A DNA stretch of 49,628 bases, taken from the sequence record PZ721903.1, one strand, 5' to 3'. Positions 1 to 49,628 of this stretch are shown here, piece after piece. This stretch comes from a phage. Made by a program: the position numbers and the translations under genes. Below the pieces are notes generated by a model. The model saw only the letters and a list, made by a program, of their open reading frames with translations, did not search any database and had not been told where the DNA came from. Positions within the stretch are counted from its first letter, which is position 1; every line of letters begins with the position of its first letter.

Positions 1-24
1 ATGTTAAACAAAGAGGATGGATTT

Positions 25-549
25 ATGAGTGAACATAAAAACGCTCCCGTTGTTCAGGGAGGTAATTTCAAAGAGCTATACAAGAAAAAGTTCGGCACTG
101 TTCTTGCTAAGAATCGGGCAATGACGCCTGAGCAACTATTCGATCTGTCAGTTAAGTATTTCGAATGGGCTGAAGACAATGCGATCAAGGCTTCTGAGTC
201 TGCCAGCTTTCAGGGTGGCGTTTATGAATCGCTAGTTCATAAGCCGCGCGTCTTCACCTGGACCGGATACCGACTATTCATCGGTGCAAGCGAGGCCGCA
301 ATCATTAAGTGGAAGCGAGAGGAAGAATACAGTGAGGTTATGGAGTTTGTGGAATCGGTAATCAACGAGCAAAAATTCCAGCTTGCCGCCAACGGTGTTA
401 TTAACGCCTCATTTATCGGTAAGGATCTCGGAATCGACAAGCCAGCCTCAATCAATATCGAAAACTCGTCAGCTTCCGCATCGACCGCTGTCGCCACTAC
501 TGAGGACGCAATGAAAGAGGCTGTAAACAGTATTCTTGACATGCTTTAA
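25..549 (+). CDS. terminase small subunit (putative)
   Basis: First gene upstream of the large terminase; ATG at 25 follows RBS aaagagga; the ATG at 1-3 lies inside the junction copy of the palindromic box. Identity from position only. Confidence 0.5.
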   Translation: MSEHKNAPVVQGGNFKELYKKKFGTVLAKNRAMTPEQLFDLSVKYFEWAEDNAIKASESASFQGGVYESLVHKPRVFTWTGYRLFIGASEAAIIKWKREEEYSEVMEFVESVINEQKFQLAANGVINASFIGKDLGIDKPASINIENSSASASTAVATTEDAMKEAVNSILDML

Positions 550-587
550 CGTTACGGGCGCGCAAGCGCCCATACAGGAGAATTGAT

Positions 588-2156
588 ATGATTCAATGGG
601 AAGAACTCGACGCAACTCAGAAGTTGGCGATCAAAAAAATGAGCGAGGCCAATTTCGAAAAAATGATTCGGATCTGGTTTCAGCTTATGCAGGCTCAGCA
701 GTTCCAGCCTAACTGGCATCACCTTTACCTATGTCACGAAGTGGAGGAAATTATTGCAGGCCGACGCGGTAACACTATCTTTAACGTCACGCCAGGCTCC
801 GGTAAAACTGAGGTGTTCTCAATTCACCTTCCGGTGTACGCAATGCTCAAGTGTAAAAAGGTGAGAAACCTTAACGTGTCGTTTGCCGACAGCTTAGTTA
901 AGCGTAACAGTAAGCGTGTCCGTGAGATTATCAGCAGCAACGAATTTCAAGAGCTATGGCCTTGCAAGTTCGGTACATCGAAAGACGAGGAGATGCAGGT
1001 TCTTAATGAAGACGGAAAGGTTTGGTTTGAGCTAATCTCCGCAGCGGCTGGTGGTCGTATTACTGGTTCGCGTGGTGGGTACATGATGCCAGGATTCTCA
1101 GGTATGGTAATGCTCGACGATATCGACAAGCCTGATGATATGTTCTCAAAGGTTAAGCGTGAGCGTACGCACATGCTATTGAAAAACACCATTCGATCCC
1201 GTCGTATGCATAACGAAACGCCAATTATCGCAATTCAGCAGCGACTACATGCTCAGGATTCAACCTGGTTCATGATGAATGGCGGGATGGGTATTGAGTT
1301 TGACCAAATCTCAATCCCGGCGCTGGTGACGGAAGAATACGGAAAGACACTTCCTGATTGGTTGCAGCCTTACTTTGAGCGTGATGTTTTATCGTCTGAG
1401 TATGTAGAATTGGATGGCGTTAAGCATTACTCTTTTTGGCCCAGCAAGGAAAGCGTTCACGACCTGTTAGCCTTGCGAGAAGCTGATCAGTACACCTTTG
1501 ACTCTCAGTATCAGCAGAAGCCGATCGCGCTTGGTGGCTCCGTGTTTAACTCGGAGTGGTGGACCTATTACGGCAGCAGCCTTGACGCTGACGAGCCAGA
1601 TCCTGGTAAATATGATTACCGTTTTATCACAGCAGATACCGCTCAGAAGACGGGTGAGCTAAACGACTACACGGTCTTTTGTTTATGGGGTAAGAAAAAC
1701 GATAAGGTTTACTTTATCGACGGCATTCGCGGCAAGTGGGAAGCGCCTGATATGGAGAAACAATTTACCGCCTTTGTGAATCAGGCATGGAGGCACAATA
1801 AATCAATGGGCGTGCTTCGCAAAATCTACGTGGAAGATAAAGCGAGCGGAACGGGCTTGATTCAGAACTTAAGGAAAAAGACCACGATCTCAATTACACC
1901 ATTGCAACGTAACAAAGATAAAGTTACCCGAGCGATGGATGCGCAGCCAGTTATTAAGGCCGGGCGTGTAGTTCTTCCAGAAGAGCACCCTATGCTTGCG
2001 GAAATCATCGCAGAGCATAGCGCTTTCACATATGATGACACACATCCGCATGATGACATTGTCGATAACTTCATGGATGCGGCGAACATTGAATTGCTGA
2101 CTATTGACGATCCTATTGAGCGAATGAAGCGACTTGCCGGGATGGTTAAGCGGTAA
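588..2156 (+). CDS. terminase large subunit
   Basis: 522 aa; ATPase N-terminal region and C-terminal nuclease-like region (DTAQKTGELNDYTVFCLWG); RBS caggag before the ATG. Confidence 0.85.
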   Translation: MIQWEELDATQKLAIKKMSEANFEKMIRIWFQLMQAQQFQPNWHHLYLCHEVEEIIAGRRGNTIFNVTPGSGKTEVFSIHLPVYAMLKCKKVRNLNVSFADSLVKRNSKRVREIISSNEFQELWPCKFGTSKDEEMQVLNEDGKVWFELISAAAGGRITGSRGGYMMPGFSGMVMLDDIDKPDDMFSKVKRERTHMLLKNTIRSRRMHNETPIIAIQQRLHAQDSTWFMMNGGMGIEFDQISIPALVTEEYGKTLPDWLQPYFERDVLSSEYVELDGVKHYSFWPSKESVHDLLALREADQYTFDSQYQQKPIALGGSVFNSEWWTYYGSSLDADEPDPGKYDYRFITADTAQKTGELNDYTVFCLWGKKNDKVYFIDGIRGKWEAPDMEKQFTAFVNQAWRHNKSMGVLRKIYVEDKASGTGLIQNLRKKTTISITPLQRNKDKVTRAMDAQPVIKAGRVVLPEEHPMLAEIIAEHSAFTYDDTHPHDDIVDNFMDAANIELLTIDDPIERMKRLAGMVKR

Positions 2157-2174
2157 TAAATGAGATATAATCAA

Positions 2175-2200
2175 GGCTGTCAATTGACGGCCTTTTTTAT
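2175..2200 (+). terminator. hairpin + T-run attenuator between terminase and portal, followed by RBS
   Basis: ggctgtcaattgacggcc then tttttt, then tggaggaaacATG. Confidence 0.5.
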
Positions 2201-2210
2201 TGGAGGAAAC

Positions 2211-3494
2211 ATGAAAATTGTTAAACATGATGGATATAACGATATCTTTAACGGCGGCGCGGACGGTTCACCAAAGCCATTTTTTATGTCAGACGCATCA
2301 TATCACGTAGGATCTTTCTATAACGATAACGCAACAGCGAAGCGAATTGTAGATGTGATCCCGGAAGAAATGGTGACGGCTGGATTTAAAATTTCAGGCG
2401 TTAAGGATGAAAAAGAGTTCAAATCTCTGTGGGATAGTTACAAAATTGATCCTAGCTTGGTTGATGCTCTTTGCTGGGCGCGCTTATACGGTGGGGCGGC
2501 TATTGTAGCAATCATTAATGACAACAGAATGCTAACCAGTCCAGTTAAGCCTGGGGCTAAACTTGAAGGTGTGCGTGTTTACGATAGGTTCGCAATTACA
2601 ATCGAAAAAAGAGTAACCAATGCGCGATCGCCTCGCTATGGTGAGCCTGAGATCTATAAGGTGTCACCTGGTGACAATATTCAACCTTACTTAATCCACC
2701 ACACAAGAATTTTCATTGCTGATGGTGAGAGAGTTACCCCTCAGATGAGGAAGCAGAATCAGGGGTGGGGTGCTTCAGTTTTGAATAAGTCACTGATTGA
2801 TGCAATCTGCGACTACGACTATTGCGAATCACTTGCGACTCAGATCCTTCGGCGTAAGCAACAGGCGGTATGGAAGGTCAAAGGTCTTGCCGAAATGTGC
2901 GATGATGACGATGCTCAGTATGCGGCGCGTCTGCGACTTGCTCAGGTTGATGATAACTCCGGCGTAGGCCGCGCGATCGGTATCGATGCTGAGACGGAAG
3001 AATACGATGTTCTAAACTCTGATATCAGCGGAGTACCTGAGTTCTTATCAAGCAAGATGGATCGTATTGTTTCCCTTTCCGGGATTCATGAGATTATCAT
3101 CAAAAATAAGAACGTAGGCGGCGTATCAGCGAGCCAAAACACGGCGCTTGAGACTTTCTATAAGTTGGTAGATCGTAAGCGTGAGGAAGATTACAGGCCG
3201 CTTCTTGAGTTCTTGCTGCCGTTCATTGTTGACGAGCAAGAGTGGTCGATCGAGTTCGAGCCTTTATCTGTTCCGAGCAAGAAAGAGGAATCAGAGATCA
3301 CGAAGAATAACGTTGAGTCGGTTACGAAAGCTATCACTGAGCAAATCATCGATCTGGAAGAGGCTCGCGATACGTTGCGCTCTATCGCCCCTGAGTTTAA
3401 GCTAAAGGACGGTAATAACATCAACATTCGCGAACCGGAAGAGCCAACCGAACCGGAGCCGGGATTAGGGGAGAAGTTAGAAGATGAAAATTAA
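2211..3494 (+). CDS. portal protein
   Basis: Large ORF directly after terminase; start moved to ATG 2211 behind RBS tggagga, which follows a hairpin and T-run at 2175-2198. Confidence 0.75.
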   Translation: MKIVKHDGYNDIFNGGADGSPKPFFMSDASYHVGSFYNDNATAKRIVDVIPEEMVTAGFKISGVKDEKEFKSLWDSYKIDPSLVDALCWARLYGGAAIVAIINDNRMLTSPVKPGAKLEGVRVYDRFAITIEKRVTNARSPRYGEPEIYKVSPGDNIQPYLIHHTRIFIADGERVTPQMRKQNQGWGASVLNKSLIDAICDYDYCESLATQILRRKQQAVWKVKGLAEMCDDDDAQYAARLRLAQVDDNSGVGRAIGIDAETEEYDVLNSDISGVPEFLSSKMDRIVSLSGIHEIIIKNKNVGGVSASQNTALETFYKLVDRKREEDYRPLLEFLLPFIVDEQEWSIEFEPLSVPSKKEESEITKNNVESVTKAITEQIIDLEEARDTLRSIAPEFKLKDGNNINIREPEEPTEPEPGLGEKLEDEN

Positions 3495-4245
3495 TGGCGT
3501 TGCTACTCAGTGGCGCTATCCTGAAATGAGCGAGCGCGCAATGTCGCGCTCCCTACAGGATGTAGCAGCCAAACTAACTGAAAAAATGCGTGACGAATTA
3601 AAGCCTATGAAATTTGATGCTACCGACGAAGAGATAGATCAGGCAGAAAGGTCATTGCTTGATTACGTTGAATCGCTCATCTCGCCGATTATAGGTTCTC
3701 TATCATCCGTTGCGCTCACGATCTATAAATTCAACTCTAAGCAGTGGCTGCGCATCGCTCGCAATGCTGGAGGTAAGAAGAATCAAGCCGTGATGCTACT
3801 TGCCCTGATTGGTCCTACCGCTGACGAAAGCTGGTACTCAGGACAATATAATCTGTGGCGATCGCAGGTTACTACTTCTATCAGGAAATTTGCCGCCAAC
3901 ATGGTTACTGATTTCACTGATAAACTTCGTGCGGCATCCGGTCAGGGTAAAAGCAAGGATTTTGTTGTTGAACTTGCTAAGGAACGATTTGGTATTTACC
4001 GGAACTGGGCCAAAAATAGAGCGTCGGGAATTGTCGGAACATGGAACAGTAGACTGATGCGGCAGCGTGTAAAAGACGCTGGTGTATCTTACTATTTCTG
4101 GCGCGGGGTGATGGATTTACGCGAACGTGAAAAACATGTAAGATGGGAAGGTAAGCGCATAGCGGTAGATTCCGATCACGTATTCCCGGGTGAAGAATAC
4201 AACTGCCGTTGTTGGGCTGTTCCAGACTTTTCCACAGGAGATTAA
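3484..4245 (+). CDS. head morphogenesis protein (Mu F-like / SPP1 gp7-like)
   Basis: C-terminal YFWRGVMDLREREKH...NCRCW resembles the Mu F minor head protein domain; sits after the portal. Confidence 0.65.
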   Translation: MKINGVATQWRYPEMSERAMSRSLQDVAAKLTEKMRDELKPMKFDATDEEIDQAERSLLDYVESLISPIIGSLSSVALTIYKFNSKQWLRIARNAGGKKNQAVMLLALIGPTADESWYSGQYNLWRSQVTTSIRKFAANMVTDFTDKLRAASGQGKSKDFVVELAKERFGIYRNWAKNRASGIVGTWNSRLMRQRVKDAGVSYYFWRGVMDLREREKHVRWEGKRIAVDSDHVFPGEEYNCRCWAVPDFSTGD

Positions 4246-4247
4246 AA

Positions 4248-5360
4248 ATGAAGGCAAAGCAAAGATTCGATTCGGTAAAAATCAAGGCACACTTTGATGA
4301 TAATGGTTTTTTGGTTGATCGCCCCATCGTGGCGAGAATTGGTGCTCAGGTTTACAAGACTCCACACGGCGATCGCGTTGAGTTCCGTCCGGCGTCCGAA
4401 GTTTTCAAGCAAGATTCATTGCAAAGTTTTGCAGGCAAGCCGATTACAGTAGGTCACGTAACGGTAACTCCCCAAAATGCTAAGGATGTTGTTGTCGGAT
4501 CGTGTGCTGGCGCTGGTATTGCTTCAGGGGTTGGCGTTGAAGTTCCTTTGAGTATTTACAGCGACTACGCGATCAGCAAAGCTAAAGCGAAGGAGGCCGG
4601 GGAATTATCTGTAGGGTATACGTCGGTAGATATTGATAAGCCCGGCTGGGGTTCAAATGAGACTGGAGAATATATCTTCGAAGAGGATATGAAACAGGAC
4701 GAAGCGCCGCCTGAAGGTTGGGTGAAATTCGACGCGGTACAGACTAATATCAAGGTCAACCATATTGCCCTAGTTTTTAAAGGTCGTGCGGGAATTGCTA
4801 AATTAAATCTTGATGCCGAACAGGAGTTCCCGTATGATAATAACGTTCAATTAACTAACGAGGACAAGCAAATGAAAAAAATTAAGATCGACTCAGTTGA
4901 TGTGGAAGTAACCGAAGACGTTGCGAACCATATCGAAAAATTAACCGCTCAGATTGCCACCATTCAGGGGAAAGCTGATGGCTTCGAAGCTGAGCGCGAT
5001 GCGCTGAAGGTTAAGGTTGACTCTCTGCCGGAACTTGTGAAGGCCGAGGTAGAGAAGCAAAAAGCCGATGCCGCCGCACGCGCAGAAGTTACCGCAGTAG
5101 CAGAAACCGCAGGCGTCAAACATGATGGTCTTGATATCAAAGACGTCAAGATTGCCGTAGTTAAAGCCATGCTTGATAAAGATGTTAGTGAAAAATCTGA
5201 TGCATATATCGACGCTATGTTTGATGTTGCTAAAGATTCTGATATCATGGCTATTCAGCGTAAAGCAGTAAAAGGCGACTCTATCGAAGGCGGTAAGCCG
5301 GAAGAGAAAAACGACGCCGCGCCTGTTACGCCAAATTCACGTTTAAGCAAAGTAATGTAA
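4248..5360 (+). CDS. head scaffolding / prohead protease-like protein
   Basis: Start at ATG 4248 (RBS ggag); charged, Ala/Lys/Glu-rich coiled-coil-like C-terminal half typical of scaffolds; position between portal and capsid genes. Confidence 0.45.
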   Translation: MKAKQRFDSVKIKAHFDDNGFLVDRPIVARIGAQVYKTPHGDRVEFRPASEVFKQDSLQSFAGKPITVGHVTVTPQNAKDVVVGSCAGAGIASGVGVEVPLSIYSDYAISKAKAKEAGELSVGYTSVDIDKPGWGSNETGEYIFEEDMKQDEAPPEGWVKFDAVQTNIKVNHIALVFKGRAGIAKLNLDAEQEFPYDNNVQLTNEDKQMKKIKIDSVDVEVTEDVANHIEKLTAQIATIQGKADGFEAERDALKVKVDSLPELVKAEVEKQKADAAARAEVTAVAETAGVKHDGLDIKDVKIAVVKAMLDKDVSEKSDAYIDAMFDVAKDSDIMAIQRKAVKGDSIEGGKPEEKNDAAPVTPNSRLSKVM

Positions 5361-5371
5361 GGGGAAATATC

Positions 5372-5848
5372 ATGGCACAAATTAATGCATCTTATCAGCG
5401 AGATATGGCGATTGCGCTTCCGGGTATGGTTGCGGATACTTCAAAGTACAATATTGACGGCGCTTGTGTCGTTAATGAAGGTGATGTTCTTGTTGGCGCT
5501 GCCGTACAAGTTGTTCAAGCTCAGGCGGTTGATGGTCATAAGTTGGTTAAGGCTCTTACTACCGGAACCACTCCTTACGGCGTGGCAATCCGATCTCACT
5601 GGCAGACTGTTAACGCTCAAAATCAGATGATTTACGAAGATGGCGGCGCTATCAACGTGATGACTTCAGGCCGAGTATGGATGCTTTCCAAATCCACCGA
5701 AGCACCAACTTTCGGCTCTGCCGTTAAACTTGATGTTGATGGTCAGGAAAAATCTGATGGCACGATCGAAACAACCTGGACCTACGCTGGCGGTTGGACT
5801 AAATACAAAGATATTCAGCTTGTTGAGGTTCAGTTGCATCAACTGTAA
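5372..5848 (+). CDS. capsid decoration-like protein, paralog A
   Basis: 158 aa; clearly paralogous to the next ORF (DTSKYNIDGACV...TPYG[VI]A[IF]RS...HGRVW); followed by a terminator. Confidence 0.45.
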   Translation: MAQINASYQRDMAIALPGMVADTSKYNIDGACVVNEGDVLVGAAVQVVQAQAVDGHKLVKALTTGTTPYGVAIRSHWQTVNAQNQMIYEDGGAINVMTSGRVWMLSKSTEAPTFGSAVKLDVDGQEKSDGTIETTWTYAGGWTKYKDIQLVEVQLHQL

Positions 5849-5863
5849 TTAGCGTTTAATATG

Positions 5864-5897
5864 GGGACTATCTTTTTTTTGGATAGTCCTTTTTTTA
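5864..5897 (+). terminator. intrinsic terminator/attenuator followed directly by RBS
   Basis: ggactatc / gatagtcc stem with T-rich loop, T7 run, then ATGGAGAAATCattATG. Confidence 0.6.
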
Positions 5898-5910
5898 TGG
5901 AGAAATCATT

Positions 5911-6429
5911 ATGGCTTACGAAAATTTGTTCTTGCGCCCCGCGTGTCCGGGAAATATTTCTGATACTTCAACCTACAATATTGATGGAGCTTGTGTGGCT
6001 CAAGGTGACATTGGGTTCGGCTCAGCGGTTCAGGTTGTAGGCATCGTTGACGGTGTAAAAGTTGTGGCGGCGCTTCCTGATGGTGGAACTCCTTACGGTA
6101 TCGCTTTCCGTTCCCAATATGAACACCTGAGCGGTAAAATCCTTGACGGTGAAGTGTGCAACGTCGTTTCTCACGGTCGCGTATGGACTCTTACTTCTCT
6201 TGGTGAGGCTCCCAGCTTGTTCTCAAAGTTACAGTTTGGGTCTGGTGGAGTTGTTACTGGGGGATCTGGTTCCGCAGGTTGGACATTTGCGGGTGGCTTT
6301 GTTAAGCATGAAGATGGCTACATCATTGAGGTTCAGGTGAAACAAAATGCTTTCATCGCTCCACCGCCACCGCCCCCTGTCGTTCTTGTTGAATCTGCTA
6401 CAATCGCCACTGACAAGGAAAGCCCTTAA
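5911..6429 (+). CDS. capsid decoration-like protein, paralog B, with poly-Pro linker
   Basis: Paralog of 5372..5848 extended by PPPPPP linker and the first strand of a Big_2-like domain; ends at in-frame TAA 6427-6429. Confidence 0.45.
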   Translation: MAYENLFLRPACPGNISDTSTYNIDGACVAQGDIGFGSAVQVVGIVDGVKVVAALPDGGTPYGIAFRSQYEHLSGKILDGEVCNVVSHGRVWTLTSLGEAPSLFSKLQFGSGGVVTGGSGSAGWTFAGGFVKHEDGYIIEVQVKQNAFIAPPPPPPVVLVESATIATDKESP

Positions 6430-6678
6430 CCAAACAATGTTACGATCCAGTGTGTAGCTAATGCTCTTCCGGATAATGCAACCGATAAGACTGGTAAATG
6501 GTCAATCGACGCTACCAATATCGCCACTGTCGATCCGGACTCAGGTCTTGTAACTCCTGTTGGTGGAGAGGTAGTCGGTGATTTCAATATTACCTGGACG
6601 GCTAACGATGCCAGCAAGACGACGGCAACTATTGCTTATCGCGTAGAAGCAGTGCCAACGCCAGAGGTTGATGCATAA
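6430..6678 (+). other. in-frame extension encoding a Big_2-like Ig domain beyond TAA (possible readthrough product or pseudogenised C-terminus)
   Basis: Same frame as 5911..6429; 82 sense codons (PNNVTIQCVANALPDNATDKTGKWSIDATNIATVDPDSGLVTPVGG...TATIAYRVEAV) with no in-frame ATG/GTG/TTG until 8 codons from the end. Confidence 0.5.
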
Positions 6679-6698
6679 CATAAAAACACTTTGACGCT

Positions 6699-6715
6699 TT
6701 AACAAAAAGTGCTAT
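6699..6715. promoter_or_regulatory. palindromic box copy (late region)
   Basis: ttaacaaaaagtgctat; lies between a TTGACG hexamer and attatt, upstream of hairpin 6722. Confidence 0.6.
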
Positions 6716-6721
6716 TATTGA

Positions 6722-6750
6722 AGCCGTGAACATAATCACGGCTTTTTTAT
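6722..6750 (+). terminator. hairpin + T-run upstream of the capsid gene
   Basis: agccgtga-acataa-tcacggct followed by tttttatt; sits just downstream of box copy 6699 and a TTGACG hexamer. Confidence 0.5.
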
Positions 6751-6769
6751 TAACTACGGAGAAGTAATA

Positions 6770-7729
6770 ATGACTACTAAAAAATTTGATGAAGCAGATA
6801 AAAGCAATGTTGAAATGTATCTGATCCAGGCTGGCGTAAAACAGGATGCAGCCGCAACGATGGGTATCTGGACCGCTCAGGAACTACACCGCATCAAGAG
6901 TCAGTCCTATGAAGAAGACTACCCGGTCGGCTCCGCTCTACGAGTATTCCCGGTTACAACCGAACTCTCTCCGACCGACAAGACGTTTGAGTACATGACC
7001 TTTGATAAGGTTGGTACTGCTCAGATTATCGCTGACTATACCGATGACCTGCCTCTGGTTGATGCACTTGGTACTTCTGAATTTGGTAAGGTGTTCCGTT
7101 TGGGTAACGCGTATCTGATCTCAATCGACGAAATCAAAGCAGGTCAGGCAACTGGTCGCCCACTGTCAACCCGTAAGGCGAGCGCGTGCCAGTTGGCGCA
7201 TGATCAGCTTGTTAACCGCCTGGTGTTCAAAGGTTCCGCACCGCACAAGATTGTGTCCGTGTTTAACCATCCGAACATCACTAAAATTACCTCCGGTAAG
7301 TGGATTGATGCATCTACTATGAAGCCGGAAACTGCGGAAGCTGAGCTAACTCAAGCGATCGAAACCATCGAGACGATTACTCGGGGTCAGCACCGCGCAA
7401 CCAACATCCTGATCCCGCCTTCCATGCGTAAGGTTTTGGCGATTCGTATGCCTGAGACAACCATGTCTTATCTGGACTATTTTAAGTCTCAGAACTCCGG
7501 TATCGAAATCGACTCTATCGCAGAGCTTGAGGATATTGACGGCGCAGGCACCAAAGGCGTACTGGTGTACGAAAAGAATCCGATGAACATGTCCATCGAG
7601 ATCCCGGAAGCATTTAATATGCTGCCAGCACAACCGAAAGACTTGCACTTTAAAGTGCCTTGCACTTCTAAGTGTACTGGTCTTACAATTTATCGCCCGA
7701 TGACTATTGTCTTAATCACTGGCGTGTAA
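6770..7729 (+). CDS. major capsid protein (putative)
   Basis: 319 aa ORF with strong RBS ggag in the expected position after scaffold/decoration genes; high-expression context (own promoter/attenuator upstream). Identity from position and size. Confidence 0.6.
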   Translation: MTTKKFDEADKSNVEMYLIQAGVKQDAAATMGIWTAQELHRIKSQSYEEDYPVGSALRVFPVTTELSPTDKTFEYMTFDKVGTAQIIADYTDDLPLVDALGTSEFGKVFRLGNAYLISIDEIKAGQATGRPLSTRKASACQLAHDQLVNRLVFKGSAPHKIVSVFNHPNITKITSGKWIDASTMKPETAEAELTQAIETIETITRGQHRATNILIPPSMRKVLAIRMPETTMSYLDYFKSQNSGIEIDSIAELEDIDGAGTKGVLVYEKNPMNMSIEIPEAFNMLPAQPKDLHFKVPCTSKCTGLTIYRPMTIVLITGV

Positions 7730-7736
7730 TATTATA

Positions 7737-7765
7737 GGGGCTAACTTAGTTAGTCCCTTTTTTAT
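7737..7765 (+). terminator. intrinsic terminator/attenuator followed directly by RBS
   Basis: ggggctaac-tta-gttagtccc stem, ttttttatt, then GGAGAAATCaaaATG. Confidence 0.6.
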
Positions 7766-7778
7766 TGGAGAAATCAAA

Positions 7779-8066
7779 ATGGCTAAAGAAAAAACTGTTG
7801 TTATCGTAAACGTTGGTGTAGCTCTTCAGATGTTCCGTCTTGAAGATGGTTCCTTTGCTAAAGTTCTTCCAGATGAAGAGGTCACGCTTCCGGCGTCCGT
7901 TCTTGATTTACCTGGCCTGCGTTGCTTAATTGCTCGCGAAGAAATCGAAGTTAAAGACGACAGTGCAACCAACCGCAAAATCCGCGCTGAAATGGCAAAG
8001 ATCACTAAGCCAGATCCGTGGGATAGCAAAAGCGTTAAAGAGCTTGAGGACGGCGGCGAATATTAA
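7779..8066 (+). CDS. hypothetical head-module protein
   Basis: 95 aa ORF after a terminator+RBS module (ttttttattGGAGaaatcaaaATG). Confidence 0.5.
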   Translation: MAKEKTVVIVNVGVALQMFRLEDGSFAKVLPDEEVTLPASVLDLPGLRCLIAREEIEVKDDSATNRKIRAEMAKITKPDPWDSKSVKELEDGGEY

Positions 8067-8072
8067 TCATCA

Positions 8073-8097
8073 AGGCGCTCATGTAGCGCCTTTTTTT
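8073..8097 (+). terminator. intrinsic terminator/attenuator followed directly by RBS
   Basis: aggcgct-catgt-agcgcc stem, T7 run, then ATGGGGGTAATTATG. Confidence 0.6.
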
Positions 8098-8109
8098 ATG
8101 GGGGTAATT

Positions 8110-8520
8110 ATGAATCAAGAAACTTTAATTGCAGCTGTTGAGCAAATGCGAAAGCTGGTTCCGGCACTTCGTAAGGTTCCAGACGAAACGCTTTATGCGT
8201 GGGTAGAAATGGCTGAGCTTTTTGTATGCCAGAAGACCTTTAAAGACGCATACGTCAAAGCGATCGCTCTTTATGCATTACACCTTGCTTTCCTTGATGG
8301 GGCGCTAAAAGGTGAAGATGAGGATCTGGAATCGTACTCACGCCGCGTTACGTCATTCTCACTGAGCGGTGAATTTAGCCAGACTTTCGGAGAGGTTACG
8401 AAGAACCAGTCAGGGAACATGATGCTTTCTACGCCGTGGGGTAAGATGTTCGAACAGCTTAAAGCGAGACGCCGTGGTAGATTCGCATTAATGACAGGAC
8501 TCCGTGGAGGATGCCACTAA
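8110..8520 (+). CDS. head-tail connector / adaptor (putative)
   Basis: Start at ATG 8110 behind ggggg RBS after terminator 8073-8097; position between capsid and tail genes. Confidence 0.45.
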   Translation: MNQETLIAAVEQMRKLVPALRKVPDETLYAWVEMAELFVCQKTFKDAYVKAIALYALHLAFLDGALKGEDEDLESYSRRVTSFSLSGEFSQTFGEVTKNQSGNMMLSTPWGKMFEQLKARRRGRFALMTGLRGGCH

Positions 8521-8891
8521 TGAACTACTCACAGATTGAAAGAATGGCTCGCAAAGGCGTGGCTTTCTTCACCGATCCGTCAAGACCTATGAACCTGATA
8601 AAACAAGGTGAATACGGATATGATGAAAACGGATTCGAGATCCCACCGATGGAACAGGTTATTCCAATATCCGGCGCGACGAGAAGACCGAACGCGCGTG
8701 AGATTGACGGGGAAACTATCCGCGCCTCAGATATTTTGGGGATCTTCAATAATGATCATGAAATAAACGAAGGTGACTATATAGAGATTGATGGCATTCG
8801 TCATGTTGTCGTTGATGCTCGCCCGGTTCAGGCGTCACTGGAACCAGTTGCCTATCGTCCAGTGTTGCGGAGGGTATCAGTCGGTGGCTAA
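8520..8891 (+). CDS. head closure / neck protein (putative)
   Basis: Start at ATG 8520 (RBS ggagg at 8506-8510); gene order. Confidence 0.4.
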   Translation: MNYSQIERMARKGVAFFTDPSRPMNLIKQGEYGYDENGFEIPPMEQVIPISGATRRPNAREIDGETIRASDILGIFNNDHEINEGDYIEIDGIRHVVVDARPVQASLEPVAYRPVLRRVSVGG

Positions 8892-9327
8892 TTATCAGAT
8901 TCGTAGATTTCAAGGCGAGATTGATGCGTGGATTAAGGCAGCTGAAAGCACGTTAGAACATGCCATTGAGATATTCGTAAGGGATGTTCACGACGCTCTT
9001 GTTAGCCGCTCCCCTGTTGATACAGGTCGATTCAAGGGTAACTGGCAGATAACTTTTAACGAAATCCCTAACCACGCATTAAACCGATACGATAAAACTG
9101 GCAGTGTCGTAAGAGGTGAGGAGCAGGCCAAAACTTATGGCATGTTCAGCCGTGGCGGCGCGATAACATCAGTTCACTTTTCAAACATGTTGATTTATGC
9201 AAACGCTCTTGAGTACGGTCATTCACAGCAAGCACCGAGCGGAGTTGTCGGTCTTGTGGCATTAAGGCTGAGATCATATATGGCTGACGCAATCAAGCAG
9301 GCAAGGAGACAGCAAAATGCACTATGA
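8884..9327 (+). CDS. HK97 gp10-like tail-component protein
   Basis: Motif SPVDTGRFKGNW typical of the HK97 gp10 family; start set at GTG 8884 (RBS ggaggg) instead of the track start at 8788, which would overlap the upstream gene by about 100 nt. Confidence 0.45.
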   Translation: MANYQIRRFQGEIDAWIKAAESTLEHAIEIFVRDVHDALVSRSPVDTGRFKGNWQITFNEIPNHALNRYDKTGSVVRGEEQAKTYGMFSRGGAITSVHFSNMLIYANALEYGHSQQAPSGVVGLVALRLRSYMADAIKQARRQQNAL

Positions 9328-9715
9328 GTTATCAGCGGCGGCGCGAGCCGCTTTTCTATCAAAGTACAGAGACTTTCCTCACTACATGGAAAACAGAAAT
9401 TTCACACCTCCTAAGGATGGCGGCATGTGGCTGAGGTTCAACTACATTGAGGGGGATACGCTTTATCTATCCATTGACAGAAAGTGTAAATCTTACATCG
9501 CAATCGTTCAGATCGGCGTAGTGTTCCCTCCAGGCTCCGGCGTTGACGAAGCAAGATTGAAGGCAAAAGAGATTGCTGATTTTTTCAAAGATGGTAAAAT
9601 GCTTAACGTTGGTTATATTTTCGAGGGTGCAATCGTGCATCAAATTGTTAAACATGAAAGCGGGTGGATGATTCCGGTTCGCTTTACAGTACGAGTAGAC
9701 ACAAAGGAGACTTAA
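9317..9715 (+). CDS. tail terminator-like protein (putative)
   Basis: 132 aa ORF immediately upstream of the major tail gene; RBS aaggaga. Confidence 0.4.
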   Translation: MHYELSAAARAAFLSKYRDFPHYMENRNFTPPKDGGMWLRFNYIEGDTLYLSIDRKCKSYIAIVQIGVVFPPGSGVDEARLKAKEIADFFKDGKMLNVGYIFEGAIVHQIVKHESGWMIPVRFTVRVDTKET

Positions 9716-9716
9716 T

Positions 9717-10385
9717 ATGCACTTACCAAATGGCGCGCAAATTTTCGTGGAAACCTCTCGCGGAGAAGAGATAGAGGCGACCGCTGTCACTAACGAAAAA
9801 AATCCTGTTGCTACAGTTGCATCTAAGGGCGACTTAGCAAAAGGCGATTACGTTATTGTAACTCAGTCAACCTGGGCCAAGATGGTCAGTCGAGTGCTAA
9901 TTGTTACTGACGCTCAGGAAACAAGCATCACTCTTGCTGGGATTGACACCTCTGATACTCTTGTTTTCCCGGCTGGCGGTACGATGAGCTTTGCAAAAAT
10001 TACTGGCTGGACTGAGATTCCTTGCGTACAGGAGATTGGTCAGGACGGCGGCGAGCAGCAGTATTATACTTATCAGTGCTTGTCAGACGATAAAGAACAG
10101 CAGATCCCAACGTTTAAATCTGCGATCTCGCTAACGTACACTTTCGCGCACGAATTTGATAACCCGATCTACCAGATTCTGCGCAAGCTGGATTCGTCTG
10201 GTCAGGTAACAGCGGTTCGAATGTACGTTCCGAAAGCGAGCGAAATGCGTATGTGGGCTGGCATCTTGTCGTTTAACGATATCCCATCCACGCAGGTTAA
10301 CGAAATGGAAACGGTGGAACTCGCCGTATCCCTGAAAGGTGACTTTACTTTCATTTCCTCCACTCTGGCATCGCCTGGTGCTTAA
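9717..10385 (+). CDS. major tail protein (putative)
   Basis: 222 aa ORF directly before the G/GT chaperone pair and tape measure; followed by hairpin 10397-10413. Confidence 0.55.
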   Translation: MHLPNGAQIFVETSRGEEIEATAVTNEKNPVATVASKGDLAKGDYVIVTQSTWAKMVSRVLIVTDAQETSITLAGIDTSDTLVFPAGGTMSFAKITGWTEIPCVQEIGQDGGEQQYYTYQCLSDDKEQQIPTFKSAISLTYTFAHEFDNPIYQILRKLDSSGQVTAVRMYVPKASEMRMWAGILSFNDIPSTQVNEMETVELAVSLKGDFTFISSTLASPGA

Positions 10386-10396
10386 ATCCTATCCAT

Positions 10397-10432
10397 AGGG
10401 GGCTTGCGCCCCCTTGTTCATTTCTGTAAAAT
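10397..10432 (+). terminator. hairpin (gggggc/gccccc) followed by TGTAAAAT -10-like box
   Basis: GC hairpin after the major tail gene, weak T-run, then ctgtaaaat; box copy 10461 and RBS follow. Confidence 0.45.
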
Positions 10433-10460
10433 CATCCTATCAACTTTATTCGATTAACTT

Positions 10461-10477
10461 TTAACAAAAAGTGCTAT
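10461..10477. promoter_or_regulatory. palindromic box copy directly upstream of the chaperone RBS
   Basis: ttaacaaaaagtgctat followed by caaCCAATCAGGAGaaacatcATG. Confidence 0.6.
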
Positions 10478-10498
10478 CAACCAATCAGGAGAAACATC

Positions 10499-10816
10499 AT
10501 GGCTAAATTCAATTTCGTGTTGGGCCAACTTCCAGACTTCAAACTTCCGGTGACATTCACCATGCCAAACGGCGAGGATGCGACTATTATTTTTACAGTA
10601 CGCCACCTTTCCAGTAAAGAAGTGCAAGATATGTATGCGAAGCAGGGCGAAATGAATGATAGCGATTTCATCACTAAGATCGCGTCAGGCTGGAATCTGG
10701 AAGAAGAATTTAACGAAGAGAATGCGCGTAAACTGGTACAGTATTATCCTTCCGCAGCGTACAACCTGACGGCAACTTACATCAAGGCGCTTGCCGGACA
10801 CCGCGCAAAAAACTAA
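10499..10816 (+). CDS. tail assembly chaperone (lambda G-like)
   Basis: 105 aa acidic protein directly upstream of the tape measure; ends with slippery heptamer A AAA AAC immediately before TAA. Confidence 0.7.
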   Translation: MAKFNFVLGQLPDFKLPVTFTMPNGEDATIIFTVRHLSSKEVQDMYAKQGEMNDSDFITKIASGWNLEEEFNEENARKLVQYYPSAAYNLTATYIKALAGHRAKN

Positions 10817-11133
10817 AAAGGGCGGTTTATCTGTTATATCAGAAACCGCCGACAGAAGAGCAATTACGATCGGTTGGCCTCAGTCTTTCTGACTATGAAG
10901 ACGAGGAACCGGAAACGATAATCGGCGATACTGAAATGGTGAAGGCGTGGAATGTTTTTACGTCAATGCTCACTCAGTGGAGAAGTTCAGGCGCTGGAGC
11001 TTATGGTCTTGACTATAATGTTTTGCCTATGTTGTTCAAAATCTATAAAATAGAAGATGAAGAACTGGCATTGCAGGACGTTAGAATCATGGAAGCGAAA
11101 GCGCTTGAAATGGTTGCTAAGCAAAACAACTAA
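10499..11133 (+). CDS. tail assembly chaperone G-T fusion via programmed -1 frameshift
   Basis: The -1 frame from the slippery site at 10807-10813 is open for 107 codons to TAA 11131-11133 ([17 protein letters not shown]...MVKAWNVF...AKQNN). Confidence 0.6.
10807..10813 (+). promoter_or_regulatory. -1 ribosomal frameshift slippery site A AAA AAC
   Basis: X XXY YYZ heptamer in the zero frame, 1 codon before the G stop; conserved G/GT arrangement of siphoviruses. Confidence 0.6.
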
Positions 11134-11156
11134 GCCGCCGTTTGGCGGTTTTTTCG
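11134..11156 (+). terminator. hairpin + T-run after the G-T ORF
   Basis: ccgccgtttggcgg followed by tttttt, immediately before the tape-measure RBS. Confidence 0.55.
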
Positions 11157-11171
11157 TATATAGGGGGTTAT

Positions 11172-14045
11172 ATGGTTGATAAGGTAGCAGGTCTGTCGCT
11201 TGACGTTGATGTGTCAACAGTGCAGCGCGCCGTCAAGTCACTGAAAGAGTTTTCAAAGGCCAACGACCAGGCCGCTGATTCTATGGGTTCTTTAATCAAT
11301 GAGTCAGAGGTTGCAAAACAGAAGGCCAAAGAACACGCTGAACAACTAAGGCGCCAGAGAAAAGAGTATGAGGCCGTGGAGAAGGCAATCGATCCTACAG
11401 TATCAAAAATGGAAAGGTTGAAGATTGCATCTCAGCAGCTTGATAAACTCTGGCAGCAGGGAGTCGTTCCAGATGAGACGTTTTTCCGTTTGGGTGAAAT
11501 GCTGGATCTGCAAAACGCAAAACTTGCTCGCAGCCGGGCTATGCTTACGGAAGAAGGTCAGGCGGCATTGCAGGAAGCGAAAGCAAAAGAGCAGGCGGCA
11601 GCACGAAGCAAGGCGTTCATGGATGCCCTGAATGGTCAAGTTAACGCGATCGGCAAGACTCATGCTGAATTGATGGAACTGAAAGCGGCTGAGCTTGGTT
11701 TATCGAAAGAAGCAGCACCACTAATCGCAAAACTTAAAGATCAAGGCCGGGCTATGAATGCAGCAGGTATTAGCGCCGGGGAATACAGGCAGGCAATGCG
11801 AATGCTTCCTGCACAGATTACCGACGTCGTTACATCTCTTGCATCCGGCATGCCAGTTTGGATGGTTGCCATCCAGCAAGGCGGTCAAATCAAGGACTCG
11901 TTCGGCGGGATCAGTAATACGTTTAAAGTGTTGCTGAGTTATATTAATCCAGTCACAGCAGGGGTTGGCGTTCTCGTTGGCTCGTTAGGTCTTCTGGCGA
12001 AAGCTGGTTATGACTCTTACAAGTCAATAACTGATATTCAGAATGCGCTTATTGAGACTGGCGGTTATGCAGGTGTTACGGCTGAAGAGCTTGATTCAGT
12101 GTCTAAAAAGATCGCACAGACAAGCAACTCAACCATTGGGAGTATTCGCGATATTGTAACGGAGTTGGCGAGTTCTGGTAAGTACACCCGCGAGCAGATC
12201 CAGAACATCACTAAGGCTACCGCAGAGTGGTCAGCGTCAACAGGAAAATCAGCAAGCCAAATTATTTCTGAGTTCGACAAAATCGCAAGCGATCCGGTAA
12301 AAGGCCTGAAGAAGTTAAACGAGCAATATAATTTCCTTGAAAAAGGGCAACTTACCTATATCGATACATTAAGCCGGACGAAAGGAGAAACTGAGGCAGT
12401 ATCAGAGGCTACCAAACTATTCGCAGACGTAATGGAAAAGCGAATGAAGTCGATCGCGGATAACGCTACTCCTCTGGAAAAGATGTGGAGCGATATTAAA
12501 CAATGGGCTTCGGACGCGTGGGGATGGGTTGGTGATCATACACTCGGGGCGCTAAACCTGATTGTCGACGTTGTTCAGGGTACAGTGATTCAGGTTAAAA
12601 TGATTCTTGCGAAGGGTGATGAGTACATCTCAAACTTTATCGCCTCAGCCATAAAGGCAACTCAGTCACTACCTGGAATGAGTGATTTCGGCGCTGATGT
12701 GCTGAAGGAGCAGGAGAACATCGTAAAAAGTTCTCGCGACAACTACGACCAGTTGGCTTCAGAGCTTGATGCTATTAACGCTCGCGTAGAAAAAGGCGAG
12801 ATGGGATACGTTGAAGCGATGAAGCAGCGTCGAACTCTTGAAAAGCAGTACAGTGAGGAAACTAGGGAGGCAATAAGGAAAGAAGCAGAAGAGATCGAGA
12901 AGCGAAACCGAGAAAGAAATAAGCAGTCGAAAATTGTACGCTCACCGACAGAGCAATTCGACAAGGAGTTAATTTCACTCAAGGCTCAACTTAAGGTATT
13001 GCAGGAGCATAAGGAGATCGGTCAAAAACTTTCCGCGCAGAGAAAGGCGCTGTTTACTACCGAGGCTACGATTGCTGTTCTTCGTGAAGCCAGCTCTAAG
13101 CGTCAGTTGTCTGCGGAAGAAAAAGCGTTGCTGGCAAGTCAGGAGAGAGTTATTGAGCTTGCGAAACAGAAGGCCGAGATTGGCGATCAGATTGTTAAGC
13201 AACAACAGTTGAATGATCTTACCGATAAATCTCTGAAGTTTGTCAATGAGATGACGGCAGCTACAGAACAGCTAAACGCGTCTCGAGGGATGAGCACCCG
13301 AGAAATGGAAAGGCAAGCTGAGTTGGCTAAGATCACTACTGATTATATTAATGCAGGTGGCAGCGAAGGAGATGAAAAACTCCAGAACATGATCAAGGCA
13401 CAAAATGATTACTATGCTGCGGAAGATGCCAAGCGTTCTGACTGGTTAGCAGGTGCTGAAAGTGCATTTGCAGATTACGGCGATTCTGCAATGGATATGT
13501 ACGGCAATGTGTATGATATCGCGTCAAGTTCACTTAACGGAATGAGTGACATGATGACCCAATTCCTGACTACAGGTAAGGCAAATTTTGAGGACTTTGC
13601 GAAAAACATCATTAGCATGATTATTAAGATGATTGCTCAAATGGTAATCTTCAATACGATCTCAGGCATGATGGGCGGTAAGACGTGGAGCTTTGCTGGA
13701 GGGGTGTCGCCTGGTGCTTCTGCGGTATCACAGGCAACTCCTACGCCTGCCGTCTCTGGTTTTAGGTCTTTATCTTCAGGCGTCGCTGTTACCTCGCTTG
13801 CTGCCGCTGCGGGTAGTGTTGCAACATCTGGATTTAACGCATCTAAATCCGCACCGAAGGCAGTGAACCAATCAGCAGGCGGGACGGTCGTTGATGTTAG
13901 GGGTATGGAGGTTAAAGTTGACAACGGTTCAGATCCGAGAGGAATTTCTCAGGGCGTAGAAATGATGTTCAAAAAAATGATTCGAGAGTCTTGTTCACAG
14001 GGCGGAGAGGTTTACAATTACATTCAGGAAAAAACAGGAGGCTAA
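11172..14045 (+). CDS. tail tape measure protein
   Basis: 957 aa, long alpha-helical/coiled-coil region, Gly/Ser-rich C-terminus; start at ATG 11172 behind RBS ggggg. Confidence 0.85.
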
Positions 14046-14047
14046 TA

Positions 14048-14401
14048 ATGGCGACACTTGACACTTTCAGTTGGTGTACGCAGGTTCAAGGGGGCGGCGG
14101 CTCCCTTACCACTACCAACAATGACAGATCCATACAGTTTGGAAACGGCCACATGCAGCTTGCATCTTCTGGATTTAACACCACGCGACGCGAGTATTCA
14201 GTTGTCTATGCTGGGGAAGATTTCATGGCTGTTTACGACTTCTGTGATTCTCACCGCATTAAACCTTTCGCATGGACGCCGCCGGACGGGAAGATCGGAA
14301 TATGGGTTGTTAAGCCTAACAGCCTGGGCGCGAAGCCAGTATCACGCGACGTGATGGAAATTAATGTCACGTTTATGGAGCAGTTTACATCTATGGAATA
14401 G
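14048..14401 (+). CDS. minor tail protein (lambda M-like)
   Basis: Start ATG 14048 (RBS aggagg); N-terminal MATLDTFSW and size resemble lambda gpM; position after the tape measure. Confidence 0.65.
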   Translation: MATLDTFSWCTQVQGGGGSLTTTNNDRSIQFGNGHMQLASSGFNTTRREYSVVYAGEDFMAVYDFCDSHRIKPFAWTPPDGKIGIWVVKPNSLGAKPVSRDVMEINVTFMEQFTSME

Positions 14402-14416
14402 CACTTCATGACAAAA

Positions 14417-14452
14417 GCCCGCCTTGCGCGGGTTTTTTTGTAGCTGTAGAAT
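14417..14452 (+). terminator. terminator gcccgccttgcgcggg+T7 followed by TGTAGAAT box (copy 1 of duplicated module)
   Basis: Hairpin and T-run are identical to 16597-16619; followed by ctgtagaat. Confidence 0.65.
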
Positions 14453-14480
14453 GGTTGCAACTAAACAAGAGGAAAAGACA

Positions 14481-15263
14481 ATGAGCGAAAACAAAAAACT
14501 TTATGATGAAGAAAGCGGGAAGAGCCTGTTTCACAACTGCCTTCAATCACTATACCCTGGAGAGATAATCACTCTGATTGAAGTTGATGGCAGCAAGTTC
14601 GGCGCTCAGGTGTACCGTTTCCACGGGGAAAATATCCAGTACACTCCAGAAGAAATCATGCAGGCACAGCAAACCGGAACGCTACCGCCGAAAGAAATCA
14701 CCTTCCGTGGCGAGCAATACGGCGCGCGACCTTTCGGTATATCCGGGATCTCGTTCGACAGTTCCGGCAAGGCCACAAAGCCACAATTAACGGTGGCAAA
14801 CATCGATAGTCGCGTATCTGCGATGATTCGTGCATATAACGGACTAATGCAAGCTAAGGTGACTATCTGGATCACTCAAAAGGACTTAATTCAACATAAC
14901 GGCTCAATCGCTGACGGAGCTTACCGAAAACTGGTATACTATATCGAACGCCCGAGCTATGTCGATAAGAGTGTCGCCAGGTTCGATCTAACGTCTCCTT
15001 ATGATATGGATGGAATCATGATACCGTCACGACTAACTCAAAGCGTTTGCTATTGGGCGCAGAGGGGATGGTATAAAACCGGGAAGGGGTGCGGATACAA
15101 CGGGCAAAATGGTTACTTCGATAAAGACAATAATCCGGTAGACGATCCTTCGCTGGATTTTTGCCCGGGAACGGTAACGGCCTGCCGCCTGAGATTCGGC
15201 GCAAACAATGAATTGGATTTTGGCGGTTGCGCAGTCGCTTCACTACAGAGGAAAAATCAATGA
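14481..15263 (+). CDS. minor tail protein (lambda L-like) with C-terminal Cys cluster
   Basis: Start ATG 14481 (RBS aagagga); C-terminal cysteines (CYW...GCGYNG...FCPG...ACRL...GGCAV) as in the gpL Fe-S region. Confidence 0.7.
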   Translation: MSENKKLYDEESGKSLFHNCLQSLYPGEIITLIEVDGSKFGAQVYRFHGENIQYTPEEIMQAQQTGTLPPKEITFRGEQYGARPFGISGISFDSSGKATKPQLTVANIDSRVSAMIRAYNGLMQAKVTIWITQKDLIQHNGSIADGAYRKLVYYIERPSYVDKSVARFDLTSPYDMDGIMIPSRLTQSVCYWAQRGWYKTGKGCGYNGQNGYFDKDNNPVDDPSLDFCPGTVTACRLRFGANNELDFGGCAVASLQRKNQ

Positions 15264-15994
15264 TTAGTGCAAAAATTAAACTTGAAATTATGACTCACGC
15301 TCAAGAAGAATATCCTCGCGAATGCTGTGGGGTAGTCACCCAAAAGGGCCGCGTACAAAAATACCATCGCGTTGATAATGTACACCGCGATCCCGAGAAT
15401 CATTTCATGATGGATGCTGTACAATACGCTTGCATTGAGGACGATGCGGAATCAACAACAATAGCAATTGTTCACAGCCACACAGGAGACGGGGCTACAA
15501 CTCTACCAAGCGCTCACGATACGTGCATGTGCAACGAGATGGAAGTTACCTGGATTATTGTTAGCGTGCCGGAAGGGGATATGCGATTTGTGAAGCCGGA
15601 GAAATTGCCTCTGATTGGTCGTCCGTGGTCATTAGGATCATTCGACTGTTACGGTCTTGTTATGGCGTGGCACAAAGAGCACGGCGTAGAATTGCGCGAT
15701 CGCCGATTGAATTTTGAATGGTGGAAACCTGAGTACGGAATTAATCTCTATCAGGATTATTACAAGCAGGATGGCTTCGTTGAGATTCCAGATCAGAATA
15801 ATCCGTCATTCGGTGATATGGTAATCATGCAGATAGGGCAAAACGTTCCGGTATGGAACCATGCAGGGATTTACCTGGGAGATAATCAGATCTTGCATCA
15901 TGCCTTCGGCAAGCTATCTCGTCGTGATATTTATTCCGGATGGTATCAGGATCATACTGTTTTAATCGTTCGCCATAAGGATCTTAAATTATGA
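15260..15994 (+). CDS. tail tip protein (lambda K-like; JAB/MPN + NlpC/P60)
   Basis: ECCGVV...HSHTGDG JAMM-like motif and FDCYGLV...H NlpC/P60-like Cys/His; start ATG 15260. Confidence 0.75.
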   Translation: MISAKIKLEIMTHAQEEYPRECCGVVTQKGRVQKYHRVDNVHRDPENHFMMDAVQYACIEDDAESTTIAIVHSHTGDGATTLPSAHDTCMCNEMEVTWIIVSVPEGDMRFVKPEKLPLIGRPWSLGSFDCYGLVMAWHKEHGVELRDRRLNFEWWKPEYGINLYQDYYKQDGFVEIPDQNNPSFGDMVIMQIGQNVPVWNHAGIYLGDNQILHHAFGKLSRRDIYSGWYQDHTVLIVRHKDLKL

Positions 15995-16590
15995 ATGATG
16001 TAAAAGTAATTAAATTGTCAGGTTCACTTGGGAGACGCTTCGGCGTCTTTCACCGTTACGCTGTTGACTCTTACCCGGAAGCCATACGGGCGCTATCCAG
16101 TCAGGTGGACGGATTTAAAGAATACATGCAAAGCGAGGTAGGATCTCGTAGCAAGTTTTCAATATTTGTGGATGGCGTTAACGTGGGACACCATGAAGAG
16201 GAAAAATTCAAGTGCGCGAAAGAGATAAGAATCGTACCGATCCCTACTGGCTCTAAGACAGGAGGTCTATTTCAGGTTGTATTGGGCGCGGCAATAATGG
16301 TTGCAGCATTCTATACTGGCGGCGCGTCTCTGGCTTTAATGGGCACAATGTCCTCTTCTCTGTTTATGATGGGCGGCGCTATGGTGTTGGGTGGAGTGAT
16401 GCAGATGATTTCACCGCAGCCGGGAGGCGCAAACTTTGAAGTTCAATCAAGCAAGAATAAACCTTCTTACGCGTTCGGCGGTGCTGTCAATACGACGGCG
16501 GCTGGATACCCTCTCCCGGTCCCGTATGGATATCGCGCCGGAGGTGGCGCAACTTTCTCAGCAGGTTCTTATGCCGAGGATATGAGTTAA
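15991..16590 (+). CDS. tail assembly protein (lambda I-like)
   Basis: 199 aa, Gly/Ala/Met-rich hydrophobic C-terminal half; position between K-like and J-like genes. Confidence 0.65.
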   Translation: MNDVKVIKLSGSLGRRFGVFHRYAVDSYPEAIRALSSQVDGFKEYMQSEVGSRSKFSIFVDGVNVGHHEEEKFKCAKEIRIVPIPTGSKTGGLFQVVLGAAIMVAAFYTGGASLALMGTMSSSLFMMGGAMVLGGVMQMISPQPGGANFEVQSSKNKPSYAFGGAVNTTAAGYPLPVPYGYRAGGGATFSAGSYAEDMS

Positions 16591-16596
16591 AATTAA

Positions 16597-16630
16597 CCCG
16601 CCTTGCGCGGGTTTTTTTTCGCCTGTATAA
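16597..16630 (+). terminator. terminator cccgccttgcgcggg+T8 followed by TGTATAAT box (copy 2)
   Basis: Same hairpin as 14417; followed by cctgtataat upstream of the J-like gene. Confidence 0.65.
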
Positions 16631-16667
16631 TGAGTCCACCGATAAATAGCACAAAAAGGTAAACATC

Positions 16668-19600
16668 ATGATTCAAAAAGTGATAAGTGGATCTAAAGGC
16701 GGCTCGCCTAAGCCTCATAATCCAGTTGAGATGGAAGACAATCTAATCTCAATCAACAAAATCAAGATCCTGTTAGCTGTATCTGATGGTGAAATTGACG
16801 AAACATTCAGCCTGAAGCAGTTGATGTTTAACTCAGTCCCGGTGCAAAACGAGGATGGATCGTTCAACTTCGAAGGGGTAAAGGCTGAGTTCAGGCCGGG
16901 AACTCAGACGCAGGAATACATCAAGGGCATGGAGGATAGTTCCAGCGAGGTAACTGTAAATCGTGAGGTTACTACCGATAACCCATACACGATCTCAGTG
17001 ACCAATAAAACACTATCGGCAATACGCATCAAAATGTTCATGCCTCGCGGCGTACGAATTGAAAGTAACGGTGATAAAAATGGCGTAAGAGTTGAGTATG
17101 AGGTGCAACAAGCTGTTGATGGCGGTTCGTTTGAGACTGTTCTTACTGACGTAATTGAAGGCAAAACAATGTCAGGTTACGACAGAAGTCGACGTGTAAA
17201 CCTGCCTAGCTTTAACAACCAGGTAATATTCAGAGTTGTTCGAAAGACTCCAGACTCTAACGACTCTAACGTTGTTGATGCGATCCAGGTAAAGAGCTAT
17301 GCCGAGGTGATTGATGCCAAATTCCGTTACCCTCTGACAGGTCTTCTTTTCGTCGAGTTCGACTCGAAGATGTTCCCAAACCAGTTACCTACGATCTCAA
17401 TTCGTAAGCGCTGGAAGATTGTAAGCGTTCCGTCGAACTACGACCCAGAATCGCGAACATACAACGGCAATTGGGATGGCACTTTCAAAAAAGCATGGAC
17501 GAACAATCCGGCGTGGGTTCTTTATGACCTGATGATTAATCAGCGTTACGGCTTGGATCAGAAAGAGCTTGGTATCGCTGTCGATAAATGGGCGCTCTAC
17601 GAGGCTGCGCAATATTGCGATCAGATGGTTCCTGATGGGAAGGGCGGGACGGAACCTCGATACCTTTGCGACGTGATAATCCAGTCTCAGACTGACGCTT
17701 ACAAGGTTATTCGAGATATTTGCTCAATCTTTCGAGGTATGAGCTTTTGGAATGGCGAAAGCATTTCGGTAATCATCGATAGGCCGCGTGAGCCTGCGTA
17801 CATCTTCACTAACGACAACGTGGTTAATGGTGACTTCTCCTACACGTTTGCAAGCGAAAAGAGCATGTACACGACGTGTAATGTGATGTTTGACGACGAG
17901 CAAAACATGTATCAGCAGGACGTTGAGCCAGTATTCGATCGTGAGGCTACTCTACGGTTCGGGAACAACGTAACGAGCATTACAGCGATCGGCTGCACAC
18001 GTCGAAGCGAGGCCAACCGACGCGGGAGATGGATTCTGAAAACTAACCTCCGCAGCACTACGGTAAACTTCGCTACCGGACTTGAGGGTATGATTCCGAC
18101 AATCGGAGATGTTGTGGCAATAGCTGATAACTTCTGGTCAAGTAACTTGACGATGAACCTATCAGGGCGCTTGCTCGAAGTATCCGGTAGTCAGATTTTC
18201 TTGCCGCTCCGGGTGGATGCACGCGCGGGTGACTTTATTATCGTAAATAAGCCAGATGGCAAGCCCGTGAAGCGCACAATATCAAGTGTTAGTGCGGATG
18301 GTAAGACTATAGAGGTTAACATTGGCTTTGGCTTTCCTGTGAAGCCTAACACGGTATTCGCTATCGACCGCACCGACATTGCGTTACAGCAGTACGTCGT
18401 GACAAAAATCGATAAGGGCGATGATGATGAGGAATTTACCTACAAAATAACGGCGGTGGAGTACGATCCTAACAAGTACGATGAGATTGATTACGGAGTT
18501 AATATCGACGACCGACCGACGAGCATCGTTGAACCAGATCAGATCCCTAGACCGGAAAACGTGCAAGTGTCCTCAGAGTCACGAATCGTCCAGGGGATGA
18601 GCGTAGAAACGATGATTGTTAGCTGGGATAAAGTGCCGTACGCAGTTTTCTATGACGTCCAGTGGCGAAAGGATAACGGCAACTGGCAAAATGTACCGCA
18701 GACAGCAAACAAAGAGGTATACGTTGAAGGTATTTACGCTGGCAACTATCAGGTTCGCGTTCGCTCCGTAGCTGGTTCCGGTACGACTTCAGGATGGTCA
18801 AATGTCGTAGCTGCGACGCTGACGGGCAAACAAGGTGAGCCGGGTGGACCGATTAACCTTACAGCTACGGATGATGTTGTTTTTGGTATCCGTACAAAAT
18901 GGGGGTTCTCTGATGGTTCTGGAGATACGGCCTATACAGAGTTGCAACAGTCACCAGATGGAACAGTGGATAACGCAAGTTTGCTTTCTTTGATTCCGTA
19001 CCCGCAGCATGAGTATTATCACTCACCGATGCCTGGAGGGAATATTGTTTGGTATCGTGTAAGGACGGTTGATAGGATCGGTAACGTGTCTCAGTGGACT
19101 GATTTTGTCAGAGGTATGGCATCAACAAACGTTGACGATATCATTGGGGAGATTTCTGTCGATATCGAAAACTCGCCGGGTTACGAGTGGCTTGTTGATA
19201 ACGCAACCGACAACGCGGCGCAGAACGCAGCTAACGCAGAGGCAGCAATAGAAAACGCGCTCGCCAATGACAAAGACGCGATCTACATGAAGAAGGAGAA
19301 CGGAAAACGAAAAGCTGAGTACACGAAATCACTGAAACTTATTGCTGATGAGACGCAGGCGCGAGTGACGGCGATCGAGCAATTGAAGGCAAGTTTTGGC
19401 GATCAGATTAGCGCTAGCAACAGCGAATTGCGTGAAGTTATCGCAACTGAGACTGGAGCGCTATCGCGTGAAATTGACCAACTCAGGGCAGAGATTGGTG
19501 ATGATATCCAGGCAAGTTTGACCGATATCAGAGAGGCTATAGCAAACGAGACTGAGGCGAGAACGCAAGCTGACTTGTCGTTAAGCGCGAGGCTTGGGAA

Positions 19601-20087
19601 TAATGAGGCAGCACTTTCTCAAAAACTTGATTCGTGGAGCAATGCAGATTCGACTGGTGCAATGTACGGCGTCAAGCTCGGTCTGAAGTATAACGGCCAA
19701 GAATACAGTGCAGGCATGGCTATGTCTCTGATTGGTTCCGGAGCTGCGGTTAAGGCGCAGATTTTGTTTGAGGCATCACGATTTGCCATCATGAATGGAA
19801 TGAATGGTCAGACTCAGTACCCATTCGTTGTTGAGAATGGCCAGGTTATTTTAAGTAGCGCGATTATCAAGAACGGATTCATCACGAATGCGATGATTGG
19901 TAATGTTATTCAATCGAATAACTATGTCGTTAACAAGGCTGGCTGGATACTTGACAAGGGTGGAACATTAGAAAACTACGGAAGTGACGCTGAGGGTGCA
20001 ATGAAGCAAACTAATACCACAATATCTGTTAGGGATGCGAGTGGTCGCCTGAGGGTTCAGATTGGCAGGTTGACTGGTTCATGGTAA
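16668..20087 (+). CDS. central tail fibre / host specificity protein (lambda J-like)
   Basis: 1139 aa; largest tail gene after the I-like gene; FN3-like repeats in the middle, coiled region near the C-terminus. Confidence 0.85.
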   Translation: MIQKVISGSKGGSPKPHNPVEMEDNLISINKIKILLAVSDGEIDETFSLKQLMFNSVPVQNEDGSFNFEGVKAEFRPGTQTQEYIKGMEDSSSEVTVNREVTTDNPYTISVTNKTLSAIRIKMFMPRGVRIESNGDKNGVRVEYEVQQAVDGGSFETVLTDVIEGKTMSGYDRSRRVNLPSFNNQVIFRVVRKTPDSNDSNVVDAIQVKSYAEVIDAKFRYPLTGLLFVEFDSKMFPNQLPTISIRKRWKIVSVPSNYDPESRTYNGNWDGTFKKAWTNNPAWVLYDLMINQRYGLDQKELGIAVDKWALYEAAQYCDQMVPDGKGGTEPRYLCDVIIQSQTDAYKVIRDICSIFRGMSFWNGESISVIIDRPREPAYIFTNDNVVNGDFSYTFASEKSMYTTCNVMFDDEQNMYQQDVEPVFDREATLRFGNNVTSITAIGCTRRSEANRRGRWILKTNLRSTTVNFATGLEGMIPTIGDVVAIADNFWSSNLTMNLSGRLLEVSGSQIFLPLRVDARAGDFIIVNKPDGKPVKRTISSVSADGKTIEVNIGFGFPVKPNTVFAIDRTDIALQQYVVTKIDKGDDDEEFTYKITAVEYDPNKYDEIDYGVNIDDRPTSIVEPDQIPRPENVQVSSESRIVQGMSVETMIVSWDKVPYAVFYDVQWRKDNGNWQNVPQTANKEVYVEGIYAGNYQVRVRSVAGSGTTSGWSNVVAATLTGKQGEPGGPINLTATDDVVFGIRTKWGFSDGSGDTAYTELQQSPDGTVDNASLLSLIPYPQHEYYHSPMPGGNIVWYRVRTVDRIGNVSQWTDFVRGMASTNVDDIIGEISVDIENSPGYEWLVDNATDNAAQNAANAEAAIENALANDKDAIYMKKENGKRKAEYTKSLKLIADETQARVTAIEQLKASFGDQISASNSELREVIATETGALSREIDQLRAEIGDDIQASLTDIREAIANETEARTQADLSLSARLGNNEAALSQKLDSWSNADSTGAMYGVKLGLKYNGQEYSAGMAMSLIGSGAAVKAQILFEASRFAIMNGMNGQTQYPFVVENGQVILSSAIIKNGFITNAMIGNVIQSNNYVVNKAGWILDKGGTLENYGSDAEGAMKQTNTTISVRDASGRLRVQIGRLTGSW

Positions 20088-20092
20088 TATCA

Positions 20093-20119
20093 AGGGCATC
20101 GAGAGATGCTCTTTTCTTT
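20093..20119 (+). terminator. terminator/attenuator followed by RBS
   Basis: gggcatc-gaga-gatgctc stem, ttttctttt, then GGAGGatttattATG. Confidence 0.55.
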
Positions 20120-20132
20120 TGGAGGATTTATT

Positions 20133-20438
20133 ATGGCGTACGGTATATCAACTTGGGACGCAAATGGCGTTTATAATAACTATGGAATTAAGCCTGTTAC
20201 GGTTGTTGGTTGGAACTTTTTGTCAGCAGGACAGAATTCAGCATCGTTCAGCTATCAAGTTCCTCCTGGTATGCATGTGAACTACGTTATAAGCCTTGAC
20301 AATGGCGCCATTAGTGGGCCTGGCAGGAAAATTATTGCTAGCGGTAATACGATAACAGTAACGCCAACAAACTCACCCGGGCCAAACGTGTACCCATCAT
20401 CAAACTGTTACTTAATAGCATATCTGGAGAATGATTAA
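20133..20438 (+). CDS. hypothetical tail-associated protein
   Basis: Start ATG 20133 after terminator+RBS module (ttttcttttGGAGGatttattATG). Confidence 0.45.
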   Translation: MAYGISTWDANGVYNNYGIKPVTVVGWNFLSAGQNSASFSYQVPPGMHVNYVISLDNGAISGPGRKIIASGNTITVTPTNSPGPNVYPSSNCYLIAYLEND

Positions 20439-21127
20439 TGTCATACGGTGCTTTTATAGATGTAAACGGAAACCCATTCATAACCCCGTTATCCACGCCA
20501 TTCGCCTTATATGAGAGAGGGGAAATTCAATCAGTAAATGTTAGTGGTTCACAGGTTGCGGAGAGATATGTTCGGATACCTACAGGTGTTCCGGTTATAG
20601 CTTTTTGCAAAACAACAAACACGCAGCAGGGGACCGCGCTTTCAGCCTTTACTTTCAGAAGCGGACCCAATGTTGGAACTGTTTATATAAGGGGGACAAA
20701 TCCAGCAAACCAATCATACACGCTAACATACTACATATTTGCCATATTTGAGCAGTCACTACCGAGCTGGGGTATGGCAATATGGGATTCGTCAGGAAAG
20801 CTAGTGCTGACAAATGAGACAAAAGTCCTTAGTGATTTGGTTACAATCGGCACTCCTGGATACGCTGGAGGTGGATTAAACATAGACACAACACTCAGCG
20901 GAAGCTACGCAGTTGTTCCAACTATACTTGGCAACTATCAAATTGTTATTGGCAGGCTGCCAACTGGGCAACCCATAATAGGAAACTCAACAGCAGGCAG
21001 CTCATGCAGATACAACGGGAGCACAACGAGAATAAATGCAGCAGCAACCACTGCGGCAGGTCGGATATTGAACACCACGAATAATGGAAATATTATAACA
21101 GCAATAAAAACGGCAGCATACGACTAA
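20438..21127 (+). CDS. hypothetical tail-associated protein (possible receptor-recognition accessory)
   Basis: 229 aa; ATGA overlap with the upstream gene; ATA/AGA-rich codon usage unlike the core genome; last gene before the late terminator. Confidence 0.45.
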   Translation: MSYGAFIDVNGNPFITPLSTPFALYERGEIQSVNVSGSQVAERYVRIPTGVPVIAFCKTTNTQQGTALSAFTFRSGPNVGTVYIRGTNPANQSYTLTYYIFAIFEQSLPSWGMAIWDSSGKLVLTNETKVLSDLVTIGTPGYAGGGLNIDTTLSGSYAVVPTILGNYQIVIGRLPTGQPIIGNSTAGSSCRYNGSTTRINAAATTAAGRILNTTNNGNIITAIKTAAYD

Positions 21128-21150
21128 GCCCCTTTCGGGGCTTTTCTTTT
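21126..21150 (+). terminator. late-operon terminator
   Basis: agcccc-tttc-ggggct followed by tttctttt after the last tail gene. Confidence 0.65.
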
Positions 21151-21376
21151 ACATCGAGCAATCGTGAGACTTGAAGTTATTCTCTGATACGTAATGGAAT
21201 GAGAATGGATACCCAGCACGTAACAGCATCTCATCACCGCGCATCTTTGATCCAAAAACGGAAACCGAGTACTCTGCGTCACCTGATTCATAAATCGCAG
21301 TACAAGTGCGATCAGGCATCGATGAGCAACCAGTCAGGATGAATGCCGCAGCAATAATGGTGATTAATTTTTTCAT
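21149..21376 (-). CDS. cor: Cor-like superinfection exclusion lipoprotein
   Basis: Start at MKKLITIIAAAFILTGCSS (lipobox LTGC) behind RBS gagga; small lipoprotein encoded antisense just downstream of the J-like gene, as in T1/phi80/N15-type phages. Confidence 0.55.
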   Translation of the reverse strand: MKKLITIIAAAFILTGCSSMPDRTCTAIYESGDAEYSVSVFGSKMRGDEMLLRAGYPFSFHYVSENNFKSHDCSM

Positions 21377-21442
21377 TTGCATGTCCTCGTCGTTAGTGTG
21401 ATTGCATTGTATGTCGCATTTACTTTTATTGCAATAGCGCAA

Positions 21443-21845
21443 TTACAATTTTTTTTCGTGTAACGGGTGTCTATTTTTGTAACTGGAGATGGTGTTACAA
21501 AATCTACCCAATCCGAACGCAGGTAGATATGATAAAAACTCTATATAATATATATAGATAGATAATATTTAATTTTAGCTTTATATATATAATTATTGTT
21601 GTGTAACAGTTGTCTATCGTGTAACTGGTGATTTGATTGATTCGTCAAATTTCTATCATATATGTTCAAAATTTAATCAATATGGATTCTACTTGTAGCT
21701 ATCCCTGTATTTCTAAGAAAAAGCGGTTACAAGTATTACACAGTAGACATCACATAAAAATAGACTTAAGCCATTGATTCCGTTAATGCTGGTTGTAACT
21801 TGAGCGATATAGACACGCTATTACACACCAATTACATGTATCCGA
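21443..21845. promoter_or_regulatory. AT-rich noncoding region 1 with iterons (candidate origin / operator cluster)
   Basis: About 400 nt without ORFs; direct and inverted copies of GTGTAAC-N3-4-GTCTAT (21459-21476, 21604-21620, inverted near 21728-21749 and 21800-21818) plus the 17-mer ctatataatatatatag (21541-21557). Confidence 0.55.
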
Positions 21846-21873
21846 TTGACTAAACGCTGTTAATGGCTATAAT
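21846..21873 (+). promoter_or_regulatory. sigma70-like promoter (TTGACT-16-TATAAT) for the rightward recombination operon
   Basis: Near-consensus -35 at 21846-21851 and -10 at 21868-21873, followed by the CATCGtAAACGA box and RBS gggag before ATG 21905. Confidence 0.6.
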
Positions 21874-21904
21874 GGATTCATCGTAAACGAGGGAGATAAA
21901 CGCA

Positions 21905-22969
21905 ATGTTCCAGGTGTTCACATCAAGTCAGCTTTCTAATGACGAGTATCATAGCAACGAAGGTTGGGCGGCAGAGTATGTAAGCGGTTCTAGCCTTGCA
22001 GAAATTTATCAGACTTGCCCGGCTAACTGGAGATTCAAGAAGAATGAGACAACGAAGGCGCTGGAGTTTGGTACTCAGTCGCATACCAACTTTGAGAGCC
22101 GAGATCTGTTTACTGCAACGTATGCACGTTGTCCGGCTCCGTCAGAGTTCAAGGATCTGATTACGTCACAAGCCGCACTGGCTGCAAAATTAAAATCTTT
22201 CGGCCTGAAAGGTACATCCGGTAAGCAGTACCCGGACCTCATCAAGATGATGGTTGATTGCGGTGAAGAGCTAAACGTCCAATATCTGATCGAGTTGATT
22301 GCGGAAGCAGAGGCGCGCTCTGAAGGAAAGAAATTGGTTGACGCTGACAAATACGACGCTTGCATGAAGATGAGAGCAATCCTTGAACAAAATCCTGATC
22401 ACGAAGCGTGCATCAACAGTGAAACGGCGCAGCGTGAGATTTCAATCTTCGGTGAGATATCCGGCGTCAAGGTTAAGGTTCGACTTGACCATCTGGACTA
22501 CAAAGAGAATGTTCCAGGTCGTGTCCTGACTGGTTATGATGAGAATGGAGATCCGGTATTCGAAGATGTTATTTTCCCTGAAGCACTGATTATCACTGAC
22601 TTCAAAACAACAATGAGCGCCAACCCGTTAGAGTTCCCGAGACTGGCATACAATCACGGGTATTATCTGAAAATGGCCTTGCAGCATGATCTGCTACGAC
22701 GCGCAATCCAGGCTGGCGCTTTTGAAGGCAACTTCCCGGAAGATATCCCGATCGTAGTTCGATTGCTGGCTCAGGAGAAAAAAGAGCCTTACATCGCACT
22801 TGCTTACCGTATGACTATGGAGCAAATCAGGATCGGTCGTAGCCAGTATGTTAGCGTAGTCCACACTTACAAGGCTTGCTCTGAAATGGATGTTTGGCCT
22901 GGGTACGCTGGCGACGCAAGCGAGATTGAACTTGAAACGCCATCATGGGTGCGTTACCAAAATAAGTAA
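21905..22969 (+). CDS. PD-(D/E)xK family recombination exonuclease (putative)
   Basis: 354 aa; IITDFKTT-type D...E.K nuclease motif; located upstream of Erf and SSB. Confidence 0.5.
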   Translation: MFQVFTSSQLSNDEYHSNEGWAAEYVSGSSLAEIYQTCPANWRFKKNETTKALEFGTQSHTNFESRDLFTATYARCPAPSEFKDLITSQAALAAKLKSFGLKGTSGKQYPDLIKMMVDCGEELNVQYLIELIAEAEARSEGKKLVDADKYDACMKMRAILEQNPDHEACINSETAQREISIFGEISGVKVKVRLDHLDYKENVPGRVLTGYDENGDPVFEDVIFPEALIITDFKTTMSANPLEFPRLAYNHGYYLKMALQHDLLRRAIQAGAFEGNFPEDIPIVVRLLAQEKKEPYIALAYRMTMEQIRIGRSQYVSVVHTYKACSEMDVWPGYAGDASEIELETPSWVRYQNK

Positions 22970-23043
22970 ACGGCACAAATAGCTAAACAAATAATTAATG
23001 AGGTGTTATAATGCACCTCATACACCAATCAGGAGAAGTTAAG

Positions 23044-23691
23044 ATGCAATTATCACCAGAAACAAACGAAATTCTTCCCGCACTGTTCAATGCTCGCAAC
23101 AAATTTGCTAAAGCAAAGAAGGACGCAAAAAACAATCACCTGAAAAATTCATACGCAACCCTTGATGCAATGATGGCGGCCGTTAGCCCGGCGCTCACCG
23201 ATAACGATATTATGATCCTGCAATCAATGCTGGACACCAGCACGGAAACAACCTTCCATCTTGAAACGATGCTGATTCACAAATCCGGGCAATGGGCCAA
23301 GTTCTTCATGATGATGCCTATTGCAAAGCGCGATCCTCAAGGTGTAGGCTCAGCGATGACGTATGCGCGGCGTTACTCATTAGCCGCAGCGCTGGGGATT
23401 AGCCAGAGTGATGACGATGCTCAGCTTGCAGTGAAATCTGTCAAGGACTGGAAAAAAGAACTTGATGCGTGTGAAGATATCGAATCACTGAAAGAGGTAT
23501 GGGCTAACGCTTACCGCCAGACGGACACGGCAAGCAAGTCAATCATTCAGGATCACTACAACGCACTTAAGGCTAAGTTTGAGATCGGTAAAGCTCGTGG
23601 TATTCGCCCGGCGCAACCGGAGCAGAAAAAACAGGTTGAAGCAACGAGCGCGAAGCCTGTACAATCTCAATCAATCACCAACTTCGAATAA
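23044..23691 (+). CDS. erf: Erf-family single-strand annealing protein
   Basis: KNSYATLDAMMAAV...MTYARRYSLAAALG resembles the ERF family core; start ATG 23044 behind RBS aggag. Confidence 0.7.
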   Translation: MQLSPETNEILPALFNARNKFAKAKKDAKNNHLKNSYATLDAMMAAVSPALTDNDIMILQSMLDTSTETTFHLETMLIHKSGQWAKFFMMMPIAKRDPQGVGSAMTYARRYSLAAALGISQSDDDAQLAVKSVKDWKKELDACEDIESLKEVWANAYRQTDTASKSIIQDHYNALKAKFEIGKARGIRPAQPEQKKQVEATSAKPVQSQSITNFE

Positions 23692-23737
23692 TCATCAGGA
23701 CGGCTTCGGTCGCCCATAAATTTTAGGAGAGAAAATC

Positions 23738-24151
23738 ATGCATATTATCACTGGAGAGATCCGAAAAGAACCTAAGATTCTTGAACGTAACGGCGGGAAT
23801 ACTTATATAATCGAACTGGCAGAGAGCTACAAGCCTCGAGATGGAGATCGAGAATACACCAACTACACATTCTTTTTTAGCGACGGTGGAAAGCCTGGCC
23901 TTGCTGACTGGTATCGTGAAGCATTCCAGGTTGGTCGCGTCGTATCAGTATCATGCGAGACGTTGAAGATCTCATCCCGTGAACACAATGGAACGGTTTA
24001 CAATTCATTGCAGGCCGCTGACTTCCCGAAGTTGGTATTTAGTCAACGAGGACAAAGCAATCAACAACGAGCACCGCAGCAACAACAGCGAACGCAATCA
24101 CAGCCACAGCCAAATCCTCAATCAACTTTCGATGATGATATCCCGTTCTAA
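23738..24151 (+). CDS. ssb: single-stranded DNA-binding protein
   Basis: 137 aa OB-fold-sized protein with Gln/Pro-rich tail ending in the acidic SSB signature DDDIPF. Confidence 0.85.
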   Translation: MHIITGEIRKEPKILERNGGNTYIIELAESYKPRDGDREYTNYTFFFSDGGKPGLADWYREAFQVGRVVSVSCETLKISSREHNGTVYNSLQAADFPKLVFSQRGQSNQQRAPQQQQRTQSQPQPNPQSTFDDDIPF

Positions 24152-24152
24152 C

Positions 24153-24180
24153 AAAAATCCCCGCAATGCGGGGATTTTAT
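24153..24180. terminator. bidirectional terminator between ssb (+) and tail fibre (-)
   Basis: aaaaatccccgcaatgcggggatttt: stem flanked by an A-run and a T-run. Confidence 0.65.
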
Positions 24181-25685
24181 CATTTGGACTTCAACATTTT
24201 TATCTCTTCTTGTAACTCTTCAACTTTCTTTATTGTATCCTGTAAAGCTCTCATAGTGTCAAGCAATAAAGGAGTTGTATCAAGCTCAAGCCTTTCAACT
24301 TTTGGCCCGTTTAGCTCGTGGCTCTCATACACCCTTCTCTTAACATATAGATTGTCGATCTCTTCTATCTCCTGAGCTATAACACCTCTCCTTACCCTTT
24401 CTTGCTCATCATCGTTAAATATAAAGTTCCTAAATCTCATTGATTTTATGTTGTTGTATGCAATGCTTGATTCATCATCCTTTATGCCGTGCTTTATATT
24501 TCTGTCAGATGCCGGAACCTGTTGGAAACTTCCAGCCCCTTGCGGTCCAGCGTAAGATATTTGCCCTGAAGCCATAAACCTGAAATGCATTTGCAGACCA
24601 ATATTGCCTGCTCCATCCCTATCTTGAGTGCCTACTGATATTTGTGCCCTGGGCCATTCAGGATTACCCGTAGTCATCATGCCAAATGCTACGCCGCCAA
24701 CGTATCCCTGACCTCTGGTGTCACACGATCCAGCAATAAGTGATTGATAGTTTTCAGCACCACTATCAGCGGTGTAAGCATTACCCTGGAAGCATGAAGC
24801 AGACCACATCTGGTTGTAACCCATAGATGTTTTCTGGCATAAAAACTGATTAGCTCTGAATCTATTGTTAGTCTCGAAGTAGTTTGCCCCCTCATAAAAT
24901 AATAAAGCCCCAGCATAACCATTATCGCTACGTTCTTTTCTGACGTAAATACCTGGCGTAGATATTCCATCAGGTGACATAATCATCAATGATGACAATA
25001 TGGACTGACTACCCCAGCTAGAACCGTCCCATGAATTCCTTCCTGCACCTATAGCGCCAGTGGTGTTAATAGCAAGAAAGTTAACAGCATCATTTTCACC
25101 TAACCCAATATTTTTTCTTGACTCTTTTTTATCCTCAAGACCAGCTAAATTGCCATCCTTAGTTAAAAGATTTTCAGCATTGATGCTGTTAGCTGCGTCT
25201 TTTGCTTCTTGAGCACTTACCGCAGCCGCATCTTTTGAGCTTACCGCATCGTCACGCGCTAATTCAGCCTGATTTTGCGCAGCTTGAGAATCAGATTTCG
25301 CCTGATTCACATCAGCAACTATTTGCTCAAGTTTATTCATATCAAGCTGATTTATCAGGTCTATAGCTGCCGCAATCTCAGTCTCTTTGCTTTGATAGTA
25401 TCGAAGAGTCTCGGCGACGTTTTGAGCTAATCCGTTAACGGTTAGAGAGTCATTAAGTAGGATCACATACTTACCGTCATCGGCAGTCTGACCATCAGTA
25501 GAGATAGCCTTTAATTCTGTATCACTAACGATATCGCTAATCACAGCTAGCTTAATTGGTTGCTCAAGGAACACGATAGTTGCACCTACGCGAATAAGAG
25601 CAAGCTGGTCTTTCCATTTTGTATCGGTTCCGTGAACCGTTCCGTCTGCATCCATTGATGCAGTACCGCGTCGATATAAAGCCAT
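24180..25685 (-). CDS. tail fibre with C-terminal intramolecular chaperone (peptidase S74-like)
   Basis: 501 aa; C-terminal region with SDRNIKHGIKD...RFRNFIF...coiled-coil tail typical of self-cleaving tail-fibre chaperone domains; RBS aaggag. Confidence 0.7.
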   Translation of the reverse strand: MALYRRGTASMDADGTVHGTDTKWKDQLALIRVGATIVFLEQPIKLAVISDIVSDTELKAISTDGQTADDGKYVILLNDSLTVNGLAQNVAETLRYYQSKETEIAAAIDLINQLDMNKLEQIVADVNQAKSDSQAAQNQAELARDDAVSSKDAAAVSAQEAKDAANSINAENLLTKDGNLAGLEDKKESRKNIGLGENDAVNFLAINTTGAIGAGRNSWDGSSWGSQSILSSLMIMSPDGISTPGIYVRKERSDNGYAGALLFYEGANYFETNNRFRANQFLCQKTSMGYNQMWSASCFQGNAYTADSGAENYQSLIAGSCDTRGQGYVGGVAFGMMTTGNPEWPRAQISVGTQDRDGAGNIGLQMHFRFMASGQISYAGPQGAGSFQQVPASDRNIKHGIKDDESSIAYNNIKSMRFRNFIFNDDEQERVRRGVIAQEIEEIDNLYVKRRVYESHELNGPKVERLELDTTPLLLDTMRALQDTIKKVEELQEEIKMLKSK

Positions 25686-25704
25686 AATATAAACTCCTTA
25701 AGTA

Positions 25705-25723
25705 AATAGCACGAATTGCTAAA
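25705..25723. promoter_or_regulatory. palindromic box copy in the tail-fibre 5' UTR / start-site region
   Basis: atagcacgaattgctaaac between the -10 (25728-25733) and RBS of the - strand tail-fibre gene. Confidence 0.6.
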
Positions 25724-25727
25724 CACA

Positions 25728-25756
25728 GATTTTATCATCGCGCCACGAGTCTTGCA
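25728..25756 (-). promoter_or_regulatory. sigma70-like promoter (TTGCAA-17-TAAAAT) for the tail-fibre gene
   Basis: On the - strand: -35 at 25751-25756, -10 at 25728-25733; a palindromic box copy (25705-25723) lies over the predicted start site and 5' UTR. Confidence 0.5.
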
Positions 25757-25761
25757 ACGGG

Positions 25762-25785
25762 CAATAAAAAACCGCCCGAAGGCGG
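25762..25785 (-). terminator. terminator after the primase gene (- strand)
   Basis: ccgcccgaaggcgg hairpin followed on the - strand by a T-run (aataaaaaa on +). Confidence 0.6.
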
Positions 25786-26721
25786 TTATAGTAGATCACT
25801 TGCTGAGAATAACTTAGCTTGCATTCCTGAGCGGTATCCTCCCTGATTCGGGATGATTATTTTTAATTGTCTGTCGTCTGCCATGTATAAAGTTTCTTTA
25901 TCAGATGGTTCGCACGCCACCCTTACCTCCCGATCTCCCTTGTATCTGTACGCAACCATTTCTATATTTTCAGGAGTGAAGCAGGCCCATACCTCTTGCT
26001 TTGTGTGAAATGCAATATGCTGAGCATCAATCCAATTAAGGCATAAGTAGATCGCTTTTTCAGTTTTACCAGTCACGGCAACCGAGCAACTTGTGTATTT
26101 CTTTGCATAAAATGACTCCCTACCCTCCTCATCAATAATCAAAATATTGCAAAACTCTTCATCAAGACCGTCCTCGTGTACAAGTTGACATGGTATGGTG
26201 TGAAATACACTCTCGCCGCCATCCTCTCGACGTTTTACGCCAACGTCGAATGATTCAGTAGGTAGCGACTCAAACATGCTTAGAGGTGTGTTTATGCGCT
26301 TCTCTGTGCGCTCCATAACTTTCATCACTGCCTCGTGTTCTGCCATCATAACATTGACGCCAGCTACCGGAGTTCTTCGCGCTTTTTTGTTGGCCTTGAC
26401 AATGTATTCCTGCGGAACCTTGCCGAGAAATCTTCCCAGGATATTTATACATTCGCTGTACGGCATACCAGTTAATTTCATCAACCAACCGACTCCAGAG
26501 TCGTTACCGCATGAGTTGCAGATCGCACCGCCGTCGCCCGGAGTGTTAAGGTTATCAGTCCAGCGAAAGCGGTCCTTACCCCCGCAGTTAGGGCAAGGTT
26601 GGTGTTTCTTATTAAAAACATCATTCGGCAATCCGCAGATTGATTGGAAAGCCTCGCGCCATAACCCCTTCATGTACGGCAAAACGTCCTCTTTCTGAAA
26701 CATCATAAATTCTTCGTTCAC
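25786..26721 (-). CDS. DNA primase (zinc-binding, putative)
   Basis: N-terminal CPNCGGKDRFRW...CNSCGN zinc-finger motif typical of phage/plasmid primases; 311 aa. Confidence 0.65.
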   Translation of the reverse strand: MNEEFMMFQKEDVLPYMKGLWREAFQSICGLPNDVFNKKHQPCPNCGGKDRFRWTDNLNTPGDGGAICNSCGNDSGVGWLMKLTGMPYSECINILGRFLGKVPQEYIVKANKKARRTPVAGVNVMMAEHEAVMKVMERTEKRINTPLSMFESLPTESFDVGVKRREDGGESVFHTIPCQLVHEDGLDEEFCNILIIDEEGRESFYAKKYTSCSVAVTGKTEKAIYLCLNWIDAQHIAFHTKQEVWACFTPENIEMVAYRYKGDREVRVACEPSDKETLYMADDRQLKIIIPNQGGYRSGMQAKLFSASDLL

Positions 26722-26731
26722 TTCCAGATCT

Positions 26732-26774
26732 CCAAAATAAAAAACGCGTAGAAGGATGTTAACCCGCTACGCGT
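26732..26774 (-). terminator. possible terminator/attenuator between the HTH gene and primase (- strand)
   Basis: acgcgtag...ctacgcgt 8-bp stem with long loop, T-run on the - strand. Confidence 0.4.
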
Positions 26775-26778
26775 CGTT

Positions 26779-26797
26779 TGTTTTAACTAAAAATGCT
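26779..26797. promoter_or_regulatory. palindromic box copy (variant)
   Basis: ttttaactaaaaatgctat overlapping the 3' end of the HTH gene (- strand). Confidence 0.5.
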
Positions 26798-27235
26798 ATT
26801 GGTCGTCCCGATATCTTCCTTCTTCACGACGCGCATAAATTTCTTGTTCTTGCATCGCTTCTCAAGGCACTTGCCGTTACCGTCAAACTTCAGGTCGAAT
26901 CGCAACCATGCGGCACGAAATCCTTTACACCCCTGTCGTCGGTAAGCACGATGCGCAGCTTCAGCACCTTGCCACGAAATCATGTTGCGTTCTTTCCAGC
27001 CTTGCACCGTCTGATTGCTAACCTTTAGAGCTTTTGCGCAGGCCGCAGGGCCACCATAATATTCGATAAGCGCATCAAGTCGCGCTCGCAATCCGGCGCG
27101 TGTTTCTTCTTTATGAATATAGAAGCCGCAGCGCTGTCGAGGCTTTTTATCTTTACCGCGTCGTGTTCCGTTGTTACCATTGATGTGACGTTTATCGATT
27201 TCACCAGTTGACTCTGCGATACGTTGAATACTCAT
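26783..27235 (-). CDS. HTH DNA-binding protein (Cro/YdaS-like, putative regulator)
   Basis: Helix-turn-helix-like segment GGPAACAKALKVSNQTVQGWKER and basic N-terminus; divergent from the helicase gene; stop codon lies inside a palindromic box copy. Confidence 0.45.
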   Translation of the reverse strand: MSIQRIAESTGEIDKRHINGNNGTRRGKDKKPRQRCGFYIHKEETRAGLRARLDALIEYYGGPAACAKALKVSNQTVQGWKERNMISWQGAEAAHRAYRRQGCKGFRAAWLRFDLKFDGNGKCLEKRCKNKKFMRVVKKEDIGTTNSIFS

Positions 27236-27247
27236 CTTAATTCTCCT

Positions 27248-27267
27248 ATAGCACTTTTTGCTAAAAA
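27248..27267 (+). promoter_or_regulatory. palindromic box + -10 (tattat) upstream of the helicase gene
   Basis: atagcactttttgctaaaaa, 22-nt spacer with inverted repeat aacgtttac/gtaaacgtt flanking tattat. Confidence 0.6.
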
Positions 27268-27328
27268 CGTTTACTGTATGCCGTGTATTATAGCGTAAAC
27301 GTTACAACGATTCAAAGGATTAATAGAC

Positions 27329-29347
27329 GTGACAATGAACATTAAAAAGCAGATTGCATTACTTGGCGAGGACTATATAAAGCGAACTCAGGAGCGATTC
27401 ACTGTCGGTGAGGTTGTTCCTTATCCGTACCAGGTTGTTGCTTATGCTGAGATCGCGAAACGCCTATCAAATTACGAGCATCCATTCTTTGTTAAAGCGT
27501 CAGTATCTGCTGGTAAGACCATCATTTTTGCTATGGTTGCAAAGCAGTGTCAGAAAATGGGCTTAAAAATGCTCGTTCTGGCTCGCCAGGGTGAGATTGT
27601 CGATCAGGATAGCGAGGAGATTGACAACTTTGGGGTAACTAACTCCATATTCTCAGCCTCATTAGGTATTAAGTCCTGCTATTTTCCTATCGTGGTAGGC
27701 TCAGAGGGTACTGTTGCAAATGGCCTCGACAATGAGCTTGCTGATTTCGTCCCGCATGTAATTGGGATCGACGAATGTCACCAGGTGGATTGGGAAGACC
27801 TTGCGCAAGCCATTGAGGGCAAGGAAACAATGGAACAAATGAGGGGCGAGAAGGGAAAAATCATCATGGATGGAGATATTCCCCTGATTGGTAATGATGG
27901 AAAACCTTTGCTTGGGACTAAGCGCAGTCAGTACACAATCGTAATCATGGAAATGATGCGGCGCTGTAAAAAGGTTCACGGTCACGATCTCAGAATATTT
28001 GGTATGACTGGATCTGAATTTCGTGGCGTAGTTCCTATTCTGGTAGAGAATCCGAAAGCATTGGGATTCTGGCGTGAGCGAGTAACTGATATCGACACAA
28101 ACTATCTGATTGAGTTCGGTTCTGTTGTGCCGACAATATTCGGTTCAACAGACGGAGTTCATTACGATCTGGATAAGTTCAAGGCGTCGAGCGAGGACGG
28201 AGTGCAGGACTTTACAGAGAAAGACATGAAGGCTATGGAAGATGAGATCCTTCATGATAAATCTCTTACTCAGCGAATCATGCAAATGGTTGCCAAAAAG
28301 GCTGAAGAGCGTAACGCGGTACTGATTACATGTGCTGGTGTGCGCCACTGCAAAGAGGCAGCGGCAGCACTTCCTCCGGGAAGCACCTATGCAATTATTA
28401 CTGGCGACACAGACAACAAAACGCGCAAGAAGATTCTGGACGATGTAAGGGCCGGAAAAATTAAATACACCTTTCAGGTAATGGCGCTCACTACTGGTGT
28501 TAACGTTCCAAATTGGGATTTCAGTGTCATACTCCGCAAAATAGGGTCGCTCACACTGTTGATTCAACTTTTGGGTAGGGGTATGCGTCTGCTTAAATCC
28601 TGGCAGGTTGCTGAGGGAATGGTTAAGCAGGACCATCTGGTATGGGATTTCGCAGGTACGATGGATGAGTTGGGCCAGCTTTATTTCGATCCGATACTTG
28701 AGCAGGCGCAATTCCAAAAGCGTTTTGAAAACGGCAAAGATCCGAAAACATGTCCGAAATGCGGTTGCGTAAATAGCTTCTATGCTCGACGATGCGTTAA
28801 TGTCATTGATGGTGAACGTTGTGATCATTTCTGGACTTCTCAGGTTTGTGAGGACCAGGTTGACGAGCGCACCGGAAAAATCCTTGTTAAAGGATGCGGC
28901 GCAGAGAATGACGTTGTGGCCAGAGTCTGTCGTTGCTGTGATGTTTCGCTTGTCGATCCTAACCTGAAGTTATCCGGTAAGGCGTACACTAAGAATGACT
29001 GGTATGAAGTAAAGAATTTTGAGGTTACGCTAACCAAAAACCAGAAAGGCATAATATACAAATACACTCTTATTAACGATGATGGTGATGAGTTCAAGGC
29101 GTATGAAAAATTCTTCCCCGAGTCTGACTCTAAGATTTGCGGTACGCTATGGAAAACTAAAGGTGTATTGCCACACGTATCGGATCCTAAAATGCGCCGA
29201 TACTTTATCGGAATGAAGAACGCCATCAAGATTTTGCAATACTCACATCATATTGCTCACCCGGTGCGCGTAACTCATCGTCGCAACCAGAAGAAAGAAG
29301 ATATTATCTCACGAAAAGACTTTGGTATGGAGGATATCCCGGAATGA
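27329..29347 (+). CDS. SF2 DNA helicase with C-terminal zinc-finger region
   Basis: Walker A SAGKT, DEAH-like IDECH box, Cys clusters CPKCGC...C..C near the C-terminus; GTG start 27329 (RBS aagga). Confidence 0.75.
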   Translation: MTMNIKKQIALLGEDYIKRTQERFTVGEVVPYPYQVVAYAEIAKRLSNYEHPFFVKASVSAGKTIIFAMVAKQCQKMGLKMLVLARQGEIVDQDSEEIDNFGVTNSIFSASLGIKSCYFPIVVGSEGTVANGLDNELADFVPHVIGIDECHQVDWEDLAQAIEGKETMEQMRGEKGKIIMDGDIPLIGNDGKPLLGTKRSQYTIVIMEMMRRCKKVHGHDLRIFGMTGSEFRGVVPILVENPKALGFWRERVTDIDTNYLIEFGSVVPTIFGSTDGVHYDLDKFKASSEDGVQDFTEKDMKAMEDEILHDKSLTQRIMQMVAKKAEERNAVLITCAGVRHCKEAAAALPPGSTYAIITGDTDNKTRKKILDDVRAGKIKYTFQVMALTTGVNVPNWDFSVILRKIGSLTLLIQLLGRGMRLLKSWQVAEGMVKQDHLVWDFAGTMDELGQLYFDPILEQAQFQKRFENGKDPKTCPKCGCVNSFYARRCVNVIDGERCDHFWTSQVCEDQVDERTGKILVKGCGAENDVVARVCRCCDVSLVDPNLKLSGKAYTKNDWYEVKNFEVTLTKNQKGIIYKYTLINDDGDEFKAYEKFFPESDSKICGTLWKTKGVLPHVSDPKMRRYFIGMKNAIKILQYSHHIAHPVRVTHRRNQKKEDIISRKDFGMEDIPE

Positions 29348-29760
29348 TTACAGACAAAGGTGATTATTTAGAATTTTACGAGAGAGATCCAAGCGACACT
29401 CGAAAGGAGGACGCTCATCAGGTGGATTGTGTATCCTGGCTGAAATACAATTTTCCTCACCTTCTATTTTGGCACACTGTCAATGAAGGTGAAAAAACAA
29501 TCACATCGGCGCTCAGGGATGAGCAGGCCGGATTACTTAAAGGCGTGTCAGACTTCGTTATCCTGATTGGTGTTAACTCACGATACCCGTTTGCAGCAAT
29601 CGAACTTAAGCGGGTTAATAAGTCAGGCAAAGGAAAGGCGTCACCAGTCAGCGACAAGCAAAGGGAATTTCTCCAAAAGGTCCGGGAGCGTGGCGGCTTC
29701 TCTGCCGTCGCATACGGATTCGGGCAATTCAAGATCGCAATTTACGAAATGATGAAATAG
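29344..29760 (+). CDS. VRR-NUC-like nuclease (putative)
   Basis: 138 aa; DFVIL...ELK...Q motif pattern consistent with a PD-(D/E)xK VRR-NUC domain. Confidence 0.5.
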   Translation: MITDKGDYLEFYERDPSDTRKEDAHQVDCVSWLKYNFPHLLFWHTVNEGEKTITSALRDEQAGLLKGVSDFVILIGVNSRYPFAAIELKRVNKSGKGKASPVSDKQREFLQKVRERGGFSAVAYGFGQFKIAIYEMMK

Positions 29761-29776
29761 CACTTTTTGTTAAAAC
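29757..29776 (+). promoter_or_regulatory. palindromic box upstream of the Dam gene
   Basis: atagcactttttgttaaaac containing the TAG stop of the upstream gene; hairpin, attat, RBS gagagga follow. Confidence 0.6.
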
Positions 29777-29827
29777 TGCCGGGATGGAATCTGGCATTAT
29801 TATCTCACCAAAACGAGAGGAATAAAA

Positions 29828-30541
29828 ATGAAAGACTTTAATGATATCGAAACTATCGACTTTGCAGAAACTGGTTGCTCATTCACTCGCGAAGCAATAG
29901 CATCAGGCGGTTATTATCAGGCATTGAAAACGCCAACCTGCAAAGAGATTTCAGGGCGTCGATACAAGGGGACAAATACCCCTGACGCTGTTCGTGATTT
30001 ATGGTCAACCCCGCGCGAGGTTATCGCATACCTTGAGGGTCGTTACGGAAAATATGATCTAGACGCTGCGGCAAGCGAAGAAAATAAAGTTTGCGAGAAG
30101 TTTTATTCCCAGGAAACAAACTGCTTAAAACGTTGGTGGGGTAAAAATAAGCACGTATGGTTAAATCCTCCTTATAGTCGACCTGATATATTCGTCAAGA
30201 AGGCGATCGAGCAAATGGAGCACAACAATCAGATTGATATTCTGTTGCCTGCCGATAATTCCACAGCGTGGTTTACTGAGGCGAGACAGAACGCGGCTGA
30301 GATTATCTGGATTGAAGCTGACTTGACTGAAGATATCGACGGTAACGAGTACGCCAGATCTGGTCGCCTGGCTTTCATATCCGGTGAAACTGGAAAGGCG
30401 GTTGACGGCAATAACAAGGGTTCGGTAATTTTCATAATGCGCGAACTTAAAGAGGGTGAGACACAGCAAACTCACTATATCCCAATCACAAGCATTTGCC
30501 CTTCGGTGAAAAACAAGCGCGCAAAAGTGAGGAAAGTATGA
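29828..30541 (+). CDS. dam: DNA N6-adenine methyltransferase (phage Dam-like)
   Basis: Catalytic NPPY motif (WLNPPYS) and DLDAAAS region typical of phage N6-adenine methyltransferases. Confidence 0.75.
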   Translation: MKDFNDIETIDFAETGCSFTREAIASGGYYQALKTPTCKEISGRRYKGTNTPDAVRDLWSTPREVIAYLEGRYGKYDLDAAASEENKVCEKFYSQETNCLKRWWGKNKHVWLNPPYSRPDIFVKKAIEQMEHNNQIDILLPADNSTAWFTEARQNAAEIIWIEADLTEDIDGNEYARSGRLAFISGETGKAVDGNNKGSVIFIMRELKEGETQQTHYIPITSICPSVKNKRAKVRKV

Positions 30542-30789
30542 TGAACGAGAAAATGATTCCGGTTAAGTTAACTGATCAAGGTTTATGGCTGCTTTATCGA
30601 GCTACCTGCTGCGAAATCATGGAACAAAACGGATTGACGCAGGATGTTATTGGTTGCGATCTGTGGGAGTTCACTAGCTCTCTTGATATGTCTTTCGATG
30701 AGATAAAAAATGAATACATAGAGAATTGGCCTTCAATCATACAGAGAGACGTAGAGGAACTTAAAGCTGATATGATCGTTCAGCACTAA
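30538..30789 (+). CDS. hypothetical protein
   Basis: ATGA overlap with the Dam stop; RBS gaggaaagt; stop inside a palindromic box copy. Confidence 0.5.
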   Translation: MMNEKMIPVKLTDQGLWLLYRATCCEIMEQNGLTQDVIGCDLWEFTSSLDMSFDEIKNEYIENWPSIIQRDVEELKADMIVQH

Positions 30790-30800
30790 TTGCTAAAACT
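30783..30800 (+). promoter_or_regulatory. palindromic box copy (variant) + TATAGT
   Basis: agcactaattgctaaaac with TAA stop inside; hairpin cccggcgaaagtcggg then tatagt. Confidence 0.55.
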
Positions 30801-30855
30801 ACCCGGCGAAAGTCGGGTATAGTTATTTCATCGAGACGAAATGAGGAATCAAAAG

Positions 30856-31065
30856 ATGGCACGCATTAACGCAAACTTTTTCAATATCGCTCAACAGTCC
30901 GCAAAAATGGCTGTTCATATCACTGACAAGAAAGGCGGCAACTTTGATTGGGATATTGCTATGAACTTCCTTAAAATGGCTTATTACCTCTGCTCAGTCA
31001 AAGATGTTGAGTGTTTTATTGAAAGCGTGGAGAAACCAACCAATGCTGATAAAAAAACAAGGTAA
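30856..31065 (+). CDS. hypothetical protein
   Basis: Preceded by a full cassette (box, hairpin, TATAGT, CATCGAGACGA, RBS gagga). Confidence 0.5.
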   Translation: MARINANFFNIAQQSAKMAVHITDKKGGNFDWDIAMNFLKMAYYLCSVKDVECFIESVEKPTNADKKTR

Positions 31066-31315
31066 ACGAGAGGTTTGGGATCACGCGAAGGAGTGCGGAA
31101 TCTCAGACGATATAGCACTAATAGCAAAATATTTCGATATAAAGGATGTTAGCATCATCTCAAACGGAAAGATTTCATTTATGGAAGATATGCCGAGAAA
31201 AATGCATAGAGTGCCAGCCACCCCATCACTTGAATTTTATCGTGAAGAAGGAAAGAGAATTGAGCGAGAACGAAAAACAGCAAAGAACAACAAGTCTTCC
31301 AGGCTTAAACATTAA
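31043..31315 (+). CDS. hypothetical protein
   Basis: ORF with ATG 31043 behind ggag; overlaps neighbours, boundaries uncertain. Confidence 0.35.
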   Translation: MLIKKQGKREVWDHAKECGISDDIALIAKYFDIKDVSIISNGKISFMEDMPRKMHRVPATPSLEFYREEGKRIERERKTAKNNKSSRLKH

Positions 31316-31547
31316 CGCAGAAGATTATCAGACTATCTGGATCGGAAAAAAGCAGGTTAAGAAAATCCCTTTCTCTGATTGGTTGCCTCCTGACTTCGTT
31401 AATGTGCTTTGCACCATCGGTATGGAACAGGAGTTGCATATAGGTTATTACTCACCAGGTAGAAACAGCATAATGCTTGAGGTTGATGGGAAACTTGTTG
31501 AGTTTAAATCTTCAGATCTCGGATTCTGGTTAAAGGCTGTGGCATGA
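31146..31547 (+). CDS. hypothetical protein (start uncertain)
   Basis: 133 aa ORF overlapping 31043..31315 in another frame; an alternative TTG start at 31260 behind aagga is possible. Confidence 0.3.
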   Translation: MLASSQTERFHLWKICREKCIECQPPHHLNFIVKKERELSENEKQQRTTSLPGLNINAEDYQTIWIGKKQVKKIPFSDWLPPDFVNVLCTIGMEQELHIGYYSPGRNSIMLEVDGKLVEFKSSDLGFWLKAVA

Positions 31548-31625
31548 ATCTTTATTTTGCTGTAGTATTAACACCGCTAATTTCATTTTTAGTAATGTAT
31601 TTCATTATCATGTAAGGATTAAAAT

Positions 31626-32777
31626 ATGTCACAAGCTAAAATCACTACCGAACAACTTGTCGAAGAGCGCATGAACGGCCTAACACTTCGCGAGATCGCG
31701 GAAAAGTACGGTATGCACATTCGAACTGTTGAAGCTCGCCACGCAAAGTTGGCAAAAGAAGGTCACTTCCACGGTAACGAGCATGTTGCTAAGAACGTAC
31801 CGGAAGGATTCATGGTAAAAGGCACATCAACGATGATTCGCGGCGATGGGACCGAGGTGGTGCGCTGGGTTAAGACCGATCAGGACCGTGAGAAGATTGC
31901 AGCAATGATGGAAGCGGCGCGTATTGCATTCTGTGAAGATCTGCCGCGAGCAAAGCCAACTGAGCTACTAACCTCACAAGGGCTTACTACAGCGATGGGT
32001 AAGCTGGCACTCTATCCGGTATTCGATCTTCATATTGGCGCGCTTGCTCATAAGCATGAATGCGGAGAGAACTATTCTACCGATGTAGCGGAAAAAGTGC
32101 TGAGTGACTTCTTTAATTACGCGATCGATATTGCTCCGAACGCAGAGAAGGCTGTTCTGTTAATCGGCGGTGACTTCCTGCACTCTGACGGACTTGATGC
32201 AGTTACTCCGGCAAGCGGCCACGTTCTTGATCAGGATTCACGATATGCTAAATTGGTGCATGTAGCGATTCGATCGGTGCGACGAGCTATAGACAAAATG
32301 CTGACGAAACACAAAGAGGTCGAAGTTCAGGTTATCGAAGGAAACCACGACCAGGCCGGGATGATTTGGTTACGCGCAGCAATGGCAGCATACTATGAAG
32401 ACGAGCCGCGAGTATTCGTTGACGTCAGTCCTATGATTCTGCATAAGACTCGTTGGGGAAATACCTTGTTGGGATACACTCACGGGCACACTATGAAAAA
32501 GGCAGACACGCGACTTGCAGCGATGGCAGCAGATTTCCGATCGGATTTCGGCGAGAGCAAGTATGTGTATACTCATAGCGGGCACTGGCATCACCAGACA
32601 ATCACTGAGCACTCGCTAGGTATTGATGAAGTACACGGTCAGTTAGGCGCGAAAGATGCATACGCAGCACGCGGAGGGTGGCGCTCATATCGCCAGGCGG
32701 CGGTAATTGTTTACGATAAGCAGTTTGGTGAAATCGGTCGATTCATCTATCGTCCAGAAATGACAGGATCGCACTAA
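31626..32777 (+). CDS. calcineurin-like metallophosphoesterase with N-terminal HTH
   Basis: Metallophosphatase motifs DLHIG, GGDFLH, GNHD, HGH, GHWH; N-terminal LTLREIAEKYGM helix-turn-helix-like segment. Confidence 0.7.
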   Translation: MSQAKITTEQLVEERMNGLTLREIAEKYGMHIRTVEARHAKLAKEGHFHGNEHVAKNVPEGFMVKGTSTMIRGDGTEVVRWVKTDQDREKIAAMMEAARIAFCEDLPRAKPTELLTSQGLTTAMGKLALYPVFDLHIGALAHKHECGENYSTDVAEKVLSDFFNYAIDIAPNAEKAVLLIGGDFLHSDGLDAVTPASGHVLDQDSRYAKLVHVAIRSVRRAIDKMLTKHKEVEVQVIEGNHDQAGMIWLRAAMAAYYEDEPRVFVDVSPMILHKTRWGNTLLGYTHGHTMKKADTRLAAMAADFRSDFGESKYVYTHSGHWHHQTITEHSLGIDEVHGQLGAKDAYAARGGWRSYRQAAVIVYDKQFGEIGRFIYRPEMTGSH

Positions 32778-32788
32778 TTGATAAAAAC
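32770..32788 (+). promoter_or_regulatory. palindromic box copy (degenerate) + TATAGT
   Basis: cgcactaattgataaaaac, hairpin cccgaagggattcggg, tatagt, CATCGAAAACaaagaggat. Confidence 0.45.
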
Positions 32789-32840
32789 GCCCGAAGGGAT
32801 TCGGGTATAGTAACCACATCGAAAACAAAGAGGATATATC

Positions 32841-33017
32841 ATGAAGCGAGTTAAGTGCATCCGAAATGACTCCAAAACACTTCCATTCCGCGTAAATCAG
32901 ATCTATAGTGTTGGTTATGATTTCGGTGGGGGATTATTTGAGATTTACGACGGGCGAGGTTCAGCAATTCAGGCTCCTCTGAACGGTAGCTATCTGGAAT
33001 TTATTGCGATAGATTAA
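32841..33017 (+). CDS. small hypothetical protein (58 aa)
   Basis: Below the 60-aa track cutoff; preceded by a complete cassette and RBS aagagga; followed by terminator 33039-33071. Confidence 0.4.
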   Translation: MKRVKCIRNDSKTLPFRVNQIYSVGYDFGGGLFEIYDGRGSAIQAPLNGSYLEFIAID

Positions 33018-33038
33018 CAATATCATTCATCACCTTAC

Positions 33039-33071
33039 AGGCTGGCATGATTTACATGCTAGCCTTTTTGC
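33039..33071 (+). terminator. terminator upstream of the lysis cassette
   Basis: aggctggcatg...catgctagcct stem followed by ttttt. Confidence 0.6.
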
Positions 33072-33135
33072 GTTGTATCAAGTAAATTTGAAGGTTAAAA
33101 TCGACTCACTTGTTCAAAAAATATATGGTGAGATT

Positions 33136-33351
33136 ATGAAAGAATTTTTAACAGCAGCTACGTCAAGCACGGGCGGTGCTTCATTAGTCGGGGCCGCTAC
33201 CGGGCAACTTTATATTGCTGGCGCTACATTCATTTGCTTTCTGCTTTTTGGTGCCTGGGGTGCATACTGGAAGTATCGTGATAGTAAGGCAATTCAGGAA
33301 GCGTTAAACGATGGCGATCTAAATAAGGCGCTTAAGATCAGGGGGAGATAA
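33136..33351 (+). CDS. holin (possible pinholin)
   Basis: 71 aa with hydrophobic core [21 protein letters not shown] and charged C-terminus; directly upstream of the SAR endolysin with ATGA overlap; start ATG 33136 rather than the TTG at 33073. Confidence 0.6.
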
Positions 33352-33839
33352 TGAGCTTAAAAAATAACGTTATAGGCGCATCGATCGGGGCTGCTTTGAC
33401 GTTGACACCCACCCTACTGGAACGAATCGAAGGTATAGAATACGAGGTGTATTACGATATAGCCGGAGTCCCTACCGTATGCAGCGGAATAACCGGGCCG
33501 GACGTCATACCTGGTAAGAAATACACTAAGCGAGAATGCGATGCATTGCTGATAAAACATATCGGCGTCGCTCAGCGATACGTTGACAAAAAGGTGAATG
33601 TTGATATTCCGGTAACGATGCGCGCGTCACTGTACAGCTTCACTTTCAACGTTGGAACTGGCGCGTTCGGATCTTCTACAATGCTTAAGCTAATAAATCA
33701 GAGTAAGCACAAGGAAGCGTGCAATCAGTTATGGCGATGGGTATACTACTACAACCCAAAAACCAAAAAGCGAGAAGTGTCTAGAGGACTCAAGAACCGA
33801 CGCGCTGAAGAATACGCGTATTGCGTTAAGGAATTATGA
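33351..33839 (+). CDS. SAR endolysin (T4 lysozyme-like, GH24)
   Basis: N-terminal signal-anchor-release-like segment [17 protein letters not shown] followed by the E...D...T catalytic region ([26 protein letters not shown]). Confidence 0.8.
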
Positions 33840-34240
33840 TGAAACTGAAGAAAACGTGCATTGCGATTACAGTGGCTGTTGGTGTTATTTCTCTATCCGG
33901 TTGCTCTACGGCATCTGCCCTGAGCGGTTTAATCGGATCTAAACCGGAAGTTACAGCACAAATCGGAGAGGAGAACACAAAGCAATTAGCAGGAGTAACC
34001 GCAAAATCCGAAGATAAGCGAGATGTTAAAGTTGAGAAGTCCAATGTAGGAAAGATTGACTCTTCCTTGAAGAAGTCAATTGAAGTGTCAACCATTAAGG
34101 CTAACACGGTTAACGCTGAAAGCATCACAATAACAAAGCCAGAAAACTGGTACGATGCAATTGTAGGATGGACTCTCGTTTTCATTGGCCTATTGCTGGT
34201 TTATTTTTCAATTCGTAAGGACGAAAAAAAAGGAGGCTAA
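33836..34240 (+). CDS. unimolecular spanin (lipoprotein with C-terminal TMD)
   Basis: Lipobox ISLSGCS at the N-terminus and C-terminal [25 protein letters not shown], the architecture of T1 gp11-type u-spanins. Confidence 0.7.
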
Positions 34241-34256
34241 GCCTCCTTTTCTTTTA
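34223..34256. terminator. bidirectional terminator between spanin (+) and leftward early operon (-)
   Basis: aaaaaaaaggaggctaagcctccttttctttt: stem aggaggc/gcctcct with an A-run and a T-run; the spanin stop TAA sits in the loop. Confidence 0.65.
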
Positions 34257-34472
34257 TGCATCTGCCCACATGTAACTCTCGTTAGTGAGTTTTGCATATT
34301 CTCGAACTTCAAACTCGCAAGTGTCACCGTACATCTCAGCAACCTTCTTCTCGTTAGCTACCGCTGATTCTTCGGTCCACCCATCAGCTTTACTGTAAAG
34401 AGTAGGAATCTCACTGCTAGTACCGTTTGAGTGATTGTAAACGCGAACTACTAAAAATTTGTTAGCCGTGAT
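34254..34472 (-). CDS. hypothetical protein lacking a canonical start codon
   Basis: Open frame of about 72 codons downstream of a complete leftward cassette and RBS gaagga; the codon at start position is ATC (34472-34470); no ATG/GTG/TTG in frame until 20 codons before the stop. Confidence 0.3.
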   Translation of the reverse strand: MTANKFLVVRVYNHSNGTSSEIPTLYSKADGWTEESAVANEKKVAEMYGDTCEFEVREYAKLTNESYMWADA

Positions 34473-34531
34473 GTTTTCCTTCAGGTCGTTTCGTTTCGAT
34501 GAAACAAATATACCCGATGCGAGATCGGGTG

Positions 34532-34550
34532 TTTTAACAAAAAGTGCTAT
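34532..34550 (-). promoter_or_regulatory. palindromic box copy, leftward cassette
   Basis: ttttaacaaaaagtgctat on +; on the - strand followed by a hairpin, tatatt and CATCGAAACGAAACGA. Confidence 0.6.
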
Positions 34551-34658
34551 TTGTACCTTTTTACGTGAAGGAGTAACCCCCCCTCCTTGTCGCAAAGATT
34601 ATGCTCGCTTTCGTTACTGGCCCTCATTGAAGTGAGTAACAGACTCAACAACCCTTGC

Positions 34659-35066
34659 TCAAATTCTTCTTTCGTAAGCTGGAGCCTTGCGCACAATTCG
34701 ACGTTCCGATCTATCAATGTTTCTACGTTCGCCAAACAAATCTTCATCACTCATCTCTCCAATGTGCATCATTTCCCACGTATACCGATTGTTGTAGCCA
34801 TCAATACACATCAGCTTCATCATTACCGGGCGCTTAATCTTTCCCTTGCACCAGTAAACTCCATCCTTGCGATCTAAGTAACCCTCAGTCACGCAACGAG
34901 CGCAAAACTCCTTAGATAGCGCGCTTGTAAATTCACGGCGAGTCATTCCAGCAGCCTTAGCAAATCGCTCACTTTCCTTGTGGGCGTATATAAATTTCGC
35001 TATGTGCTGTCGAGTGTATTTGTCGTAACCTTCGCAGAATATGAACAGATCTAGAAGAAGCAGCAT
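34659..35066 (-). CDS. hypothetical protein
   Basis: 135 aa ORF in the leftward early operon. Confidence 0.5.
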   Translation of the reverse strand: MLLLLDLFIFCEGYDKYTRQHIAKFIYAHKESERFAKAAGMTRREFTSALSKEFCARCVTEGYLDRKDGVYWCKGKIKRPVMMKLMCIDGYNNRYTWEMMHIGEMSDEDLFGERRNIDRSERRIVRKAPAYERRI

Positions 35067-35070
35067 ATCA

Positions 35071-36639
35071 TTAACCCATCAGCCGAGGATTAATGAAAAC
35101 AATATCATCAATCCGGCAAGTGTAGTTCATCTCTTCGAGCGTGATAAGAAGACTATCGATTCGCTCAGATACTTTCTGTTGACCGTTGAAAGGCGTAACG
35201 TTCCGGCACTTTGCAACGATGCTATGAATAGGTGCGCGGCCTTTGTTTTTCTTCGCGATCTCAGTGATAACATCAATCAGCTTACGAGATTCAGCCTCAT
35301 CACCAGCATACCCGGCAGCGCTGGCAGACGACAGATAAGTCCTGGAAAGCTCATTGAAGATCATGATTGCTTCCTGCATTGTTTCAAGGTCAATCTCACG
35401 GTTGGAACGGTTCGGTGATTCACCCTCCCAATTCTTGATCGTGTGGAGAACTGAAGCAATACGCAAGGCGTGCTTATCGAACTTGCCGAGATGACCGCGT
35501 AGCATTGAGTGAGAGTATTTCCCACCTGCGGCGAAATCCGGTTCCATCGCCTGACGCGCAAGGTTTAATTCACGCATAGCATTACGGCTTACAGAGAGAA
35601 CAACGTTTTCCTCCTTCATGATGTTGTGAACGAGTCTGTAATATTTGCTAACCAGTCCTCGATCGACTTCTTTATACAATGCATCACCATTTTCATCACA
35701 AAGAATACGAGTACCTAAAAGCGGTTCCTCGCGAACTAACAGGAAGCGCTCAGATACACCGATACCTCGTTGGCCTGCGTCCATGATACCTTTGATTGTT
35801 TCATCCTGCGCAATTACGCAGATCGAGCCAACCGGGCAAAGAGACAAGTTGTTGTCCTGATTGGAGCGAGCGACCTCCATATGGTTTTTATCCCACGCCT
35901 TAAGAATAAGCTCACTGTTAGATTTCTTATCTGAACCTCCATACGTAAGACCGAGCAATGTATTGATTGCCGTTGCCTCATCAGAAATTACGGAAAAGTG
36001 GCCCTGAACAGCGGCTACTTTCGCAAGACCTTCAGGTGTAGGATCTGATACAGCAAAAACAATATCAGCCATCTTTTTGATCTTCTCTTCCAGTTTTTCT
36101 TTGTCCTCGTATAGTGCCGCAGTCGTGTTTCCTTTAGGATCATTCTTGATTTCCTTCTCAACCTGGCGTAGCTGACTGGTTAAACGAATACGTTCCTTTT
36201 TGCGCTCTTCATTCAGTCGCTGAATCTCCGCACGCATAGGTGTAATCGCCGCTGAGTTAATCGCGGACTTACCTGTTGATGGTGGCTGGCTGATTACCAT
36301 GTAAAGCGCGGTCGGCTGTTCCTCTCCGTGATATTGCACCCAAAACTTCCCGAGCATCGCGGCTGAGATGCAACCTATAAAATGAGCATACGCGGATGAA
36401 ACCGGGAACTGGACTGATTCAGCTTTTGCTTTTGCATATTCGAATACCAGGTTATCGCCACCTAACGAAATCAGAGGGAACTTATCGTTGCCGCTATTGA
36501 TATCGATCGGATCTTGCCAAAATGAAACTGAGTCACCATAGCTGTTTTCACGAATTGCGATCGCCACCGGATTAACTCCAGTGCTATTGGCGATCTCAAT
36601 AATCTGTTGGTAATTCAGTTTTGGCTTAATATTAAACAT
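35071..36639 (-). CDS. P-loop NTPase (putative replication-associated ATPase/helicase)
   Basis: Start at MFNIKPK behind RBS aaggag; Walker A-like SQPPSTGKS; 522 aa. Confidence 0.45.
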   Translation of the reverse strand: MFNIKPKLNYQQIIEIANSTGVNPVAIAIRENSYGDSVSFWQDPIDINSGNDKFPLISLGGDNLVFEYAKAKAESVQFPVSSAYAHFIGCISAAMLGKFWVQYHGEEQPTALYMVISQPPSTGKSAINSAAITPMRAEIQRLNEERKKERIRLTSQLRQVEKEIKNDPKGNTTAALYEDKEKLEEKIKKMADIVFAVSDPTPEGLAKVAAVQGHFSVISDEATAINTLLGLTYGGSDKKSNSELILKAWDKNHMEVARSNQDNNLSLCPVGSICVIAQDETIKGIMDAGQRGIGVSERFLLVREEPLLGTRILCDENGDALYKEVDRGLVSKYYRLVHNIMKEENVVLSVSRNAMRELNLARQAMEPDFAAGGKYSHSMLRGHLGKFDKHALRIASVLHTIKNWEGESPNRSNREIDLETMQEAIMIFNELSRTYLSSASAAGYAGDEAESRKLIDVITEIAKKNKGRAPIHSIVAKCRNVTPFNGQQKVSERIDSLLITLEEMNYTCRIDDIVFINPRLMG

Positions 36640-36694
36640 CACAATAAACTCCTTGGTTGACGGTGTAAATGATACACCGCCAATGGTACACGCG

Positions 36695-36712
36695 TTTTGC
36701 AAAAAGTGCTAT
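36695..36712 (-). promoter_or_regulatory. palindromic box copy, leftward
   Basis: ttttgcaaaaagtgctat; overlaps the stop of 36716..37132 and precedes the P-loop gene. Confidence 0.55.
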
Positions 36713-36715
36713 TGG

Positions 36716-37132
36716 TTATAAGTATTTGGCCTCAAAGGTTGTGCCGTCAGCTATGCTAAAACCGATCTCTTCGCGAAACAATGTCCAACGGCAACCATCC
36801 TCATCAAAAATATAACCAGCTACGCCGCCGAGAGCGCGACCGCTTTCCACCTGGTAACGCTTGCCAAGTTTGAATGATTTTTTCATCGGATTACGATGGT
36901 CAAGCCCGGTGCACTTGAGCGTCTTTGTTTTCAACTCAGCGAACTTCGCGAAGAAGATTTCATCAGATCCGTGAATCTGTAATTCATCATGCTTTTCAAG
37001 TTTTAAATACTTTCCGCATTTTAATTTTACTTCGCGAGTGCCATCATAGCGCTCACGACCTTTGTACAGGTTGTTTACTTCAAATCCTGTGATTTTATCT
37101 GCGGAAGTACATTTAAGTTTGATGGATTTCAT
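36716..37132 (-). CDS. hypothetical protein
   Basis: Preceded on the - strand by a complete cassette including CCAATCAGGAG. Confidence 0.55.
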   Translation of the reverse strand: MKSIKLKCTSADKITGFEVNNLYKGRERYDGTREVKLKCGKYLKLEKHDELQIHGSDEIFFAKFAELKTKTLKCTGLDHRNPMKKSFKLGKRYQVESGRALGGVAGYIFDEDGCRWTLFREEIGFSIADGTTFEAKYL

Positions 37133-37195
37133 TGCGTTAGCTCCTGATTGGTTATCTTGAATAAGGTCACTTTATCAAATGACCTTACGGCAATA

Positions 37196-37212
37196 TTAAC
37201 AAATCGTGCTAT
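37196..37212 (-). promoter_or_regulatory. palindromic box copy, leftward cassette
   Basis: ttaacaaatcgtgctat; on the - strand followed by hairpin, TGaTAAAGT, CCAATCAGGAG and ATG 37132. Confidence 0.6.
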
Positions 37213-37425
37213 TTACCAGGGAATATAATCGTCGTCGTCATTATCACCAGTATCATCGCCTGGCATATCGAAGTCGGGATTATATTCACTTTCTGCGTCC
37301 ATATCCATATTCCCTAGCGCGTCGTCAAGCGTAATTTCTTTATATGCAACCTTGATACACCATTCCGCACCAAGCCCGGCATCGAGCGCTGCAAAATAAC
37401 GAGTCCAGAAATTATCCTGTTCCAT
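37213..37425 (-). CDS. small highly acidic protein (candidate DNA mimic)
   Basis: 70 aa with about 22 Asp/Glu, ending DNDDDDYIPW; RBS tggag. Confidence 0.5.
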   Translation of the reverse strand: MEQDNFWTRYFAALDAGLGAEWCIKVAYKEITLDDALGNMDMDAESEYNPDFDMPGDDTGDNDDDDYIPW

Positions 37426-37428
37426 TAA

Positions 37429-37653
37429 TTAGCTCCATGAATTAATGTAAATCGAGTTATCCTCAAGCGTTGCGCGAACATCCGCATCTGTTGCATTTAT
37501 CAGTCGAGATCCCGGCACACTTCCGATAACGCTATTTCCGTTACGCGTCTTAGTTACCGTCATTGAAATAAAACCGGAAGACTTATCCATCTTGATAACT
37601 ACACGGCCTTTTGCGTTAAGATGCTTGATGATATTCTCAACTTTAATGCTCAT
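37429..37653 (-). CDS. hypothetical protein
   Basis: 74 aa ORF behind a cassette and RBS aagga. Confidence 0.5.
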   Translation of the reverse strand: MSIKVENIIKHLNAKGRVVIKMDKSSGFISMTVTKTRNGNSVIGSVPGSRLINATDADVRATLEDNSIYINSWS

Positions 37654-37714
37654 TTTTAATTCCTTTGTTTTGTTTGGTGTGTGAGTAATATACCTTACTC
37701 ACTATTTATTGTCT

Positions 37715-37731
37715 TTAGCAATTAGTGCTAT
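37715..37731 (-). promoter_or_regulatory. palindromic box copy, leftward
   Basis: ttagcaattagtgctat upstream (on the - strand) of 37429..37653. Confidence 0.55.
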
Positions 37732-37874
37732 CAGTACTCGGAAATTACTTGGCACTCCTTGATTGTTCCACCTAGAACTACTTTCTGCATCATTGCTTTT
37801 TGGTGACTATCGTAAACGCGAACATTTTTTACGCTGTTAAATTTGCCAGTATAGAAAGTGTGAATATAAATCAT
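37731..37874 (-). CDS. small hypothetical protein (47 aa)
   Basis: ATGA overlap with the stop of 37871..38191; stop codon lies in box copy 37715-37731. Confidence 0.25.
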   Translation of the reverse strand: MIYIHTFYTGKFNSVKNVRVYDSHQKAMMQKVVLGGTIKECQVISEY

Positions 37875-38191
37875 TTTTTACCGTCCCAGGTTTGATACGC
37901 CGTCACAAGGTTAATGCTATGGTCAAACTCGTCAATGCTAAGCGAACCTATTCGAACCAGTTCTTTATCATGCTTAATATCAATCATCCGGCTATATGGA
38001 TGACCTGGCACGTATTTGAACAGTCGCTTGCTGTCAGCAATGTCGGCGTTGATTCCATAGAATCGGCCTACTGCCGCCTTCACGCGCTCCATGATGTTTT
38101 TTTCGTGGATTGCTGCCGCGTTATTAAGCGCCGCAACCGTGCTTCCGTTAATCTTCGGTGACTTCGTTGTGATTTTATAAGTGTGGTTCAT
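37871..38191 (-). CDS. hypothetical protein
   Basis: Start set at MNHTYK behind RBS gggggaa. Confidence 0.45.
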   Translation of the reverse strand: MNHTYKITTKSPKINGSTVAALNNAAAIHEKNIMERVKAAVGRFYGINADIADSKRLFKYVPGHPYSRMIDIKHDKELVRIGSLSIDEFDHSINLVTAYQTWDGKK

Positions 38192-38207
38192 TATTCCCCC
38201 TAACCAG

Positions 38208-38408
38208 TCAGGATAGCTTTCTCGCTTCATCAATGATAACAGGTTCAAGACGCTCAAGTCTAACGCGGAACGAGTTCATAAATCCTTCGTTGTTCTTCAG
38301 TAGTTCGAATGCGTCTGTAGCTTCAATGGCGCTATTCCCCATGTAGGCAATTACTTTTTTCTGAGTCTTACGTGAGATCGCCACTACGCGGTAAATATTA
38401 TCACTCAT
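38208..38408 (-). CDS. hypothetical protein
   Basis: Start at MSDNIY behind RBS aaagagg; 8-nt ATGAGTGA overlap with the upstream gene. Confidence 0.45.
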   Translation of the reverse strand: MSDNIYRVVAISRKTQKKVIAYMGNSAIEATDAFELLKNNEGFMNSFRVRLERLEPVIIDEARKLS

Positions 38409-38772
38409 ACAATGCCTCTTTAACACGATCCGCTACACATGAGTTAACGGTGATTGAATAGTTAGCCACGCCCCATAATGCAATATTGCCAAGCTCGGTA
38501 CGCATTGATGGATTGTTTAGCTGAATGATTGTCTCGCCAGTATCTTTATCGACGAAGCGAGACACGCCAGAATGGTCCACCACGCGCGTTACTCGGTTCA
38601 CGCACTCCATTGCATCACTTACACCATAATAGGCGGTTAGGGCGGCTCTCACGGCCTTCTCTTGCTTGTTGTAAATCTTGCGAGCGATGTTCTCGATCGC
38701 TACGCTTTCTTTCTCGTCAGTCTGGATTGCCGTGCTGGCTGAGAAGTCCAGATCTGTGAACTGCTTAAACAT
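38401..38772 (-). CDS. hypothetical protein
   Basis: Start at MFKQFT behind RBS gagga; complete cassette upstream. Confidence 0.5.
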   Translation of the reverse strand: MFKQFTDLDFSASTAIQTDEKESVAIENIARKIYNKQEKAVRAALTAYYGVSDAMECVNRVTRVVDHSGVSRFVDKDTGETIIQLNNPSMRTELGNIALWGVANYSITVNSCVADRVKEALYE

Positions 38773-38830
38773 GATTATTTCCTCGTTTGCTGCTGATGGG
38801 ATGACTATACCAGCCATCCCGGATGCGCGT

Positions 38831-38847
38831 TTAGCAAAAAGTGCTAT
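38831..38847 (-). promoter_or_regulatory. palindromic box copy, leftward cassette
   Basis: ttagcaaaaagtgctat; on the - strand followed by a hairpin around TGgTATAGT and RBS gagga. Confidence 0.6.
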
Positions 38848-39033
38848 TTAGAATTTTACTTCCTCAACAAGCTCAACCATTTTATAACCCAGGCGATATG
38901 AGTCGCCGAACAACAACAGACCCATAAATTCATCGTTGGTTATCGACTCCTTACCAACAGTTTTAAGTTCTCCGTTGTGAATCACAGTATCGCCGATCTT
39001 GATTTCTGATTTATGCACTAATTTCGTTTTCAT
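38848..39033 (-). CDS. hypothetical protein
   Basis: 61 aa ORF in operon context. Confidence 0.45.
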   Translation of the reverse strand: MKTKLVHKSEIKIGDTVIHNGELKTVGKESITNDEFMGLLLFGDSYRLGYKMVELVEEVKF

Positions 39034-39048
39034 TTGTTAGCCTGTTAA

Positions 39049-39234
39049 TTAAAAGAACGCTACATAGTTTGCAATACCTTTTGCATCGTCGTTAGGCATC
39101 GCCTTGACAGCCAGGTCATAACCAGCCTCTACCTTCTGCTTTGCTGATTCTTCGTTGTATCCCCAAATAACCAGGATTTTAACTACGTTTTCTTTGTTCA
39201 GAACTTTAAGGTATTTAGTGATGCGACGTGCCAT
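39049..39234 (-). CDS. hypothetical protein
   Basis: Start at MARRITK behind gaggaaaaacaaa; complete cassette upstream. Confidence 0.5.
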   Translation of the reverse strand: MARRITKYLKVLNKENVVKILVIWGYNEESAKQKVEAGYDLAVKAMPNDDAKGIANYVAFF

Positions 39235-39293
39235 TTTGTTTTTCCTCAATCTCGTTTCGATGAGGTAATTATGCCAAATCGCACCGATCGAGT

Positions 39294-39312
39294 TTTAACA
39301 AAAAGTGCTATT
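39294..39312 (-). promoter_or_regulatory. palindromic box copy, leftward cassette
   Basis: ttttaacaaaaagtgctat; contains the methyltransferase stop; on the - strand followed by cataat and CATCGAAACGAG. Confidence 0.6.
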
Positions 39313-39999
39313 TGCGATCGCTTTGAAAAATCCACGAGGAGATAAGGAACGTATCAGCTTCGTTTTGGCAGACTTGCCGCCCAGCTTGTTTTGCTGTGCA
39401 GAGTACCCGTCAGGCAGGTTTACAGGCTTCCTTTCTGGCATGACAAAGTCGTCCGAAGTCCAAAGACAAGTTTTCTTCGGGTAAGCATCGCGCGGCGCAA
39501 TATACATCGGGAACCAGGGGTGTGCGTCATTCTCAGGAAGATAGCCGCCATACTCCCAGGGATTGAAAGTGTGGTCAGCCTTTCGCCAGGCTGATGACAG
39601 GACGCTAACCGGATTCTCAATGATGTAAGTCACACCCAGGCTATCACCGATGTTCGCGGCAATCCGGGCGGTGGCAACAGCTTTCTCCTGGAATAGCGGA
39701 TCACGTTTACGCTTGCTGGCAAAGTGTCGAGCACCACTAACGGCCAGGTCAGTGCACGGCGGGAAGGCCATAATGAAATCCGGCTTGCCATACACACCCG
39801 CGATCGCATCACGTTCGAACGTTTCATCAATGAACACGTTCACATACTCAATGTTGGGATGCTCTACCCGGGCATTGTACTTTGCATAATCTCCGTGATC
39901 GGCTCCGTCAAAGTTGAAGCACATCACTTTATGACCTTGCTTTGCCAGTTCATGACCAGCCAGGCCCGAGCCGTCGAATAGTGACCAGATTAATTTCAT
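39295..39999 (-). CDS. DNA cytosine-5 methyltransferase-like protein
   Basis: Motif I-like FDGSG, PC motif FPPCTDLA and ENP motif in the expected order for C5-MTases; short (234 aa), so the target-recognition region is minimal. Confidence 0.5.
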   Translation of the reverse strand: MKLIWSLFDGSGLAGHELAKQGHKVMCFNFDGADHGDYAKYNARVEHPNIEYVNVFIDETFERDAIAGVYGKPDFIMAFPPCTDLAVSGARHFASKRKRDPLFQEKAVATARIAANIGDSLGVTYIIENPVSVLSSAWRKADHTFNPWEYGGYLPENDAHPWFPMYIAPRDAYPKKTCLWTSDDFVMPERKPVNLPDGYSAQQNKLGGKSAKTKLIRSLSPRGFFKAIANSTFC

Positions 40000-40208
40000 T
40001 TCGTTACCTCCTGGAAAACAGTTTGTCCGCTATTGGTCAGGAAGCGCCCGATCTTATTCATTGACCGGAACACGCCGATCTGATTCTGATGATTGTCAGT
40101 CGCGAAGTAACCGCCATCAATAAGGTAGATTTCATACACTGATTGATTCGTGAAGCTGTCAGTGCTGACGCTAACACATCGTACGGTACATTCAAATTCT
40201 GGTTCCAT
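39996..40208 (-). CDS. hypothetical protein (first gene of leftward early operon)
   Basis: Preceded by a cassette with CCAATCAGAGGA RBS; ATGA coupling to the next gene. Confidence 0.5.
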   Translation of the reverse strand: MEPEFECTVRCVSVSTDSFTNQSVYEIYLIDGGYFATDNHQNQIGVFRSMNKIGRFLTNSGQTVFQEVTK

Positions 40209-40268
40209 TGCCTGAGTCCTCTGATTGGTTGATGTGATGAATCATACCCTGCCGACCTGGCTGAGTCG

Positions 40269-40285
40269 TTAGCAAAAAATGCTAT
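40269..40285 (-). promoter_or_regulatory. palindromic box copy, leftward early promoter
   Basis: ttagcaaaaaatgctat; on the - strand followed by TATGATTCATCACATCAACCAATCAGAGGA and ATG 40208. Confidence 0.6.
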
Positions 40286-40476
40286 TCCAATAATTGCTCA
40301 TTATTCCATCAATAGCGGAATAGGTGGAATAATTCTGATTGCGATTGATTGCAAATGATGAAACGTGATTATTGCATGGTTTTCAACAGTTGGTTGATTT
40401 GTTGCTTAGATTGCAATGATTGTGAGAGGGGGGGGAATCTAGTGTTGCCCGGTTCGCCTGGTAATCATCTCCATTT

Positions 40477-40493
40477 TTAGCAAAAAGTGCTAT
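40477..40493 (-). promoter_or_regulatory. palindromic box copy, leftward, in control region 2
   Basis: ttagcaaaaagtgctat about 200 nt upstream of the previous copy; no ORF between them. Confidence 0.5.
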
Positions 40494-40896
40494 CGATTAC
40501 ACTTTACCTTGTCACAGATGTAATATTTGTCTAGAATCGCACTTGTGACAAAATTACACACTGTGACGCCTCTAAATATACATATAGATATATGTATCTA
40601 TATAATATATATAGTGTTTTCTTTATTTATATATATAGATAATTATATTGTAATAGTTGTGTATAGTTGTCTTACATTGTCTAGCGTACTGTTGGCATAT
40701 TTCTATCTGCATGTTTATATATACAGTACTTTTTTGAGAGCTATATATTTCTATAGTGACTCTAGACAGCTAGACAAATGTTACACAGCTTAATATCGGC
40801 TCGCAGTCATTGACAGCTCTGTATCGCACTGTCACAATGTCAATTGTTGACACATTATGACGCCATTTACACACGAATAGACAAAGAGGATATATT

Positions 40897-41412
40897 ATGA
40901 GCAATACCAATCAGGAATTAAAAATCACCGATATGATTCGCCTAACCTGCGACGCAATGTATCGCGACAAAGGCATGAGTGAGTTCTCTTTCGTGGCTGA
41001 TGATATGGCCCTGGAAGGCGCACGATTCTACTTCCGTGGCCAGGAGGTAAGCGATAGCGATCTTGAATCTGCCGCTGCCGGATGGGTGGACCAGAACCAG
41101 GGTGAGGTGGAGAAGCGATTCAAGTCTGCTTTCATTACGCCAATCATTACCCGGCACTTTTGCAAGTATGGCAAGGTGGCAAAGGTGAAGGTAGGCCGGA
41201 ATGACGCTGCAATCACAATGATAACGGTTATCGTTACCGACGAAGAGATTCCCGTGAAGAAGCGCCGCAGCCGGAAAAAAGTTAGCCTGGCCGACTGCCT
41301 GGATTCGTTTGATGTTGATGTTGGCAAGCTATCGGATAGCGAGTTAATGGTTCGCGACGTGAATGAGATCGTACGCCAGATGAAAGCACATATCGAAAAG
41401 TGCGGGCTGTAA
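40897..41412 (+). CDS. hypothetical early protein
   Basis: 171 aa, RBS aagagga; first gene of the rightward early operon. Confidence 0.55.
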   Translation: MSNTNQELKITDMIRLTCDAMYRDKGMSEFSFVADDMALEGARFYFRGQEVSDSDLESAAAGWVDQNQGEVEKRFKSAFITPIITRHFCKYGKVAKVKVGRNDAAITMITVIVTDEEIPVKKRRSRKKVSLADCLDSFDVDVGKLSDSELMVRDVNEIVRQMKAHIEKCGL

Positions 41413-41426
41413 CGCTGATAGGTGAA

Positions 41427-41445
41427 ATAGCACTTTTTGTTAAAG
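41427..41445 (+). promoter_or_regulatory. palindromic box + tattat
   Basis: atagcactttttgttaaag, hairpin cccggtcgagcggatcggg, tattat. Confidence 0.55.
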
Positions 41446-41502
41446 CCCGGTCGAGCGGATCGGGTATTATCTTCTCATTGACACGATACAGAGGAATCGA
41501 AG

Positions 41503-41697
41503 ATGGAAACGCAAATTGACGTAGTGGTTGTTCAGCGAGACTCAACTCATGAAAAGGGTCTGTTCAAGAAAGGAACCGAAATCACGATCGACCTTGAGGA
41601 TATGGTTGCGTATCACTCTGGCCTCACTTGGAACGTGGTGCGCGTAGGCAGCGACTACAAACTCAAAGGCTTTAACACTTACTTTGCGGAGGTTTAA
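41503..41697 (+). CDS. hypothetical protein
   Basis: Cassette upstream; RBS gagga. Confidence 0.5.
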   Translation: METQIDVVVVQRDSTHEKGLFKKGTEITIDLEDMVAYHSGLTWNVVRVGSDYKLKGFNTYFAEV

Positions 41698-41699
41698 TT

Positions 41700-42170
41700 A
41701 TGGCGACAATTACCGTATTTCTTGCTAAAGATGAGCTTGATGGCGAAATGTCATTCTTCGCGTTTGAGCATAAAACCGGCTCGCACTGGCACACTTACAG
41801 CCATTACACGGTTATCTCAATCGAAGCGTACGACGGCGAACTGCTCACTGATAAACTGAGTAATTTCATTGAAGCCGTTAAAGCTAGCGGCGGCTGCGAG
41901 TGGAAGGAAGATCACGAAGTTATGCGAATGTTTGAGATGGTCAATCCGGTTCGCCTTGAGTCGTTCGAGCTTGATGCTAATGTGACTATCAAGGTGAGAA
42001 AGTCGGGTGAGTTATTGCCAGGGATGCGTGTACTGACTGGTTACTCTGGCCGTAAGGTGTGGCGCACTGTATCCAAGATTCGCCAGCGCTCGGCAACATG
42101 CTATAGCGTATTCTTTGATGATGGTTGGAATATGATGTCCGGTAGTGAGGTAAAGTATCTCACCAAATAG
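41700..42170 (+). CDS. hypothetical protein
   Basis: 156 aa; stop TAG lies in box copy 42167. Confidence 0.5.
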   Translation: MATITVFLAKDELDGEMSFFAFEHKTGSHWHTYSHYTVISIEAYDGELLTDKLSNFIEAVKASGGCEWKEDHEVMRMFEMVNPVRLESFELDANVTIKVRKSGELLPGMRVLTGYSGRKVWRTVSKIRQRSATCYSVFFDDGWNMMSGSEVKYLTK

Positions 42171-42186
42171 CACGAATTGTTAAAAC
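42167..42186 (+). promoter_or_regulatory. palindromic box + hairpin-embedded TATAGT
   Basis: atagcacgaattgttaaaac; 22 nt; TGcTATAGT inside ggggta...tacccc; CATCGAAACGA; CCAATCAGAGGAAT. Confidence 0.65.
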
Positions 42187-42248
42187 CTGATCGGGGTATC
42201 TTGCTATAGTTACCCCATCGAAACGAGATACCAATCAGAGGAATAACC

Positions 42249-42479
42249 ATGTCAATCGTCAAGAACCAGCAAGCCATCGATTCAACCAACAACAACCGCT
42301 TTGCTATTTTCATCACTCGCGACAACAAGCGTTTTGCGGTCAAGGTAGTACCGGGTGGATACAATACATACATGGAAGGTAACGGAAAATGGGTTCGGTG
42401 TGACAACCTCTCAAACTTCCTGGTCTGGAATGCAGAACTCCAGGGATTTGATGATATCAGCACTTTAATTGAGGAGTAA
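42249..42479 (+). CDS. hypothetical protein
   Basis: Complete cassette upstream (box, hairpin around TATAGT, CATCGAAACGA, CCAATCAGAGGAAT). Confidence 0.5.
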   Translation: MSIVKNQQAIDSTNNNRFAIFITRDNKRFAVKVVPGGYNTYMEGNGKWVRCDNLSNFLVWNAELQGFDDISTLIEE

Positions 42480-42484
42480 TAATC

Positions 42485-42712
42485 ATGCCACGTTACAGCA
42501 ACCTAACTCAACTAACCCGCGTCAACGGGCACATGATCCCGGCTAAATCTACTCACTGCGCGAAAGGCGCAAAGCACGGATTATATTTCAAGTGGCGCGG
42601 CCAATGGAACTTCACAGCTGTGAATAATTTCTACATGCGAGTTCCAGGTGATGACCCGCAATCAGTAGTAGAAAACTCAATCGGTGACAACAAGATCGAG
42701 GTACTAAAATGA
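42485..42712 (+). CDS. hypothetical protein
   Basis: 75 aa ORF in operon. Confidence 0.45.
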   Translation: MPRYSNLTQLTRVNGHMIPAKSTHCAKGAKHGLYFKWRGQWNFTAVNNFYMRVPGDDPQSVVENSIGDNKIEVLK

Positions 42713-42819
42713 ACTTTAATACAGTAGCGCTATGGTCTGCCGTCTGGTTCTTCTGCATGGGTCACGTCATGGTCGGCATCGTGGTAATGCTTCTCCTGTG
42801 TGCGGGGGCGTTCGAATGA
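42709..42819 (+). CDS. small membrane protein (36 aa, one TMD)
   Basis: Below the track cutoff; MNFNTVALWSAVWFFCMGHVMVGIVVMLLLCAGAFE; ATGA coupling at both ends. Confidence 0.35.
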   Translation: MNFNTVALWSAVWFFCMGHVMVGIVVMLLLCAGAFE

Positions 42820-42989
42820 TGCGTATATTGATTTGCATGATGGCTGCTGTCGCCCTGACTATCCTGGTAGTGTCCGGCTGCGGCGAGGTCAAAGAGCGAT
42901 GCCATGAAACCGGGAGCCAGGTTACTACTTTCGTGATGGTTGGCAACGTATTGCTACCAATCACATCAAATGAAATCACTTGCGAATAG
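42816..42989 (+). CDS. small lipoprotein (57 aa)
   Basis: Start ATG 42816 behind RBS ggggg; signal peptide with lipobox VVSGC (MMRILICMMAAVALTILVVSGCGEV). Confidence 0.45.
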   Translation: MMRILICMMAAVALTILVVSGCGEVKERCHETGSQVTTFVMVGNVLLPITSNEITCE

Positions 42990-42998
42990 GATGTTAAA

Positions 42999-43190
42999 AT
43001 GGCTGATTTTATGCACCAAATGATTGCAGTATTCAAATGTAGTGATGACCAGGAAGTTAAAGAGTGCTTCACCGTTGACAAGCCTTATAACGCATCGCTA
43101 ACCAGCTTCGGGAACATCTCATTGCTTGATGATAATGGCGACCCCTGGATATTCGACGAAGACACCGATTGCTTCGAAATTAAAGAATAG
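42999..43190 (+). CDS. hypothetical protein
   Basis: 63 aa; stop TAG inside box copy 43187. Confidence 0.45.
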   Translation: MADFMHQMIAVFKCSDDQEVKECFTVDKPYNASLTSFGNISLLDDNGDPWIFDEDTDCFEIKE

Positions 43191-43206
43191 CACTTTTTGT
43201 TAAAAA
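43187..43206 (+). promoter_or_regulatory. palindromic box + hairpin-embedded TATAGT
   Basis: atagcactttttgttaaaaa; TATAGT within ggggtt...aacccc; CATCGACAACGA. Confidence 0.65.
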
Positions 43207-43261
43207 TAAATTCCGGGGTTGCGATATAGTAACCCCATCGACAACGAACGAGGACGATAGC

Positions 43262-43750
43262 ATGAAAATCAAATTAATTTGCACTGGCGGTTACAAGGGA
43301 TTTACCCGAGATCTGGAAGCGGACCCTATCGTGGTTGATGCGGTGAAGTGTGATTCCAGTACTGGAGGCTACCGTGTTAAGGTTGACGATCTGGTAAAAG
43401 CTGGCGTGTACGATCTTGATTATGGGCTTTCGGTTAGCCCGGTATTTGGTCCGGCCGACTTCAACGAGAAAGACGGAACGATGTTCTTTTTTGAGTGGGA
43501 AGTGCAAGCGAACGTCAAGCCTCGTAAGGTTCGACTTCTCAACAATGGCGGCTACCCGATGAGACCAGGTTATGAGAATCGCACGTTCCCAGTTATTGTG
43601 GACTTCACCGAAATCACTAACAAACTGGTCTACGTCAGCAATGAGCATTTCCAGGCTGTAGGATTCACTGGCGGTATGCATAAAGAAGCGCTGTGCTTCG
43701 TTCGAGAAGAAATGCACGGTTACTATTCTGAGTGCGAGTTAGTTTACTAA
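43262..43750 (+). CDS. hypothetical protein
   Basis: 162 aa; cassette upstream. Confidence 0.5.
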   Translation: MKIKLICTGGYKGFTRDLEADPIVVDAVKCDSSTGGYRVKVDDLVKAGVYDLDYGLSVSPVFGPADFNEKDGTMFFFEWEVQANVKPRKVRLLNNGGYPMRPGYENRTFPVIVDFTEITNKLVYVSNEHFQAVGFTGGMHKEALCFVREEMHGYYSECELVY

Positions 43751-43767
43751 GAACGAATTGTTAAAAG
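43748..43767 (+). promoter_or_regulatory. palindromic box copy (degenerate) + TGgTATAAT
   Basis: aagaacgaattgttaaaagg; TGgTATAAT within gggga...tcccc. Confidence 0.5.
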
Positions 43768-43821
43768 GGGATTTGGCCTGACTGGTATAATCCCCGCATA
43801 AACCACTAAGAGGAAAGCATC

Positions 43822-44328
43822 ATGTTAAAATTAGAAGACGTAAAATTCCCGATTAAATTTATCAGCCTGGGTTGCGGTGAAATTACATTCACCAGTGAAG
43901 ATAAAGGCAAGTTGGCCACTGGTGAGGTGTCTCAGCTTAAGTTGGATTGGTTTATCAATCGGCACAATGAAGTAAATCCTGAAAACTCAGCCAAGAAGGA
44001 TTACCATTACATTATTAGTTGTAGTTATGATGCGTACGGAAAGTATGATGGTTGGAAAACTGATCGATCCATCTTCCACCCCTCAAAGCCAGAAGTCGAG
44101 CCATCGCTACAATGCACTCAGATCGAGAACATGCCATTGAGCGCTACGCTAAAGGGCGTCCAACTTGATAGCGAATCCTGGGCCGAGATTACAGCCACAC
44201 CTAAAACTATTGAGGTACATGATGATGTGGTGATTCTCCTGTTGCATTACGGCAGCTTTAAGCACAAAACGGTATCAGGTGAAATCAGCATTAAGCGCGG
44301 AACGCTTGTACGATATGAGGTGAAATAA
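43822..44328 (+). CDS. hypothetical protein
   Basis: 168 aa; cassette with TGgTATAAT upstream. Confidence 0.5.
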   Translation: MLKLEDVKFPIKFISLGCGEITFTSEDKGKLATGEVSQLKLDWFINRHNEVNPENSAKKDYHYIISCSYDAYGKYDGWKTDRSIFHPSKPEVEPSLQCTQIENMPLSATLKGVQLDSESWAEITATPKTIEVHDDVVILLLHYGSFKHKTVSGEISIKRGTLVRYEVK

Positions 44329-44477
44329 TGGCTGCGTGGGTCTTGATTATCTTGATGAGTACCGGTCCGGATCACGTATACATGGAAAGTCAGCAATCAT
44401 GCAACAAGGCTCGGGAGGTGATTTCAGAGAACAAGCCGTTCGGATACGAAGTAAAAACGATGTGCGTTAAACGATAG
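44328..44477 (+). CDS. small hypothetical protein (49 aa)
   Basis: Below track cutoff; TAATG overlap, RBS gaggtga; stop TAG in box copy 44474. Confidence 0.35.
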   Translation: MAAWVLIILMSTGPDHVYMESQQSCNKAREVISENKPFGYEVKTMCVKR

Positions 44478-44493
44478 CACGAATTGCTAAACC
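44474..44493 (+). promoter_or_regulatory. palindromic box + hairpin-embedded TATAGT
   Basis: atagcacgaattgctaaacc; TGaTATAGT within aaggcca...tggcctt; CCAATCAGAGGAAT. Confidence 0.65.
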
Positions 44494-44557
44494 TTCCGCA
44501 AGGCCATTTGATATAGTGGCCTTATTGAAGCAGAGCGACCAATCAGAGGAATCGGCT

Positions 44558-44689
44558 ATGAAAATCAGATTAACCAGTAGCTACTTTAACCGTGAATCTT
44601 TCAATCAGTACATAATCACAGACGGAATGAATACAGGCATCGTCCTTGATGTATCCCACAGGCGACGTTATGTTTGTATCAGCAACTGA
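44558..44689 (+). CDS. small ORF behind a complete cassette (possible 5' part of a frameshifted gene)
   Basis: ATG 44558 is the one positioned by the CCAATCAGAGGAAT RBS; 43 codons; overlaps the next ORF, which is in the +1 frame. Confidence 0.3.
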   Translation: MKIRLTSSYFNRESFNQYIITDGMNTGIVLDVSHRRRYVCISN

Positions 44690-44852
44690 GCTTGCAAAGT
44701 ACGCAAAGCCAGAACATCGCCACCTGGCAGAGCCGCACTTGAGCGATGGAAAGGTTACAGATTACGCATTCACCAAAGGTGAGTATGAAATCGTGAGATC
44801 TGGACCTTTCAGATTCTGGAACAAACTTAAATCAGGGGAGTTATTCAAATGA
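44649..44852 (+). CDS. hypothetical protein (start uncertain)
   Basis: Track ORF 44646..44852; no convincing RBS of its own. Confidence 0.35.
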   Translation: MYPTGDVMFVSATELAKYAKPEHRHLAEPHLSDGKVTDYAFTKGEYEIVRSGPFRFWNKLKSGELFK

Positions 44853-45136
44853 GCAAAACTCATAAGTTAAAAATCGCCCCTGTACATTTCATTGGTGTAA
44901 TGAACGGAACCAAAACGGCAGAGTTCCGCATCAATGACCGAAACTTCCAATCTGGCGATATCCTGGAGCTATGCGAGTTCGATCGAGATGAGTTTACCGG
45001 GTGGGAAGTTCACGCCAGGGTATCCGATGTTACCGATGTGACGCCATACATCAATCGCGGGTATGACGAGCAAGAATGCGACTTCACGCAATACGTGATG
45101 TTATCAATCAAGCCTTACAGGAAGGTTAGACCATGA
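44849..45136 (+). CDS. DUF3850/ASCH-like domain protein (putative)
   Basis: N-terminal KLKIAPVHF...KTAEFRINDRNFQSGDIL pattern resembles ASCH/DUF3850 proteins. Confidence 0.45.
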   Translation: MSKTHKLKIAPVHFIGVMNGTKTAEFRINDRNFQSGDILELCEFDRDEFTGWEVHARVSDVTDVTPYINRGYDEQECDFTQYVMLSIKPYRKVRP

Positions 45137-45771
45137 AATTTGAATGTGTGCTTAGTAACGGATCTGGATTTAAGTACGGCAAAATCTACGAAGGCGCTCG
45201 CGTCAATTGCAACAGCTTCGTTATCACGGATGAGCGCGGTAGAAATGTTAACGTTGTCCGGCGTCACGAATACCAGGAAATTTTCCTGCCGTACGGCAAT
45301 AGTTCAAAATACATCTTCCATCGAATCGTTGATGGTGTTAAATTTAAAGACGTAATCGAAGCAATCAACCAACTTCATAATAAAGAGGTAAAATTTATGA
45401 AATTCGAATGTATCAGCGATAACACCAAAAAATTTACTGTTGGCAAAATTTACGATGTTCCCTCTGAGCACGCTAAGCACACGGCTGTAATTACCGACGA
45501 CACGGGCCGCCACCGCATTGCAACCGTAACGCACAACGGTGAAGGTCTTCGCTGGAATAGCGGCGGCACTAAGTTCGCAACGTTCGGCAAGAAGCGCAAG
45601 CGCACTTTCTGCGTCAAGGGCAATGTTGCGGCGAACAAGACCCACAACGACAAGGCGTCACAAGTTGACCGCAAGCCAGCATTGAAGTTTGAAGAGAAAG
45701 CGGATTTATCCGGCCTGGCTGTTGCGCTTGTTCTCCTGGTAGCTTCGATTTCGCTGATGTTCATCATGTAA
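45133..45771 (+). CDS. membrane-anchored protein with internal tandem duplication
   Basis: Two homologous units (MKFECVLSNGSGFKYGKIYEG... and MKFECISDNTKKFTVGKIYDV...) and C-terminal TMD LSGLAVALVLLVASISLMFIM. Confidence 0.5.
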   Translation: MKFECVLSNGSGFKYGKIYEGARVNCNSFVITDERGRNVNVVRRHEYQEIFLPYGNSSKYIFHRIVDGVKFKDVIEAINQLHNKEVKFMKFECISDNTKKFTVGKIYDVPSEHAKHTAVITDDTGRHRIATVTHNGEGLRWNSGGTKFATFGKKRKRTFCVKGNVAANKTHNDKASQVDRKPALKFEEKADLSGLAVALVLLVASISLMFIM

Positions 45772-45824
45772 TTTTAACGGGGAATCGGATCTGAACGGTT
45801 CCCCTTTCTTTTGGAGAAAACACT

Positions 45825-45935
45825 ATGCCAGACTTTTCTAACTGGAATAACGAGCCGCCATCATTTCAGGAGTTGCTATTCTGCCTCCTGGTCCTGACAT
45901 TATCTCTTAAGGGTGTTTTATGGCTACTATCATGA
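45825..45935 (+). CDS. small hydrophobic peptide (36 aa)
   Basis: Preceded by a terminator+RBS module (cccctttcttttGGAGAAAACACTATG) identical in type to those of the late operon. Confidence 0.3.
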   Translation: MPDFSNWNNEPPSFQELLFCLLVLTLSLKGVLWLLS

Positions 45936-46138
45936 CAGTAGAAGATGCAGCACGCGATGCAGTGGAAGGAATGCGCCCAAATACCTCCAGAATAGCACAC
46001 TACTACAAATCTGAGGTGTCGGCAGTGCAATTGGTCCACGAAATTTTAAGGCTCCCACAAGTCGATTCAGCGCGAGTAGTGACGTGCTTAAAAAATTATT
46101 TTTGCATCACTATTAAAACGAATAGCACGAATTGCTAA
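45932..46138 (+). CDS. hypothetical protein
   Basis: ATGA overlap with the preceding peptide; stop TAA inside box copy 46122. Confidence 0.4.
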   Translation: MTVEDAARDAVEGMRPNTSRIAHYYKSEVSAVQLVHEILRLPQVDSARVVTCLKNYFCITIKTNSTNC

Positions 46139-46141
46139 AAC
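46122..46141 (+). promoter_or_regulatory. palindromic box + TGaTAGAAT
   Basis: atagcacgaattgctaaaac; TGaTAGAAT within aaggg...ccctt; CCAATCAGAGGAAT before ATG 46206. Confidence 0.65.
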
Positions 46142-46205
46142 TTGCTCAAGGGTATTTGATAGAATGCCCTTCGTTGAGTTAAGCAACCAATCAGAGGAAT
46201 AAATC

Positions 46206-46736
46206 ATGGATAAAATTACCATTTGGGGCCAGACTGTCAACCTGTTTCTCGGCACGCGCCGAGTGGCAATCTTTGACTTTGACGGGACACTTAGCGATGG
46301 ATCTGGTCGACTTCACCTGCTGCCAACAAAGGATTTGCACTTGACTGAAAGCTGGTCTGAGTTTAACCGAGCGGCAATATTTGATAACCCAATCCAGAGC
46401 ACGATCGATGTGATGAACTCTATTTTTGCCGCTGGGTATCATGTGATCATTTTAACCGGGCGAAGTGATGAGGTGCGTTACGCATCTGAGTTATGGCTTA
46501 AGCATCACGGCGCTCGATATGATTACTTAGTCATGCGACCGCATACCGACAACCGCAAAGACACGGTAATGAAAGAAGAGGCAGTGCGCGCTATCGGCAT
46601 TGATAACATTCTTGCGGCTTGGGATGACTCAGTGAATATAATAAAAAAATTCAGAGATCTAGGGATAACCACATATCAGGTTTGTGAATATGCCTGTGAT
46701 AGTCGAGAGGATTTAAATAGTCATGGTGTCGATTGA
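46206..46736 (+). CDS. HAD-superfamily phosphatase
   Basis: Motif I AIFDFDGTL and ILTGR motif; 176 aa. Confidence 0.6.
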   Translation: MDKITIWGQTVNLFLGTRRVAIFDFDGTLSDGSGRLHLLPTKDLHLTESWSEFNRAAIFDNPIQSTIDVMNSIFAAGYHVIILTGRSDEVRYASELWLKHHGARYDYLVMRPHTDNRKDTVMKEEAVRAIGIDNILAAWDDSVNIIKKFRDLGITTYQVCEYACDSREDLNSHGVD

Positions 46737-47217
46737 TAACAAATCAATGGTAAGAGAGTTATTTACTTATTCTGACGGCGTTCTGTATTGGAAGGCCAAA
46801 TCATCTAAATACAGTAGAGCTAAAATAGGAGGCGCGGCAGGAAGCAAGGATAAAGACGGATACATAATAATCAGAGTAAGAAACGAAACTAGAGGCGCTC
46901 ACAGGCTTGTATGGATATACCATAATGGCAAGATACCTGATGGAATGGAGGTAGACCATATGGATGGAGACATAACAAACAATAGAATAGAAAACCTAAG
47001 ATTGGTAACGAGAACCATAAATAACAGGAATCAAAAAAAGAGATCTGATAACACAACCGGAGTATCCGGTGTAACTTTCATGAAAGATAGAGGAAAGTAT
47101 AGGGCGCAAGTTAGAAACAAGAGACTCGGGCAGTTCGACACAATAGAAGAGGCCGCCAAAGCAGTAAAGGATGAGCGGGATAGATTAGGTTTATTCACAA
47201 AAAGACACGGGGTGTAA
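46723..47217 (+). CDS. HNH homing endonuclease with AP2 DNA-binding domain
   Basis: HRLVWIYHNGKIP...DHMDGDITNNRIENLRLVTRTINNRN (HNH) followed by SGVSGVTFMKDRGKYRAQVRNKRLGQFDTIEEAAKA (AP2-like); AGA/AGG/ATA-rich codon usage unlike neighbours. Confidence 0.75.
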   Translation: MVSIDNKSMVRELFTYSDGVLYWKAKSSKYSRAKIGGAAGSKDKDGYIIIRVRNETRGAHRLVWIYHNGKIPDGMEVDHMDGDITNNRIENLRLVTRTINNRNQKKRSDNTTGVSGVTFMKDRGKYRAQVRNKRLGQFDTIEEAAKAVKDERDRLGLFTKRHGV

Positions 47218-47219
47218 AC

Positions 47220-47792
47220 ATGAAAACAGCTATCATTTTAAACGGCGCACCTGGTGCGGGAAAGGACACTATCGGATGCATCCTTGCTGACACTTACGAT
47301 CACGTAGCCTTGCGCAGCTTCAAAGCGCCAATGTTTGAGATTGCCAGGGCAATCCTGGGTGAAGCTAACTACGAGTATTTCATGTTCTTGTATGAGGACC
47401 GTCGATATAAAGAAGAGCCAGCATCAATCCTGAACGGTAAAAGCCCGCGCCAGTTTATGATCTGGATTAGCGAGGAAGTCATCAAGCCGCAGTTCGGAAA
47501 TCGCTTCTTCGGTATGCGAGCGGAAAGCAAGGTGAAAGAGTCGCACTCCCTTTCGGTATTTACTGATGGTGGATTCAAAGACGAAATCTTGCAGATGATT
47601 GAAGGTGATATCCAGGTCAAGCTATGTCGAATACATCGCAACGGTTGCAGCTTTGATAACGACAGCCGCGACTATATCTATCTTGACGACATGATCGGGG
47701 TTAACGGTTATCAGGAATGTGACTTCTTTTCTGTCGAAGGTCATCCAGAAATTACCGCTCAGCACATAGCCGCCACGTTCATCAATAAATAG
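47220..47792 (+). CDS. P-loop kinase, dNMP-kinase-like
   Basis: Walker A GAPGAGKDT and LNGKSP segment resembling T4 gp1-type deoxynucleotide monophosphate kinases. Confidence 0.55.
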   Translation: MKTAIILNGAPGAGKDTIGCILADTYDHVALRSFKAPMFEIARAILGEANYEYFMFLYEDRRYKEEPASILNGKSPRQFMIWISEEVIKPQFGNRFFGMRAESKVKESHSLSVFTDGGFKDEILQMIEGDIQVKLCRIHRNGCSFDNDSRDYIYLDDMIGVNGYQECDFFSVEGHPEITAQHIAATFINK

Positions 47793-47808
47793 CACGAATT
47801 GCTAAAAC
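47789..47808 (+). promoter_or_regulatory. palindromic box + TGaTATAGT
   Basis: atagcacgaattgctaaaac; -10 at 47827-47832 puts the palindrome centre (47797) near -42; CATCGACAACGA at the predicted transcript start. Confidence 0.65.
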
Positions 47809-47864
47809 GTCGATGGGGTGATTTGATATAGTTACCTCATCGACAACGAAGAGAGAAAATCTAA

Positions 47865-48074
47865 ATGACGGTATCAACTGATAAGTTTTTCACTTGCACT
47901 AAAACTTCTGAAGTATTCGAACTGGTTCATACTGATAATGGTGATTTCATGCATGACGGTTGCGACGTTTTCATTGAAGTGAAAGAAAGCGACTATGACG
48001 ACGGAGTTTATTACAGCCCGGCAGTTAACACGCAGTTTTTTACCCCGATCGAGGAAGATGGAGAAGAGGCATGA
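47865..48074 (+). CDS. hypothetical protein
   Basis: 69 aa acidic protein behind a complete cassette. Confidence 0.5.
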   Translation: MTVSTDKFFTCTKTSEVFELVHTDNGDFMHDGCDVFIEVKESDYDDGVYYSPAVNTQFFTPIEEDGEEA

Positions 48075-48430
48075 TTACGATTAACCTGTCAGAGAAGCAA
48101 GCTCGTGAAATCCTGGACACGATCGGCGACCAGTTACACATCAAGGGCGCTACCGCCGAACTTCTTAACCAGATCGAAAGGCAGCTTACCCCAGCATCAA
48201 CGAATCAAGCTGAGTTCGCAGCATGGAAGAGTGAACGCATCTTGCCAAATATCATCAAGGCATGGAAGCGCAAGCATAAAAAAGAAATCAACGTTGAGGA
48301 TTTGTTTACCGACGAATTAAGCCCTTCAAAGGTTGCTCAATATCAGTTGCGATACATGGAATCAGTTTGCAATCAGGTTTTAGGTGTTAATTTTCATTTT
48401 GGAGAGGTAAATAATGTTCGGATTAAGTGA
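48071..48430 (+). CDS. hypothetical protein
   Basis: 119 aa; ATGA coupling. Confidence 0.5.
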   Translation: MITINLSEKQAREILDTIGDQLHIKGATAELLNQIERQLTPASTNQAEFAAWKSERILPNIIKAWKRKHKKEINVEDLFTDELSPSKVAQYQLRYMESVCNQVLGVNFHFGEVNNVRIK

Positions 48431-48644
48431 AGCGGAATGGAACGTGGTAAAGCGCGCGGCGAAGGAATTAAATAAATTCGTCAGTGGCATGAAGAAAGAA
48501 GATCGGAAAAACGACAAGATCATGATTGACGTTATTTCTACTCACCACAAAAAGGTCGAATTACTCATCGATCGCTACAAATTTGTCTGGACTGCCGGGT
48601 ATATTGCCGGGCGCGTAGGTAACAAAGAAGGGGATTACGAATAA
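48414..48644 (+). CDS. hypothetical protein
   Basis: 76 aa ORF in operon. Confidence 0.45.
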   Translation: MFGLSEAEWNVVKRAAKELNKFVSGMKKEDRKNDKIMIDVISTHHKKVELLIDRYKFVWTAGYIAGRVGNKEGDYE

Positions 48645-48847
48645 TGGCTAATTTACCGAAGAAAGGAGATCAGGTTCGATGCATCACTTCACGTAATGGC
48701 GATGCTTTCTCAGCTGGGTGCTTGTATGACGTTGAAAAAGTCAGTAAAGCAAAGAGGCTCGTATATGTGTACGGCGACGATGGAAACCTGCATGAGATTA
48801 ATTACCCGCAGGATATGACTAAGGGTCAATTTGAAATTAATGATTGA
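48644..48847 (+). CDS. hypothetical protein
   Basis: 67 aa; TAATG overlap. Confidence 0.45.
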   Translation: MANLPKKGDQVRCITSRNGDAFSAGCLYDVEKVSKAKRLVYVYGDDGNLHEINYPQDMTKGQFEIND

Positions 48848-49008
48848 CCTACGTCCCTGAGCGGTGATAGTATTAATCCCGTAGACAAACTAGGCGCAAT
48901 GAAGCGCAACGCGTGAGACGATTCTCACACTTCCAGCTAACAAGCTCGGTTGCATAGTGGTTAAGCAACGCCGCAGACCCGTAAGCGGCAACAATTCAAG
49001 AGGATTGC

Positions 49009-49173
49009 ATGATGCAAAACACCAAAGACGAATCAGTAAAAATTGAAATTAAAGTAACTCGCAACGGTGAAACCACTCGTTATAAAAAACGATTAAATCC
49101 GGGAGAGGCTGTTATTGGTCGAATTGCTGGCGTTATGATTAAGGCGCAGGAAGATGAAGCGATTCAAGGTTAA
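49009..49173 (+). CDS. small hypothetical protein (54 aa)
   Basis: Below track cutoff; RBS aagagga before ATG 49009. Confidence 0.35.
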   Translation: MMQNTKDESVKIEIKVTRNGETTRYKKRLNPGEAVIGRIAGVMIKAQEDEAIQG

Positions 49174-49339
49174 ATTAATTATTCGAAAGATGGGGATGTT
49201 TTGCCAGTCGTGCAAACAATCTTTCGAAACAGAATTATCTGCAACCAGTCAGGCAGAAGCCATCACGAAAGCAAAAAAACTTTCCGGCGCTAACCTTGAC
49301 ACTCACAAAATAAATATTGAATTAATCAAGGAGATTTAA
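49154..49339 (+). CDS. hypothetical protein
   Basis: 61 aa, basic; RBS aggaag. Confidence 0.4.
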   Translation: MKRFKVKLIIRKMGMFCQSCKQSFETELSATSQAEAITKAKKLSGANLDTHKINIELIKEI

Positions 49340-49340
49340 C

Positions 49341-49568
49341 ATGACAATTTTTTTATTGATTATCGCTGGTGTCATTATTTTTGGTGCTGGTTTGTTTGCT
49401 GGCTTCGCACTTGTGGCGGCAGCAATTGCGATGGACGCGAAGGATAAAACTGGTGTATGGCTGACCTACTCACCTAAGAAGGACCAATGGGAGATGACTG
49501 GCGACCTTGCTCACTGCTACTCTAAAGCTCAGACCCACCCTAAAGGAATTAAGCGACTATTGTCGTGA
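49341..49568 (+). CDS. small membrane protein
   Basis: N-terminal TMD IFLLIIAGVIIFGAGLFAGFALVAAAIA; RBS aaggag; followed by terminator 49578-49600. Confidence 0.5.
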   Translation: MTIFLLIIAGVIIFGAGLFAGFALVAAAIAMDAKDKTGVWLTYSPKKDQWEMTGDLAHCYSKAQTHPKGIKRLLS

Positions 49569-49577
49569 TAAACACTA

Positions 49578-49620
49578 ACCCGCTTCGGCGGGTTTTTTTA
49601 TGCCTGCAATATGGTAAAAT
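49578..49620 (+). terminator. terminator followed by TGgTAAAAT extended -10-like box upstream of terminase
   Basis: acccgcttcggcgggt + T7, then atggtaaaat (49611-49620); junction box copy and terS RBS follow across the window end. Confidence 0.65.
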
Positions 49621-49628
49621 AGCACTAA
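49619..49628. promoter_or_regulatory. palindromic box copy spanning the window junction (continues at 1..10)
   Basis: atagcactaa at 49619-49628 joins atgttaaaca at 1-10 to give atagcactaaatgttaaaca, matching atagcacgaattgttaaaac. Confidence 0.6.

Follow-up and report, generated by a model that had tools for sequence, protein, structure and literature searches.

A phage T1-type Dam and a short Dcm-like C5-cytosine methyltransferase, two orphan enzymes of a Tunavirus genome

The two loci and their neighbours

The 49,628-nucleotide stretch of phage DNA analysed here (sequence record PZ721903.1, referred to below as the window) is a complete Tunavirus genome, that of a T1-like coliphage of the Drexlerviridae, and the T1 annotation spans most of it at 87-95% identity. 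An earlier note, made from the DNA letters alone, had proposed two orphan DNA methyltransferases, and both ORFs were found at exactly the coordinates it gave and without a partner nuclease (Table 1). The span it used, 29828-39999, merges two genes that lie approximately 9 kb apart on opposite strands and are separated by unrelated genes (an exonuclease, a lysis cassette and a DUF3987 helicase). Both methyltransferases are real, stand-alone and previously described; the pair is already known and the finding is an ordinary one.

Table 1. Features of the dam and dcm loci (positions in the window)
Feature	Position	Strand	Remarks
VRR-NUC domain protein (PD-(D/E)xK-type), neighbour of Dam	29344..29760	+	PF08774 at 4.7e-14
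Copy of repeated promoter-like intergenic element	29757..29816	+	directly upstream of Dam start codon
Phage T1-type Dam, N6-adenine DNA methyltransferase, 237 aa	29828..30541	+	PF05869, TIGR01712, PADLOC, T1 identity
NPPY, catalytic motif IV of Dam, residues 113-116	30164..30175	+	
Accessory cassette, 1.38 kb (orf61, orf66/DUF7421, dcm, orf70)	38849..40227	-	absent from T1
Short Dcm-like C5-cytosine DNA methyltransferase, 234 aa	39295..39999	-	
Motif VI ENP, residues 128-130	39610..39618	-	
Motif IV Pro81-Cys82, catalytic nucleophile (PPC 80-82)	39754..39759	-	C82 was mutated in K42 Dcm
Motif I FDGSG, residues 8-12, AdoMet binding	39964..39978	-	
orf70, 70-aa ORF	39996..40208	-	phrog_16851; stop overlaps dcm start (ATGA)

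The dam gene is located in a replication/recombination module, with a helicase and the VRR-NUC gene before it and an exonuclease after it, and this position is conserved in T1 and in KarlJaspers, where the order helicase, VRR-NUC, Dam recurs. The dcm-like gene belongs to a cassette with a copy of the repeated intergenic element at either end. Its neighbours are 61-70 aa in length and are not conserved with it; the stop of orf70, an ORF that does not accompany dcm in LeonhardEuler or KarlJaspers, overlaps the start codon of dcm, and the two genes are therefore probably co-transcribed.

Searches with Pfam, phrog and PADLOC models gave no restriction endonuclease-like match among the neighbours of dam or dcm. 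This is in agreement with the earlier statement that no restriction endonuclease is adjacent, with the caveat that a PD-(D/E)xK-type protein, VRR-NUC, is encoded 68 nt upstream of Dam. That one of the methyltransferases forms half of a restriction-modification pair, the nuclease being VRR-NUC or a small ORF beside dcm, is nevertheless most improbable. VRR-NUC has a restriction-endonuclease-like fold and is close to Dam, and orf70 overlaps the start of dcm, but the start of the VRR-NUC gene overlaps the stop of the helicase, a terminator is annotated in T1 between VRR-NUC and Dam, and no neighbour matches a PADLOC model. The ORFs flanking dcm are too short to encode a nuclease, and in LeonhardEuler and KarlJaspers they are either missing or located elsewhere; cutting its own abundant GATC or CCWGG sites would also be useless to a lytic phage. 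The VRR-NUC protein belongs to the helicase module; as a restriction partner of Dam it was rejected on its coupling to the helicase, the T1 terminator before Dam and the lack of a PADLOC match.

The phage T1-type Dam

The NPPY motif previously noted in the product of 29828..30541 is present and satisfies the (D/N)PP(Y/F) pattern of motif IV. The protein scored 233.6 bits against Pfam PF05869 (E 1.4e-69; cut-off 28.1) and 237.7 bits against the TIGR01712 equivalog (E 4.4e-71; cut-off 97.05), and because both scores exceed their cut-offs the motif is not a chance match. The PADLOC oMTase model PDLC03721 (orphan methyltransferase) matched at 3e-172 with 237/237 positions covered. PF05869 was the sole Pfam match at E<=0.1, which excludes both the family of E. 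coli and T4 Dam (PF02086, alpha class) and N6_N4_Mtase (PF01555), the profile by which the earlier note had expected the protein to be recognised. The description of this protein as Dam-like is therefore correct for function and name and incorrect for family, which is that of the phage T1/HP1 type (PF05869/TIGR01712). A search of PDB sequences with Dam returned chance-level matches only (E about 1).

Identification is settled by comparison with Dam of T1 ST20 (REBASE M.EcoT1Dam), with which 235 of 237 residues (99%) are identical, so that the protein is practically the T1 enzyme. The two proteins are of equal length and have NPPY in common, the two substitutions (I138M and T212V) are both conservative, and the gene order in T1 is that seen in the window. 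T1 Dam has been known since the 1980s, and specificity for GATC was reportedly described by Auer & Schweiger in 1984 and by Schneider-Scherzer et al. in 1990. The product of 29828-30541 would thus methylate adenine at N6, presumably at GATC if the specificity described for T1 Dam applies, a target that it probably shares with E. coli and T4 Dam. Neither methylome or digestion data on T1-like phages nor an account of T1 Dam specificity was found in usable form in the literature searched.

The short Dcm-like enzyme

The three motifs on which a C5-cytosine enzyme had been proposed for 39295..39999, FDGSG, PC and ENP, are all present and stand in the order typical of C5-methyltransferases. In 50 homologues of 55-95% identity G10, S11, G12, P80, C82, E128, N129, P130 and K175 are invariant and K176 is at least 90% conserved. 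The predicted fold of the 234-aa protein is that of a C5-cytosine methyltransferase catalytic domain, its best structural matches being the DNA enzymes DNMT3A/DNMT3B and M.HhaI. The motifs are not chance matches, given this invariance and the predicted fold. Kinship to the solved C5-methyltransferases was taken from the predicted fold because searches of PDB sequences, both with the protein and with its 50-sequence profile, gave chance-level matches only (E about 1). The DNA_methylase profile that had been suggested as a check, PF00145, remained below its cut-off of 22 with 12.3 bits (E 0.11) over residues 6-105 only; the same profile weakly matches 33 of the 50 family members, the best at 1.3e-6.

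The protein matches phrog_757 at 2.4e-84 and belongs to a family of short proteins (about 225-260 aa) that is represented in 1518 phage records and falls into about 1900 clusters at 50% identity. Its members, usually annotated as 'Dcm-like C5 cytosine methyltransferase', are found in the genomes of hundreds of phages, Drexlerviridae and others, and few C5-cytosine methyltransferases backed by experiment are smaller. The earlier view of this protein as the more unusual of the two is borne out by its architecture; the number of records and the experimental study of an orthologue tell against its being new.

The unusual architecture concerns the C-terminal part. On the strand corresponding to canonical motif VIII the QxRxR signature is replaced by P-K175-K176-T (residues 174-177), and a motif IX-like block, RSLSPRG, follows at residues 217-223. 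The intervening stretch of approximately 43 residues (174 to 217) appears in the predicted model as a loop plus short helices, in keeping with the suggestion that 234 aa leave little room for a target-recognition domain (TRD). Motif X, GN(A/S)V, was not found in the protein, which ends 11 residues past RSLSPRG; by resemblance this block is taken as motif IX and not as a divergent motif X. Alignment of the family profile to the single E. coli Dcm sequence with hhalign recovered motif IV alone, at negligible probability, and because this was too weak for motif mapping, motif spacing was compared by regular expressions. A role of the small dcm-flanking ORFs as recognition subunits was considered and rejected: dcm lacks these neighbours in LeonhardEuler, in KarlJaspers they lie elsewhere, and the enzyme of phage K42 works alone.

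Experimental evidence for the activity of the family comes from this K42 orthologue. Expression of K42 Dcm alone from a plasmid increased 5-methylcytosine (5mC) in the msDNA of retron Ec86, as determined by LC-MS, and triggered the retron, whereas a C82A/E128A/K175A/K176A mutant had no such effect; all four escaper phages carried mutations within dcm or immediately upstream of it (bioRxiv 10.1101/2023.08.16.553469). In the same study msDNA from the dcm+ host MG1655 with an empty vector had low 5mC (bioRxiv 10.1101/2023.08.16.553469), and the phage enzyme therefore does not simply duplicate host Dcm. Triggering of retron Ec86/Eco1 by Dcm has since been restated as established (PMC12916289). By analogy with the K42 orthologue, the window enzyme would likewise form 5mC and trigger the retron.

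These data also bear on the suggestion that the 234-aa protein is no DNA 5mC transferase and is instead an inactive remnant, an RNA (Dnmt2-like) methyltransferase or an enzyme transferring another group (carboxymethyl, from Cx-SAM), which appears very unlikely. The invariance of all catalytic positions across the family counts against decay, and the 5mC raised by the K42 orthologue was in DNA and required C82, E128, K175 and K176. The top structural matches are, moreover, DNA enzymes, and the T1 annotation, to which most of the window corresponds at 87-95% identity, lists no CmoA-like or other modification gene.

Role of the two enzymes and comparison with known systems

The reading that we favour, with a probability of roughly 0.88, is that the replicating DNA of the phage is modified by two DNA methyltransferases of its own, both autonomous and SAM-dependent, and that this blunts methylation-sensitive restriction. 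The family membership of the proteins, their conserved catalytic residues, the fold, their status as orphans and the accessory character of dcm are established by the present analysis. We infer that both copies are enzymatically active and, likewise, the size of any anti-restriction benefit. The minimal C5 enzyme keeps the catalytic core, namely FDGSG, Pro-Cys82, Glu128-Asn-Pro, the strand carrying Lys175-Lys176 and a motif IX-like helix, RSL(S/T)PRG, and most likely makes 5mC by Cys-addition and base-flipping with no phage partner. The target is probably CCWGG-like sites, a specificity suggested for the family by analogy with host Dcm and by msDNA mutants. The msDNA mutants in question could equally disturb effector binding.

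In the early/replication arms dam and dcm each stand behind a promoter-like element copy of their own. Progeny DNA would therefore carry methylation irrespective of the dam/dcm status of the host, and methylation-sensitive restriction would be blunted when the next host is infected. Substrate sites are abundant and show no avoidance, with 236 GATC sites in the genome (mildly under-represented, at 0.76 relative to Markov expectation) and 106 CCWGG sites (observed/expected 1.00, against 0.83 in T1, which is without dcm). The gap in the CCWGG ratio is in the expected direction but is one comparison of closely related genomes, and site avoidance gave no information on specificity.

The anti-restriction role put forward in the earlier note is accepted for Drexlerviridae in the literature (PMC8594841; bioRxiv 10.1101/2023.08.16.553469). 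Work on the BASEL collection found no simple pattern tying these genes to restriction resistance in Drexlerviridae, most of which are very restriction-sensitive (PMC8594841), and the degree of protection is therefore uncertain. A further suggestion is that one or both enzymes serve mainly to control DNA transactions of the phage (replication timing, escape from host mismatch repair or from Dam-directed processes, packaging or gene expression) and that protection from restriction is incidental. This we regard as unlikely, although it deserves some weight. It draws on the conserved position of Dam inside the replication/recombination module and on the mild under-representation of GATC. Set against it, dcm is an accessory gene, carried by the 1.38-kb insertion and missing from T1, and so cannot be essential to core phage functions. 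The genes beside it vary, as is typical of counter-defence cargo, and both enzymes are treated as anti-restriction functions in the literature.

It is possible, if rather doubtful, that the short family represents a genuinely minimal type of C5-cytosine methyltransferase, with a choice of substrate unlike that of host Dcm. Such a choice might take the form of hairpin or single-stranded DNA, of a shorter or relaxed motif, or of DNMT3-like reading as oligomers. If true, it would explain why the phage enzyme, and not a dcm+ host, methylates and triggers Ec86 msDNA, and why presence of the gene is not correlated with resistance to particular restriction systems. The remaining interest is enzymological, and concerns the recognition sequence and the way in which DNA is read with approximately 40 residues in place of a TRD.

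Methylation also carries a cost, as defence systems can sense methyltransferases and retron Ec86/Eco1 senses a Dcm-like enzyme. Ec86 is native to E. coli BL21. Phages with a short dcm are predicted to be Ec86-sensitive, which bears on the choice of propagation host and on phage-therapy design.

Compared with canonical C5-methyltransferases such as M.HhaI and M.HaeIII (PF00145), which have about 330 aa, a TRD of 80-130 residues, QxRxR and a GN(A/S)V motif X, the window enzyme has about 40 residues at the position of the TRD, carries PKKT and is without motif X. E. coli Dcm (M.EcoKDcm, CCWGG) is 472 aa in length, twice the 234 aa of the window enzyme, and has 126 residues between motifs VIII and IX where the latter has about 43. 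The catalytic domains of DNMT3A and DNMT3B share only 13-16% identity with the window enzyme; the DNMT3 domain, of about 280 aa, keeps the motif X that the phage protein lacks and reads CpG as oligomers.

A close characterised relative of the short enzyme is the Dcm of KarlJaspers (Bas06) and K42, phages of the Tempevirinae, whereas the window belongs to the Tunavirinae. The genes flanking dcm differ between the window and KarlJaspers. Residues 196-205 read 'DGYSAQQNKLGG' in the window enzyme and 'DKDNPGWAKTGG' in KarlJaspers, both variants recurring in the family, and the same specificity is therefore not guaranteed. The KarlJaspers/K42 Dcm is 236 aa long, alike in architecture and, in KarlJaspers, 57% identical over 229 residues. 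Its gene, too, is an orphan and lies in the leftward early arm of the Drexlerviridae genome that carries it, and residues C82, E128, K175 and K176 of K42 Dcm are found at identical positions in the window enzyme.

Genome background and the adenine methyltransferase

The 12 kb around the methyltransferase genes matched 472 phage records, with Tunavirus-type (T1-like) coliphages closest at ~95% identity (IME18 and phi2013, for example), and in local alignment the window was mostly collinear with phage T1 (87-95% identity), beginning at the small terminase gene. These matches and this collinearity identify the window, by sequence, as a T1-like (Drexlerviridae) genome, complete or nearly so. DNA corresponding to two of T1's three interrupting HNH homing-endonuclease genes (ST15 and ST8) is absent, which is consistent with mobile insertions in T1.

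An earlier note had treated 29828-39999 as one finding, a pair of orphan methyltransferases. Both reading frames and their motifs were found where it placed them, but they lie ~9 kb apart on opposite strands with unrelated genes between and are therefore two separate genes rather than a single locus.

Positions of the methyltransferase genes, their neighbours and the repeated element
Feature	Position	Strand	Details
VRR-NUC protein	29344-29760		sole nuclease-fold neighbour
dam	29828-30541	+	237 aa; NPPY 113-116
Genes between dam and dcm			exonuclease, holin, endolysin, spanin, DUF3987 helicase
ST15 gap	31876-32804		T1 41072-42546
ST8 gap	36713-36718		T1 46159-46623
Insertion relative to T1	38849-40227		1.38 kb; orf61, orf66 (DUF7421), dcm, orf70
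orf61	38848-39033	-	downstream of dcm
orf66	39049-39249	-	downstream of dcm; Pfam DUF7421, 1.5e-41
dcm	39295-39999	-	234 aa; FDGSG 8-12, PPC 80-82, ENP 128-130
Cassette-flanking copies	38790-38848; 40228-40286		direct; T1 48694-48752
Element site	27248-27265	+
Element site	29757-29774	+
Element site	34533-34550	-
Element site	38830-38847	-
Element site	39294-39311	-
Element site	40268-40285	-
Element site	40476-40493	-
Element site	41427-41444	+
Element site	43187-43204	+

Two profiles recognised the product of dam, the adenine methyltransferase gene, well above their respective cut-offs of 28.1 and 97.05: Pfam PF05869 'Dam' (233.6 bits) and the NCBIfam equivalog TIGR01712 'phage N-6-adenine-methyltransferase' (237.7 bits). 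The PADLOC 'orphan methyltransferase' model PDLC03721 covered all 237 positions (3e-172). The protein is identical to the product of T1 gene ST20 at 235 of 237 residues and shares with T1 the gene order helicase, VRR-NUC, Dam; on this identity it is T1 Dam, which reportedly methylates GATC. No Pfam family besides PF05869 was reported at E<=0.1, which rules out both the E. coli/T4 Dam family and the N6_N4_Mtase family whose profile had been proposed; 'Dam-like' holds for name and target, but not for family. The same gene order is found in phage KarlJaspers, of another subfamily, with a Dam 67% identical. Unlike the accessory dcm, dam is a member of the conserved genome backbone.

Orphan status, the dcm cassette and a repeated element

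No restriction enzyme model of Pfam, PHROGs or PADLOC matched the neighbours of dam and dcm, in agreement with the claim that no restriction endonuclease adjoins them. The VRR-NUC protein was rejected as a restriction partner of dam, since its start overlaps the helicase stop and a terminator is annotated between VRR-NUC and Dam in T1; it is part of the helicase module. The reading frames adjoining dcm, the short C5-cytosine methyltransferase gene, encode only 61-70 aa. They are absent beside the dcm of LeonhardEuler, which is 94% identical and annotated in GenBank as 'Dcm-like C5 cytosine methyltransferase', and in KarlJaspers their counterparts lie on the other genome arm. T1 is without dcm, and the location of the gene in an insertion marks it, in this genome comparison, as accessory cargo.

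The orf66 and orf61 proteins are 91-93% identical to those of KarlJaspers genes at 22279-22677 (+), on the opposite, rightward arm of a genome otherwise much more divergent from the window. Such similarity suggests that the two genes moved recently, as a cassette, between Drexlerviridae subfamilies by horizontal transfer.

Allowing as many as 3 mismatches, the window has 20 sites of an 18-nt element, ATAGCACTTTTTGYTAAA, where 0.13 would be expected. Eleven copies were aligned, and most of them have a TGGTATAAT-like (extended -10-like) box ~22 nt further on, ahead of a ribosome-binding site; the orientation of the element tracks gene direction in the two divergent early arms. It looks like a phage promoter family or a set of regulator-binding sites at gene-cassette boundaries; the 22-nt spacing exceeds that of a standard -35/-10 pair. 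The genes dam and dcm each lie downstream of a copy of their own. The two copies flanking the dcm cassette align to a single T1 copy, which suggests that accessory genes are swapped by recombination at the repeated elements. The final five codons of dcm (NSTFC*) fall within the element itself.

The short cytosine methyltransferase

The dcm product is remote in sequence from canonical C5 enzymes. The proposed C5 profile, PF00145, was matched over motifs I-IV only and at 12.3 bits, below its cut-off of 22, and neither an NCBIfam profile search nor PDB sequence searches gave a match. With a hit to phrog_757 'DNA methyltransferase' at 2.4e-84, the protein can be placed firmly within a large separate family. 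With sequences clustered at 90% identity the family counts 4838 homologues, almost all of them 225-260 aa long; at 50% identity it has 1936 clusters (E<=1e-3). The family is present in 1518 of 50,697 phage records, with carriers among T1-like and Klebsiella Drexlerviridae, Dhillonvirus, Kagunavirus, large myoviruses of 135-170 kb, and Vibrio and Arthrobacter phages; phage vB_Henu5_2 encodes an identical protein. The catalytic positions G10, S11, G12, P80, C82, E128, N129, P130 and K175 are invariant in 50 homologues (55-95% identity), and residues 196-205 recur in two variants, 'GYSxQ' (window) and 'DNPGW' (KarlJaspers).

Motif spacing is nearly equal to that of E. coli Dcm through motif VIII (I to IV, 73 residues against 84; IV to VI, 47 in both; VI to VIII, 46 against 50), whereas ~43 residues separate motif VIII from a motif IX-like block, against 126 in Dcm. 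The remark that 234 aa leave little room for a target-recognition domain was therefore right. The block itself, RSLSPRG, resembles motif IX (RRLTPRE in Dcm), PKKT stands in place of QxRxR (motif VIII), and motif X, GN(A/S)V, was absent at the C-terminal end in this comparison. An AlphaFold2 model from the 50-homologue alignment was confident (pLDDT 91.7, pTM 0.89), and its 31 best Foldseek matches were all DNMT3A/B. The DNMT3 enzymes have the smallest recognition regions. The predicted fold thus fits a small recognition segment, and by analogy DNA may possibly be recognised by these ~40 residues via oligomerisation, as in DNMT3.

In the BFVD matches A0A6J5SE15 (1397 aa) and A0A6J5NPY6 (1126 aa) the short Dcm-like fold corresponds by structural match to one domain segment (suffix _1 or _2); one of the two is annotated 'Helicase/UvrB, N-terminal' (source, uncultured Caudovirales). 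Fusion into a protein of 1126-1397 aa is an architecture not seen in the window.

Proposed action and comparison with known systems

With dam and dcm behind promoter-like elements in the early/replication arms, we infer that the enzymes would modify replicating phage DNA, which offers 236 GATC and 106 CCWGG candidate sites, the latter not avoided (observed/expected 1.00). Both m6A and 5mC would then be present in progeny DNA independently of the dam/dcm genotype of the host, as after growth on dcm- B strains, and would shield that DNA from methylation-sensitive restriction by the next host. Some hexamer restriction sites are strongly depleted in the whole window (CTGCAG, PstI, 0 against 4.9-9.7 expected; GAATTC, EcoRI, 2 against 10-14) and GATC and CCWGG are not so depleted, which suggests avoidance of sites for enzymes that the two methyltransferases could not block.

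The presence of both methyltransferases is already known: N6-adenine and C5-cytosine enzymes are abundant in Drexlerviridae, with a proposed anti-restriction role, and follow no simple pattern with restriction resistance (PMC8594841). The earlier observation is thus confirmed and its interpretation supported with small corrections, and some remaining novelty is limited to the enzymology of a minimal C5-methyltransferase.

In a 2023 preprint, phage K42, 95.4% identical to KarlJaspers, was the source of retron Ec86 escapers, and 4/4 of these carried lesions inside the 711-bp dcm or immediately upstream of it (10.1101/2023.08.16.553469). Expressed alone, K42 Dcm was toxic only with the retron present and raised 5mC in msDNA by LC-MS, and a C82A/E128A/K175A/K176A mutant was inactive; CCWGG was assigned by analogy (10.1101/2023.08.16.553469). 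Dcm is cited as the established trigger in later papers (PMC12916289). The KarlJaspers gene is likewise 711 bp, its product is 57% identical over the full length to that of the window, and all four residues occupy the same positions in both. Because of the conserved motifs and the mutant result, Cys82 would attack C6 before methyl transfer from AdoMet. By analogy with K42 the short enzyme is a known type that would function without a phage partner; it presumably counters restriction and is at the same time a liability. The low msDNA 5mC in dcm+ MG1655 with empty vector (10.1101/2023.08.16.553469) shows that the phage enzyme has an activity that host Dcm does not.

Follow-up and report, generated by a model that had tools for sequence, protein, structure and literature searches.

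An ATG to ACG start-codon change in a small accessory gene of a T1-like coliphage lineage, probably a recent gene loss

In the DNA analysed here (record PZ721903.1, 49,628 nucleotides, called the window in its full length) a small minus-strand gene equipped with its own regulatory cassette carries ACG where most of its orthologues carry ATG, the difference being one T-to-C transition at position 34468. For the lineage to which the window belongs, the change of start codon itself is evident from the alignments. Its most probable consequence, to which we assign a probability of about 0.8, is that a recent ATG to ACG start loss left an accessory gene silenced or strongly hypomorphic, i.e. a fresh pseudogene. 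Such an event is an ordinary gene loss, of a known kind although previously unremarked for this lineage, and involves no new initiation mechanism.

The window derives from a T1-like coliphage (Tunavirus, Drexlerviridae); around the locus, identity is 99.9% to Escherichia phage phiD2-2 and 90-97% to many Tunavirus phages. The gene lies next to the lysis genes, in the following setting:

33351-33839, plus strand: endolysin; a holin gene is found nearby on the same strand
33836-34240, plus strand: u-spanin, convergent with the 71-codon ORF
34224-34250, both strands: bidirectional rho-independent terminator AAAAGGAGGCTTAGCCTCCTTTTTTTT, common to the 71-codon ORF and u-spanin
34469-34254, minus strand: 71-codon ORF and stop (TAA at 34256-34254), lacking a canonical start here; the product is a small acidic protein of family phrog_27210
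34473-34595, minus strand: N-terminal extension of a 113-aa TTG-start gene model, noncoding and coincident with the regulatory cassette
35066-34659, minus strand: YdbL/HTH-like gene of 135 aa, just upstream of the cassette of the 71-codon ORF
same neighbourhood, minus strand: DUF3987 helicase-like gene

The order YdbL/HTH-like gene, cassette, phrog_27210 gene, u-spanin is kept in all genomes examined, and the terminator at u-spanin also figures in the annotations of T1 and, for both strands, of phage Chapo. The cassette upstream of the ORF had been described in the initial annotation, and all of its elements (box, hairpin, TATATT, leader and GAAGGA, on the minus strand) are indeed present:

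34550-34531, minus strand: box ATAGCACTTTTTGTTAAAAC, a copy of a 21-nt direct repeat (caaATAGCACTTTTTGTTAAAAC), matching the consensus aaATAGCACnnnTTGnTAAAA of phage TLS
34530-34512, minus strand: hairpin ACCCGATCTCGCATCGGGT (ACCCGAT-CTCGC-ATCGGGT, 7-bp stem), between box and hexamer
34512-34507, minus strand: -10-like hexamer TATATT, 38 nt from the start of the box
34501-34486, minus strand: conserved leader motif CATCGAAACGAAACGA
34482-34477, minus strand: Shine-Dalgarno (SD) sequence GAAGGA, 7 nt before the ACG and 4 nt before the ATC
34472-34470, minus strand: ATC, an in-frame near-cognate at the end of the SD-to-start spacer, variable in relatives
34469-34467, minus strand: ACG at the ancestral start position, ATG in 16 of 20 genomes

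Cassette and ORF were aligned for 20 distinct genomes from four genera (Tunavirus, Hanrivervirus, Warwickvirus and Changchunvirus). At the position of the window's ACG, 7 nt after the SD sequence, an ATG is found in 16 of them (LeonhardEuler, ISF002, ADB-2, IME18, SH6, BIFF, Sfin-3, CLB_P3, Chapo, one metagenome contig, damhaus, grams, tonn, SECphi27, BEK12A and W011D), while the other four have ACG (the window, phiD2-2 and FCWL1) or AAG (vB_SsoS_008). Scanning viral and metagenome DNA with sequence patterns added only one further genome. The relatives read ...GAAGGAAA(A/G)CAT(C/T)ATGGCTAAC..., with the same SD sequence and the same 7-nt distance between it and the ATG. When the leader of CLB_P3 is compared with that of the window, a single base differs, and it falls in the start codon (CATCATGGCT against CATCACGGCT). 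Since ATG is present in all the outgroup genera, it represents the ancestral state. The same codon begins the curated 216-nt CDS of LeonhardEuler, and homologous proteins start with M[AST][NDS]K.

The initial annotation had placed the start codon one triplet upstream, at the ATC, and had proposed a comparison with homologues, expecting an ATG there. The comparison did reveal the ATG, in the 16 genomes listed above, but it aligns with the next codon, the ACG. ATC was therefore rejected as the ancestral start: the ATG of the relatives lies one codon downstream, and the triplet preceding it varies (ATC, ATT or ACC, and GGC in vB_SsoS_008), as befits the end of a spacer. The proposal of a start-codon mutation creating a pseudogene is thus supported by the relatives, with the ACG, and not the ATC, as the mutated codon. 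Relative to its intact orthologues the ORF carries a disabling start-codon change, as expected of a pseudogene arising by start-codon loss.

From the ATC to the stop at 34254 there are 72 sense codons, as originally counted. The related statement that no canonical start occurs in frame before codon 53 holds for the 5' end, but the earliest one is an ATG at codon 47, counted from the ATC. Between the hexamer and the ORF no canonical start was found in any frame, except for an out-of-frame TTG overlapping TATATT. Prediction of the minimum free energy mRNA structure gave the same result for the ACG and ATG versions. A phage tRNA able to initiate at ACG was also looked for, and no tRNA genes were found in the window.

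Where the ATG is present, the ORF behaves as a gene. With the initial methionine restored, its product matches the phrog_27210 profile with E = 1.5e-51, residues 1-71 aligning to positions 1-71 of 71, and it is 93-94% identical to two proteins of the family, whose members include the 71-aa hypothetical proteins bas13_0043 of LeonhardEuler (QXV82480.1), BPP3_15 of CLB_P3, damhaus_37 and gp09 of SECphi27. By profile, position and cassette the ORF belongs with these proteins, from which it departs in the canonical start: sequence, position, cassette, SD sequence and terminator are the same, and ACG replaces ATG. Among the ATG-bearing 71-codon orthologues the median pairwise dN/dS is 0.07, and variable sites are distributed 11/10/38 over the three codon positions, with the third dominant. 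Judged from these substitution patterns, the ORF is a real gene, on which purifying selection acts in the ATG-bearing phages. The family is a small one: a set of 1.8 billion representatives contained only 4 clusters of it at 50% identity, and it is confined to T1-like and related phages. A confident AlphaFold2 model (pLDDT 83) has a small beta-beta-alpha-beta fold with a disordered acidic tail. A Pfam search of the 71-aa protein returned no domain, Foldseek against the PDB gave no significant match (best E 0.55), and a structure search of BFVD retrieved family members only. A resemblance to the phage uracil-DNA glycosylase (UDG) inhibitor p56 was considered and discarded, the TM scores of 0.37-0.44 being not significant.

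The distribution of the phrog_27210 gene is patchy. In phage T1 the HTH gene is directly followed by the terminator and u-spanin, and both the cassette and the 71-codon gene are absent; because T1 does without it, the gene is regarded as accessory and dispensable.

The three genomes with ACG are part of a larger set of nearly identical sequences. When the 113-aa product of the TTG-start ORF, which spans the ACG, was searched for as an exact match, 16 contigs were retrieved, corresponding to two NCBI genomes (phiD2-2 and FCWL1) and to Logan assemblies of at least 8 independent runs. The 10 loci that were fetched all carry the ACG, reading ATCACGGCT, and encode an identical ORF protein; over up to 3.3 kb, their identity to the window is 99.86-99.97%. 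On this degree of identity the ACG carriers are one tight, young clonal lineage. A lone base differing from all close relatives at a critical site is just what a sequencing or assembly error would look like, with ATG as the true codon, and such an error had been among the explanations first put forward. The same base is found, however, in two independently deposited genomes and in the assemblies of at least 8 independent runs, and the site lies outside any homopolymer. For the former reason an error is considered refuted, and its probability negligible.

No secondary decay of the ORF, by stop or frameshift, was seen in the members of the lineage, which differ from each other by only about 0.1%. 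Since such a divergence predicts about 0.2 changes in 216 nt, the intactness of the ORF is uninformative about selection. That the ORF is otherwise undamaged is put down to the very recent origin of the lineage, rather than to demonstrable continued selection; taken by itself, an undecayed ORF speaks against silencing to the extent that it is equally compatible with continued use.

The runs containing near-identical copies are SRR34094698, SRR17478310, SRR23619850, SRR23619853, SRR35777054, SRR34831172, DRR869229 and DRR869217. T1-like phages are known laboratory contaminants, and the runs carrying the lineage may stem from contaminated cultures. At position 34578, in the noncoding stretch upstream of the box, the window has a G and hence seven consecutive G on the minus strand (GGAGGGGGGGTT), whereas an A interrupts them (GGGGGAG) in all 10 other lineage members; the difference is either a SNP specific to the window or a homopolymer error. 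Version 1 of the FCWL1 record (PP558327.1) shows a minus-strand CDS, at 602-943, flipped to its reverse complement without its flanks, and places all five CDS of the examined stretch on the plus strand. The arrangement is normal in version 2, and the inversion looks like an artefact of record construction.

The consequences for expression may be outlined as follows. The T-to-C transition hit the start codon of a 71-codon accessory gene having its own cassette. With cassette and SD sequence intact, transcription into mRNA probably continues, while protein output is expected to drop, because only the near-cognates AUC (at 4 nt) and ACG (at 7 nt) follow the SD sequence. Judged from published E. 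coli reporters, the output would amount to at most a few percent of that of the ATG allele, about 100-fold down, and the phage would tolerate the loss because the gene is dispensable, T1 being without cassette and gene. In those reporters AUC, AUU, AUA and CUG initiate at 0.1-3% of AUG (bioRxiv 10.1101/063800). The remaining codons initiate at about 0.1-1% of AUG in a first, high-expression screen, and at about 0.01-0.1% in a sensitive assay of twelve selected codons, ACG not among them (bioRxiv 10.1101/063800). The 64-codon set of Hecht et al. consists of engineered reporters behind a normal SD sequence (bioRxiv 10.1101/063800), whereas the present case is a natural allele, to which the expression values are extrapolated. 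With a good SD sequence, an optimal 7-nt spacing and two adjacent near-cognates, residual translation could exceed the reporter averages.

The same features would favor a functional non-canonical initiation, in which a meaningful amount of protein is made from the ACG (71 aa) or from the upstream ATC (72 aa) and a tuned-down allele is kept. The SD sequence is intact and optimally spaced, the two near-cognates stand in tandem, and no sampled member of the lineage has a damaged ORF. Both ACG and AUC initiate detectably in E. coli, with methionine at the N-terminus, as confirmed by mass spectrometry for an ACG-started GFP (bioRxiv 10.1101/063800). Against this, relatives do not share the non-AUG codon, 16 of 20 genomes having ATG, an intact ORF carries no information in so young a lineage, and the reported efficiencies are 0.1-3% or lower (bioRxiv 10.1101/063800). 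This reading is consequently held to be unlikely.

Genes with programmed non-AUG starts are known: E. coli infC starts at AUU, and in genes of this kind such a codon is conserved and serves regulation. The locus resembles infC in having a near-cognate codon at the correct distance from the SD sequence, and differs from it in that the ACG occurs in a single, very young lineage. Since the orthologues do not share the unusual codon, a programmed non-AUG gene of the infC type is not supported; of the non-canonical initiation suggested in the initial annotation, what may persist is a leaky residue.

A start loss favored by selection was also considered, for instance if the small protein were toxic or sensed by a host defence. 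The lineage, with its null or hypomorphic allele, was recovered from many datasets; this sampling indicates that the allele is at least not strongly deleterious, and it could even be advantageous. Moreover the gene is patchy and absent from T1, and vB_SsoS_008 is also devoid of the ATG. Hitch-hiking in a clonal expansion, however, explains the frequency of the allele equally well. The protein, lacking a Pfam domain or a significant fold match, carries no functional information, and the literature on SECphi27 escape mutants (RAZR) reports a different protein, Gp77 (Erf-like), with no link to the present one. The AAG of vB_SsoS_008 falls within clustered patches that also break the upstream gene. 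For these reasons adaptive silencing is judged improbable. Nearly as doubtful is the broader proposal that the ACG allele is either a selected hypomorph, with a few-percent dose from the tandem AUC-ACG, or a selected off-switch for a toxic or defence-sensed protein; if true, it would help to explain why so many independent datasets contain the lineage. A residual or adaptive role of the ACG allele is, all in all, given a low probability, none of the observations requiring it, and recent silencing or strong reduction of the gene is preferred. The ACG of the window and the ATG of CLB_P3 constitute a natural allele pair, the leader being otherwise the same over the compared stretch, and may be used both to gauge how well near-cognate codons initiate in a phage setting and to probe the role of the conserved small protein.

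In vB_SsoS_008 (MK335533.1) the sequence CATCATG is changed to CGGCAAG, with AAG at the start position. The dN/dS to its nearest relatives is raised (0.36-0.48), and the record contains clustered patches of substitutions: many replacements of 3-6 nt are found within 40-960, among them a change of TTTTTG to TTACCG in the box, and stops are present within the upstream 135-aa gene. Because these patches may reflect either record quality or regional decay, the AAG is weak evidence of a second loss.

The loss of the start codon has led to the mis-annotation of the lineage records. In the GenBank records of phiD2-2 and FCWL1, and also in that of vB_SsoS_008, the start is set at the TTG at 34595, which yields a 113-aa product with its first 42 residues read from the box, hairpin, hexamer, leader and SD sequence. 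The frame is in fact open for 43 codons upstream of the ACG, and gene callers choose the TTG. A genuine 113-aa gene is nevertheless very improbable, considering that the elements of the extension recur at about 25 places in the genome, that no SD sequence precedes the TTG, and that the family profile is only 71 positions long. In addition, the upstream frame is broken in relatives, by indels in ADB-2 (1 nt) and BIFF (5 nt), by an in-frame TGA, in ADB-2 and Sfin-3, 7 codons ahead of the ATG, and by stops or the lack of a start in six further genomes. The earlier remark that an upstream TTG start would translate the promoter itself is thereby borne out. The 113-aa 'hypothetical protein' of phiD2-2 and FCWL1 begins with 42 residues which are a translated cassette, and is correctly described as a phrog_27210 gene of 71 codons whose start codon has mutated.

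The cassette is extremely conserved between genera. In the orthologous cassettes of 18 genomes the box is invariant or nearly so and TATATT is invariant, while the hairpin stem CCCGAT/ATCGGG becomes CCCGAC/GTCGGG in tonn and SECphi27 (Warwickvirus), a compensatory change. The window contains about 25 copies of the 21-nt repeat. In about 18 other cassettes the hexamer is located 38 nt from the start of the box, followed by an SD sequence and by ATG or GTG at 69-84 nt. In the cassette at 34550, oriented as the ORF, the ACG is found at an offset of 81 nt, and this is the only complete box/-10-like/SD cassette of the window without a canonical start. The motif CATCGA(A/C)AACGA recurs 3' of the hexamer in many cassettes. 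The cassette is regarded as a putative promoter.

A consensus scan did not call a canonical sigma-70 -35/-10 pair at TATATT, and the box was dismissed as a sigma-70 -35 element on account of this result and of the 22-nt spacer to the hexamer, which is too long. The sigma-54 promoter consensus is TGGCAC-N5-TTGC; the box does not fit it, the gap between CAC and TTG being only 3 nt. An Rfam scan of the region gave nothing at the gathering score, no known RNA family overlapping it, and no transcript mapping for the cassette was found in the literature. The 21-nt repeat aaATAGCACnnnTTGnTAAAA is known from TLS, T1, Rtp and Rogue1; in TLS it precedes start codons by about 76 nt, and what it does is treated there as an open question (PMC11447400). 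The box of the window shows no difference from this TLS-type repeat, and its orientation with respect to transcription also matches.

The core of the repeat is a near-palindrome, TAGCA-N5-TGCTA, perfect in ATAGCACGAATTGCTAAA; repeat sites include 47789-47850 (+), 42167-42230 (+), 44474 (+), 38847 (-) and 34550 (-). If the TATAGT-like hexamer found at a fixed offset is a -10 element, the center of the palindrome would fall about 41-42 bp upstream of the expected +1. The gap between TTGNTA and the hexamer, 22 nt, is over-long for a sigma-70 -35/-10 pair. In this geometry the repeat looks more like the site of a dimeric factor at a class-II activator position than like a -35 or UP element. The T1 record assigns an HTH domain to the product of its orthologue of the 135-aa gene (RipR-like by HHpred), and the 135-aa HTH-like protein is a possible candidate for the factor binding the palindromic box.

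Hairpin stems differ in sequence among paralogous cassettes, yet stay complementary. Two classes of cassettes can be distinguished, those in which the stem encloses the TATAGT-like hexamer, located in the loop, and those in which the stem ends just 5' of it (cassettes compared: 27248, 36712, 37212, 37731, 38847, 42167, 43187, 44474, 46122 and 47789 versus 30780, 32768, 34550 and 41427). Since such stems could not form in RNA if transcription starts downstream of the hexamer, they suggest either a structure at the DNA level or a start located further upstream.

Another small ORF of the region, coding for 58 aa (DUF7244; 32841-33017, plus strand), is located behind its own cassette just upstream of the holin gene. 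A standalone SH3-domain gene has recently been described as part of the Drexlerviridae lysis module (PMC13164509), and the 58-aa ORF probably corresponds to it. The same paper, dealing with phage KanT1, was considered as a source for the 71-codon gene and set aside, a term search of it giving no phiD2-2, FCWL1 or start codons; the closest relative of KanT1 is stated there to be phi2013, with 93% identity (PMC13164509).

Follow-up and report, generated by a model that had tools for sequence, protein, structure and literature searches.

The window analysed here, all 49,628 nucleotides of sequence record PZ721903.1, is the complete or near-complete genome of a T1-like siphovirus (Drexlerviridae, Tunavirus), and a short gene on its minus strand raises the question of what a phage does with a 70-residue protein so rich in acidic side chains. 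An earlier note had suggested a DNA mimic directed against host defences. The reading frame exists as that note described it, with 70 residues ending DDTGDNDDDDYIPW (full sequence, MEQDNFWTRYFAALDAGLGAEWCIKVAYKEITLDDALGNMDMDAESEYNPDFDMPGDDTGDNDDDDYIPW; coordinates of this and the other features discussed are collected in Table 1). The surrounding 3-kb region is 97% identical to Escherichia phages phiD2-2 and vB_EcoS_SH2, and the SH2 orthologue, gp71 (HOR79_gp71), is annotated 'hypothetical protein'. The protein belongs to PHROG 9085, a family of unknown function, and a Pfam search with it returned no match. That the frame is a real gene follows from its 63 close protein clusters, all from T1-like phage contigs, from its presence by tblastn in 456 phage records (Escherichia, Klebsiella, Shigella, Salmonella, Citrobacter, Enterobacter and Cronobacter phages), and from a dN/dS of ~0.16 (pairwise Nei-Gojobori, six orthologues); the gene is under purifying selection. 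In every annotated record among the matches listed it is labelled hypothetical.

Table 1. Positions in the window of the acidic-protein gene, its parts and the neighbouring or related features.
Feature	Position	Strand	Remarks
CDS, 70-aa acidic protein	37213..37425	-	stop codon 37213-37215
N-terminal three-helix domain, residues 1-39	37309..37425	-	predicted helices 6-15, 20-27, 33-39; most conserved part of the family
Acidic motif MDMDAESE, residues 40-47	37285..37308	-	directly after helix 3; M40, M42, D43, E45, S46 nearly invariant
Acidic linker, residues 48-66, YNPDFDMPGDDTGDNDDDD	37228..37284	-	variable in sequence and length; no predicted structure
SSB-Ct-like tip YIPW-COOH, residues 67-70	37216..37227	-	invariant in Tunavirus-type homologues
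GGAG Shine-Dalgarno	37433..37436	-	7 nt 5' of ATG; inside 3' end of upstream 74-aa gene
Upstream 74-aa gene, PHROG 4344 (unknown function)	37429..37653	-	stop codon 37429-37431
DUF3987 helicase	35071..36702	-	same operon, two genes downstream; synteny conserved across Drexlerviridae
Phage SSB, 137 aa, ends STFDDDIPF	23738..24151	+	PHROG 44, E = 2.8e-23

The gene sits where the earlier note had placed it, in a leftward operon of small genes and behind a ribosome-binding site of its own. Because the GGAG lies 7 nt from the ATG (37436-37433) and the 74-aa gene stops 3 nt ahead of it, we assign the gene its own site and consider the two genes to be probably coupled in translation. The 74-aa gene is syntenic in other branches of the family, and divergent Drexlerviridae share the whole order: the 74-aa PHROG 4344 gene, the acidic-protein gene, a methylase gene in some, a 138-aa PHROG 2684 gene, the DUF3987 helicase gene and a 135-aa PHROG 2794 gene. 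The label 'early' is only positional, taken from the location in this small-gene operon with the DUF3987 helicase at its end; a scan for promoters and terminators gave sites no more numerous than in shuffled sequence. Other genes of the phage specify a RecE-like exonuclease, an Erf annealase, an SSB, a primase, an SF2 helicase and a VRR-NUC nuclease; the SSB gene adjoins those for Erf and the RecE-like exonuclease. The annotation of SH2, the 97%-identical relative, lists no gene for a DNA polymerase.

The description of the protein as very acidic was borne out by calculation, with a pI of ~4.05 and a net charge of ~-17.5 at pH 7. The figure of about 22 acidic residues was slightly too high: there are 20 (15 Asp and 5 Glu) against 3 basic ones (2 Lys and 1 Arg), and the protein is hyper-acidic all the same: of the 139 ORFs in the window that start with ATG and encode 50 aa or more, none is as acidic. 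The C-terminal 35 residues hold ~-13 of the net charge. Acidity extends throughout the family, in which net charge ranges from -4 to -20 with a mean of -13.7.

How this charge is distributed became clear from structure prediction and from the family alignment. In acidic and Cys-knuckle branches alike, AF2 predicted three helices followed by ~30 residues without structure, with the tip not packed on the domain. For the protein studied here, residues 41-70 were predicted to be without secondary structure (pLDDT ~57), a result that is not in itself proof of disorder; the indels that occur in the linker support a disordered tether. The conserved N-terminal domain spans ~40-45 aa, is all-helical by AF2 prediction and acidic by calculation, and is possibly UBA-like, UBA, CUE and the EF-Ts N-terminal domain being three-helix bundles of that kind. 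The close Tunavirus-type homologues show hardly any change in residues 1-46, differences of both sequence and length across the acidic stretch, and no change at all in the terminal Y-I-P-W.

The same pattern was found at greater distances. A profile search covering 1.84 billion representative proteins matched only 27 clusters in its first round. Short full-length cluster members keep the N-terminal domain, F.R...A.DAGLN.EW..KVA....TLD.ALGDMDMD.ES, and are followed by linkers that cannot be aligned, some acidic and many with a CxC...CxxC knuckle; nearly all of these proteins end in IPF, IPW, LPF or FPF. Relatives at or below ~50% identity still terminate in one of these four tripeptides, and most of the distant clusters terminate exactly in IPF. 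After the second profile search the collection comprised 143 sequences, whose tips were IPW (70), FPF (40), IPF (14), IPFW (6), LPF (3) and MPF, EPF and ISF (1 each). In ~95% of these family members x-P-[F/W] is strictly C-terminal, and an SSB-like tip was absent only from fragments and from three longer fusion proteins. A further motif, G-[DN]-M-[DN]-M-D-x-E-S, is among the best-conserved parts of the family, including the branches whose linkers are not acidic. By contrast, only the IPW (Tunavirus) branch has a dense run of acidic residues immediately ahead of the tip: the seven positions preceding the tip hold a mean of 4.2 acidic residues there versus ~1-1.6 in the Cys-knuckle branches, in which basic residues are also present before the tip. 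Because the acidic run is branch-specific, the elements under selection are the N-terminal domain, the MDMDxES motif and the C-terminal tripeptide, not a pattern of carboxylates.

These observations bear directly on the proposal of DNA mimicry, in which the polyanionic C-terminal half would occupy the nucleic-acid-binding surface of a host protein and inhibit it. Its target might be a defence nuclease, of the type I RM or another kind, a nucleoid protein or, through its OB fold, host SSB. Ocr and Arn, both small acidic phage proteins, are well-established mimics of DNA. Acidic SSB tails, for their part, are reported to compete with ssDNA for OB folds, and the T7 gp2.5 literature reports ssDNA-mimic behaviour of such tails. 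Such precedents speak for the proposal, as do the strongly negative charge of the protein and its family and the position of the gene in an accessory operon whose small genes include one, Gp54 in Bas11, with a product that interacts with a defence system. Like Ocr, ArdA, Arn and Ugi, the 70-aa protein is small, very acidic and encoded among accessory genes. However, those proteins carry their carboxylates on a folded scaffold that imitates B-DNA, whereas here the charge lies in a variable, indel-rich segment predicted to be unstructured rather than on a rigid scaffold with phosphate-like spacing, and the conserved element of the tail is hydrophobic. Structure prediction, which the earlier note had recommended as a check for DNA-mimic charge patterning, went against it: AF2 gave no folded acidic scaffold with conserved carboxylates in a DNA-like array, a result that is prediction-based and not definitive. 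Neither sequence nor fold similarity to Ocr, ArdA or Arn-type mimics was found. Moreover, the BASEL study reported high sensitivity to RM systems, including those of type I, for most Drexlerviridae (PMC8594841), so that on this indirect, literature-based evidence carriers of the gene do not appear protected from type I restriction; the gene occurs throughout the family, also in BASEL phage Bas12 (bas12_0050), and an Ocr-like function is argued against. DNA mimicry would also leave the hydrophobic C-terminal tip, the most conserved feature of the tail, unexplained. An Ocr-like mimic is thus poorly supported, and we regard mimicry of DNA or ssDNA in general as quite unlikely, although a looser, electrostatic role of the acidic tail as an ssDNA mimic is conceivable. 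What probably survives of the original idea is mimicry directed against a host protein; DNA as the object mimicked probably does not, the conserved features being a helical domain and a tip.

The sole published claim of a Drexlerviridae 'DNA mimic' that we found concerns a different gene, ORF71 of phage 2019SD1, whose published label of 'putative anti-restriction DNA mimic' came from an HHpred match with a probability of 24% and E = 28; we consider this annotation unsupported. A 47-aa ORF of the window (37731-37874, minus strand), beginning MIYIHTFYTGKF, resembles by eye the N-terminus of 2019SD1 ORF71, which begins MIYIHTYGIGKF.

The tip itself suggests a different reading. The SSB tip, on which SSB-interacting proteins dock, is recognised by I-P-F after Asp residues at a free C-terminus (DDDIPF; PMC5872125; PMC10143822). 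In the 70-aa protein YIPW is followed directly by the stop codon, leaving the alpha-carboxylate free; I-P-W matches the hydrophobic-Pro-aromatic tripeptide of consensus I-P-F, and the preceding DNDDDD supplies an acidic run, with Tyr at -4. In the Cys-knuckle branches this acidic run is lacking. The predicted disorder of the linker, together with its indels, likewise agrees with a tail of the SSB-Ct type. Only 2 of the 324 ORFs of at least 40 aa in the window end in [ILVM]-P-[FWY], and these are the 70-aa protein and the phage's own SSB. The resemblance to the tail of SSB (...MDFDDDIPF) comprises an acidic, predicted disordered segment and a terminal hydrophobic-Pro-aromatic element. The differences are Trp in place of Phe, Tyr in place of Asp at -4, the Cys knuckle that serves as linker in sister branches, and an N-terminal part that is not an OB fold but a ~40-aa acidic three-helix module without a Pfam match. 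An assignment of the protein as an SSB (PF00436/PHROG 44) was accordingly rejected, there being no Pfam match, a predicted all-helical fold instead of an OB fold, and an acidic domain.

E. coli SSB-Ct combines a proximal DFDD contact segment with the distal DIPF (PMC10143822). Upstream of its tip the 70-aa protein has a conserved D-P-[DN]-F-[DE] element (PDFDM), whose likeness to the proximal segment is suggestive only. Separately, the G-[DN]-M-[DN]-M-D-x-E-S motif faintly resembles the MDFDDD segment of E. coli SSB-Ct. At its C-terminus, behind a Q/P-rich linker, the phage SSB has a DDDIPF tip that matches the E. coli type perfectly; the protein had no Pfam SSB match at E <= 0.01 and no PDB sequence match, and appears to be a divergent OB-fold SSB that retains the docking code of the host.

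Could the tip instead be a signal unrelated to SSB, such as a degron or chaperone tag, a structural cap for the zinc knuckle, or a ligand for an unrelated host hub, for example the beta-clamp or the proteins that bind the FtsZ tail? For an SSB-Ct, the IPFW and FPF variants and the Cys knuckles are unusual, and the C-terminal peptide of FtsZ contains D-I-P-x-F. However, the tip has neither the Q-L-x-L-F consensus of clamp ligands nor the IPxFL spacing of FtsZ, AF2 does not pack it against the domain, and both its strictly C-terminal position in ~95% of members and the exact IPF of most of the distant clusters fit such signals badly. We judge them very improbable.

We also asked whether Trp is acceptable as the last residue of such a tip, by scanning IMG/VR contigs for the back-translated sequence D-D-D-I-P-W-stop. 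The scan returned at least 120 matches, where chance would give ~10 by a rough hand estimate, and 117 of the 120 matches listed sit at the end of an ORF. Among the matches listed, 20 of the 95 non-redundant DDDIPW proteins match the Pfam SSB family PF00436 (best E = 1.7e-38), and further ones belong to Enc34-type, gp32-like, SSB_1 and DUF669 ssDNA-binding families. With at least 20 distinct Pfam-confirmed SSBs ending in DDDIPW, Trp at the last position, and so IPW, is a natural variant of the SSB tip. A 587-aa viral primase-helicase with DnaB_C and Toprim domains (L082:2801-4561, minus strand; IMGVR_UViG_3300012953_003312) ends in DGDDDIPW; here a replicative helicase-primase carries an SSB-type tip in cis. 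Phages thus also place such tips on replication proteins other than SSB. The majority of the 95 non-redundant proteins (L009-L128, among the matches listed) had no Pfam match at E <= 0.001. Recurrent families among the matches listed include proteins of 75-100 aa (for example, MQYDNTNSGVLFKNE..., weakly DUF736-like) and of ~240 aa (...CAEWQKKP...MDDDIPW). SSB-type tips seem to be grafted onto many unrelated phage proteins, which suggests that grafting of this kind is a wider phage strategy.

On this evidence we favour, at a probability of roughly 45%, the reading that the 70-aa protein is a free-standing mimic of the SSB tail whose tip docks in the SSB-Ct pocket of a genome-maintenance protein, or of a few such proteins, of the host (or phage). 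Several of the results above argue for it: YIPW is invariant while the linker before it varies; the IPF of distant relatives is identical to the SSB tip; among 324 ORFs only the phage SSB shares such a C-terminus; IPW is a natural tip that is also found on non-SSB replication proteins; the AF2 layout is that of an SSB tail, with the tip not packed back; and in the IPW branch ~4 of the 7 residues that precede the tip are acidic, with a D-F-D further upstream. Counting against it are Trp for Phe and Tyr for Asp at -4 relative to canonical SSB-Ct, the Cys-knuckle branches with few acidic and some basic residues before the tip, and the six IPFW members, which would bury the Phe carboxylate that SSB-Ct pockets normally read. 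Extended to the whole family, the proposal is that Drexlerviridae encode a stand-alone SSB-tail mimic, a UBA-like module bearing an SSB tip that plugs host SSB-docking pockets, for which we would offer similar, slightly less than even, odds.

In mechanistic terms, the N-terminal domain (residues 1-39) probably serves protein-protein contact or oligomerisation, and a flexible polyanionic linker would join it to the tip, ...DDDD-Y-I-P-W-COOH, which copies both the acidic run and the hydrophobic-Pro-aromatic-carboxylate signature of SSB (DDDIPF). The partners of E. coli SSB include ExoI, RecJ, RecQ, RecG, RecO, PriA, Pol III chi, DnaG, UNG, RNase HI and Topo III. The tip would insert into the SSB-Ct pocket of one or a few such partners, and the outcome that we favour is a decoy: through competitive occlusion, host nucleases and helicases that SSB stimulates would be denied access to the ssDNA intermediates of recombination-dependent replication, which the RecE-like exonuclease, the Erf annealase and the phage's own SSB would generate. 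The layout of domain, linker and tip, the pattern of its conservation, the match of the motif to SSB tips and the synteny are seen in the sequences; docking into SSB-Ct pockets, the leading candidate targets (ExoI, RecJ and RecQ) and the decoy outcome are what we infer. The N-terminal domain could add second-site specificity or multivalency. Selectivity has to be assumed, because the phage depends on its own DDDIPF-tipped SSB and would itself be hampered by an indiscriminate decoy.

A decoy is preferred for three reasons. The gene looks accessory, the phage SSB already gives an authentic handle, and a mimic of one partner would be free to drift from DDDIPF, as the tip variants show. On the first of these points, phage SA32RD (OL960578.1; L001:4215-4424, minus strand) is informative. 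Codon 2 of its orthologue is changed from GAA to TAA while the remaining ORF is intact and 94% identical, and because of this stop codon no gene is annotated at the locus. If the stop is not a sequencing error, the allele is a natural null carried by a viable isolate and hints that the gene is dispensable in the laboratory. The stop fits an accessory host-modulating factor better than a core part of the replisome.

The main rival to the decoy is an adaptor, which we think unlikely, though less so than the other alternatives weighed here. The tip would again dock in SSB-Ct pockets, and the N-terminal domain would bind a phage replication protein, such as the DUF3987 helicase or the primase; this partner would gain an SSB-like handle in trans, and host factors (the chi-psi arm of the Pol III clamp loader, PriA or DnaG) would be tethered to the phage replisome. 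The strong conservation of the N-terminal domain is what a dedicated partner interface would show, and it is equally compatible with an adaptor and with a decoy. The absence of an annotated DNA polymerase in the close relative SH2 and the DDDIPW tip carried in cis by the viral DnaB/Toprim primase-helicase also favour an adaptor. So does a precedent in phage T7, where the acidic, Phe-terminated tails of gp2.5 and of the gp4 helicase-primase dock on a basic patch of T7 DNA polymerase (PMC12339929); the gp4 tail thereby places the same type of tail on a non-SSB replication protein. Like the tail of the 70-aa protein, the tails of gp4 and of gp2.5, the T7 SSB, are polyanionic and disordered and end in an aromatic docking element. 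In T7, however, the tail belongs to an enzyme and its tip is D-F, whereas the present case is a tiny stand-alone protein with a bacterial IP[F/W] tip, and a cognate phage DNA polymerase was not found among the annotated genes of SH2. The conserved synteny with the DUF3987 helicase across Drexlerviridae branches points towards an adaptor as well, but it reflects conservation of the whole operon and is not specific to an interaction. Two further results weigh against an adaptor: the phage SSB already provides a canonical DDDIPF handle, and the apparent natural null of SA32RD suggests that the gene is dispensable.

A third use of the same tip would lie entirely within the phage. It might compete with the tail of the phage SSB for the Erf annealase, the RecE-like exonuclease, the primase or the helicases, and so time or limit recombination and replication without touching host proteins. 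The DDDIPF-tipped SSB is indeed encoded next to Erf and the RecE-like exonuclease, and stimulation of a phage annealase by its cognate SSB is documented for Sak4 of HK620 (PMC5928155). However, phages whose replication modules are very similar differ in their tips (IPW, FPF, IPF, IPFW), and it would be unusual for 456 genomes to keep a self-inhibitor. We therefore hold such a regulator to be rather improbable.

The SSB C-terminal tip is a hub that recruits more than a dozen bacterial enzymes of replication, recombination and repair. Docking of SSB-Ct on its partners and viral mimicry of motifs are both already known; our literature searches found no description of the 70-aa protein, of this mechanism, or of a stand-alone SSB-tip protein that does not bind DNA, an absence from the searchable literature that is not proof of novelty. 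If the mimic is real, it would be, as far as we found, the first case of a virus encoding a decoy or adaptor for the SSB interactome of bacteria, would mean that viruses exploit the SSB hub by short-linear-motif mimicry, and would reveal which host enzymes a T1-like phage must block or borrow. The tip is also an antibiotic target that is being pursued with synthetic SSB-Ct mimetics (PMC10143822, PMC5872125). If the reading is correct, the tip variants (IPW, FPF, IPFW and the IPF presented by a Zn knuckle) would be natural SSB-Ct ligands, possibly of higher affinity or selective for a target, and the evolved Trp and Zn-knuckle-presented tips would be leads for selective or high-affinity inhibitors. 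The analysis gives a gene carried by hundreds of Drexlerviridae genomes a concrete and cheaply testable functional hypothesis.

Several minor observations concern the operon and its relatives. Some relatives carry a gene of the Pfam Gp54 family a few genes upstream in the same operon (L003:4819-5016, L005:1892-2092 (+)); Gp54 of Bas11 is the trigger of CapRel-SJ46. No match to Gp54 was found among the small ORFs of the window, and the accessory gene content of the operon therefore differs between Drexlerviridae branches. Just 3' of the stop codon, at 37163-37186 on the minus strand, lies a 7-bp inverted repeat (AAGGTCA / TGACCTT) with a 10-nt loop and no T-run after it; the equivalent position in SA32RD, which differs in one base of the stem, is annotated as a terminator. 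This repeat may form an RNA-processing or attenuation hairpin between the genes for the 70-aa and 138-aa proteins. In Shigella phage vB_SsoS_008, the 98-aa called protein P0063 combines C-terminal sequence of the 74-aa protein with the N-terminal ~43 residues of the acidic protein; this fusion is probably a frameshift or annotation artefact, and it highlights how tightly the two genes are coupled. Finally, ~20 records labelled 'Campylobacter phage', with C. jejuni as host, carry the Drexlerviridae gene at ~58-60% identity (MG065673, MG065636 and MG065643 among the matches listed, 29-50 kb); these look like T1-like coliphage genomes, and their host label is doubtful.

Follow-up and report, generated by a model that had tools for sequence, protein, structure and literature searches.

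Results

The DNA analysed here (the window; record PZ721903.1, 49,628 nt) is a complete T1-like genome of the Tunavirus JMPW1 type. Between the divergent operons of this coliphage lies a non-coding stretch of 688 bases, region 2 (R2, 40209–40896), which has a GC content of 34% and which splits into three parts when it is compared with T1, Sushi, Rtp and TLS. The left part (40241–40492) carries a leftward box promoter, a TATTCC/GGAATA array, a (T)GATTG array and a second box. The centre (40494–40790) is an AT-rich core with (TA)n tracts and flanking short repeats, and the right part (40810–40896) consists of a rightward sigma-70 promoter, an operator-like palindrome and a ribosome-binding site. 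Its counterpart, region 1 (R1, 21443–21904), lies upstream of recE and contains, besides an AT core and GTGTAAC/TGTCTA repeats, the promoter of that gene (TTGACT-16-TATAAT, 21846–21873). A first-pass annotation had described R2 as a control region between divergent operons, and this is borne out, as all of the features it listed are present with small offsets in coordinates. Judged by its anatomy, statistics and conservation, which were computed here, R2 is a real, conserved multi-part control region of the T1-type genome. Transcription start sites are predictions throughout.

The right part ends directly before the first rightward gene (40897–41412; DUF7174/phrog_11083). The main rightward promoter, P_R2 (40810–40852, + strand), has TTGACA at 40810–40815, followed after 17 nt by TGtCACAAT, whose -10 hexamer occupies 40833–40838; this amounts to 10/12 sigma-70 matches plus the TG. 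It is annotated as a promoter in SA30RD, and its positional equivalent in Sushi, TTGACA-16-TATTAT, has 11/12 matches. The palindrome TGTCAATTGTTGACA (40838–40852) overlaps the predicted start, and the leader that follows (40867–40896, + strand) reads TTACACAC-GAA-TAGACA and includes the SD AAGAGGA. The block 40810–40896 would act as a sigma-70 promoter of the immediate-early class whose start site is covered by an operator-like palindrome. Over R2 as a whole, promoter-like matches number 6, against 4.2 ± 2.0 by chance, and so are not above chance. A terminator scan of R2 found none. When R2 was read by eye for CRP, DnaA, IHF and LexA sites, no DnaA- or IHF-type site was noticed, and the sole match is LexA-like, with ATGT replacing CTGT (40709–40727).

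The centre is built from short repeats on either side of the AT core. The left repeat cluster (40494–40570) contains TTACAC, TTGTCACA, TGTAAT-ATT-TGTCTA, TGTGACAA, ATTACACAC and GTGACGCC in mixed orientation. Within it lies a promoter-like site, P_R1 (40509–40537), which points rightward into the AT core and has TTGTCA at 40509–40514, a 17-nt spacer and TAGAAT at 40532–40537 (10/12 sigma-70 matches). Its position is conserved within Tunavirus only, where the sequence differs (TTGATT-17-TATGAT in T1, TTGACC-17-TACAAT in L074); no equivalent was found in Sushi, Rtp or R1. The left cluster also shows a 10-nt indel, and its inverted repeat has compensatory changes between T1 and L020/L074. The AT-rich core itself (40570–40650) is paralogous to R1 21530–21600, and its (TA)n tracts are absent from the genome outside R1 and R2. 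It is followed by the middle and right repeat clusters (40649–40790) with TGTAATAGTTGTGTA, TGTCTTACATTGTCTAG and TAGACAGCTAGACAAATGTTACACAG, between which lies a second small AT block, CATGTTTATATATACAGTA (40709–40727). Across 40649–40790 the TGTCTA/TAGACA sites flip orientation, and they do the same in R1. Two elements mirror each other: tagacaaatgttacacag at 40771–40788 and TGTAATATTTGTCTAG at 40519–40534 form a 16-nt inverted repeat that is 94% complementary. An ORF that spans much of the centre (40527–40793) had been judged almost certainly non-coding in the first-pass annotation. We agree, since stops or frameshifts break the frame in 7 of 8 relatives and variable sites are spread evenly over the codon positions (9/9/8).

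These repeats are enriched in the two regions. With k-mers strand-collapsed and R1 plus R2 set against the other 48.5 kb, TAGACA occurs 9 vs 7 times, TTACACA 6 vs 1 and ATATATA 17 vs 0, with P values of about 1e-12 to 1e-48. The composite pattern TGTAAC-N3-TGTCTA (up to 2 mismatches) has six matches in the genome, all six of them within R1 and R2. The inverted repeats TGTCACA/TGTGACA reported earlier are found as TGTCAC/GTGACA at 40510, 40545, 40563 and 40830, the last beside the P_R2 palindrome. The 17-mer CTATATAATATATATAG (40598–40614), said in the earlier annotation to be shared by the two regions, occurs only at 21541 and 40598 and never in shuffles; its earlier placement was about 5 nt too far left. 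Finally, R1 and R2 share a paralogous AT-core module of ~125 nt, with a local alignment score of 56 against 23.9 ± 3.1 for shuffles (z ~10). AT-rich DNA of low complexity can yield such patterns by accident, and the AT-richness of R2 and the failure of simple promoter scans to exceed chance would suit an intergenic by-product with no specific function. The enrichments above, the 17-mer and the R1/R2 alignment are, however, far beyond shuffles, and the architecture is conserved across four subfamilies. The earlier annotation had itself proposed a comparison with shuffled sequence, and by that comparison the features lie far above chance; this and the conservation across families already refute a chance origin, and we regard the probability of this explanation as negligible.

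Paired modules, each pair with its own repeat, are present in all four subfamilies (T1, Sushi, Rtp and TLS). The T1 pair carries TGTAACA (6 vs 0 elsewhere). In Sushi the pair is marked by ATCTTAC (12 vs 5 elsewhere, p = 9e-20), and many of its repeats are 16-bp palindromes, GTAAGAT-N2-ATCTTAC. The Rtp pair has CCGCGGA (6 vs 0) plus a phased TTACGC, and the TLS pair has GTGAACA/GGAACA with an R1/R2 alignment score of 63. Sushi, Rtp and TLS also have equivalents of the AT core. Each lineage has its own repeats, which the two modules of a genome share; the replication proteins, too, all diverge between genera. Within Tunavirus, the AT core is conserved between two haplotypes while the flanking repeats change, and the R2 repeats switch while the helicase, primase and Pir stay 94–99% identical. 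Both in T1 and in the L063 haplotype the R2 repeats differ from those of R1, which locally acting operators fit better than one shared initiator. The earlier claim that R2 shares iterons with R1 stands for the window, where both repeats and module are shared; among relatives, some of the R2 repeat content changes over en bloc together with the first rightward gene, so the sharing is not uniform among relatives.

The left part begins with the leftward promoter P_L (40241–40284, - strand), which would drive the leftward operon and is composed of the box TAGCATTTTTTGCTA at 40284–40270, a 23-nt spacer and the -10 TATGAT at 40246–40241. The predicted start lies near 40234, followed by the SD AGAGGA (40222–40217) and an ATG at 40208, and the element is kept in T1, Sushi, Rtp and TLS. 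A second box, TAGCACTTTTTGCTA, occupies 40478–40492 on the same strand, has no -10 at 22–23 nt and sits 16 nt upstream of the P_R1 -35, at a position that is invariant across the Tunavirus alignment. These are the two leftward boxes that had been placed about 200 nt apart; the distance is 208 nt. Both match ATAGCACnnnTTGnTAAAA with at most one mismatch, are intergenic and follow the direction of transcription. In the whole genome the pattern has 21 copies, against 1.4 expected, and their orientation follows the operons. A -10 hexamer accompanies 18/21 oriented boxes, exactly 22 nt downstream in 15/21 and at 23 nt in 2/21, compared with 2.8 ± 1.6 at random positions. We defined box promoters by a -10-like hexamer 22–23 nt downstream of the box. 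The box at 40270–40284 has one (TATGAT, 23 nt), while that at 40478–40492 is one of three boxes without a -10 and is therefore placed in the repeat family, not in the promoter class. The Rtp counterpart of this upstream box does carry TAATAT at 22 nt.

Elsewhere in the window, dam has a box promoter (box at 29758), and so does the small gene at 32842 upstream of holin (box at 32769). From a further box, at 27249, the pir ATG is 13 nt downstream and the helicase -10 is 22 nt downstream. Pir has a Cro-like HTH; in T1 it acts as an activator at the dam and hol promoters and as a repressor at its own promoter and at that of recE, the last of which is also repressed by cAMP-CRP (PMC6737242). These published data fit a box that serves as the Pir site, and we suggest that the boxes are probably bound by this Cro-like regulator. 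The box centre would lie near -42 of the promoters, the position of a class-II activator, with Pir as the candidate regulator. The orphan box at 40478–40492 closes the leftward block, as a candidate binding site and not as a promoter. Sigma-54 (TGGCAC-N5-TTGC) was considered for the box and was rejected, as the spacing is N3, AG stands in place of GG and a sigma-70-type -10 lies 22 nt downstream.

The spacing of the two boxes had been taken earlier to allow a leader or noncoding RNA, in which case they would be tandem leftward promoters, the upstream one yielding a transcript of ~200 nt over 40285–40470. The boxes do share an orientation, lie 208 nt apart and have no ORF between them, and in Rtp the upstream one has the -10 described above. 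The interval also holds a G8 run (40425–40432) and a conserved hairpin-forming inverted repeat, (T)GCCCGG-TTCG-CCTGGTA (together 40425–40462). The run varies in length among relatives, the stem is perfect in T1 (TACCAGG TTCG CCTGGTA), and the hairpin stands where other box promoters carry the inverted repeat that contains their -10. The box at 40478–40492, however, has no -10 at 19–25 nt, unlike 18/21 boxes, and the -10 is lacking in each of the nine Tunavirus sequences. Over the 193 nt that separate the boxes, folding is in excess on neither strand (z = -0.35 and -0.11) and covariation is absent; RNA folding and alifold gave no excess stability to the interval or to the hairpin. Rfam returned no match for the whole window at the gathering threshold, or for 40100–41000 at E <= 1, and the interval is filled by arrays resembling protein sites and by the pac end. 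The single-sequence folding of 40545–40810 is strong (z of -5.8 and -4.4) because of DNA-level dyad and (TA)n symmetry, and this fold is not conserved as RNA structure (alifold of only about -13 kcal/mol). The RNA proposal is not upheld, and we consider such a transcript highly improbable.

What fills the interval between the boxes are two arrays. The first, at 40283–40333 upstream of P_L, has two direct copies of TATTCC (40283, 40302) and two inverted copies, GGAATA (40317, 40326), where 0.05 copies are expected per strand. It is ~80% identical in roughly 190 Klebsiella Webervirus genomes; Rtp and TLS carry other repeats in its place. The second, at 40335–40425, consists of same-strand (T)GATTG(C) copies on the + strand. 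The first four are phased, with TGAT[TG] at 40336/46/56/66 spaced exactly 10 nt apart. From 40337 to 40422 the + strand carries five copies of GATTG where 0.27 would be expected (P = 9e-6), and no cluster in the genome is denser. This agrees with the GATTGC repeats annotated earlier at 40333–40430. That annotation overlooked that these repeats coincide with the array where the coordinates of T1, Rtp and TLS begin.

The placement of pac is drawn from records and papers on relatives. Coordinate 1 of T1 corresponds to window position ~40372, and we take it as the pac end because the T1 RefSeq record annotates 1–2800 as a repeat_region (terminal repeat). The Rtp and TLS records start inside homologous arrays (GATTG/GATTT in TLS). 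The TLS start is the authors' pac assignment, reached by restriction mapping and then by similarity to a P22 hexamer (PMC11447400), and in the SU57 paper this untranslated region is where the genome end is put. The Webervirus record mtp29 ends in the AT core, not in the GATTG array, and further mtp/cp-series records have the conserved element equally far from the record end. By family, TerS is a P22 gp3-type protein. The literature search yielded no usable T1 transcriptomics, origin mapping or PhageTerm-based pac positions. The starts of the T1, Rtp and TLS records, with the phasing of the repeats, make 40335–40425 the probable pac recognition and cleavage region. Most likely, the small terminase would recognise pac in the GATTG array and make the first headful cut there, which would place everything to the right of ~40372 in the terminal redundancy.

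One can extend the packaging role to the whole of R2, AT core included, and ask whether the region serves nothing else, with the AT core as a terminase cleavage zone and the repeats as small-terminase sites, in the manner of SPP1 pacL-pacC-pacR. As just described, the core is where at least one Webervirus record, mtp29, comes to its end, with the element-to-end distance shared by others, and in T1, Rtp and TLS no more than ~200 nt separate the core from the pac end; the family of TerS would suit this as well. Against it, all four subfamilies have a second copy of the module upstream of recE, at a distance of 19 kb, and no genome end has been reported at that locus; in addition, the repeats change between close relatives whose terS is 95% identical. 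We therefore consider packaging as the only role of the region improbable.

Discussion

The central module (40494–40790), a (TA)n core with short repeats arranged as a dyad that is duplicated upstream of recE, is a probable replication origin, as far as its architecture can tell. We infer that the repeats would act as iterons and the core as the unwinding element, for which it is a candidate. A multi-copy short repeat beside an AT-rich element, as expected of an iteron origin, is found in the window, Sushi, Rtp, T1 and TLS. The origin-type reading of the first-pass annotation is a reasonable one. The DUF3987 family comprises MCM-like replicative helicases that bear a wHTH at the C-terminus (PMC4889955). 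The DUF3987 helicase of the window, with its C-terminal winged HTH, and a DnaG-type primase would be loaded at the central module, and P_R1, which would transcribe into the AT core, may help its opening. The helicase C-terminus is its least conserved part between genera, and no solved relative of the helicase was found by sequence. The TLS (PMC11447400) and SU57 papers state that no origin is known for T1-like phages, the former reports that no iterons were found (PMC11447400), and our literature search found no experimental origin mapping for this group.

The main rival is a purely transcriptional role, in which the repeats would be operators for Pir, the product of the first rightward gene or an Orf65-like protein. 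These regulators would switch the immediate-early sigma-70 promoters P_R1, P_R2 and PrecE off or on, and the AT core would be nothing more than upstream or curved DNA of strong early promoters and would not function as an origin. R1 and R2 do each directly precede an early operon whose sigma-70 promoter is near consensus, and the repression of the T1 recE promoter by Pir and cAMP-CRP (PMC6737242) shows that regulatory binding in R1 is real. The palindrome over the P_R2 start, the compensatory changes in the inverted repeat and the 16-bp palindromes of Sushi, which are typical of dimeric regulators, point the same way. All three R2 repeat clusters also switch with the first rightward gene between haplotypes, but this linkage is confounded by physical adjacency. 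Operators alone leave unexplained why (TA)n is confined to two loci (17 vs 0), why a core 200–300 nt from the promoters is conserved while the repeats change, and why the whole ~125-nt module is duplicated. On balance we regard a transcriptional role on its own as possible, if doubtful. With the central module as an origin, its repeats may double as operators.

We lean towards viewing R2 as a composite terminal control region, in which a leftward promoter and pac, an origin module and a rightward early promoter would lie side by side. A bolder model, which is speculative and which we think rather unlikely as a whole, holds that Drexlerviridae would have two archaeal- or SaPI-style origins per genome, whose dyad repeats around (TA)n load the DUF3987 helicase through its variable C-terminal wHTH. 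One copy would lie in the terminal redundancy beside pac and the immediate-early promoters. Replication, early transcription and packaging would then be coupled in a 700-bp hub, with Pir at the two pac-flanking boxes as a timing switch.

T1-like phages are classic model viruses, notorious laboratory and fermenter contaminants and common phage-therapy candidates, and their origin, exact pac site and promoter logic have been undefined so far. The map offered here consists of a promoter rule (box, 22 nt, -10), probably Pir-dependent; a phased GATTG array at the genome end; and paired AT-core/repeat modules, conserved in architecture in four subfamilies, as origin candidates. If confirmed, it would explain the temporal programme of gene expression in T1-type phages and would allow their rational engineering, including minimal replicons and packaging signals for transducing particles.

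Each part of the map can be set beside known systems. The 21-nt intergenic repeat of Drexlerviridae, aaATAGCACnnnTTGnTAAAA, has been described in TLS and also noted for T1, Rtp and Rogue1, and in 2024 its function was left as an open question, with a stoperator, an enhancer or an UP element suggested (PMC11447400). Both R2 boxes fit its consensus, are likewise intergenic and are oriented with transcription. To the published description we add a -10 at a constant distance of 22 nt, the inverted repeat that surrounds it and a conserved leader, which together indicate promoters. Such promoters resemble those of class II activators (CRP at -41.5, lambda cI at PRM) and of the T4 MotA box, in that a short site centred near -42 replaces a good -35, the -10 is often extended and a phage regulator switches on delayed genes. 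They differ in the site sequence and in the regulator family, that of a Cro-like HTH protein, Pir being a putative binder only; we know of no AsiA-like co-factor for box promoters.

The (T)GATTG array shares with the P1 pac hexamers, SPP1 pacL/pacR and P22 pac short, same-orientation, helically phased repeats around the reported genome end, and with P22 also the gp3 family of its TerS. In contrast to those pac sites, it lies ~9 kb upstream of terS, not inside or beside it, and its repeat unit is (T)GATTG. The GATC/Dam dependence of P1 is not apparent in the window, where no GATC was seen in the array on reading.

In SaPI and in archaeal ORB-DUE-ORB origins, repeats flank an AT-rich unwinding element at which an initiator helicase or MCM is loaded. 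Similarly, the repeat sets here flank an ~80-bp AT-rich core, and an MCM-like helicase with a wHTH is among the encoded proteins. Unlike in those origins, the orientation of the left-cluster repeats is mixed, and the helicase is only a putative repeat binder. Bacillus phage SPP1 has oriL and oriR, a pair of regions far apart to which the origin-binding protein G38P binds, and P4 has ori and crr. As in these, two distant non-coding regions of the T1-like genome share repeats beside AT-rich DNA. There is no homology to SPP1 or P4 in sequence or protein, and, unlike in either, the T1-like copies each carry early promoters and one of them lies beside pac in the terminal redundancy.

Gene Setting of the Intergenic Regions

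The window comprises an entire T1-like phage genome of JMPW1 type (Drexlerviridae, Tunavirus), with position 1 at the start codon of the small terminase (ORF 1-549, gp3-family TerS); its 40000-41100 segment shares 98.8% identity with phage phi2013 and also matches JMPW1. Region 2 (R2, 40209-40896) is a 688-nt intergenic gap between a leftward gene (39996-40208), beyond which lies a methylase gene (phi2013 annotation "putative site specific DNA methylase"), and a rightward gene (40897-41412). Region 1 (R1) is the gap 21443-21904, neighbored by a cor-like lipoprotein gene and recE/exonuclease VIII. The sequence features listed for R2 in the first-pass annotation are all present, and ORF 40527-40793, which it had judged noncoding, indeed lacks codon-position bias; seven of eight relatives break it with stops or frameshifts. 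The first rightward gene, of the DUF7174 family, is mosaic: its homologues share an unchanging basic linker, PVKKRRSRKK, carry at least three types of N-terminal domain, and have one of two C-terminal alleles, which recombine without regard to N-terminal type. Its AF2 model is confident (pLDDT 85.8), with no fold assignable.

The Palindromic Boxes Are Probable Promoter Elements

Searching the whole genome for TAGCA-N5-TGCTA with at most one mismatch returned 21 palindromic boxes, compared with 1.4 +/- 1.2 in shuffles. Read along the direction of the local operon, the boxes conform to aaaTAGCAC-NNN-TTGyTAaaa, and a -10-like hexamer (at least 4/6 matches, with A2 and T6) accompanies 18 of the 21, in 15 cases at exactly 22 nt and in two at 23 nt; random positions gave 2.8 +/- 1.6. 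In most cases an inverted repeat encloses this -10, and a conserved tcATCGAnACGA leader comes next. We read the boxes as probable promoter elements. They extend from about -49 to -35, with the center near -42, which is the position of a class-II activator. Nearly all early and middle transcription units open with one module of box, 22 nt, TATAGT-like -10 within the inverted repeat, and ATCGAnACGA leader (examples on the + strand: 27249, 29758, 32769, 41428, 42168, 43188, 44475, 46123 and 47790; - strand: 39310, 38846, 37730, 37211, 36711 and 34549). The hairpin and T-rich -10 are annotated as rho-independent terminators in some relatives, so the modules may double as terminator and promoter.

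The box corresponds to the "21-nt repeat" of phage TLS, also noted in T1 and Rtp, whose function the TLS authors named as an open question (German, Kropinski, Misra and colleagues, PMC11447400). In T1, Orf23 (Pir) is an activator at the dam and hol promoters and a repressor at its own promoter and that of recE (Laganenka et al., PMC6737242). Both the dam promoter (box at 29758) and that of a small gene preceding holin (gene at 32842, box at 32769) are of the box type in the window, and a further box, at 27249, is found 13 nt ahead of the pir start codon and 22 nt ahead of the helicase -10. Pir itself has a Cro-like HTH. From these positions, we lean modestly toward Pir as the protein that binds the box. 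We found no published statement of the fixed box-to--10 spacing or of a Pir-box connection, and the phrase "binding site" does not occur in the Pir paper (PMC6737242). The repeat family was already described; what seems new is the inference of a constant spacing and of a tie to Pir.

In the pir-helicase gap (27236-27330), the divergent -10s overlap (TATTAT rightward; TATAAT leftward, with -35 TTGAAT), and the lone box covers about +15 to +30 when counted along the pir transcript; counted from the helicase promoter, it is at about -42. With this single box between the two genes, one bound protein would both repress pir and activate the divergent promoter. Two boxes (6700-6714 and 10462-10476) stand in reverse orientation within the + strand late (structural) region. 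Ahead of the 6770-7729 gene is a promoter-like + strand site, TTGACG-16-TATTAT; the box at 6700 falls in its spacer and directly precedes a terminator hairpin. Reverse boxes at late promoters may represent a different regulatory use. A perfect box, TAGCACGAATTGCTA, at 25707-25721 between a tail-fiber-like gene and that of the primase is an orphan: neither orientation shows a -10 at 19-25 nt.

Leftward Boxes and Predicted Sigma-70 Promoters of Region 2

R2 carries two leftward boxes (40270-40284 and 40478-40492) separated by 208 nt, as had been noted. Followed at 23 nt by TATGAT and then by a leader and an SD, the box at 40284-40270 (- strand) is probably the promoter of the leftward operon, P_L. 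The box at 40492-40478 is an orphan: it has no -10 in any of the nine Tunavirus sequences aligned, and the inverted repeat kept at the usual -10 position encloses only a CGAA/TTCG loop. Its Rtp counterpart has TAATAT at 22 nt. The suggestion of a leader or noncoding RNA between the boxes did not hold up, and we rejected an RNA gene there: the interval folds no better than shuffles on either strand (z = -0.35 and -0.11), and an Rfam search returned no match. What the interval does hold is two arrays resembling protein-binding sites. One, TATTCC x2 and GGAATA x2 at 40283-40333, is found together with the box at ~80% identity in ~190 Klebsiella Webervirus genomes; the other is a phased GATTG array.

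To the right, the promoter-like site P_R1 (TTGTCA-17-TAGAAT, 40509-40537) would fire into the AT core, toward which it is directed. Its equivalents keep the position and change the sequence (TTGATT-17-TATGAT in T1, TTGACC-17-TACAAT in a second relative). P_R2 (TTGACA-17-TGtCACAAT, 40810-40838) is the putative immediate-early rightward promoter, with a palindrome, TGTCAATTGTTGACA, over the predicted start site. The best sigma-70 promoter of the genome scan is that of recE in R1 (TTGACT-16-TATAAT, 11/12 matches; scan entry 21149-21442 / 21846-21873), which in T1 is repressed experimentally by Pir and cAMP-CRP (PMC6737242).

The GATTG Array and the Genome End

The GATTGC repeats flagged earlier are real: five GATTG copies lie on one strand at 40337-40422, where 0.27 are expected, forming the densest such cluster of the genome, and TGAT[TG] recurs at 40336/46/56/66 in exact 10-nt phase. 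The T1 RefSeq record annotates 1-2800 as repeat_region (the terminal redundancy), and T1 position 1 aligns to window ~40372, immediately past the fourth phased TGATT. The TLS record starts at AGATTT, which its authors took as pac once they had restriction-mapped the submolar pac fragment (PMC11447400), and this start falls in the TLS GATTG/GATTT array; the Rtp record likewise starts in the Rtp array. The SU57 paper put the genome end in the same untranslated region. Together these ends suggest that the family's pac end falls at the GATTGC repeats; DNA to the right of ~40372, including the AT core and first rightward genes, would then be terminal redundancy. A contrary record is that of Webervirus mtp29, which ends in the AT core, and others of its series carry the conserved element at equal distance from the record end. 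We consider the promoter and pac assignments, taken jointly, to be likely. Immediately right of the array is a G8 run (40425-40432) that varies in length and composition in relatives (G6, GGGAGG), possibly a slippage-prone or sequencing-error-prone site.

A Module Shared between the Two Regions

Strand-collapsed k-mer counts set R1 and R2 apart from the remaining 48.5 kb (ATATATA 17 vs 0, TAGACA 9 vs 7, TTACACA 6 vs 1). The two share a module of ~125 nt (21493-21620 aligned with 40544-40667) scoring 56, against 23.9 +/- 3.1 for dinucleotide shuffles; the 17-mer pointed out earlier occurs in the genome only at 21541 and 40598, and TGTCTA/TAGACA sites flip orientation across the AT-rich segment in both. 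Iteron sharing as first proposed stands in the window, where TGTAAC-N3-TGTCTA-type sites are confined to R1 and R2, but is less uniform among relatives: in T1 and L063 (another relative), the promoter-proximal R2 repeats have diverged from those of R1.

Alignment of nine Tunavirus versions of R2 shows a nearly invariant left half (40260-40495) and two further conserved blocks, the AT core (40572-40648) and CATGTTTATATATACAGTA. The latter (40709-40727), present in both Tunavirus haplotypes, is LexA-box-like (ATGT-N8-ACAG vs CTGT-N8-ACAG). The repeat clusters on either side of these blocks and between them change jointly, from TAGACA, TTACAC and TGTCAC in the window type to CGATTAACAC x3 and ATTACGCC x2 in the T1 type, with L063 a third type; the first rightward gene (DUF7174/phrog_11083) changes its N-terminal part along with them. 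Within the left cluster, haplotypes differ by a 10-nt indel, one helical turn, and by a compensatory change in an inverted repeat (TGTCTAC...GTAGACA vs TGTATAT...GTATACA).

An AT core with (TA)n and lineage-specific flanking repeats was present in every subfamily examined, with one copy upstream of the recE module and one in the terminal gap per genome. The repeats are ATCTTAC/GTAAGAT (12 in the two regions vs 5 in 47.5 kb, p = 9e-20) and ATCTTACC (7 vs 0) in Sushi (Webervirus); TTCCGCGGAA in Rtp (CCGCGGA 6 vs 0, with TTACGC repeats beside the core in 10-11 nt phase); GTGAACA/GGAACA in inverted arrangement in TLS (R1/R2 local score 63); and TGTAACA in T1 (6 vs 0). That R1 and R2 repeats change together between lineages points to recognition by a phage-encoded binding factor.

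Webervirus carries the recE-erf-ssb module the other way round from Tunavirus, and the element (Sushi, 25856-26350) still lies immediately upstream of exonuclease VIII, which has a box promoter (TAGCACTTTTTGACT-22-TATACT) instead of the sigma-70 consensus promoter of Tunavirus. Besides the genus-wide ATCTTACC, Webervirus R2 (Sushi 41100-41569 and L043-type loci) carries a second, first-gene-linked repeat (CCACAAA x8 in Sushi, TTACCAAA-type in L043), a two-layer organization that mirrors Tunavirus.

Origin, Operators and Known Systems

R2 would be a composite of the P_L box promoter (probably Pir-dependent), pac within the GATTG array, an origin-like module and rightward promoters. An origin role for the AT core and repeats is suggested by (TA)n tracts unique to R1 and R2, by repeats flanking the core as a dyad, by duplication of the module, and by the papers on TLS (PMC11447400) and SU57, neither of which identified an origin; we give it somewhat less than an even chance. 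The main rival holds that the repeats are operators only, a view consistent with the experimental repression of the recE promoter by Pir and CRP (PMC6737242), the linkage of R2 repeat haplotypes to the first rightward gene, and the palindromic repeat pairs in Sushi. The two roles are compatible and not mutually exclusive. Among the phage's products are a DnaG-type primase and a DUF3987 protein (35071-36702). DUF3987 proteins are MCM-like replicative helicases with a C-terminal wHTH (Kazlauskas et al., PMC4889955); across genera, conservation is lowest in this C-terminus (32-43%, vs ~60% for the core).

R2 is built from known kinds of element (promoters, pac, and an iteron-type origin or operator array) and is not a new category; its dissection makes three open questions on a classic phage family directly accessible to experiment. 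P1 and SPP1 likewise have pac regions built of repeats, from which the putative pac array here differs in lying ~9 kb upstream of terS. SPP1 oriL/oriR, P4 ori/crr, SaPI origins and archaeal ORB-DUE-ORB origins resemble the paired AT-core/repeat modules in layout only, and these modules are candidate, rather than established, members of the iteron-type origins.

Follow-up and report, generated by a model that had tools for sequence, protein, structure and literature searches.

The marbox, the site of the MarA/SoxS/Rob family of stress activators, has the published consensus gcannwwntgnnaaa (PMC12052159) and the classical consensus AYnGCACnnWnnRYYAAAYn (PMC2064960), and this asymmetric site is bound by a monomer that carries two helix-turn-helix motifs (PMC8811837, PMC9178005). 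Rob, SoxS and RamA act as class II activators at micF, centred near -41 (PMC8811837, PMC9178005), class II marbox promoters have been reported without a -35 (PMC10268841), and Rob is constitutive and abundant (PMC9178005). For the direction of the site we used the published orientation convention (PMC8811837), also checked on the micF sequence. In phage TLS, German et al. 2024 described a 21-nt direct repeat, aaATAGCACnnnTTGnTAAAA, which is also found in T1, Rtp and Rogue1, and left its function open as a stoperator, an enhancer site or an UP element (PMC11447400).

The window analysed here, the whole stretch of 49,628 nucleotides (PZ721903.1), comes from a Tunavirus (Drexlerviridae), a T1-like coliphage, and contains the box ATAGCAC-N3-TTGYTAAAAC in 24 copies, 23 of them strong and one weak, where none is expected by chance. 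The original prediction had listed about 24 copies, and all 24 positions were recovered within a few nt. Searching the window gave 19 matches to ATAGCACNNNTTGYTAAAAC with ≤ 2 mismatches (0.00 expected) and 20 matches to TAGCACNNNTTGCTA with ≤ 1 mismatch (0.31 expected); in a PWM scan 23 copies scored above 20, while the top score across 20 shuffles was 15.7. The set scoring above 20 takes in a copy at 26798 on the reverse strand and one spanning the window junction (49620..6); the copy at 43748 is degenerate (PWM score 10.1), yet has TGgTATAAT at the correct distance. The box set is genome-wide, and the span originally given for it, 40269-47808, covers one operon of the set only.

The TLS repeat is the same element, with the same consensus, orientation with transcription, three N3 subtypes and intergenic location, and the phage repeat itself is already in the literature (PMC11447400). 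New here, and not contained in the TLS paper (PMC11447400), are the marbox identity, the fixed -10 distance, and the class I and repression-position copies. Compared with relatives of ~90% identity, the box diverges by 3.0% and the -10 by 1.3%, versus 10.2% for the spacer. The box does not vary among Tunavirus, Tlsvirus, Webervirus, Rogunavirus and an Erwinia phage. Drexlerviridae whose records name Vibrio or Pseudomonas as host carry identical boxes too, but these host labels are doubtful because the genomes are TLS-like with 45% GC.

A -10-like hexamer lies exactly 22 nt after TTGYTA in 17 window copies and 23 nt after it in two more, which confirms the rigid spacing originally proposed, and TGn is present in 9 of these 19. 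Among 99 boxes from six genomes, 68 have a hexamer at offset 22, against ~0.8 expected. The best TTGACA match at 16-18-nt spacers averages 2.65/6. The frequent extended -10 and the lack of a usable -35 were both predicted correctly. C(-1)A(+1) is preferred 6-7 nt 3' of the hexamer; no TSS data for T1-like phages were found in the literature. The marbox core extends from about -47 to -33, overlaps the -35 position and is separated from the -10 by 20 nt. The box centre, predicted near -42 as a class II activator-type position, was measured near -40/-41. The sequence supports the assignment of these boxes to promoters without a -35 and often with an extended -10, in which the box is a candidate activator site centred at about -40/-41.

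In the predicted cassette of the helicase gene, the 20-mer box is followed by an 18-nt gap and the -10. On the forward strand the predicted cassettes are:

22970..23012, forward: divergent marbox ACGGCACAAATAGCTAAACa, 17-nt gap, TGtTATAAT, 5' of the erf recombinase gene
27248..27291, forward: class II marbox cassette, helicase gene, -10 TATTAT (box match, geometry)
29757..29800, forward: class II marbox cassette, Dam methylase gene, TGgCATTAT (box match, geometry)
30780..30823, forward: class II marbox cassette, box CAGCACTAATTGCTAAAAC, -10 TATAGT
32768..32811, forward: class II marbox cassette, box TCGCACTAATTGATAAAA, -10 TATAGT (PWM, geometry)
41427..41470, forward: class II marbox cassette, first of the rightward early operon
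42167..42210, forward: class II marbox cassette, TGcTATAGT, with a hairpin bracketing the -10
43187..43230, forward: class II marbox cassette (box match, geometry)
43748..43791, forward: degenerate box TAAGAACGAATTGTTAAAAG, TGgTATAAT at 22 nt (PWM, geometry)
44474..44517, forward: class II marbox cassette, TGaTATAGT, near-identical in TLS and KP36
46122..46165, forward: class II marbox cassette, TGaTAGAAT (box match, geometry)
47789..47832, forward: class II marbox cassette, TGaTATAGT (box match, geometry)

On the reverse strand they are:

26756..26799, reverse: class II-type cassette, primase gene (box match, geometry)
34507..34550, reverse: class II marbox cassette (box match, geometry)
36669..36712, reverse: class II marbox cassette, TTGCAA variant, -10 TATCAT
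37169..37212, reverse: class II marbox cassette, TGaTAAAGT (box match, geometry)
37687..37731, reverse: class II marbox cassette, 23-nt spacing
38804..38847, reverse: class II marbox cassette, TGgTATAGT (box match, geometry)
39268..39311, reverse: class II marbox cassette, TGgCATAAT (box match, geometry)
40241..40285, reverse: class II-type cassette TAGCATTTTTTGCTA, first of the leftward operon, 23 nt, TATGAT

All 19 exact window matches to gcannwwntgnnaaa (0.86 expected) are box copies, the classical marbox AYNGCACNNWNNRYYAAAYN with ≤ 1 mismatch has 20 window matches (1.13 expected), and 16 of 20 positions are shared with the marbox of the E. coli mar promoter. Box position 14, which is either C or T, coincides with a Y of the marbox consensus. 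The gap from the marbox core to the -10 of E. coli micF, which we measured as 20 nt, equals that of the phage cassettes, and all 19 promoter-type copies are in the forward orientation, with GCAC distal and AAA proximal to the -10. A class II site overlaps the -35 and is centred between about -36 and -55, where these boxes lie; the cassettes have the consensus, forward orientation, position and absent -35 of class II marbox promoters. By sequence, the box is a perfect, oriented match to the marbox, to which the host's MarA/SoxS/Rob stress activators bind. Together with the spacing, this suggests that the phage has placed the majority of its early genes under a host stress-response switch. The dedicated phage code of the original prediction was not supported, since the sequence is the consensus of this host family and no phage-encoded reader was identified; none of 8 phage genomes encodes a MarA/SoxS/Rob homolog.

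The box had also been described as a palindrome, probably read by a dimer. Superficial inverted half-sites do exist. However, the box has a direction and is conserved asymmetrically, with a 5' flank of A and a 3' flank of AAAAC, so it is only superficially palindromic. The G in TAGCA is invariant while its symmetric partner in TGYTA varies between C and T, and all copies point in the direction of their genes, which argues against a dimer. A palindromic operator for a dimeric, CRP-like HTH protein is not supported, because two-fold symmetric half-site conservation was not found; the pattern of variation fits the asymmetric marbox and its monomeric reader with two such motifs, one helix-turn-helix beside the other. 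A sigma54 (-24/-12) promoter, whose consensus has GG and GC doublets in TGGCAC-N5-TTGC spacing, was rejected, as the box has AG instead of GG and N3 instead of N5.

As predicted, the box often supplies the stop codon of the upstream gene (open frames of ≥ 50 codons, 13 of the 24 boxes). Hairpins occur in the 22-nt spacer. Where a co-directional ORF lies upstream, 79% of sites have a spacer stem with z<-2, vs 37% of the other sites (p=8e-4), and folding is better on the sense than on the antisense strand (p=7e-10). A real T-run follows some of the stems only; elsewhere the -10 or CATCGAAAC comes next. At the primase cassette, whose box contains the stop codon of the regulator gene, the spacer hairpin and T-run are predicted to form a true intrinsic terminator; the first cassette of the leftward operon (40241..40285) is without a hairpin. 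The hairpins may be a separate element that serves the transcript upstream, as its terminator or 3'-end structure; a class II promoter could tolerate them, since it depends on no particular sequence in the spacer or at -35.

The remaining copies lie in other positions, in a predicted class I layout or at late genes:

40474..40537, forward: class I layout, reversed box 40474-40493, 15 nt, early promoter
6691..6718, forward: late major-capsid promoter TTGACG-16-TGcTATTAT, conserved in TLS, Snitter, Vc1 and Motto
10458..10477, reverse: reversed box directly 5' of the RBS of the late gene 10499-10816
25706..25757, reverse: tail-fibre promoter TTGCAA (25757-25752)-17-TAAAAT (25734-25729)
49612..49628, forward: terS promoter TGgTAAAAT, whose final T is the first T of the junction box
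1..10, forward: 3' portion of the junction box ATGTTAAACA, which contains window position 1

A class I marbox is reversed, about 53-85 bp 5' of the TSS and accompanied by a good -35; here the one instance is a reversed box ~61 bp 5' of the canonical early promoter TTGTCA (40509-40514)-17-TAGAAT (40532-40537). At the major-capsid promoter the reversed box 6696-6715 makes up the spacer and extended -10, and the box at 10458..10477 gives TGcTATCAA on the sense strand. The reversed box 25706-25725 covers the tail-fibre start site and early transcribed region, in agreement with the original reading of a box over the start of TTGCAA-17-TAAAAT. Boxes in the spacer, -10 or TSS of late promoters are conserved across genera. 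By analogy, the copies over the terS, major-capsid and tail-fibre promoter cores appear to be in repression positions.

From this arrangement we consider it reasonably probable that host MarA/SoxS/Rob/RamA activate the early and middle promoters and repress the late ones. In about 19-20 cassettes a forward box at the -35 position, centred near -40, would let the activator replace the contact of sigma70 region 4 with the -35 and recruit RNA polymerase to an often extended -10, as at micF, and almost every early and middle transcription unit would be driven by such cassettes. The reversed copy ~61 bp 5' of an early promoter would act in the class I layout, and a negative role would fall to the copies over the terS, major-capsid and tail-fibre cores and to the one in the regulator's 5'UTR. 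We infer that host proteins bind and activate the boxes, constitutive Rob being the likeliest in unstressed cells; more speculatively, activator decay or titration could help the early-to-late switch. Several points complicate this reading. Unstressed cells contain little MarA or SoxS, while most Rob is reported to be sequestered, and dependence on such activators seems risky for a fast lytic phage. The identical boxes in the phages labelled Vibrio and Pseudomonas are a further such point, doubtful though these labels are. Some TGn box promoters might fire without any factor. We found no report in the literature of an effect of a rob, marA or soxS mutant on T1 infection.

The box could instead be read by a phage-encoded protein, Pir/Orf23 or an immediate-early protein, with the marbox resemblance due to mimicry or convergence; a few canonical promoters would make the factor, which would then turn on the box promoters in a classical phage cascade. 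We regard this as unlikely. The regulator locus comprises:

26783..27235, reverse: 150-aa Cro-like regulator, ortholog of T1 Orf23 'Pir'
27287..27315, reverse: the regulator's own canonical promoter TTGAAT-17-TATAAT (sequence)

The regulator is family-wide, present in all 825 Drexlerviridae records, and its canonical sigma70 promoter is overlapped face-to-face by the helicase cassette (27248..27291), which places a reversed box at about +17..+31 of the transcript, in its 5'UTR. In T1 reporters Pir stimulates Pdam, which carries the box and whose ortholog is the Dam methylase cassette (29757..29800), and represses its own promoter (PMC6737242); stimulation of a box promoter by Pir counts against the host-activator reading. 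T1 Orf65 likewise activates its own promoter, in which we located a box, and represses Ppir (PMC6737242). Box positions T2-A3, T11 and A19-C20 are conserved though outside the marbox consensus, and could point to a reader whose specificity differs or is stricter, but TAG/TAA also serve as stops in the 13 boxes mentioned above. Against Pir, the published effects do not track the box, whose presence or absence at the T1 promoters was established in this analysis: Pir also acts on the box-less Phol (up) and PrecE (down), whereas Porf65, with a box, is independent of Pir (PMC6737242). Pir has a single Cro-like HTH (confident fold) whose recognition helix differs strongly between genera (SNQTVQGW vs CCVRLTNAY) while the box stays identical, and we rejected it as the box reader. 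Orf65 is absent from the window, SH2, KP36, AKS96 and Snitter. The asymmetric conservation of the box and the assay of Pdam in phage-free cells and lysate (PMC6737242) also argue against a phage reader.

The same reporters, which work in phage-free hosts, would suit a factor-independent element used by host RNA polymerase alone, either an UP-like alpha-CTD site or a -35 surrogate. Although the box centre and 3' end are A/T-rich, UP-like elements were proposed by the TLS authors (PMC11447400) and TGn is present in 30 of 83 cassettes, we judge this explanation quite improbable. The most invariant box positions contain G/C (AGCAC, TTG), typical of major-groove reading, and the box overlaps the -35 instead of -40 to -60. 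The 22 nt between TTGYTA and the -10 exceed the reach of sigma region 4. Some copies without a -10 of their own occupy conserved sites inside other promoters, and it would have to be coincidence that both the sequence and the geometry agree exactly with those of a known transcription-factor site.

Another host factor such as Lrp is a very poor candidate. Lrp is abundant and conserved in enterics, and its SELEX consensus, YAGHAWATTWTDCTR, resembles TAGCA..TGCTA. The outer arms TAGCA and TGCTA fit, but the central five positions fit poorly, the C of TGCTA varies between C and T, and no Lrp promoter class is known to have such a fixed geometry, while the marbox fits every specified position and the spacing. 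Equally remote are repressor-bound stoperators that block elongation, as in mycobacteriophage L5, or recombination linkers, suggested by the TLS authors (PMC11447400) and by oriented, intergenic boxes often at gene ends, whole cassettes near-identical between genera and copies in transcribed leaders, but contradicted by the promoter marks of a rigid, constrained 22-nt -10 distance followed by a C-A start, and by the lack of a repressor candidate that tracks the box.

The host-activator reading is best placed beside promoters already described. Like CRP/FNR class II sites, the analogy drawn originally, the box would hold an activator near -41.5 at promoters without a -35; those sites, however, are true palindromes for dimers, whereas the phage box is oriented with asymmetric conservation. 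Phage activators at -35-less promoters include Mu Mor/C, near -43.5, and T4 MotA/AsiA, at -30. These share with the present promoters a -10 without a -35, an upstream box in place of the contact with sigma region 4 and one box per temporal class, but the Mu and T4 activators are phage-encoded and their boxes phage-specific, whereas here the site is that of a host regulon and no phage homolog was found. The class I-type copy resembles the E. coli mar promoter, in which the box is followed by 16 nt and TTGACT-17-TATTAT (15 nt and TTGTCA-17-TAGAAT in the phage); this layout occurs at one early promoter, in Tunavirus only, and in AKS96 the box is one helical turn further upstream. The late promoters resemble pbpG, a published case of marbox repression, with the box inside the spacer, -10 or TSS of a canonical promoter. 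Close counterparts are the host class II marbox promoters known from E. coli and Salmonella, such as micF, which have in common with the phage box the GCAC and YAAA elements of an asymmetric 20-bp consensus, and with the phage cassettes an ordinary -10 and TSS with optional TGn. The phage cassettes differ in their extra conserved positions and spacer-embedded putative terminator hairpins, and in their number: about 20 near-consensus copies per 50 kb in a virulent phage, whereas host marboxes are degenerate.

The recurrent box, ATAGCAC-N3-TTGYTAAAAC, had 19 matches in the window at ≤2 mismatches and none in 100 shuffles, and with at most 1 mismatch its 15-mer core occurred 20 times where 0.31 occurrences were expected. 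In a PWM scan based on the copies, 23 sites scored above 20, the junction-spanning site among them, with a top shuffled score of 15.7. All of the ~24 copies in the original prediction were found, that at 43748 as a degenerate one in the PWM scan, and the counts lie far above those of shuffles. The predicted 22-nt distance from TTGYTA to a -10-like hexamer was exact in 17 copies, with 23 nt in 2 more; the hexamers of these cassettes (box, spacing and -10) are mostly TATAGT, TATTAT or CATAAT. Across six genomes, the offset was 22 in 68 of 99 boxes, 21 in 8 and 23 in 7, where the chance of a -10-like hexamer at any one position is 0.6-1%. C and A occupy positions 6 and 7 after the hexamer, the expected -1/+1, in 58 and 67 of 83 cassettes, respectively. 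No -35 was found in the cassettes (best match, 2.65 of 6), in line with the claim that none is usable, and the stop codon of the upstream frame falls inside the box at 13 of 24 sites, which corroborates another early impression.

The box was originally taken for a palindrome read by a dimer, but its conservation is asymmetric: the left part, A-T-A-G-C-A-C, and the right part, T-T-G-Y-T-A-A-A-A-C, are near-invariant, and where symmetry would require a partner for the invariant G, C and T occur about equally often. The same pattern characterises the marbox, a degenerate site without palindromic symmetry that MarA, SoxS, Rob and RamA, activators with two HTHs, read as monomers. For the marbox as defined by ChIP, 5'-gcannwwntgnnaaa-3' (PMC12052159), the window contains 19 exact matches (0.86 expected), all of them box copies; for the classical consensus AYNGCACNNWNNRYYAAAYN (PMC2064960) it contains 20 with at most 1 mismatch (1.13 expected), position 19 being the sole recurrent mismatch. 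The mar-promoter marbox of MG1655, ATGCCACGTTTTGCTAAATC, and the phage consensus, ATAGCACTTTTTGCTAAAAC, are identical at 16 of 20 positions. The two HTHs contact GCAC and (C/T)AAA, at a distance of seven bp (PMC8811837, PMC9178005), and conservation of the phage box is highest in these two elements. An Lrp site fits more poorly, and a sigma54-like promoter (TGGCAC-N5-TTGC) was rejected because the box has AG instead of GG and a spacing 2 nt too short.

The window is the complete genome of a T1-like coliphage (Drexlerviridae, Tunavirus), whose early region is 97-98% identical to those of phages phiD2-2 and vB_EcoS_SH2 and which is itself the IMG/VR contig UViG_2974674285_000001. Its layout is as follows.

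1-24 kb, + strand: terS and structural genes
22-34 kb: recombination, replication and lysis genes
26783-27235, - strand: gene of the regulator, a 150-aa Cro-like protein orthologous to T1 Orf23 'Pir'
40.3 to 34.5 kb: leftward early operon
40.5-49.6 kb, + strand: rightward early operon, continuing into terS
41503-41697, + strand: early 64-aa protein, Pfam PF25180 'Phage antiviral trigger protein Gp54' (E 3e-36)
46723-47217, + strand: HNH_3 endonuclease ORF with a weak AP2 domain match

The ATG at position 1 falls within a box (TAGCACTAA running into ATGTTA; region 1-27 and 49619-49628), and terS itself begins, behind a proper RBS (aaagagga), with the ATG at ~25-27, in agreement with the SH2 annotation; the coordinate chosen as genome start and the calling of a 182-aa ORF are probably artefacts.

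In class I marbox promoters the marbox is reversed and lies further upstream of a good -35, and a marbox overlapping the core promoter can repress, e.g. at pbpG (PMC12052159, PMC10268841). Five boxes without their own -10 agree with these remaining rules. Boxes in class I or repression positions are listed here.

40474-40493, reversed: box 15 nt 5' of the canonical early promoter TTGTCA-17-TAGAAT
6696-6715, reversed: box over the spacer and TGc-TAT of the major-capsid promoter TTGACG-16-TGcTATTAT
25706-25725: box covering the start of the tail-fibre promoter TTGCAA-17-TAAAAT
Genome junction: box overlapping the -10 and start of the TGgTAAAAT promoter 5' of terS
Helicase box: within the 5'UTR of the regulator gene

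The tail-fibre box thus lies where the original prediction had put it, with a similar arrangement in Snitter, and the capsid-promoter arrangement is kept in TLS, Snitter, Vc1 and Motto. The regulator promoter, TTGAAT-17-TATAAT, overlaps the helicase -10 face-to-face, both hexamers (helicase, 27286-27291; regulator, 27292-27287) lying inside a 9-bp inverted repeat, AACGTTTAC...GTAAACGTT (region 27264-27315), suggesting that RNA polymerase binding at the two promoters is mutually exclusive and toggle-like. We also noticed that inverted repeats TTGTCACA/TGTGACAA flank the canonical early promoter (40509-40551) and that the ~300 bp of AT-rich sequence that follow (40560-40860) are rich in TATATA, TCTAGAC and TGTCACA repeats and have no convincing ORF. 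This stretch may serve the Cro-like regulator as an operator, or be a pac or origin region, or both; TTGTCACA alone is not enriched genome-wide (3 matches vs 2.1 expected).

In most cassettes a G+C-rich inverted repeat, whose sequence varies from site to site, either sits in the spacer or brackets the -10 (e.g. 42187-42225, 47809-47845 and 26735-26779). A fold far stabler than shuffled was found in 79% of the cassettes that follow a co-directional gene vs 37% of those in divergent regions (Mann-Whitney p=8e-4), and folding is better on the sense strand (Wilcoxon p=7e-10 against the antisense), which fits G.U pairs in RNA. Some of the hairpins are textbook terminators with a T-run merging into the -10, namely at 26798 in the window, 39877 and 40839 in AKS96 and 39625 in TLS, and such hairpins are annotated as terminators in related phages. 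A role in the promoter mechanism, as a cruciform or in -10 presentation, was rejected because the hairpins are mostly missing without an upstream co-directional gene, their placement relative to the -10 varies, and the G.U asymmetry indicates sense RNA. Our reading is that the hairpins terminate the upstream unit or stabilise its 3' end. They fit inside the promoter because a class II promoter sets no sequence requirement there, and since the predicted start lies inside or 3' of the 3' arm, new transcripts would escape the structure; the cassette would be a compact terminator-promoter module. Two further elements recur across cassettes and genera, namely the initial transcribed sequence CATCGAAACGA (e.g. 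47838-47850) and a leader motif adjoining the RBS, CCAATCAGAGGA (42232-42245, 44540-44552, 46190-46202, 10478-10492), the latter also at the late gene 10499; they may act in translation or stability.

Throughout the family, the box recurs with its orientation, 22-nt spacing and CAT start, with 21 boxes in T1 and 14-23 each in SH2, TLS, the Klebsiella phage KP36, the Rogunavirus AKS96 and the Erwinia phage Snitter, and in IMG/VR multi-copy occurrences were found only in contigs of ~42-52 kb. Divergence from ~90%-identical relatives is 3.0% in the box and 1.3% in the -10 vs 10.2% in the 18-nt gap and 9.1% in the upstream coding flank, implying purifying selection on the box and the -10 and a free gap sequence. 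Complete cassettes, from the box through spacer hairpin and -10 to the leader, are near-identical between genera despite differing flanking genes, as with 44474-44560 of the window, 5136-5220 of TLS and 7253-7335 of KP36, and may serve as linker sequences for modular recombination. The box is also present in Vc1 and Motto, whose records name Vibrio cholerae and Pseudomonas aeruginosa as the respective hosts; both have 45% GC, TLS-like genomes and enteric-type boxes; their host labels are doubtful, so these out-group hosts are uninformative on the reader of the box.

The code was originally described as dedicated to the phage, but its consensus is that of the host marbox, and tblastn and profile searches of eight T1-like genomes for a MarA/SoxS/Rob homolog found none (best E 0.25 and 0.19, respectively), the weak matches having no consistent locus. 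A reader encoded by the phage, which we regard as improbable, has a single family-wide candidate in the regulator, present in 825 phage records. It has a weak P22_Cro match, and the confident core of its AlphaFold model (pLDDT 79.9) superposes on the Xfaso-1 and N15 Cro proteins; as modeled, it has a single HTH, unlike the MarA-type double HTH. Its recognition helix differs between genera while the box is constant. T1 Pir activates Phol and Pdam and represses Ppir and PrecE, and Porf65 is independent of Pir (PMC6737242). By sequence, the T1 promoters Pdam and Porf65 are box cassettes of the class II type and the Ppir leader carries a reversed box; because Phol and PrecE are canonical promoters without a box and Porf65 bears one but is Pir-independent, the effects of Pir do not track the box. 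Pir/Orf23 was rejected as the reader on these three grounds. Within residues 1-35 of the regulator, the N-terminal segment STGEIDKRxxNGNNGTRRGKDKKPR is near-invariant in the family, predicted to be disordered (pLDDT <50) and more conserved than the HTH, and could contact DNA as an arm or dock onto a host protein. T1 Orf65 stimulates its own promoter and represses Ppir (PMC6737242), and since both reported targets carry the box, it might modulate a box-bound complex. Its gene (T1 4418-4864; 148 aa, phrog_10642, no Pfam match) is patchy, occurring in T1, SA30RD and LeonhardEuler with distant copies in Motto, Vc1 and TLS, and as an accessory gene absent from the window and most genera it was rejected as the reader. 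The T1p16 homolog (31626-32777), with only a weak Sigma70_r4_2/HTH_23 match (E 0.01) beside a Metallophos domain, was set aside.

That the box functions independently of any factor is a still less probable explanation. Nine copies carry TGn, upholding the view that extended -10 elements are often present; TTGYTA as a displaced -35 was rejected, the 22-nt spacer being unchanged at hairpin-less sites. Other ideas take the remaining probability.

The reporters of the T1 promoters were assayed in E. coli free of phage, and Pdam in the lysate of phage-free cells (PMC6737242), so the box promoters appear independent of phage proteins. With this activity, no phage homolog, and Pir and Orf65 not fitting, the host MarA/SoxS/Rob family is the most economical reader, and from sequence and geometry we consider it probable that MarA, SoxS, Rob or RamA reads the box. 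Among these proteins, Rob stands out by its high, constitutive expression (PMC9178005).

We tentatively propose, as a possible but doubtful scheme, that these host activators run the Drexlerviridae gene-expression programme, with early genes on, late genes off and activator loss or titration as the switch. The ~20 consensus class II marboxes would turn on early and middle genes, those over the terS, capsid and tail-fibre promoters would keep late genes silent, and host shut-off and phage DNA replication would lead to activator loss or titration and thereby to the early-to-late flip, a timer that is speculation. If the programme operates, phage yield would be tied to host exposure to bile, oxidants and antibiotics and to mar/ramA resistance mutations. 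If the marbox reading holds, it links phage growth to regulators behind multidrug resistance; mar/ramA up-mutants and salicylate-, bile- or paraquat-exposed cells would express these phages differently. Drexlerviridae are virulent enterobacterial phages, including therapeutic Klebsiella phages, and the link would be relevant to phage-antibiotic combinations and to Klebsiella/E. coli phage therapy. The marbox reading, if right, would also provide a source of compact, strong, naturally insulated terminator-promoter cassettes responsive to MarA, SoxS and Rob.

To our knowledge, T1-like phages encode neither an RNA polymerase nor a sigma factor, and the canonical promoters known from them number only about three, so their transcription has been an open question. 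The 2024 re-annotation of TLS detected only three sigma70-like promoters and described a 21-nt direct repeat, aaATAGCACnnnTTGnTAAAA, at 21 sites, oriented with transcription, ~76 nt 5' of start codons and in three subtypes by central triplet, with like repeats in T1, Rtp and Rogue1; its function was left open between a stoperator, an enhancer-binding site and a UP element (PMC11447400). This repeat is the same element as our box, which was thus already published, and the marbox reading gives it a concrete, testable hypothesis. We found in the literature no TSS map or transcriptome of any T1-like phage and no published link between the marbox and a phage, including this repeat. Of the known marbox promoters, the class II promoter micF, whose complexes with Rob and RamA were seen by cryo-EM, has on the E. 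coli sequence a core, GCACTGAATGTCAAA, 20 nt from its -10, TAGAAT. The phage core ends 2 nt past TTGYTA, and its gap to the -10 is therefore 20 nt too, with the site centre at ~-40, which agrees with the activator-type class II position first proposed; micF is the only geometry reference, fumC having been left out because its -10 is not confidently assignable. At the mar promoter, the marbox lies 16 nt from the -35, against 15 nt for the box at 40474-40493. An unrelated motif is unlikely to copy the consensus, class II spacing, orientation rules and repression positions together. In summary, the repeat was already known and the marbox promoter is of a known kind; the connection between them is what this analysis proposes.
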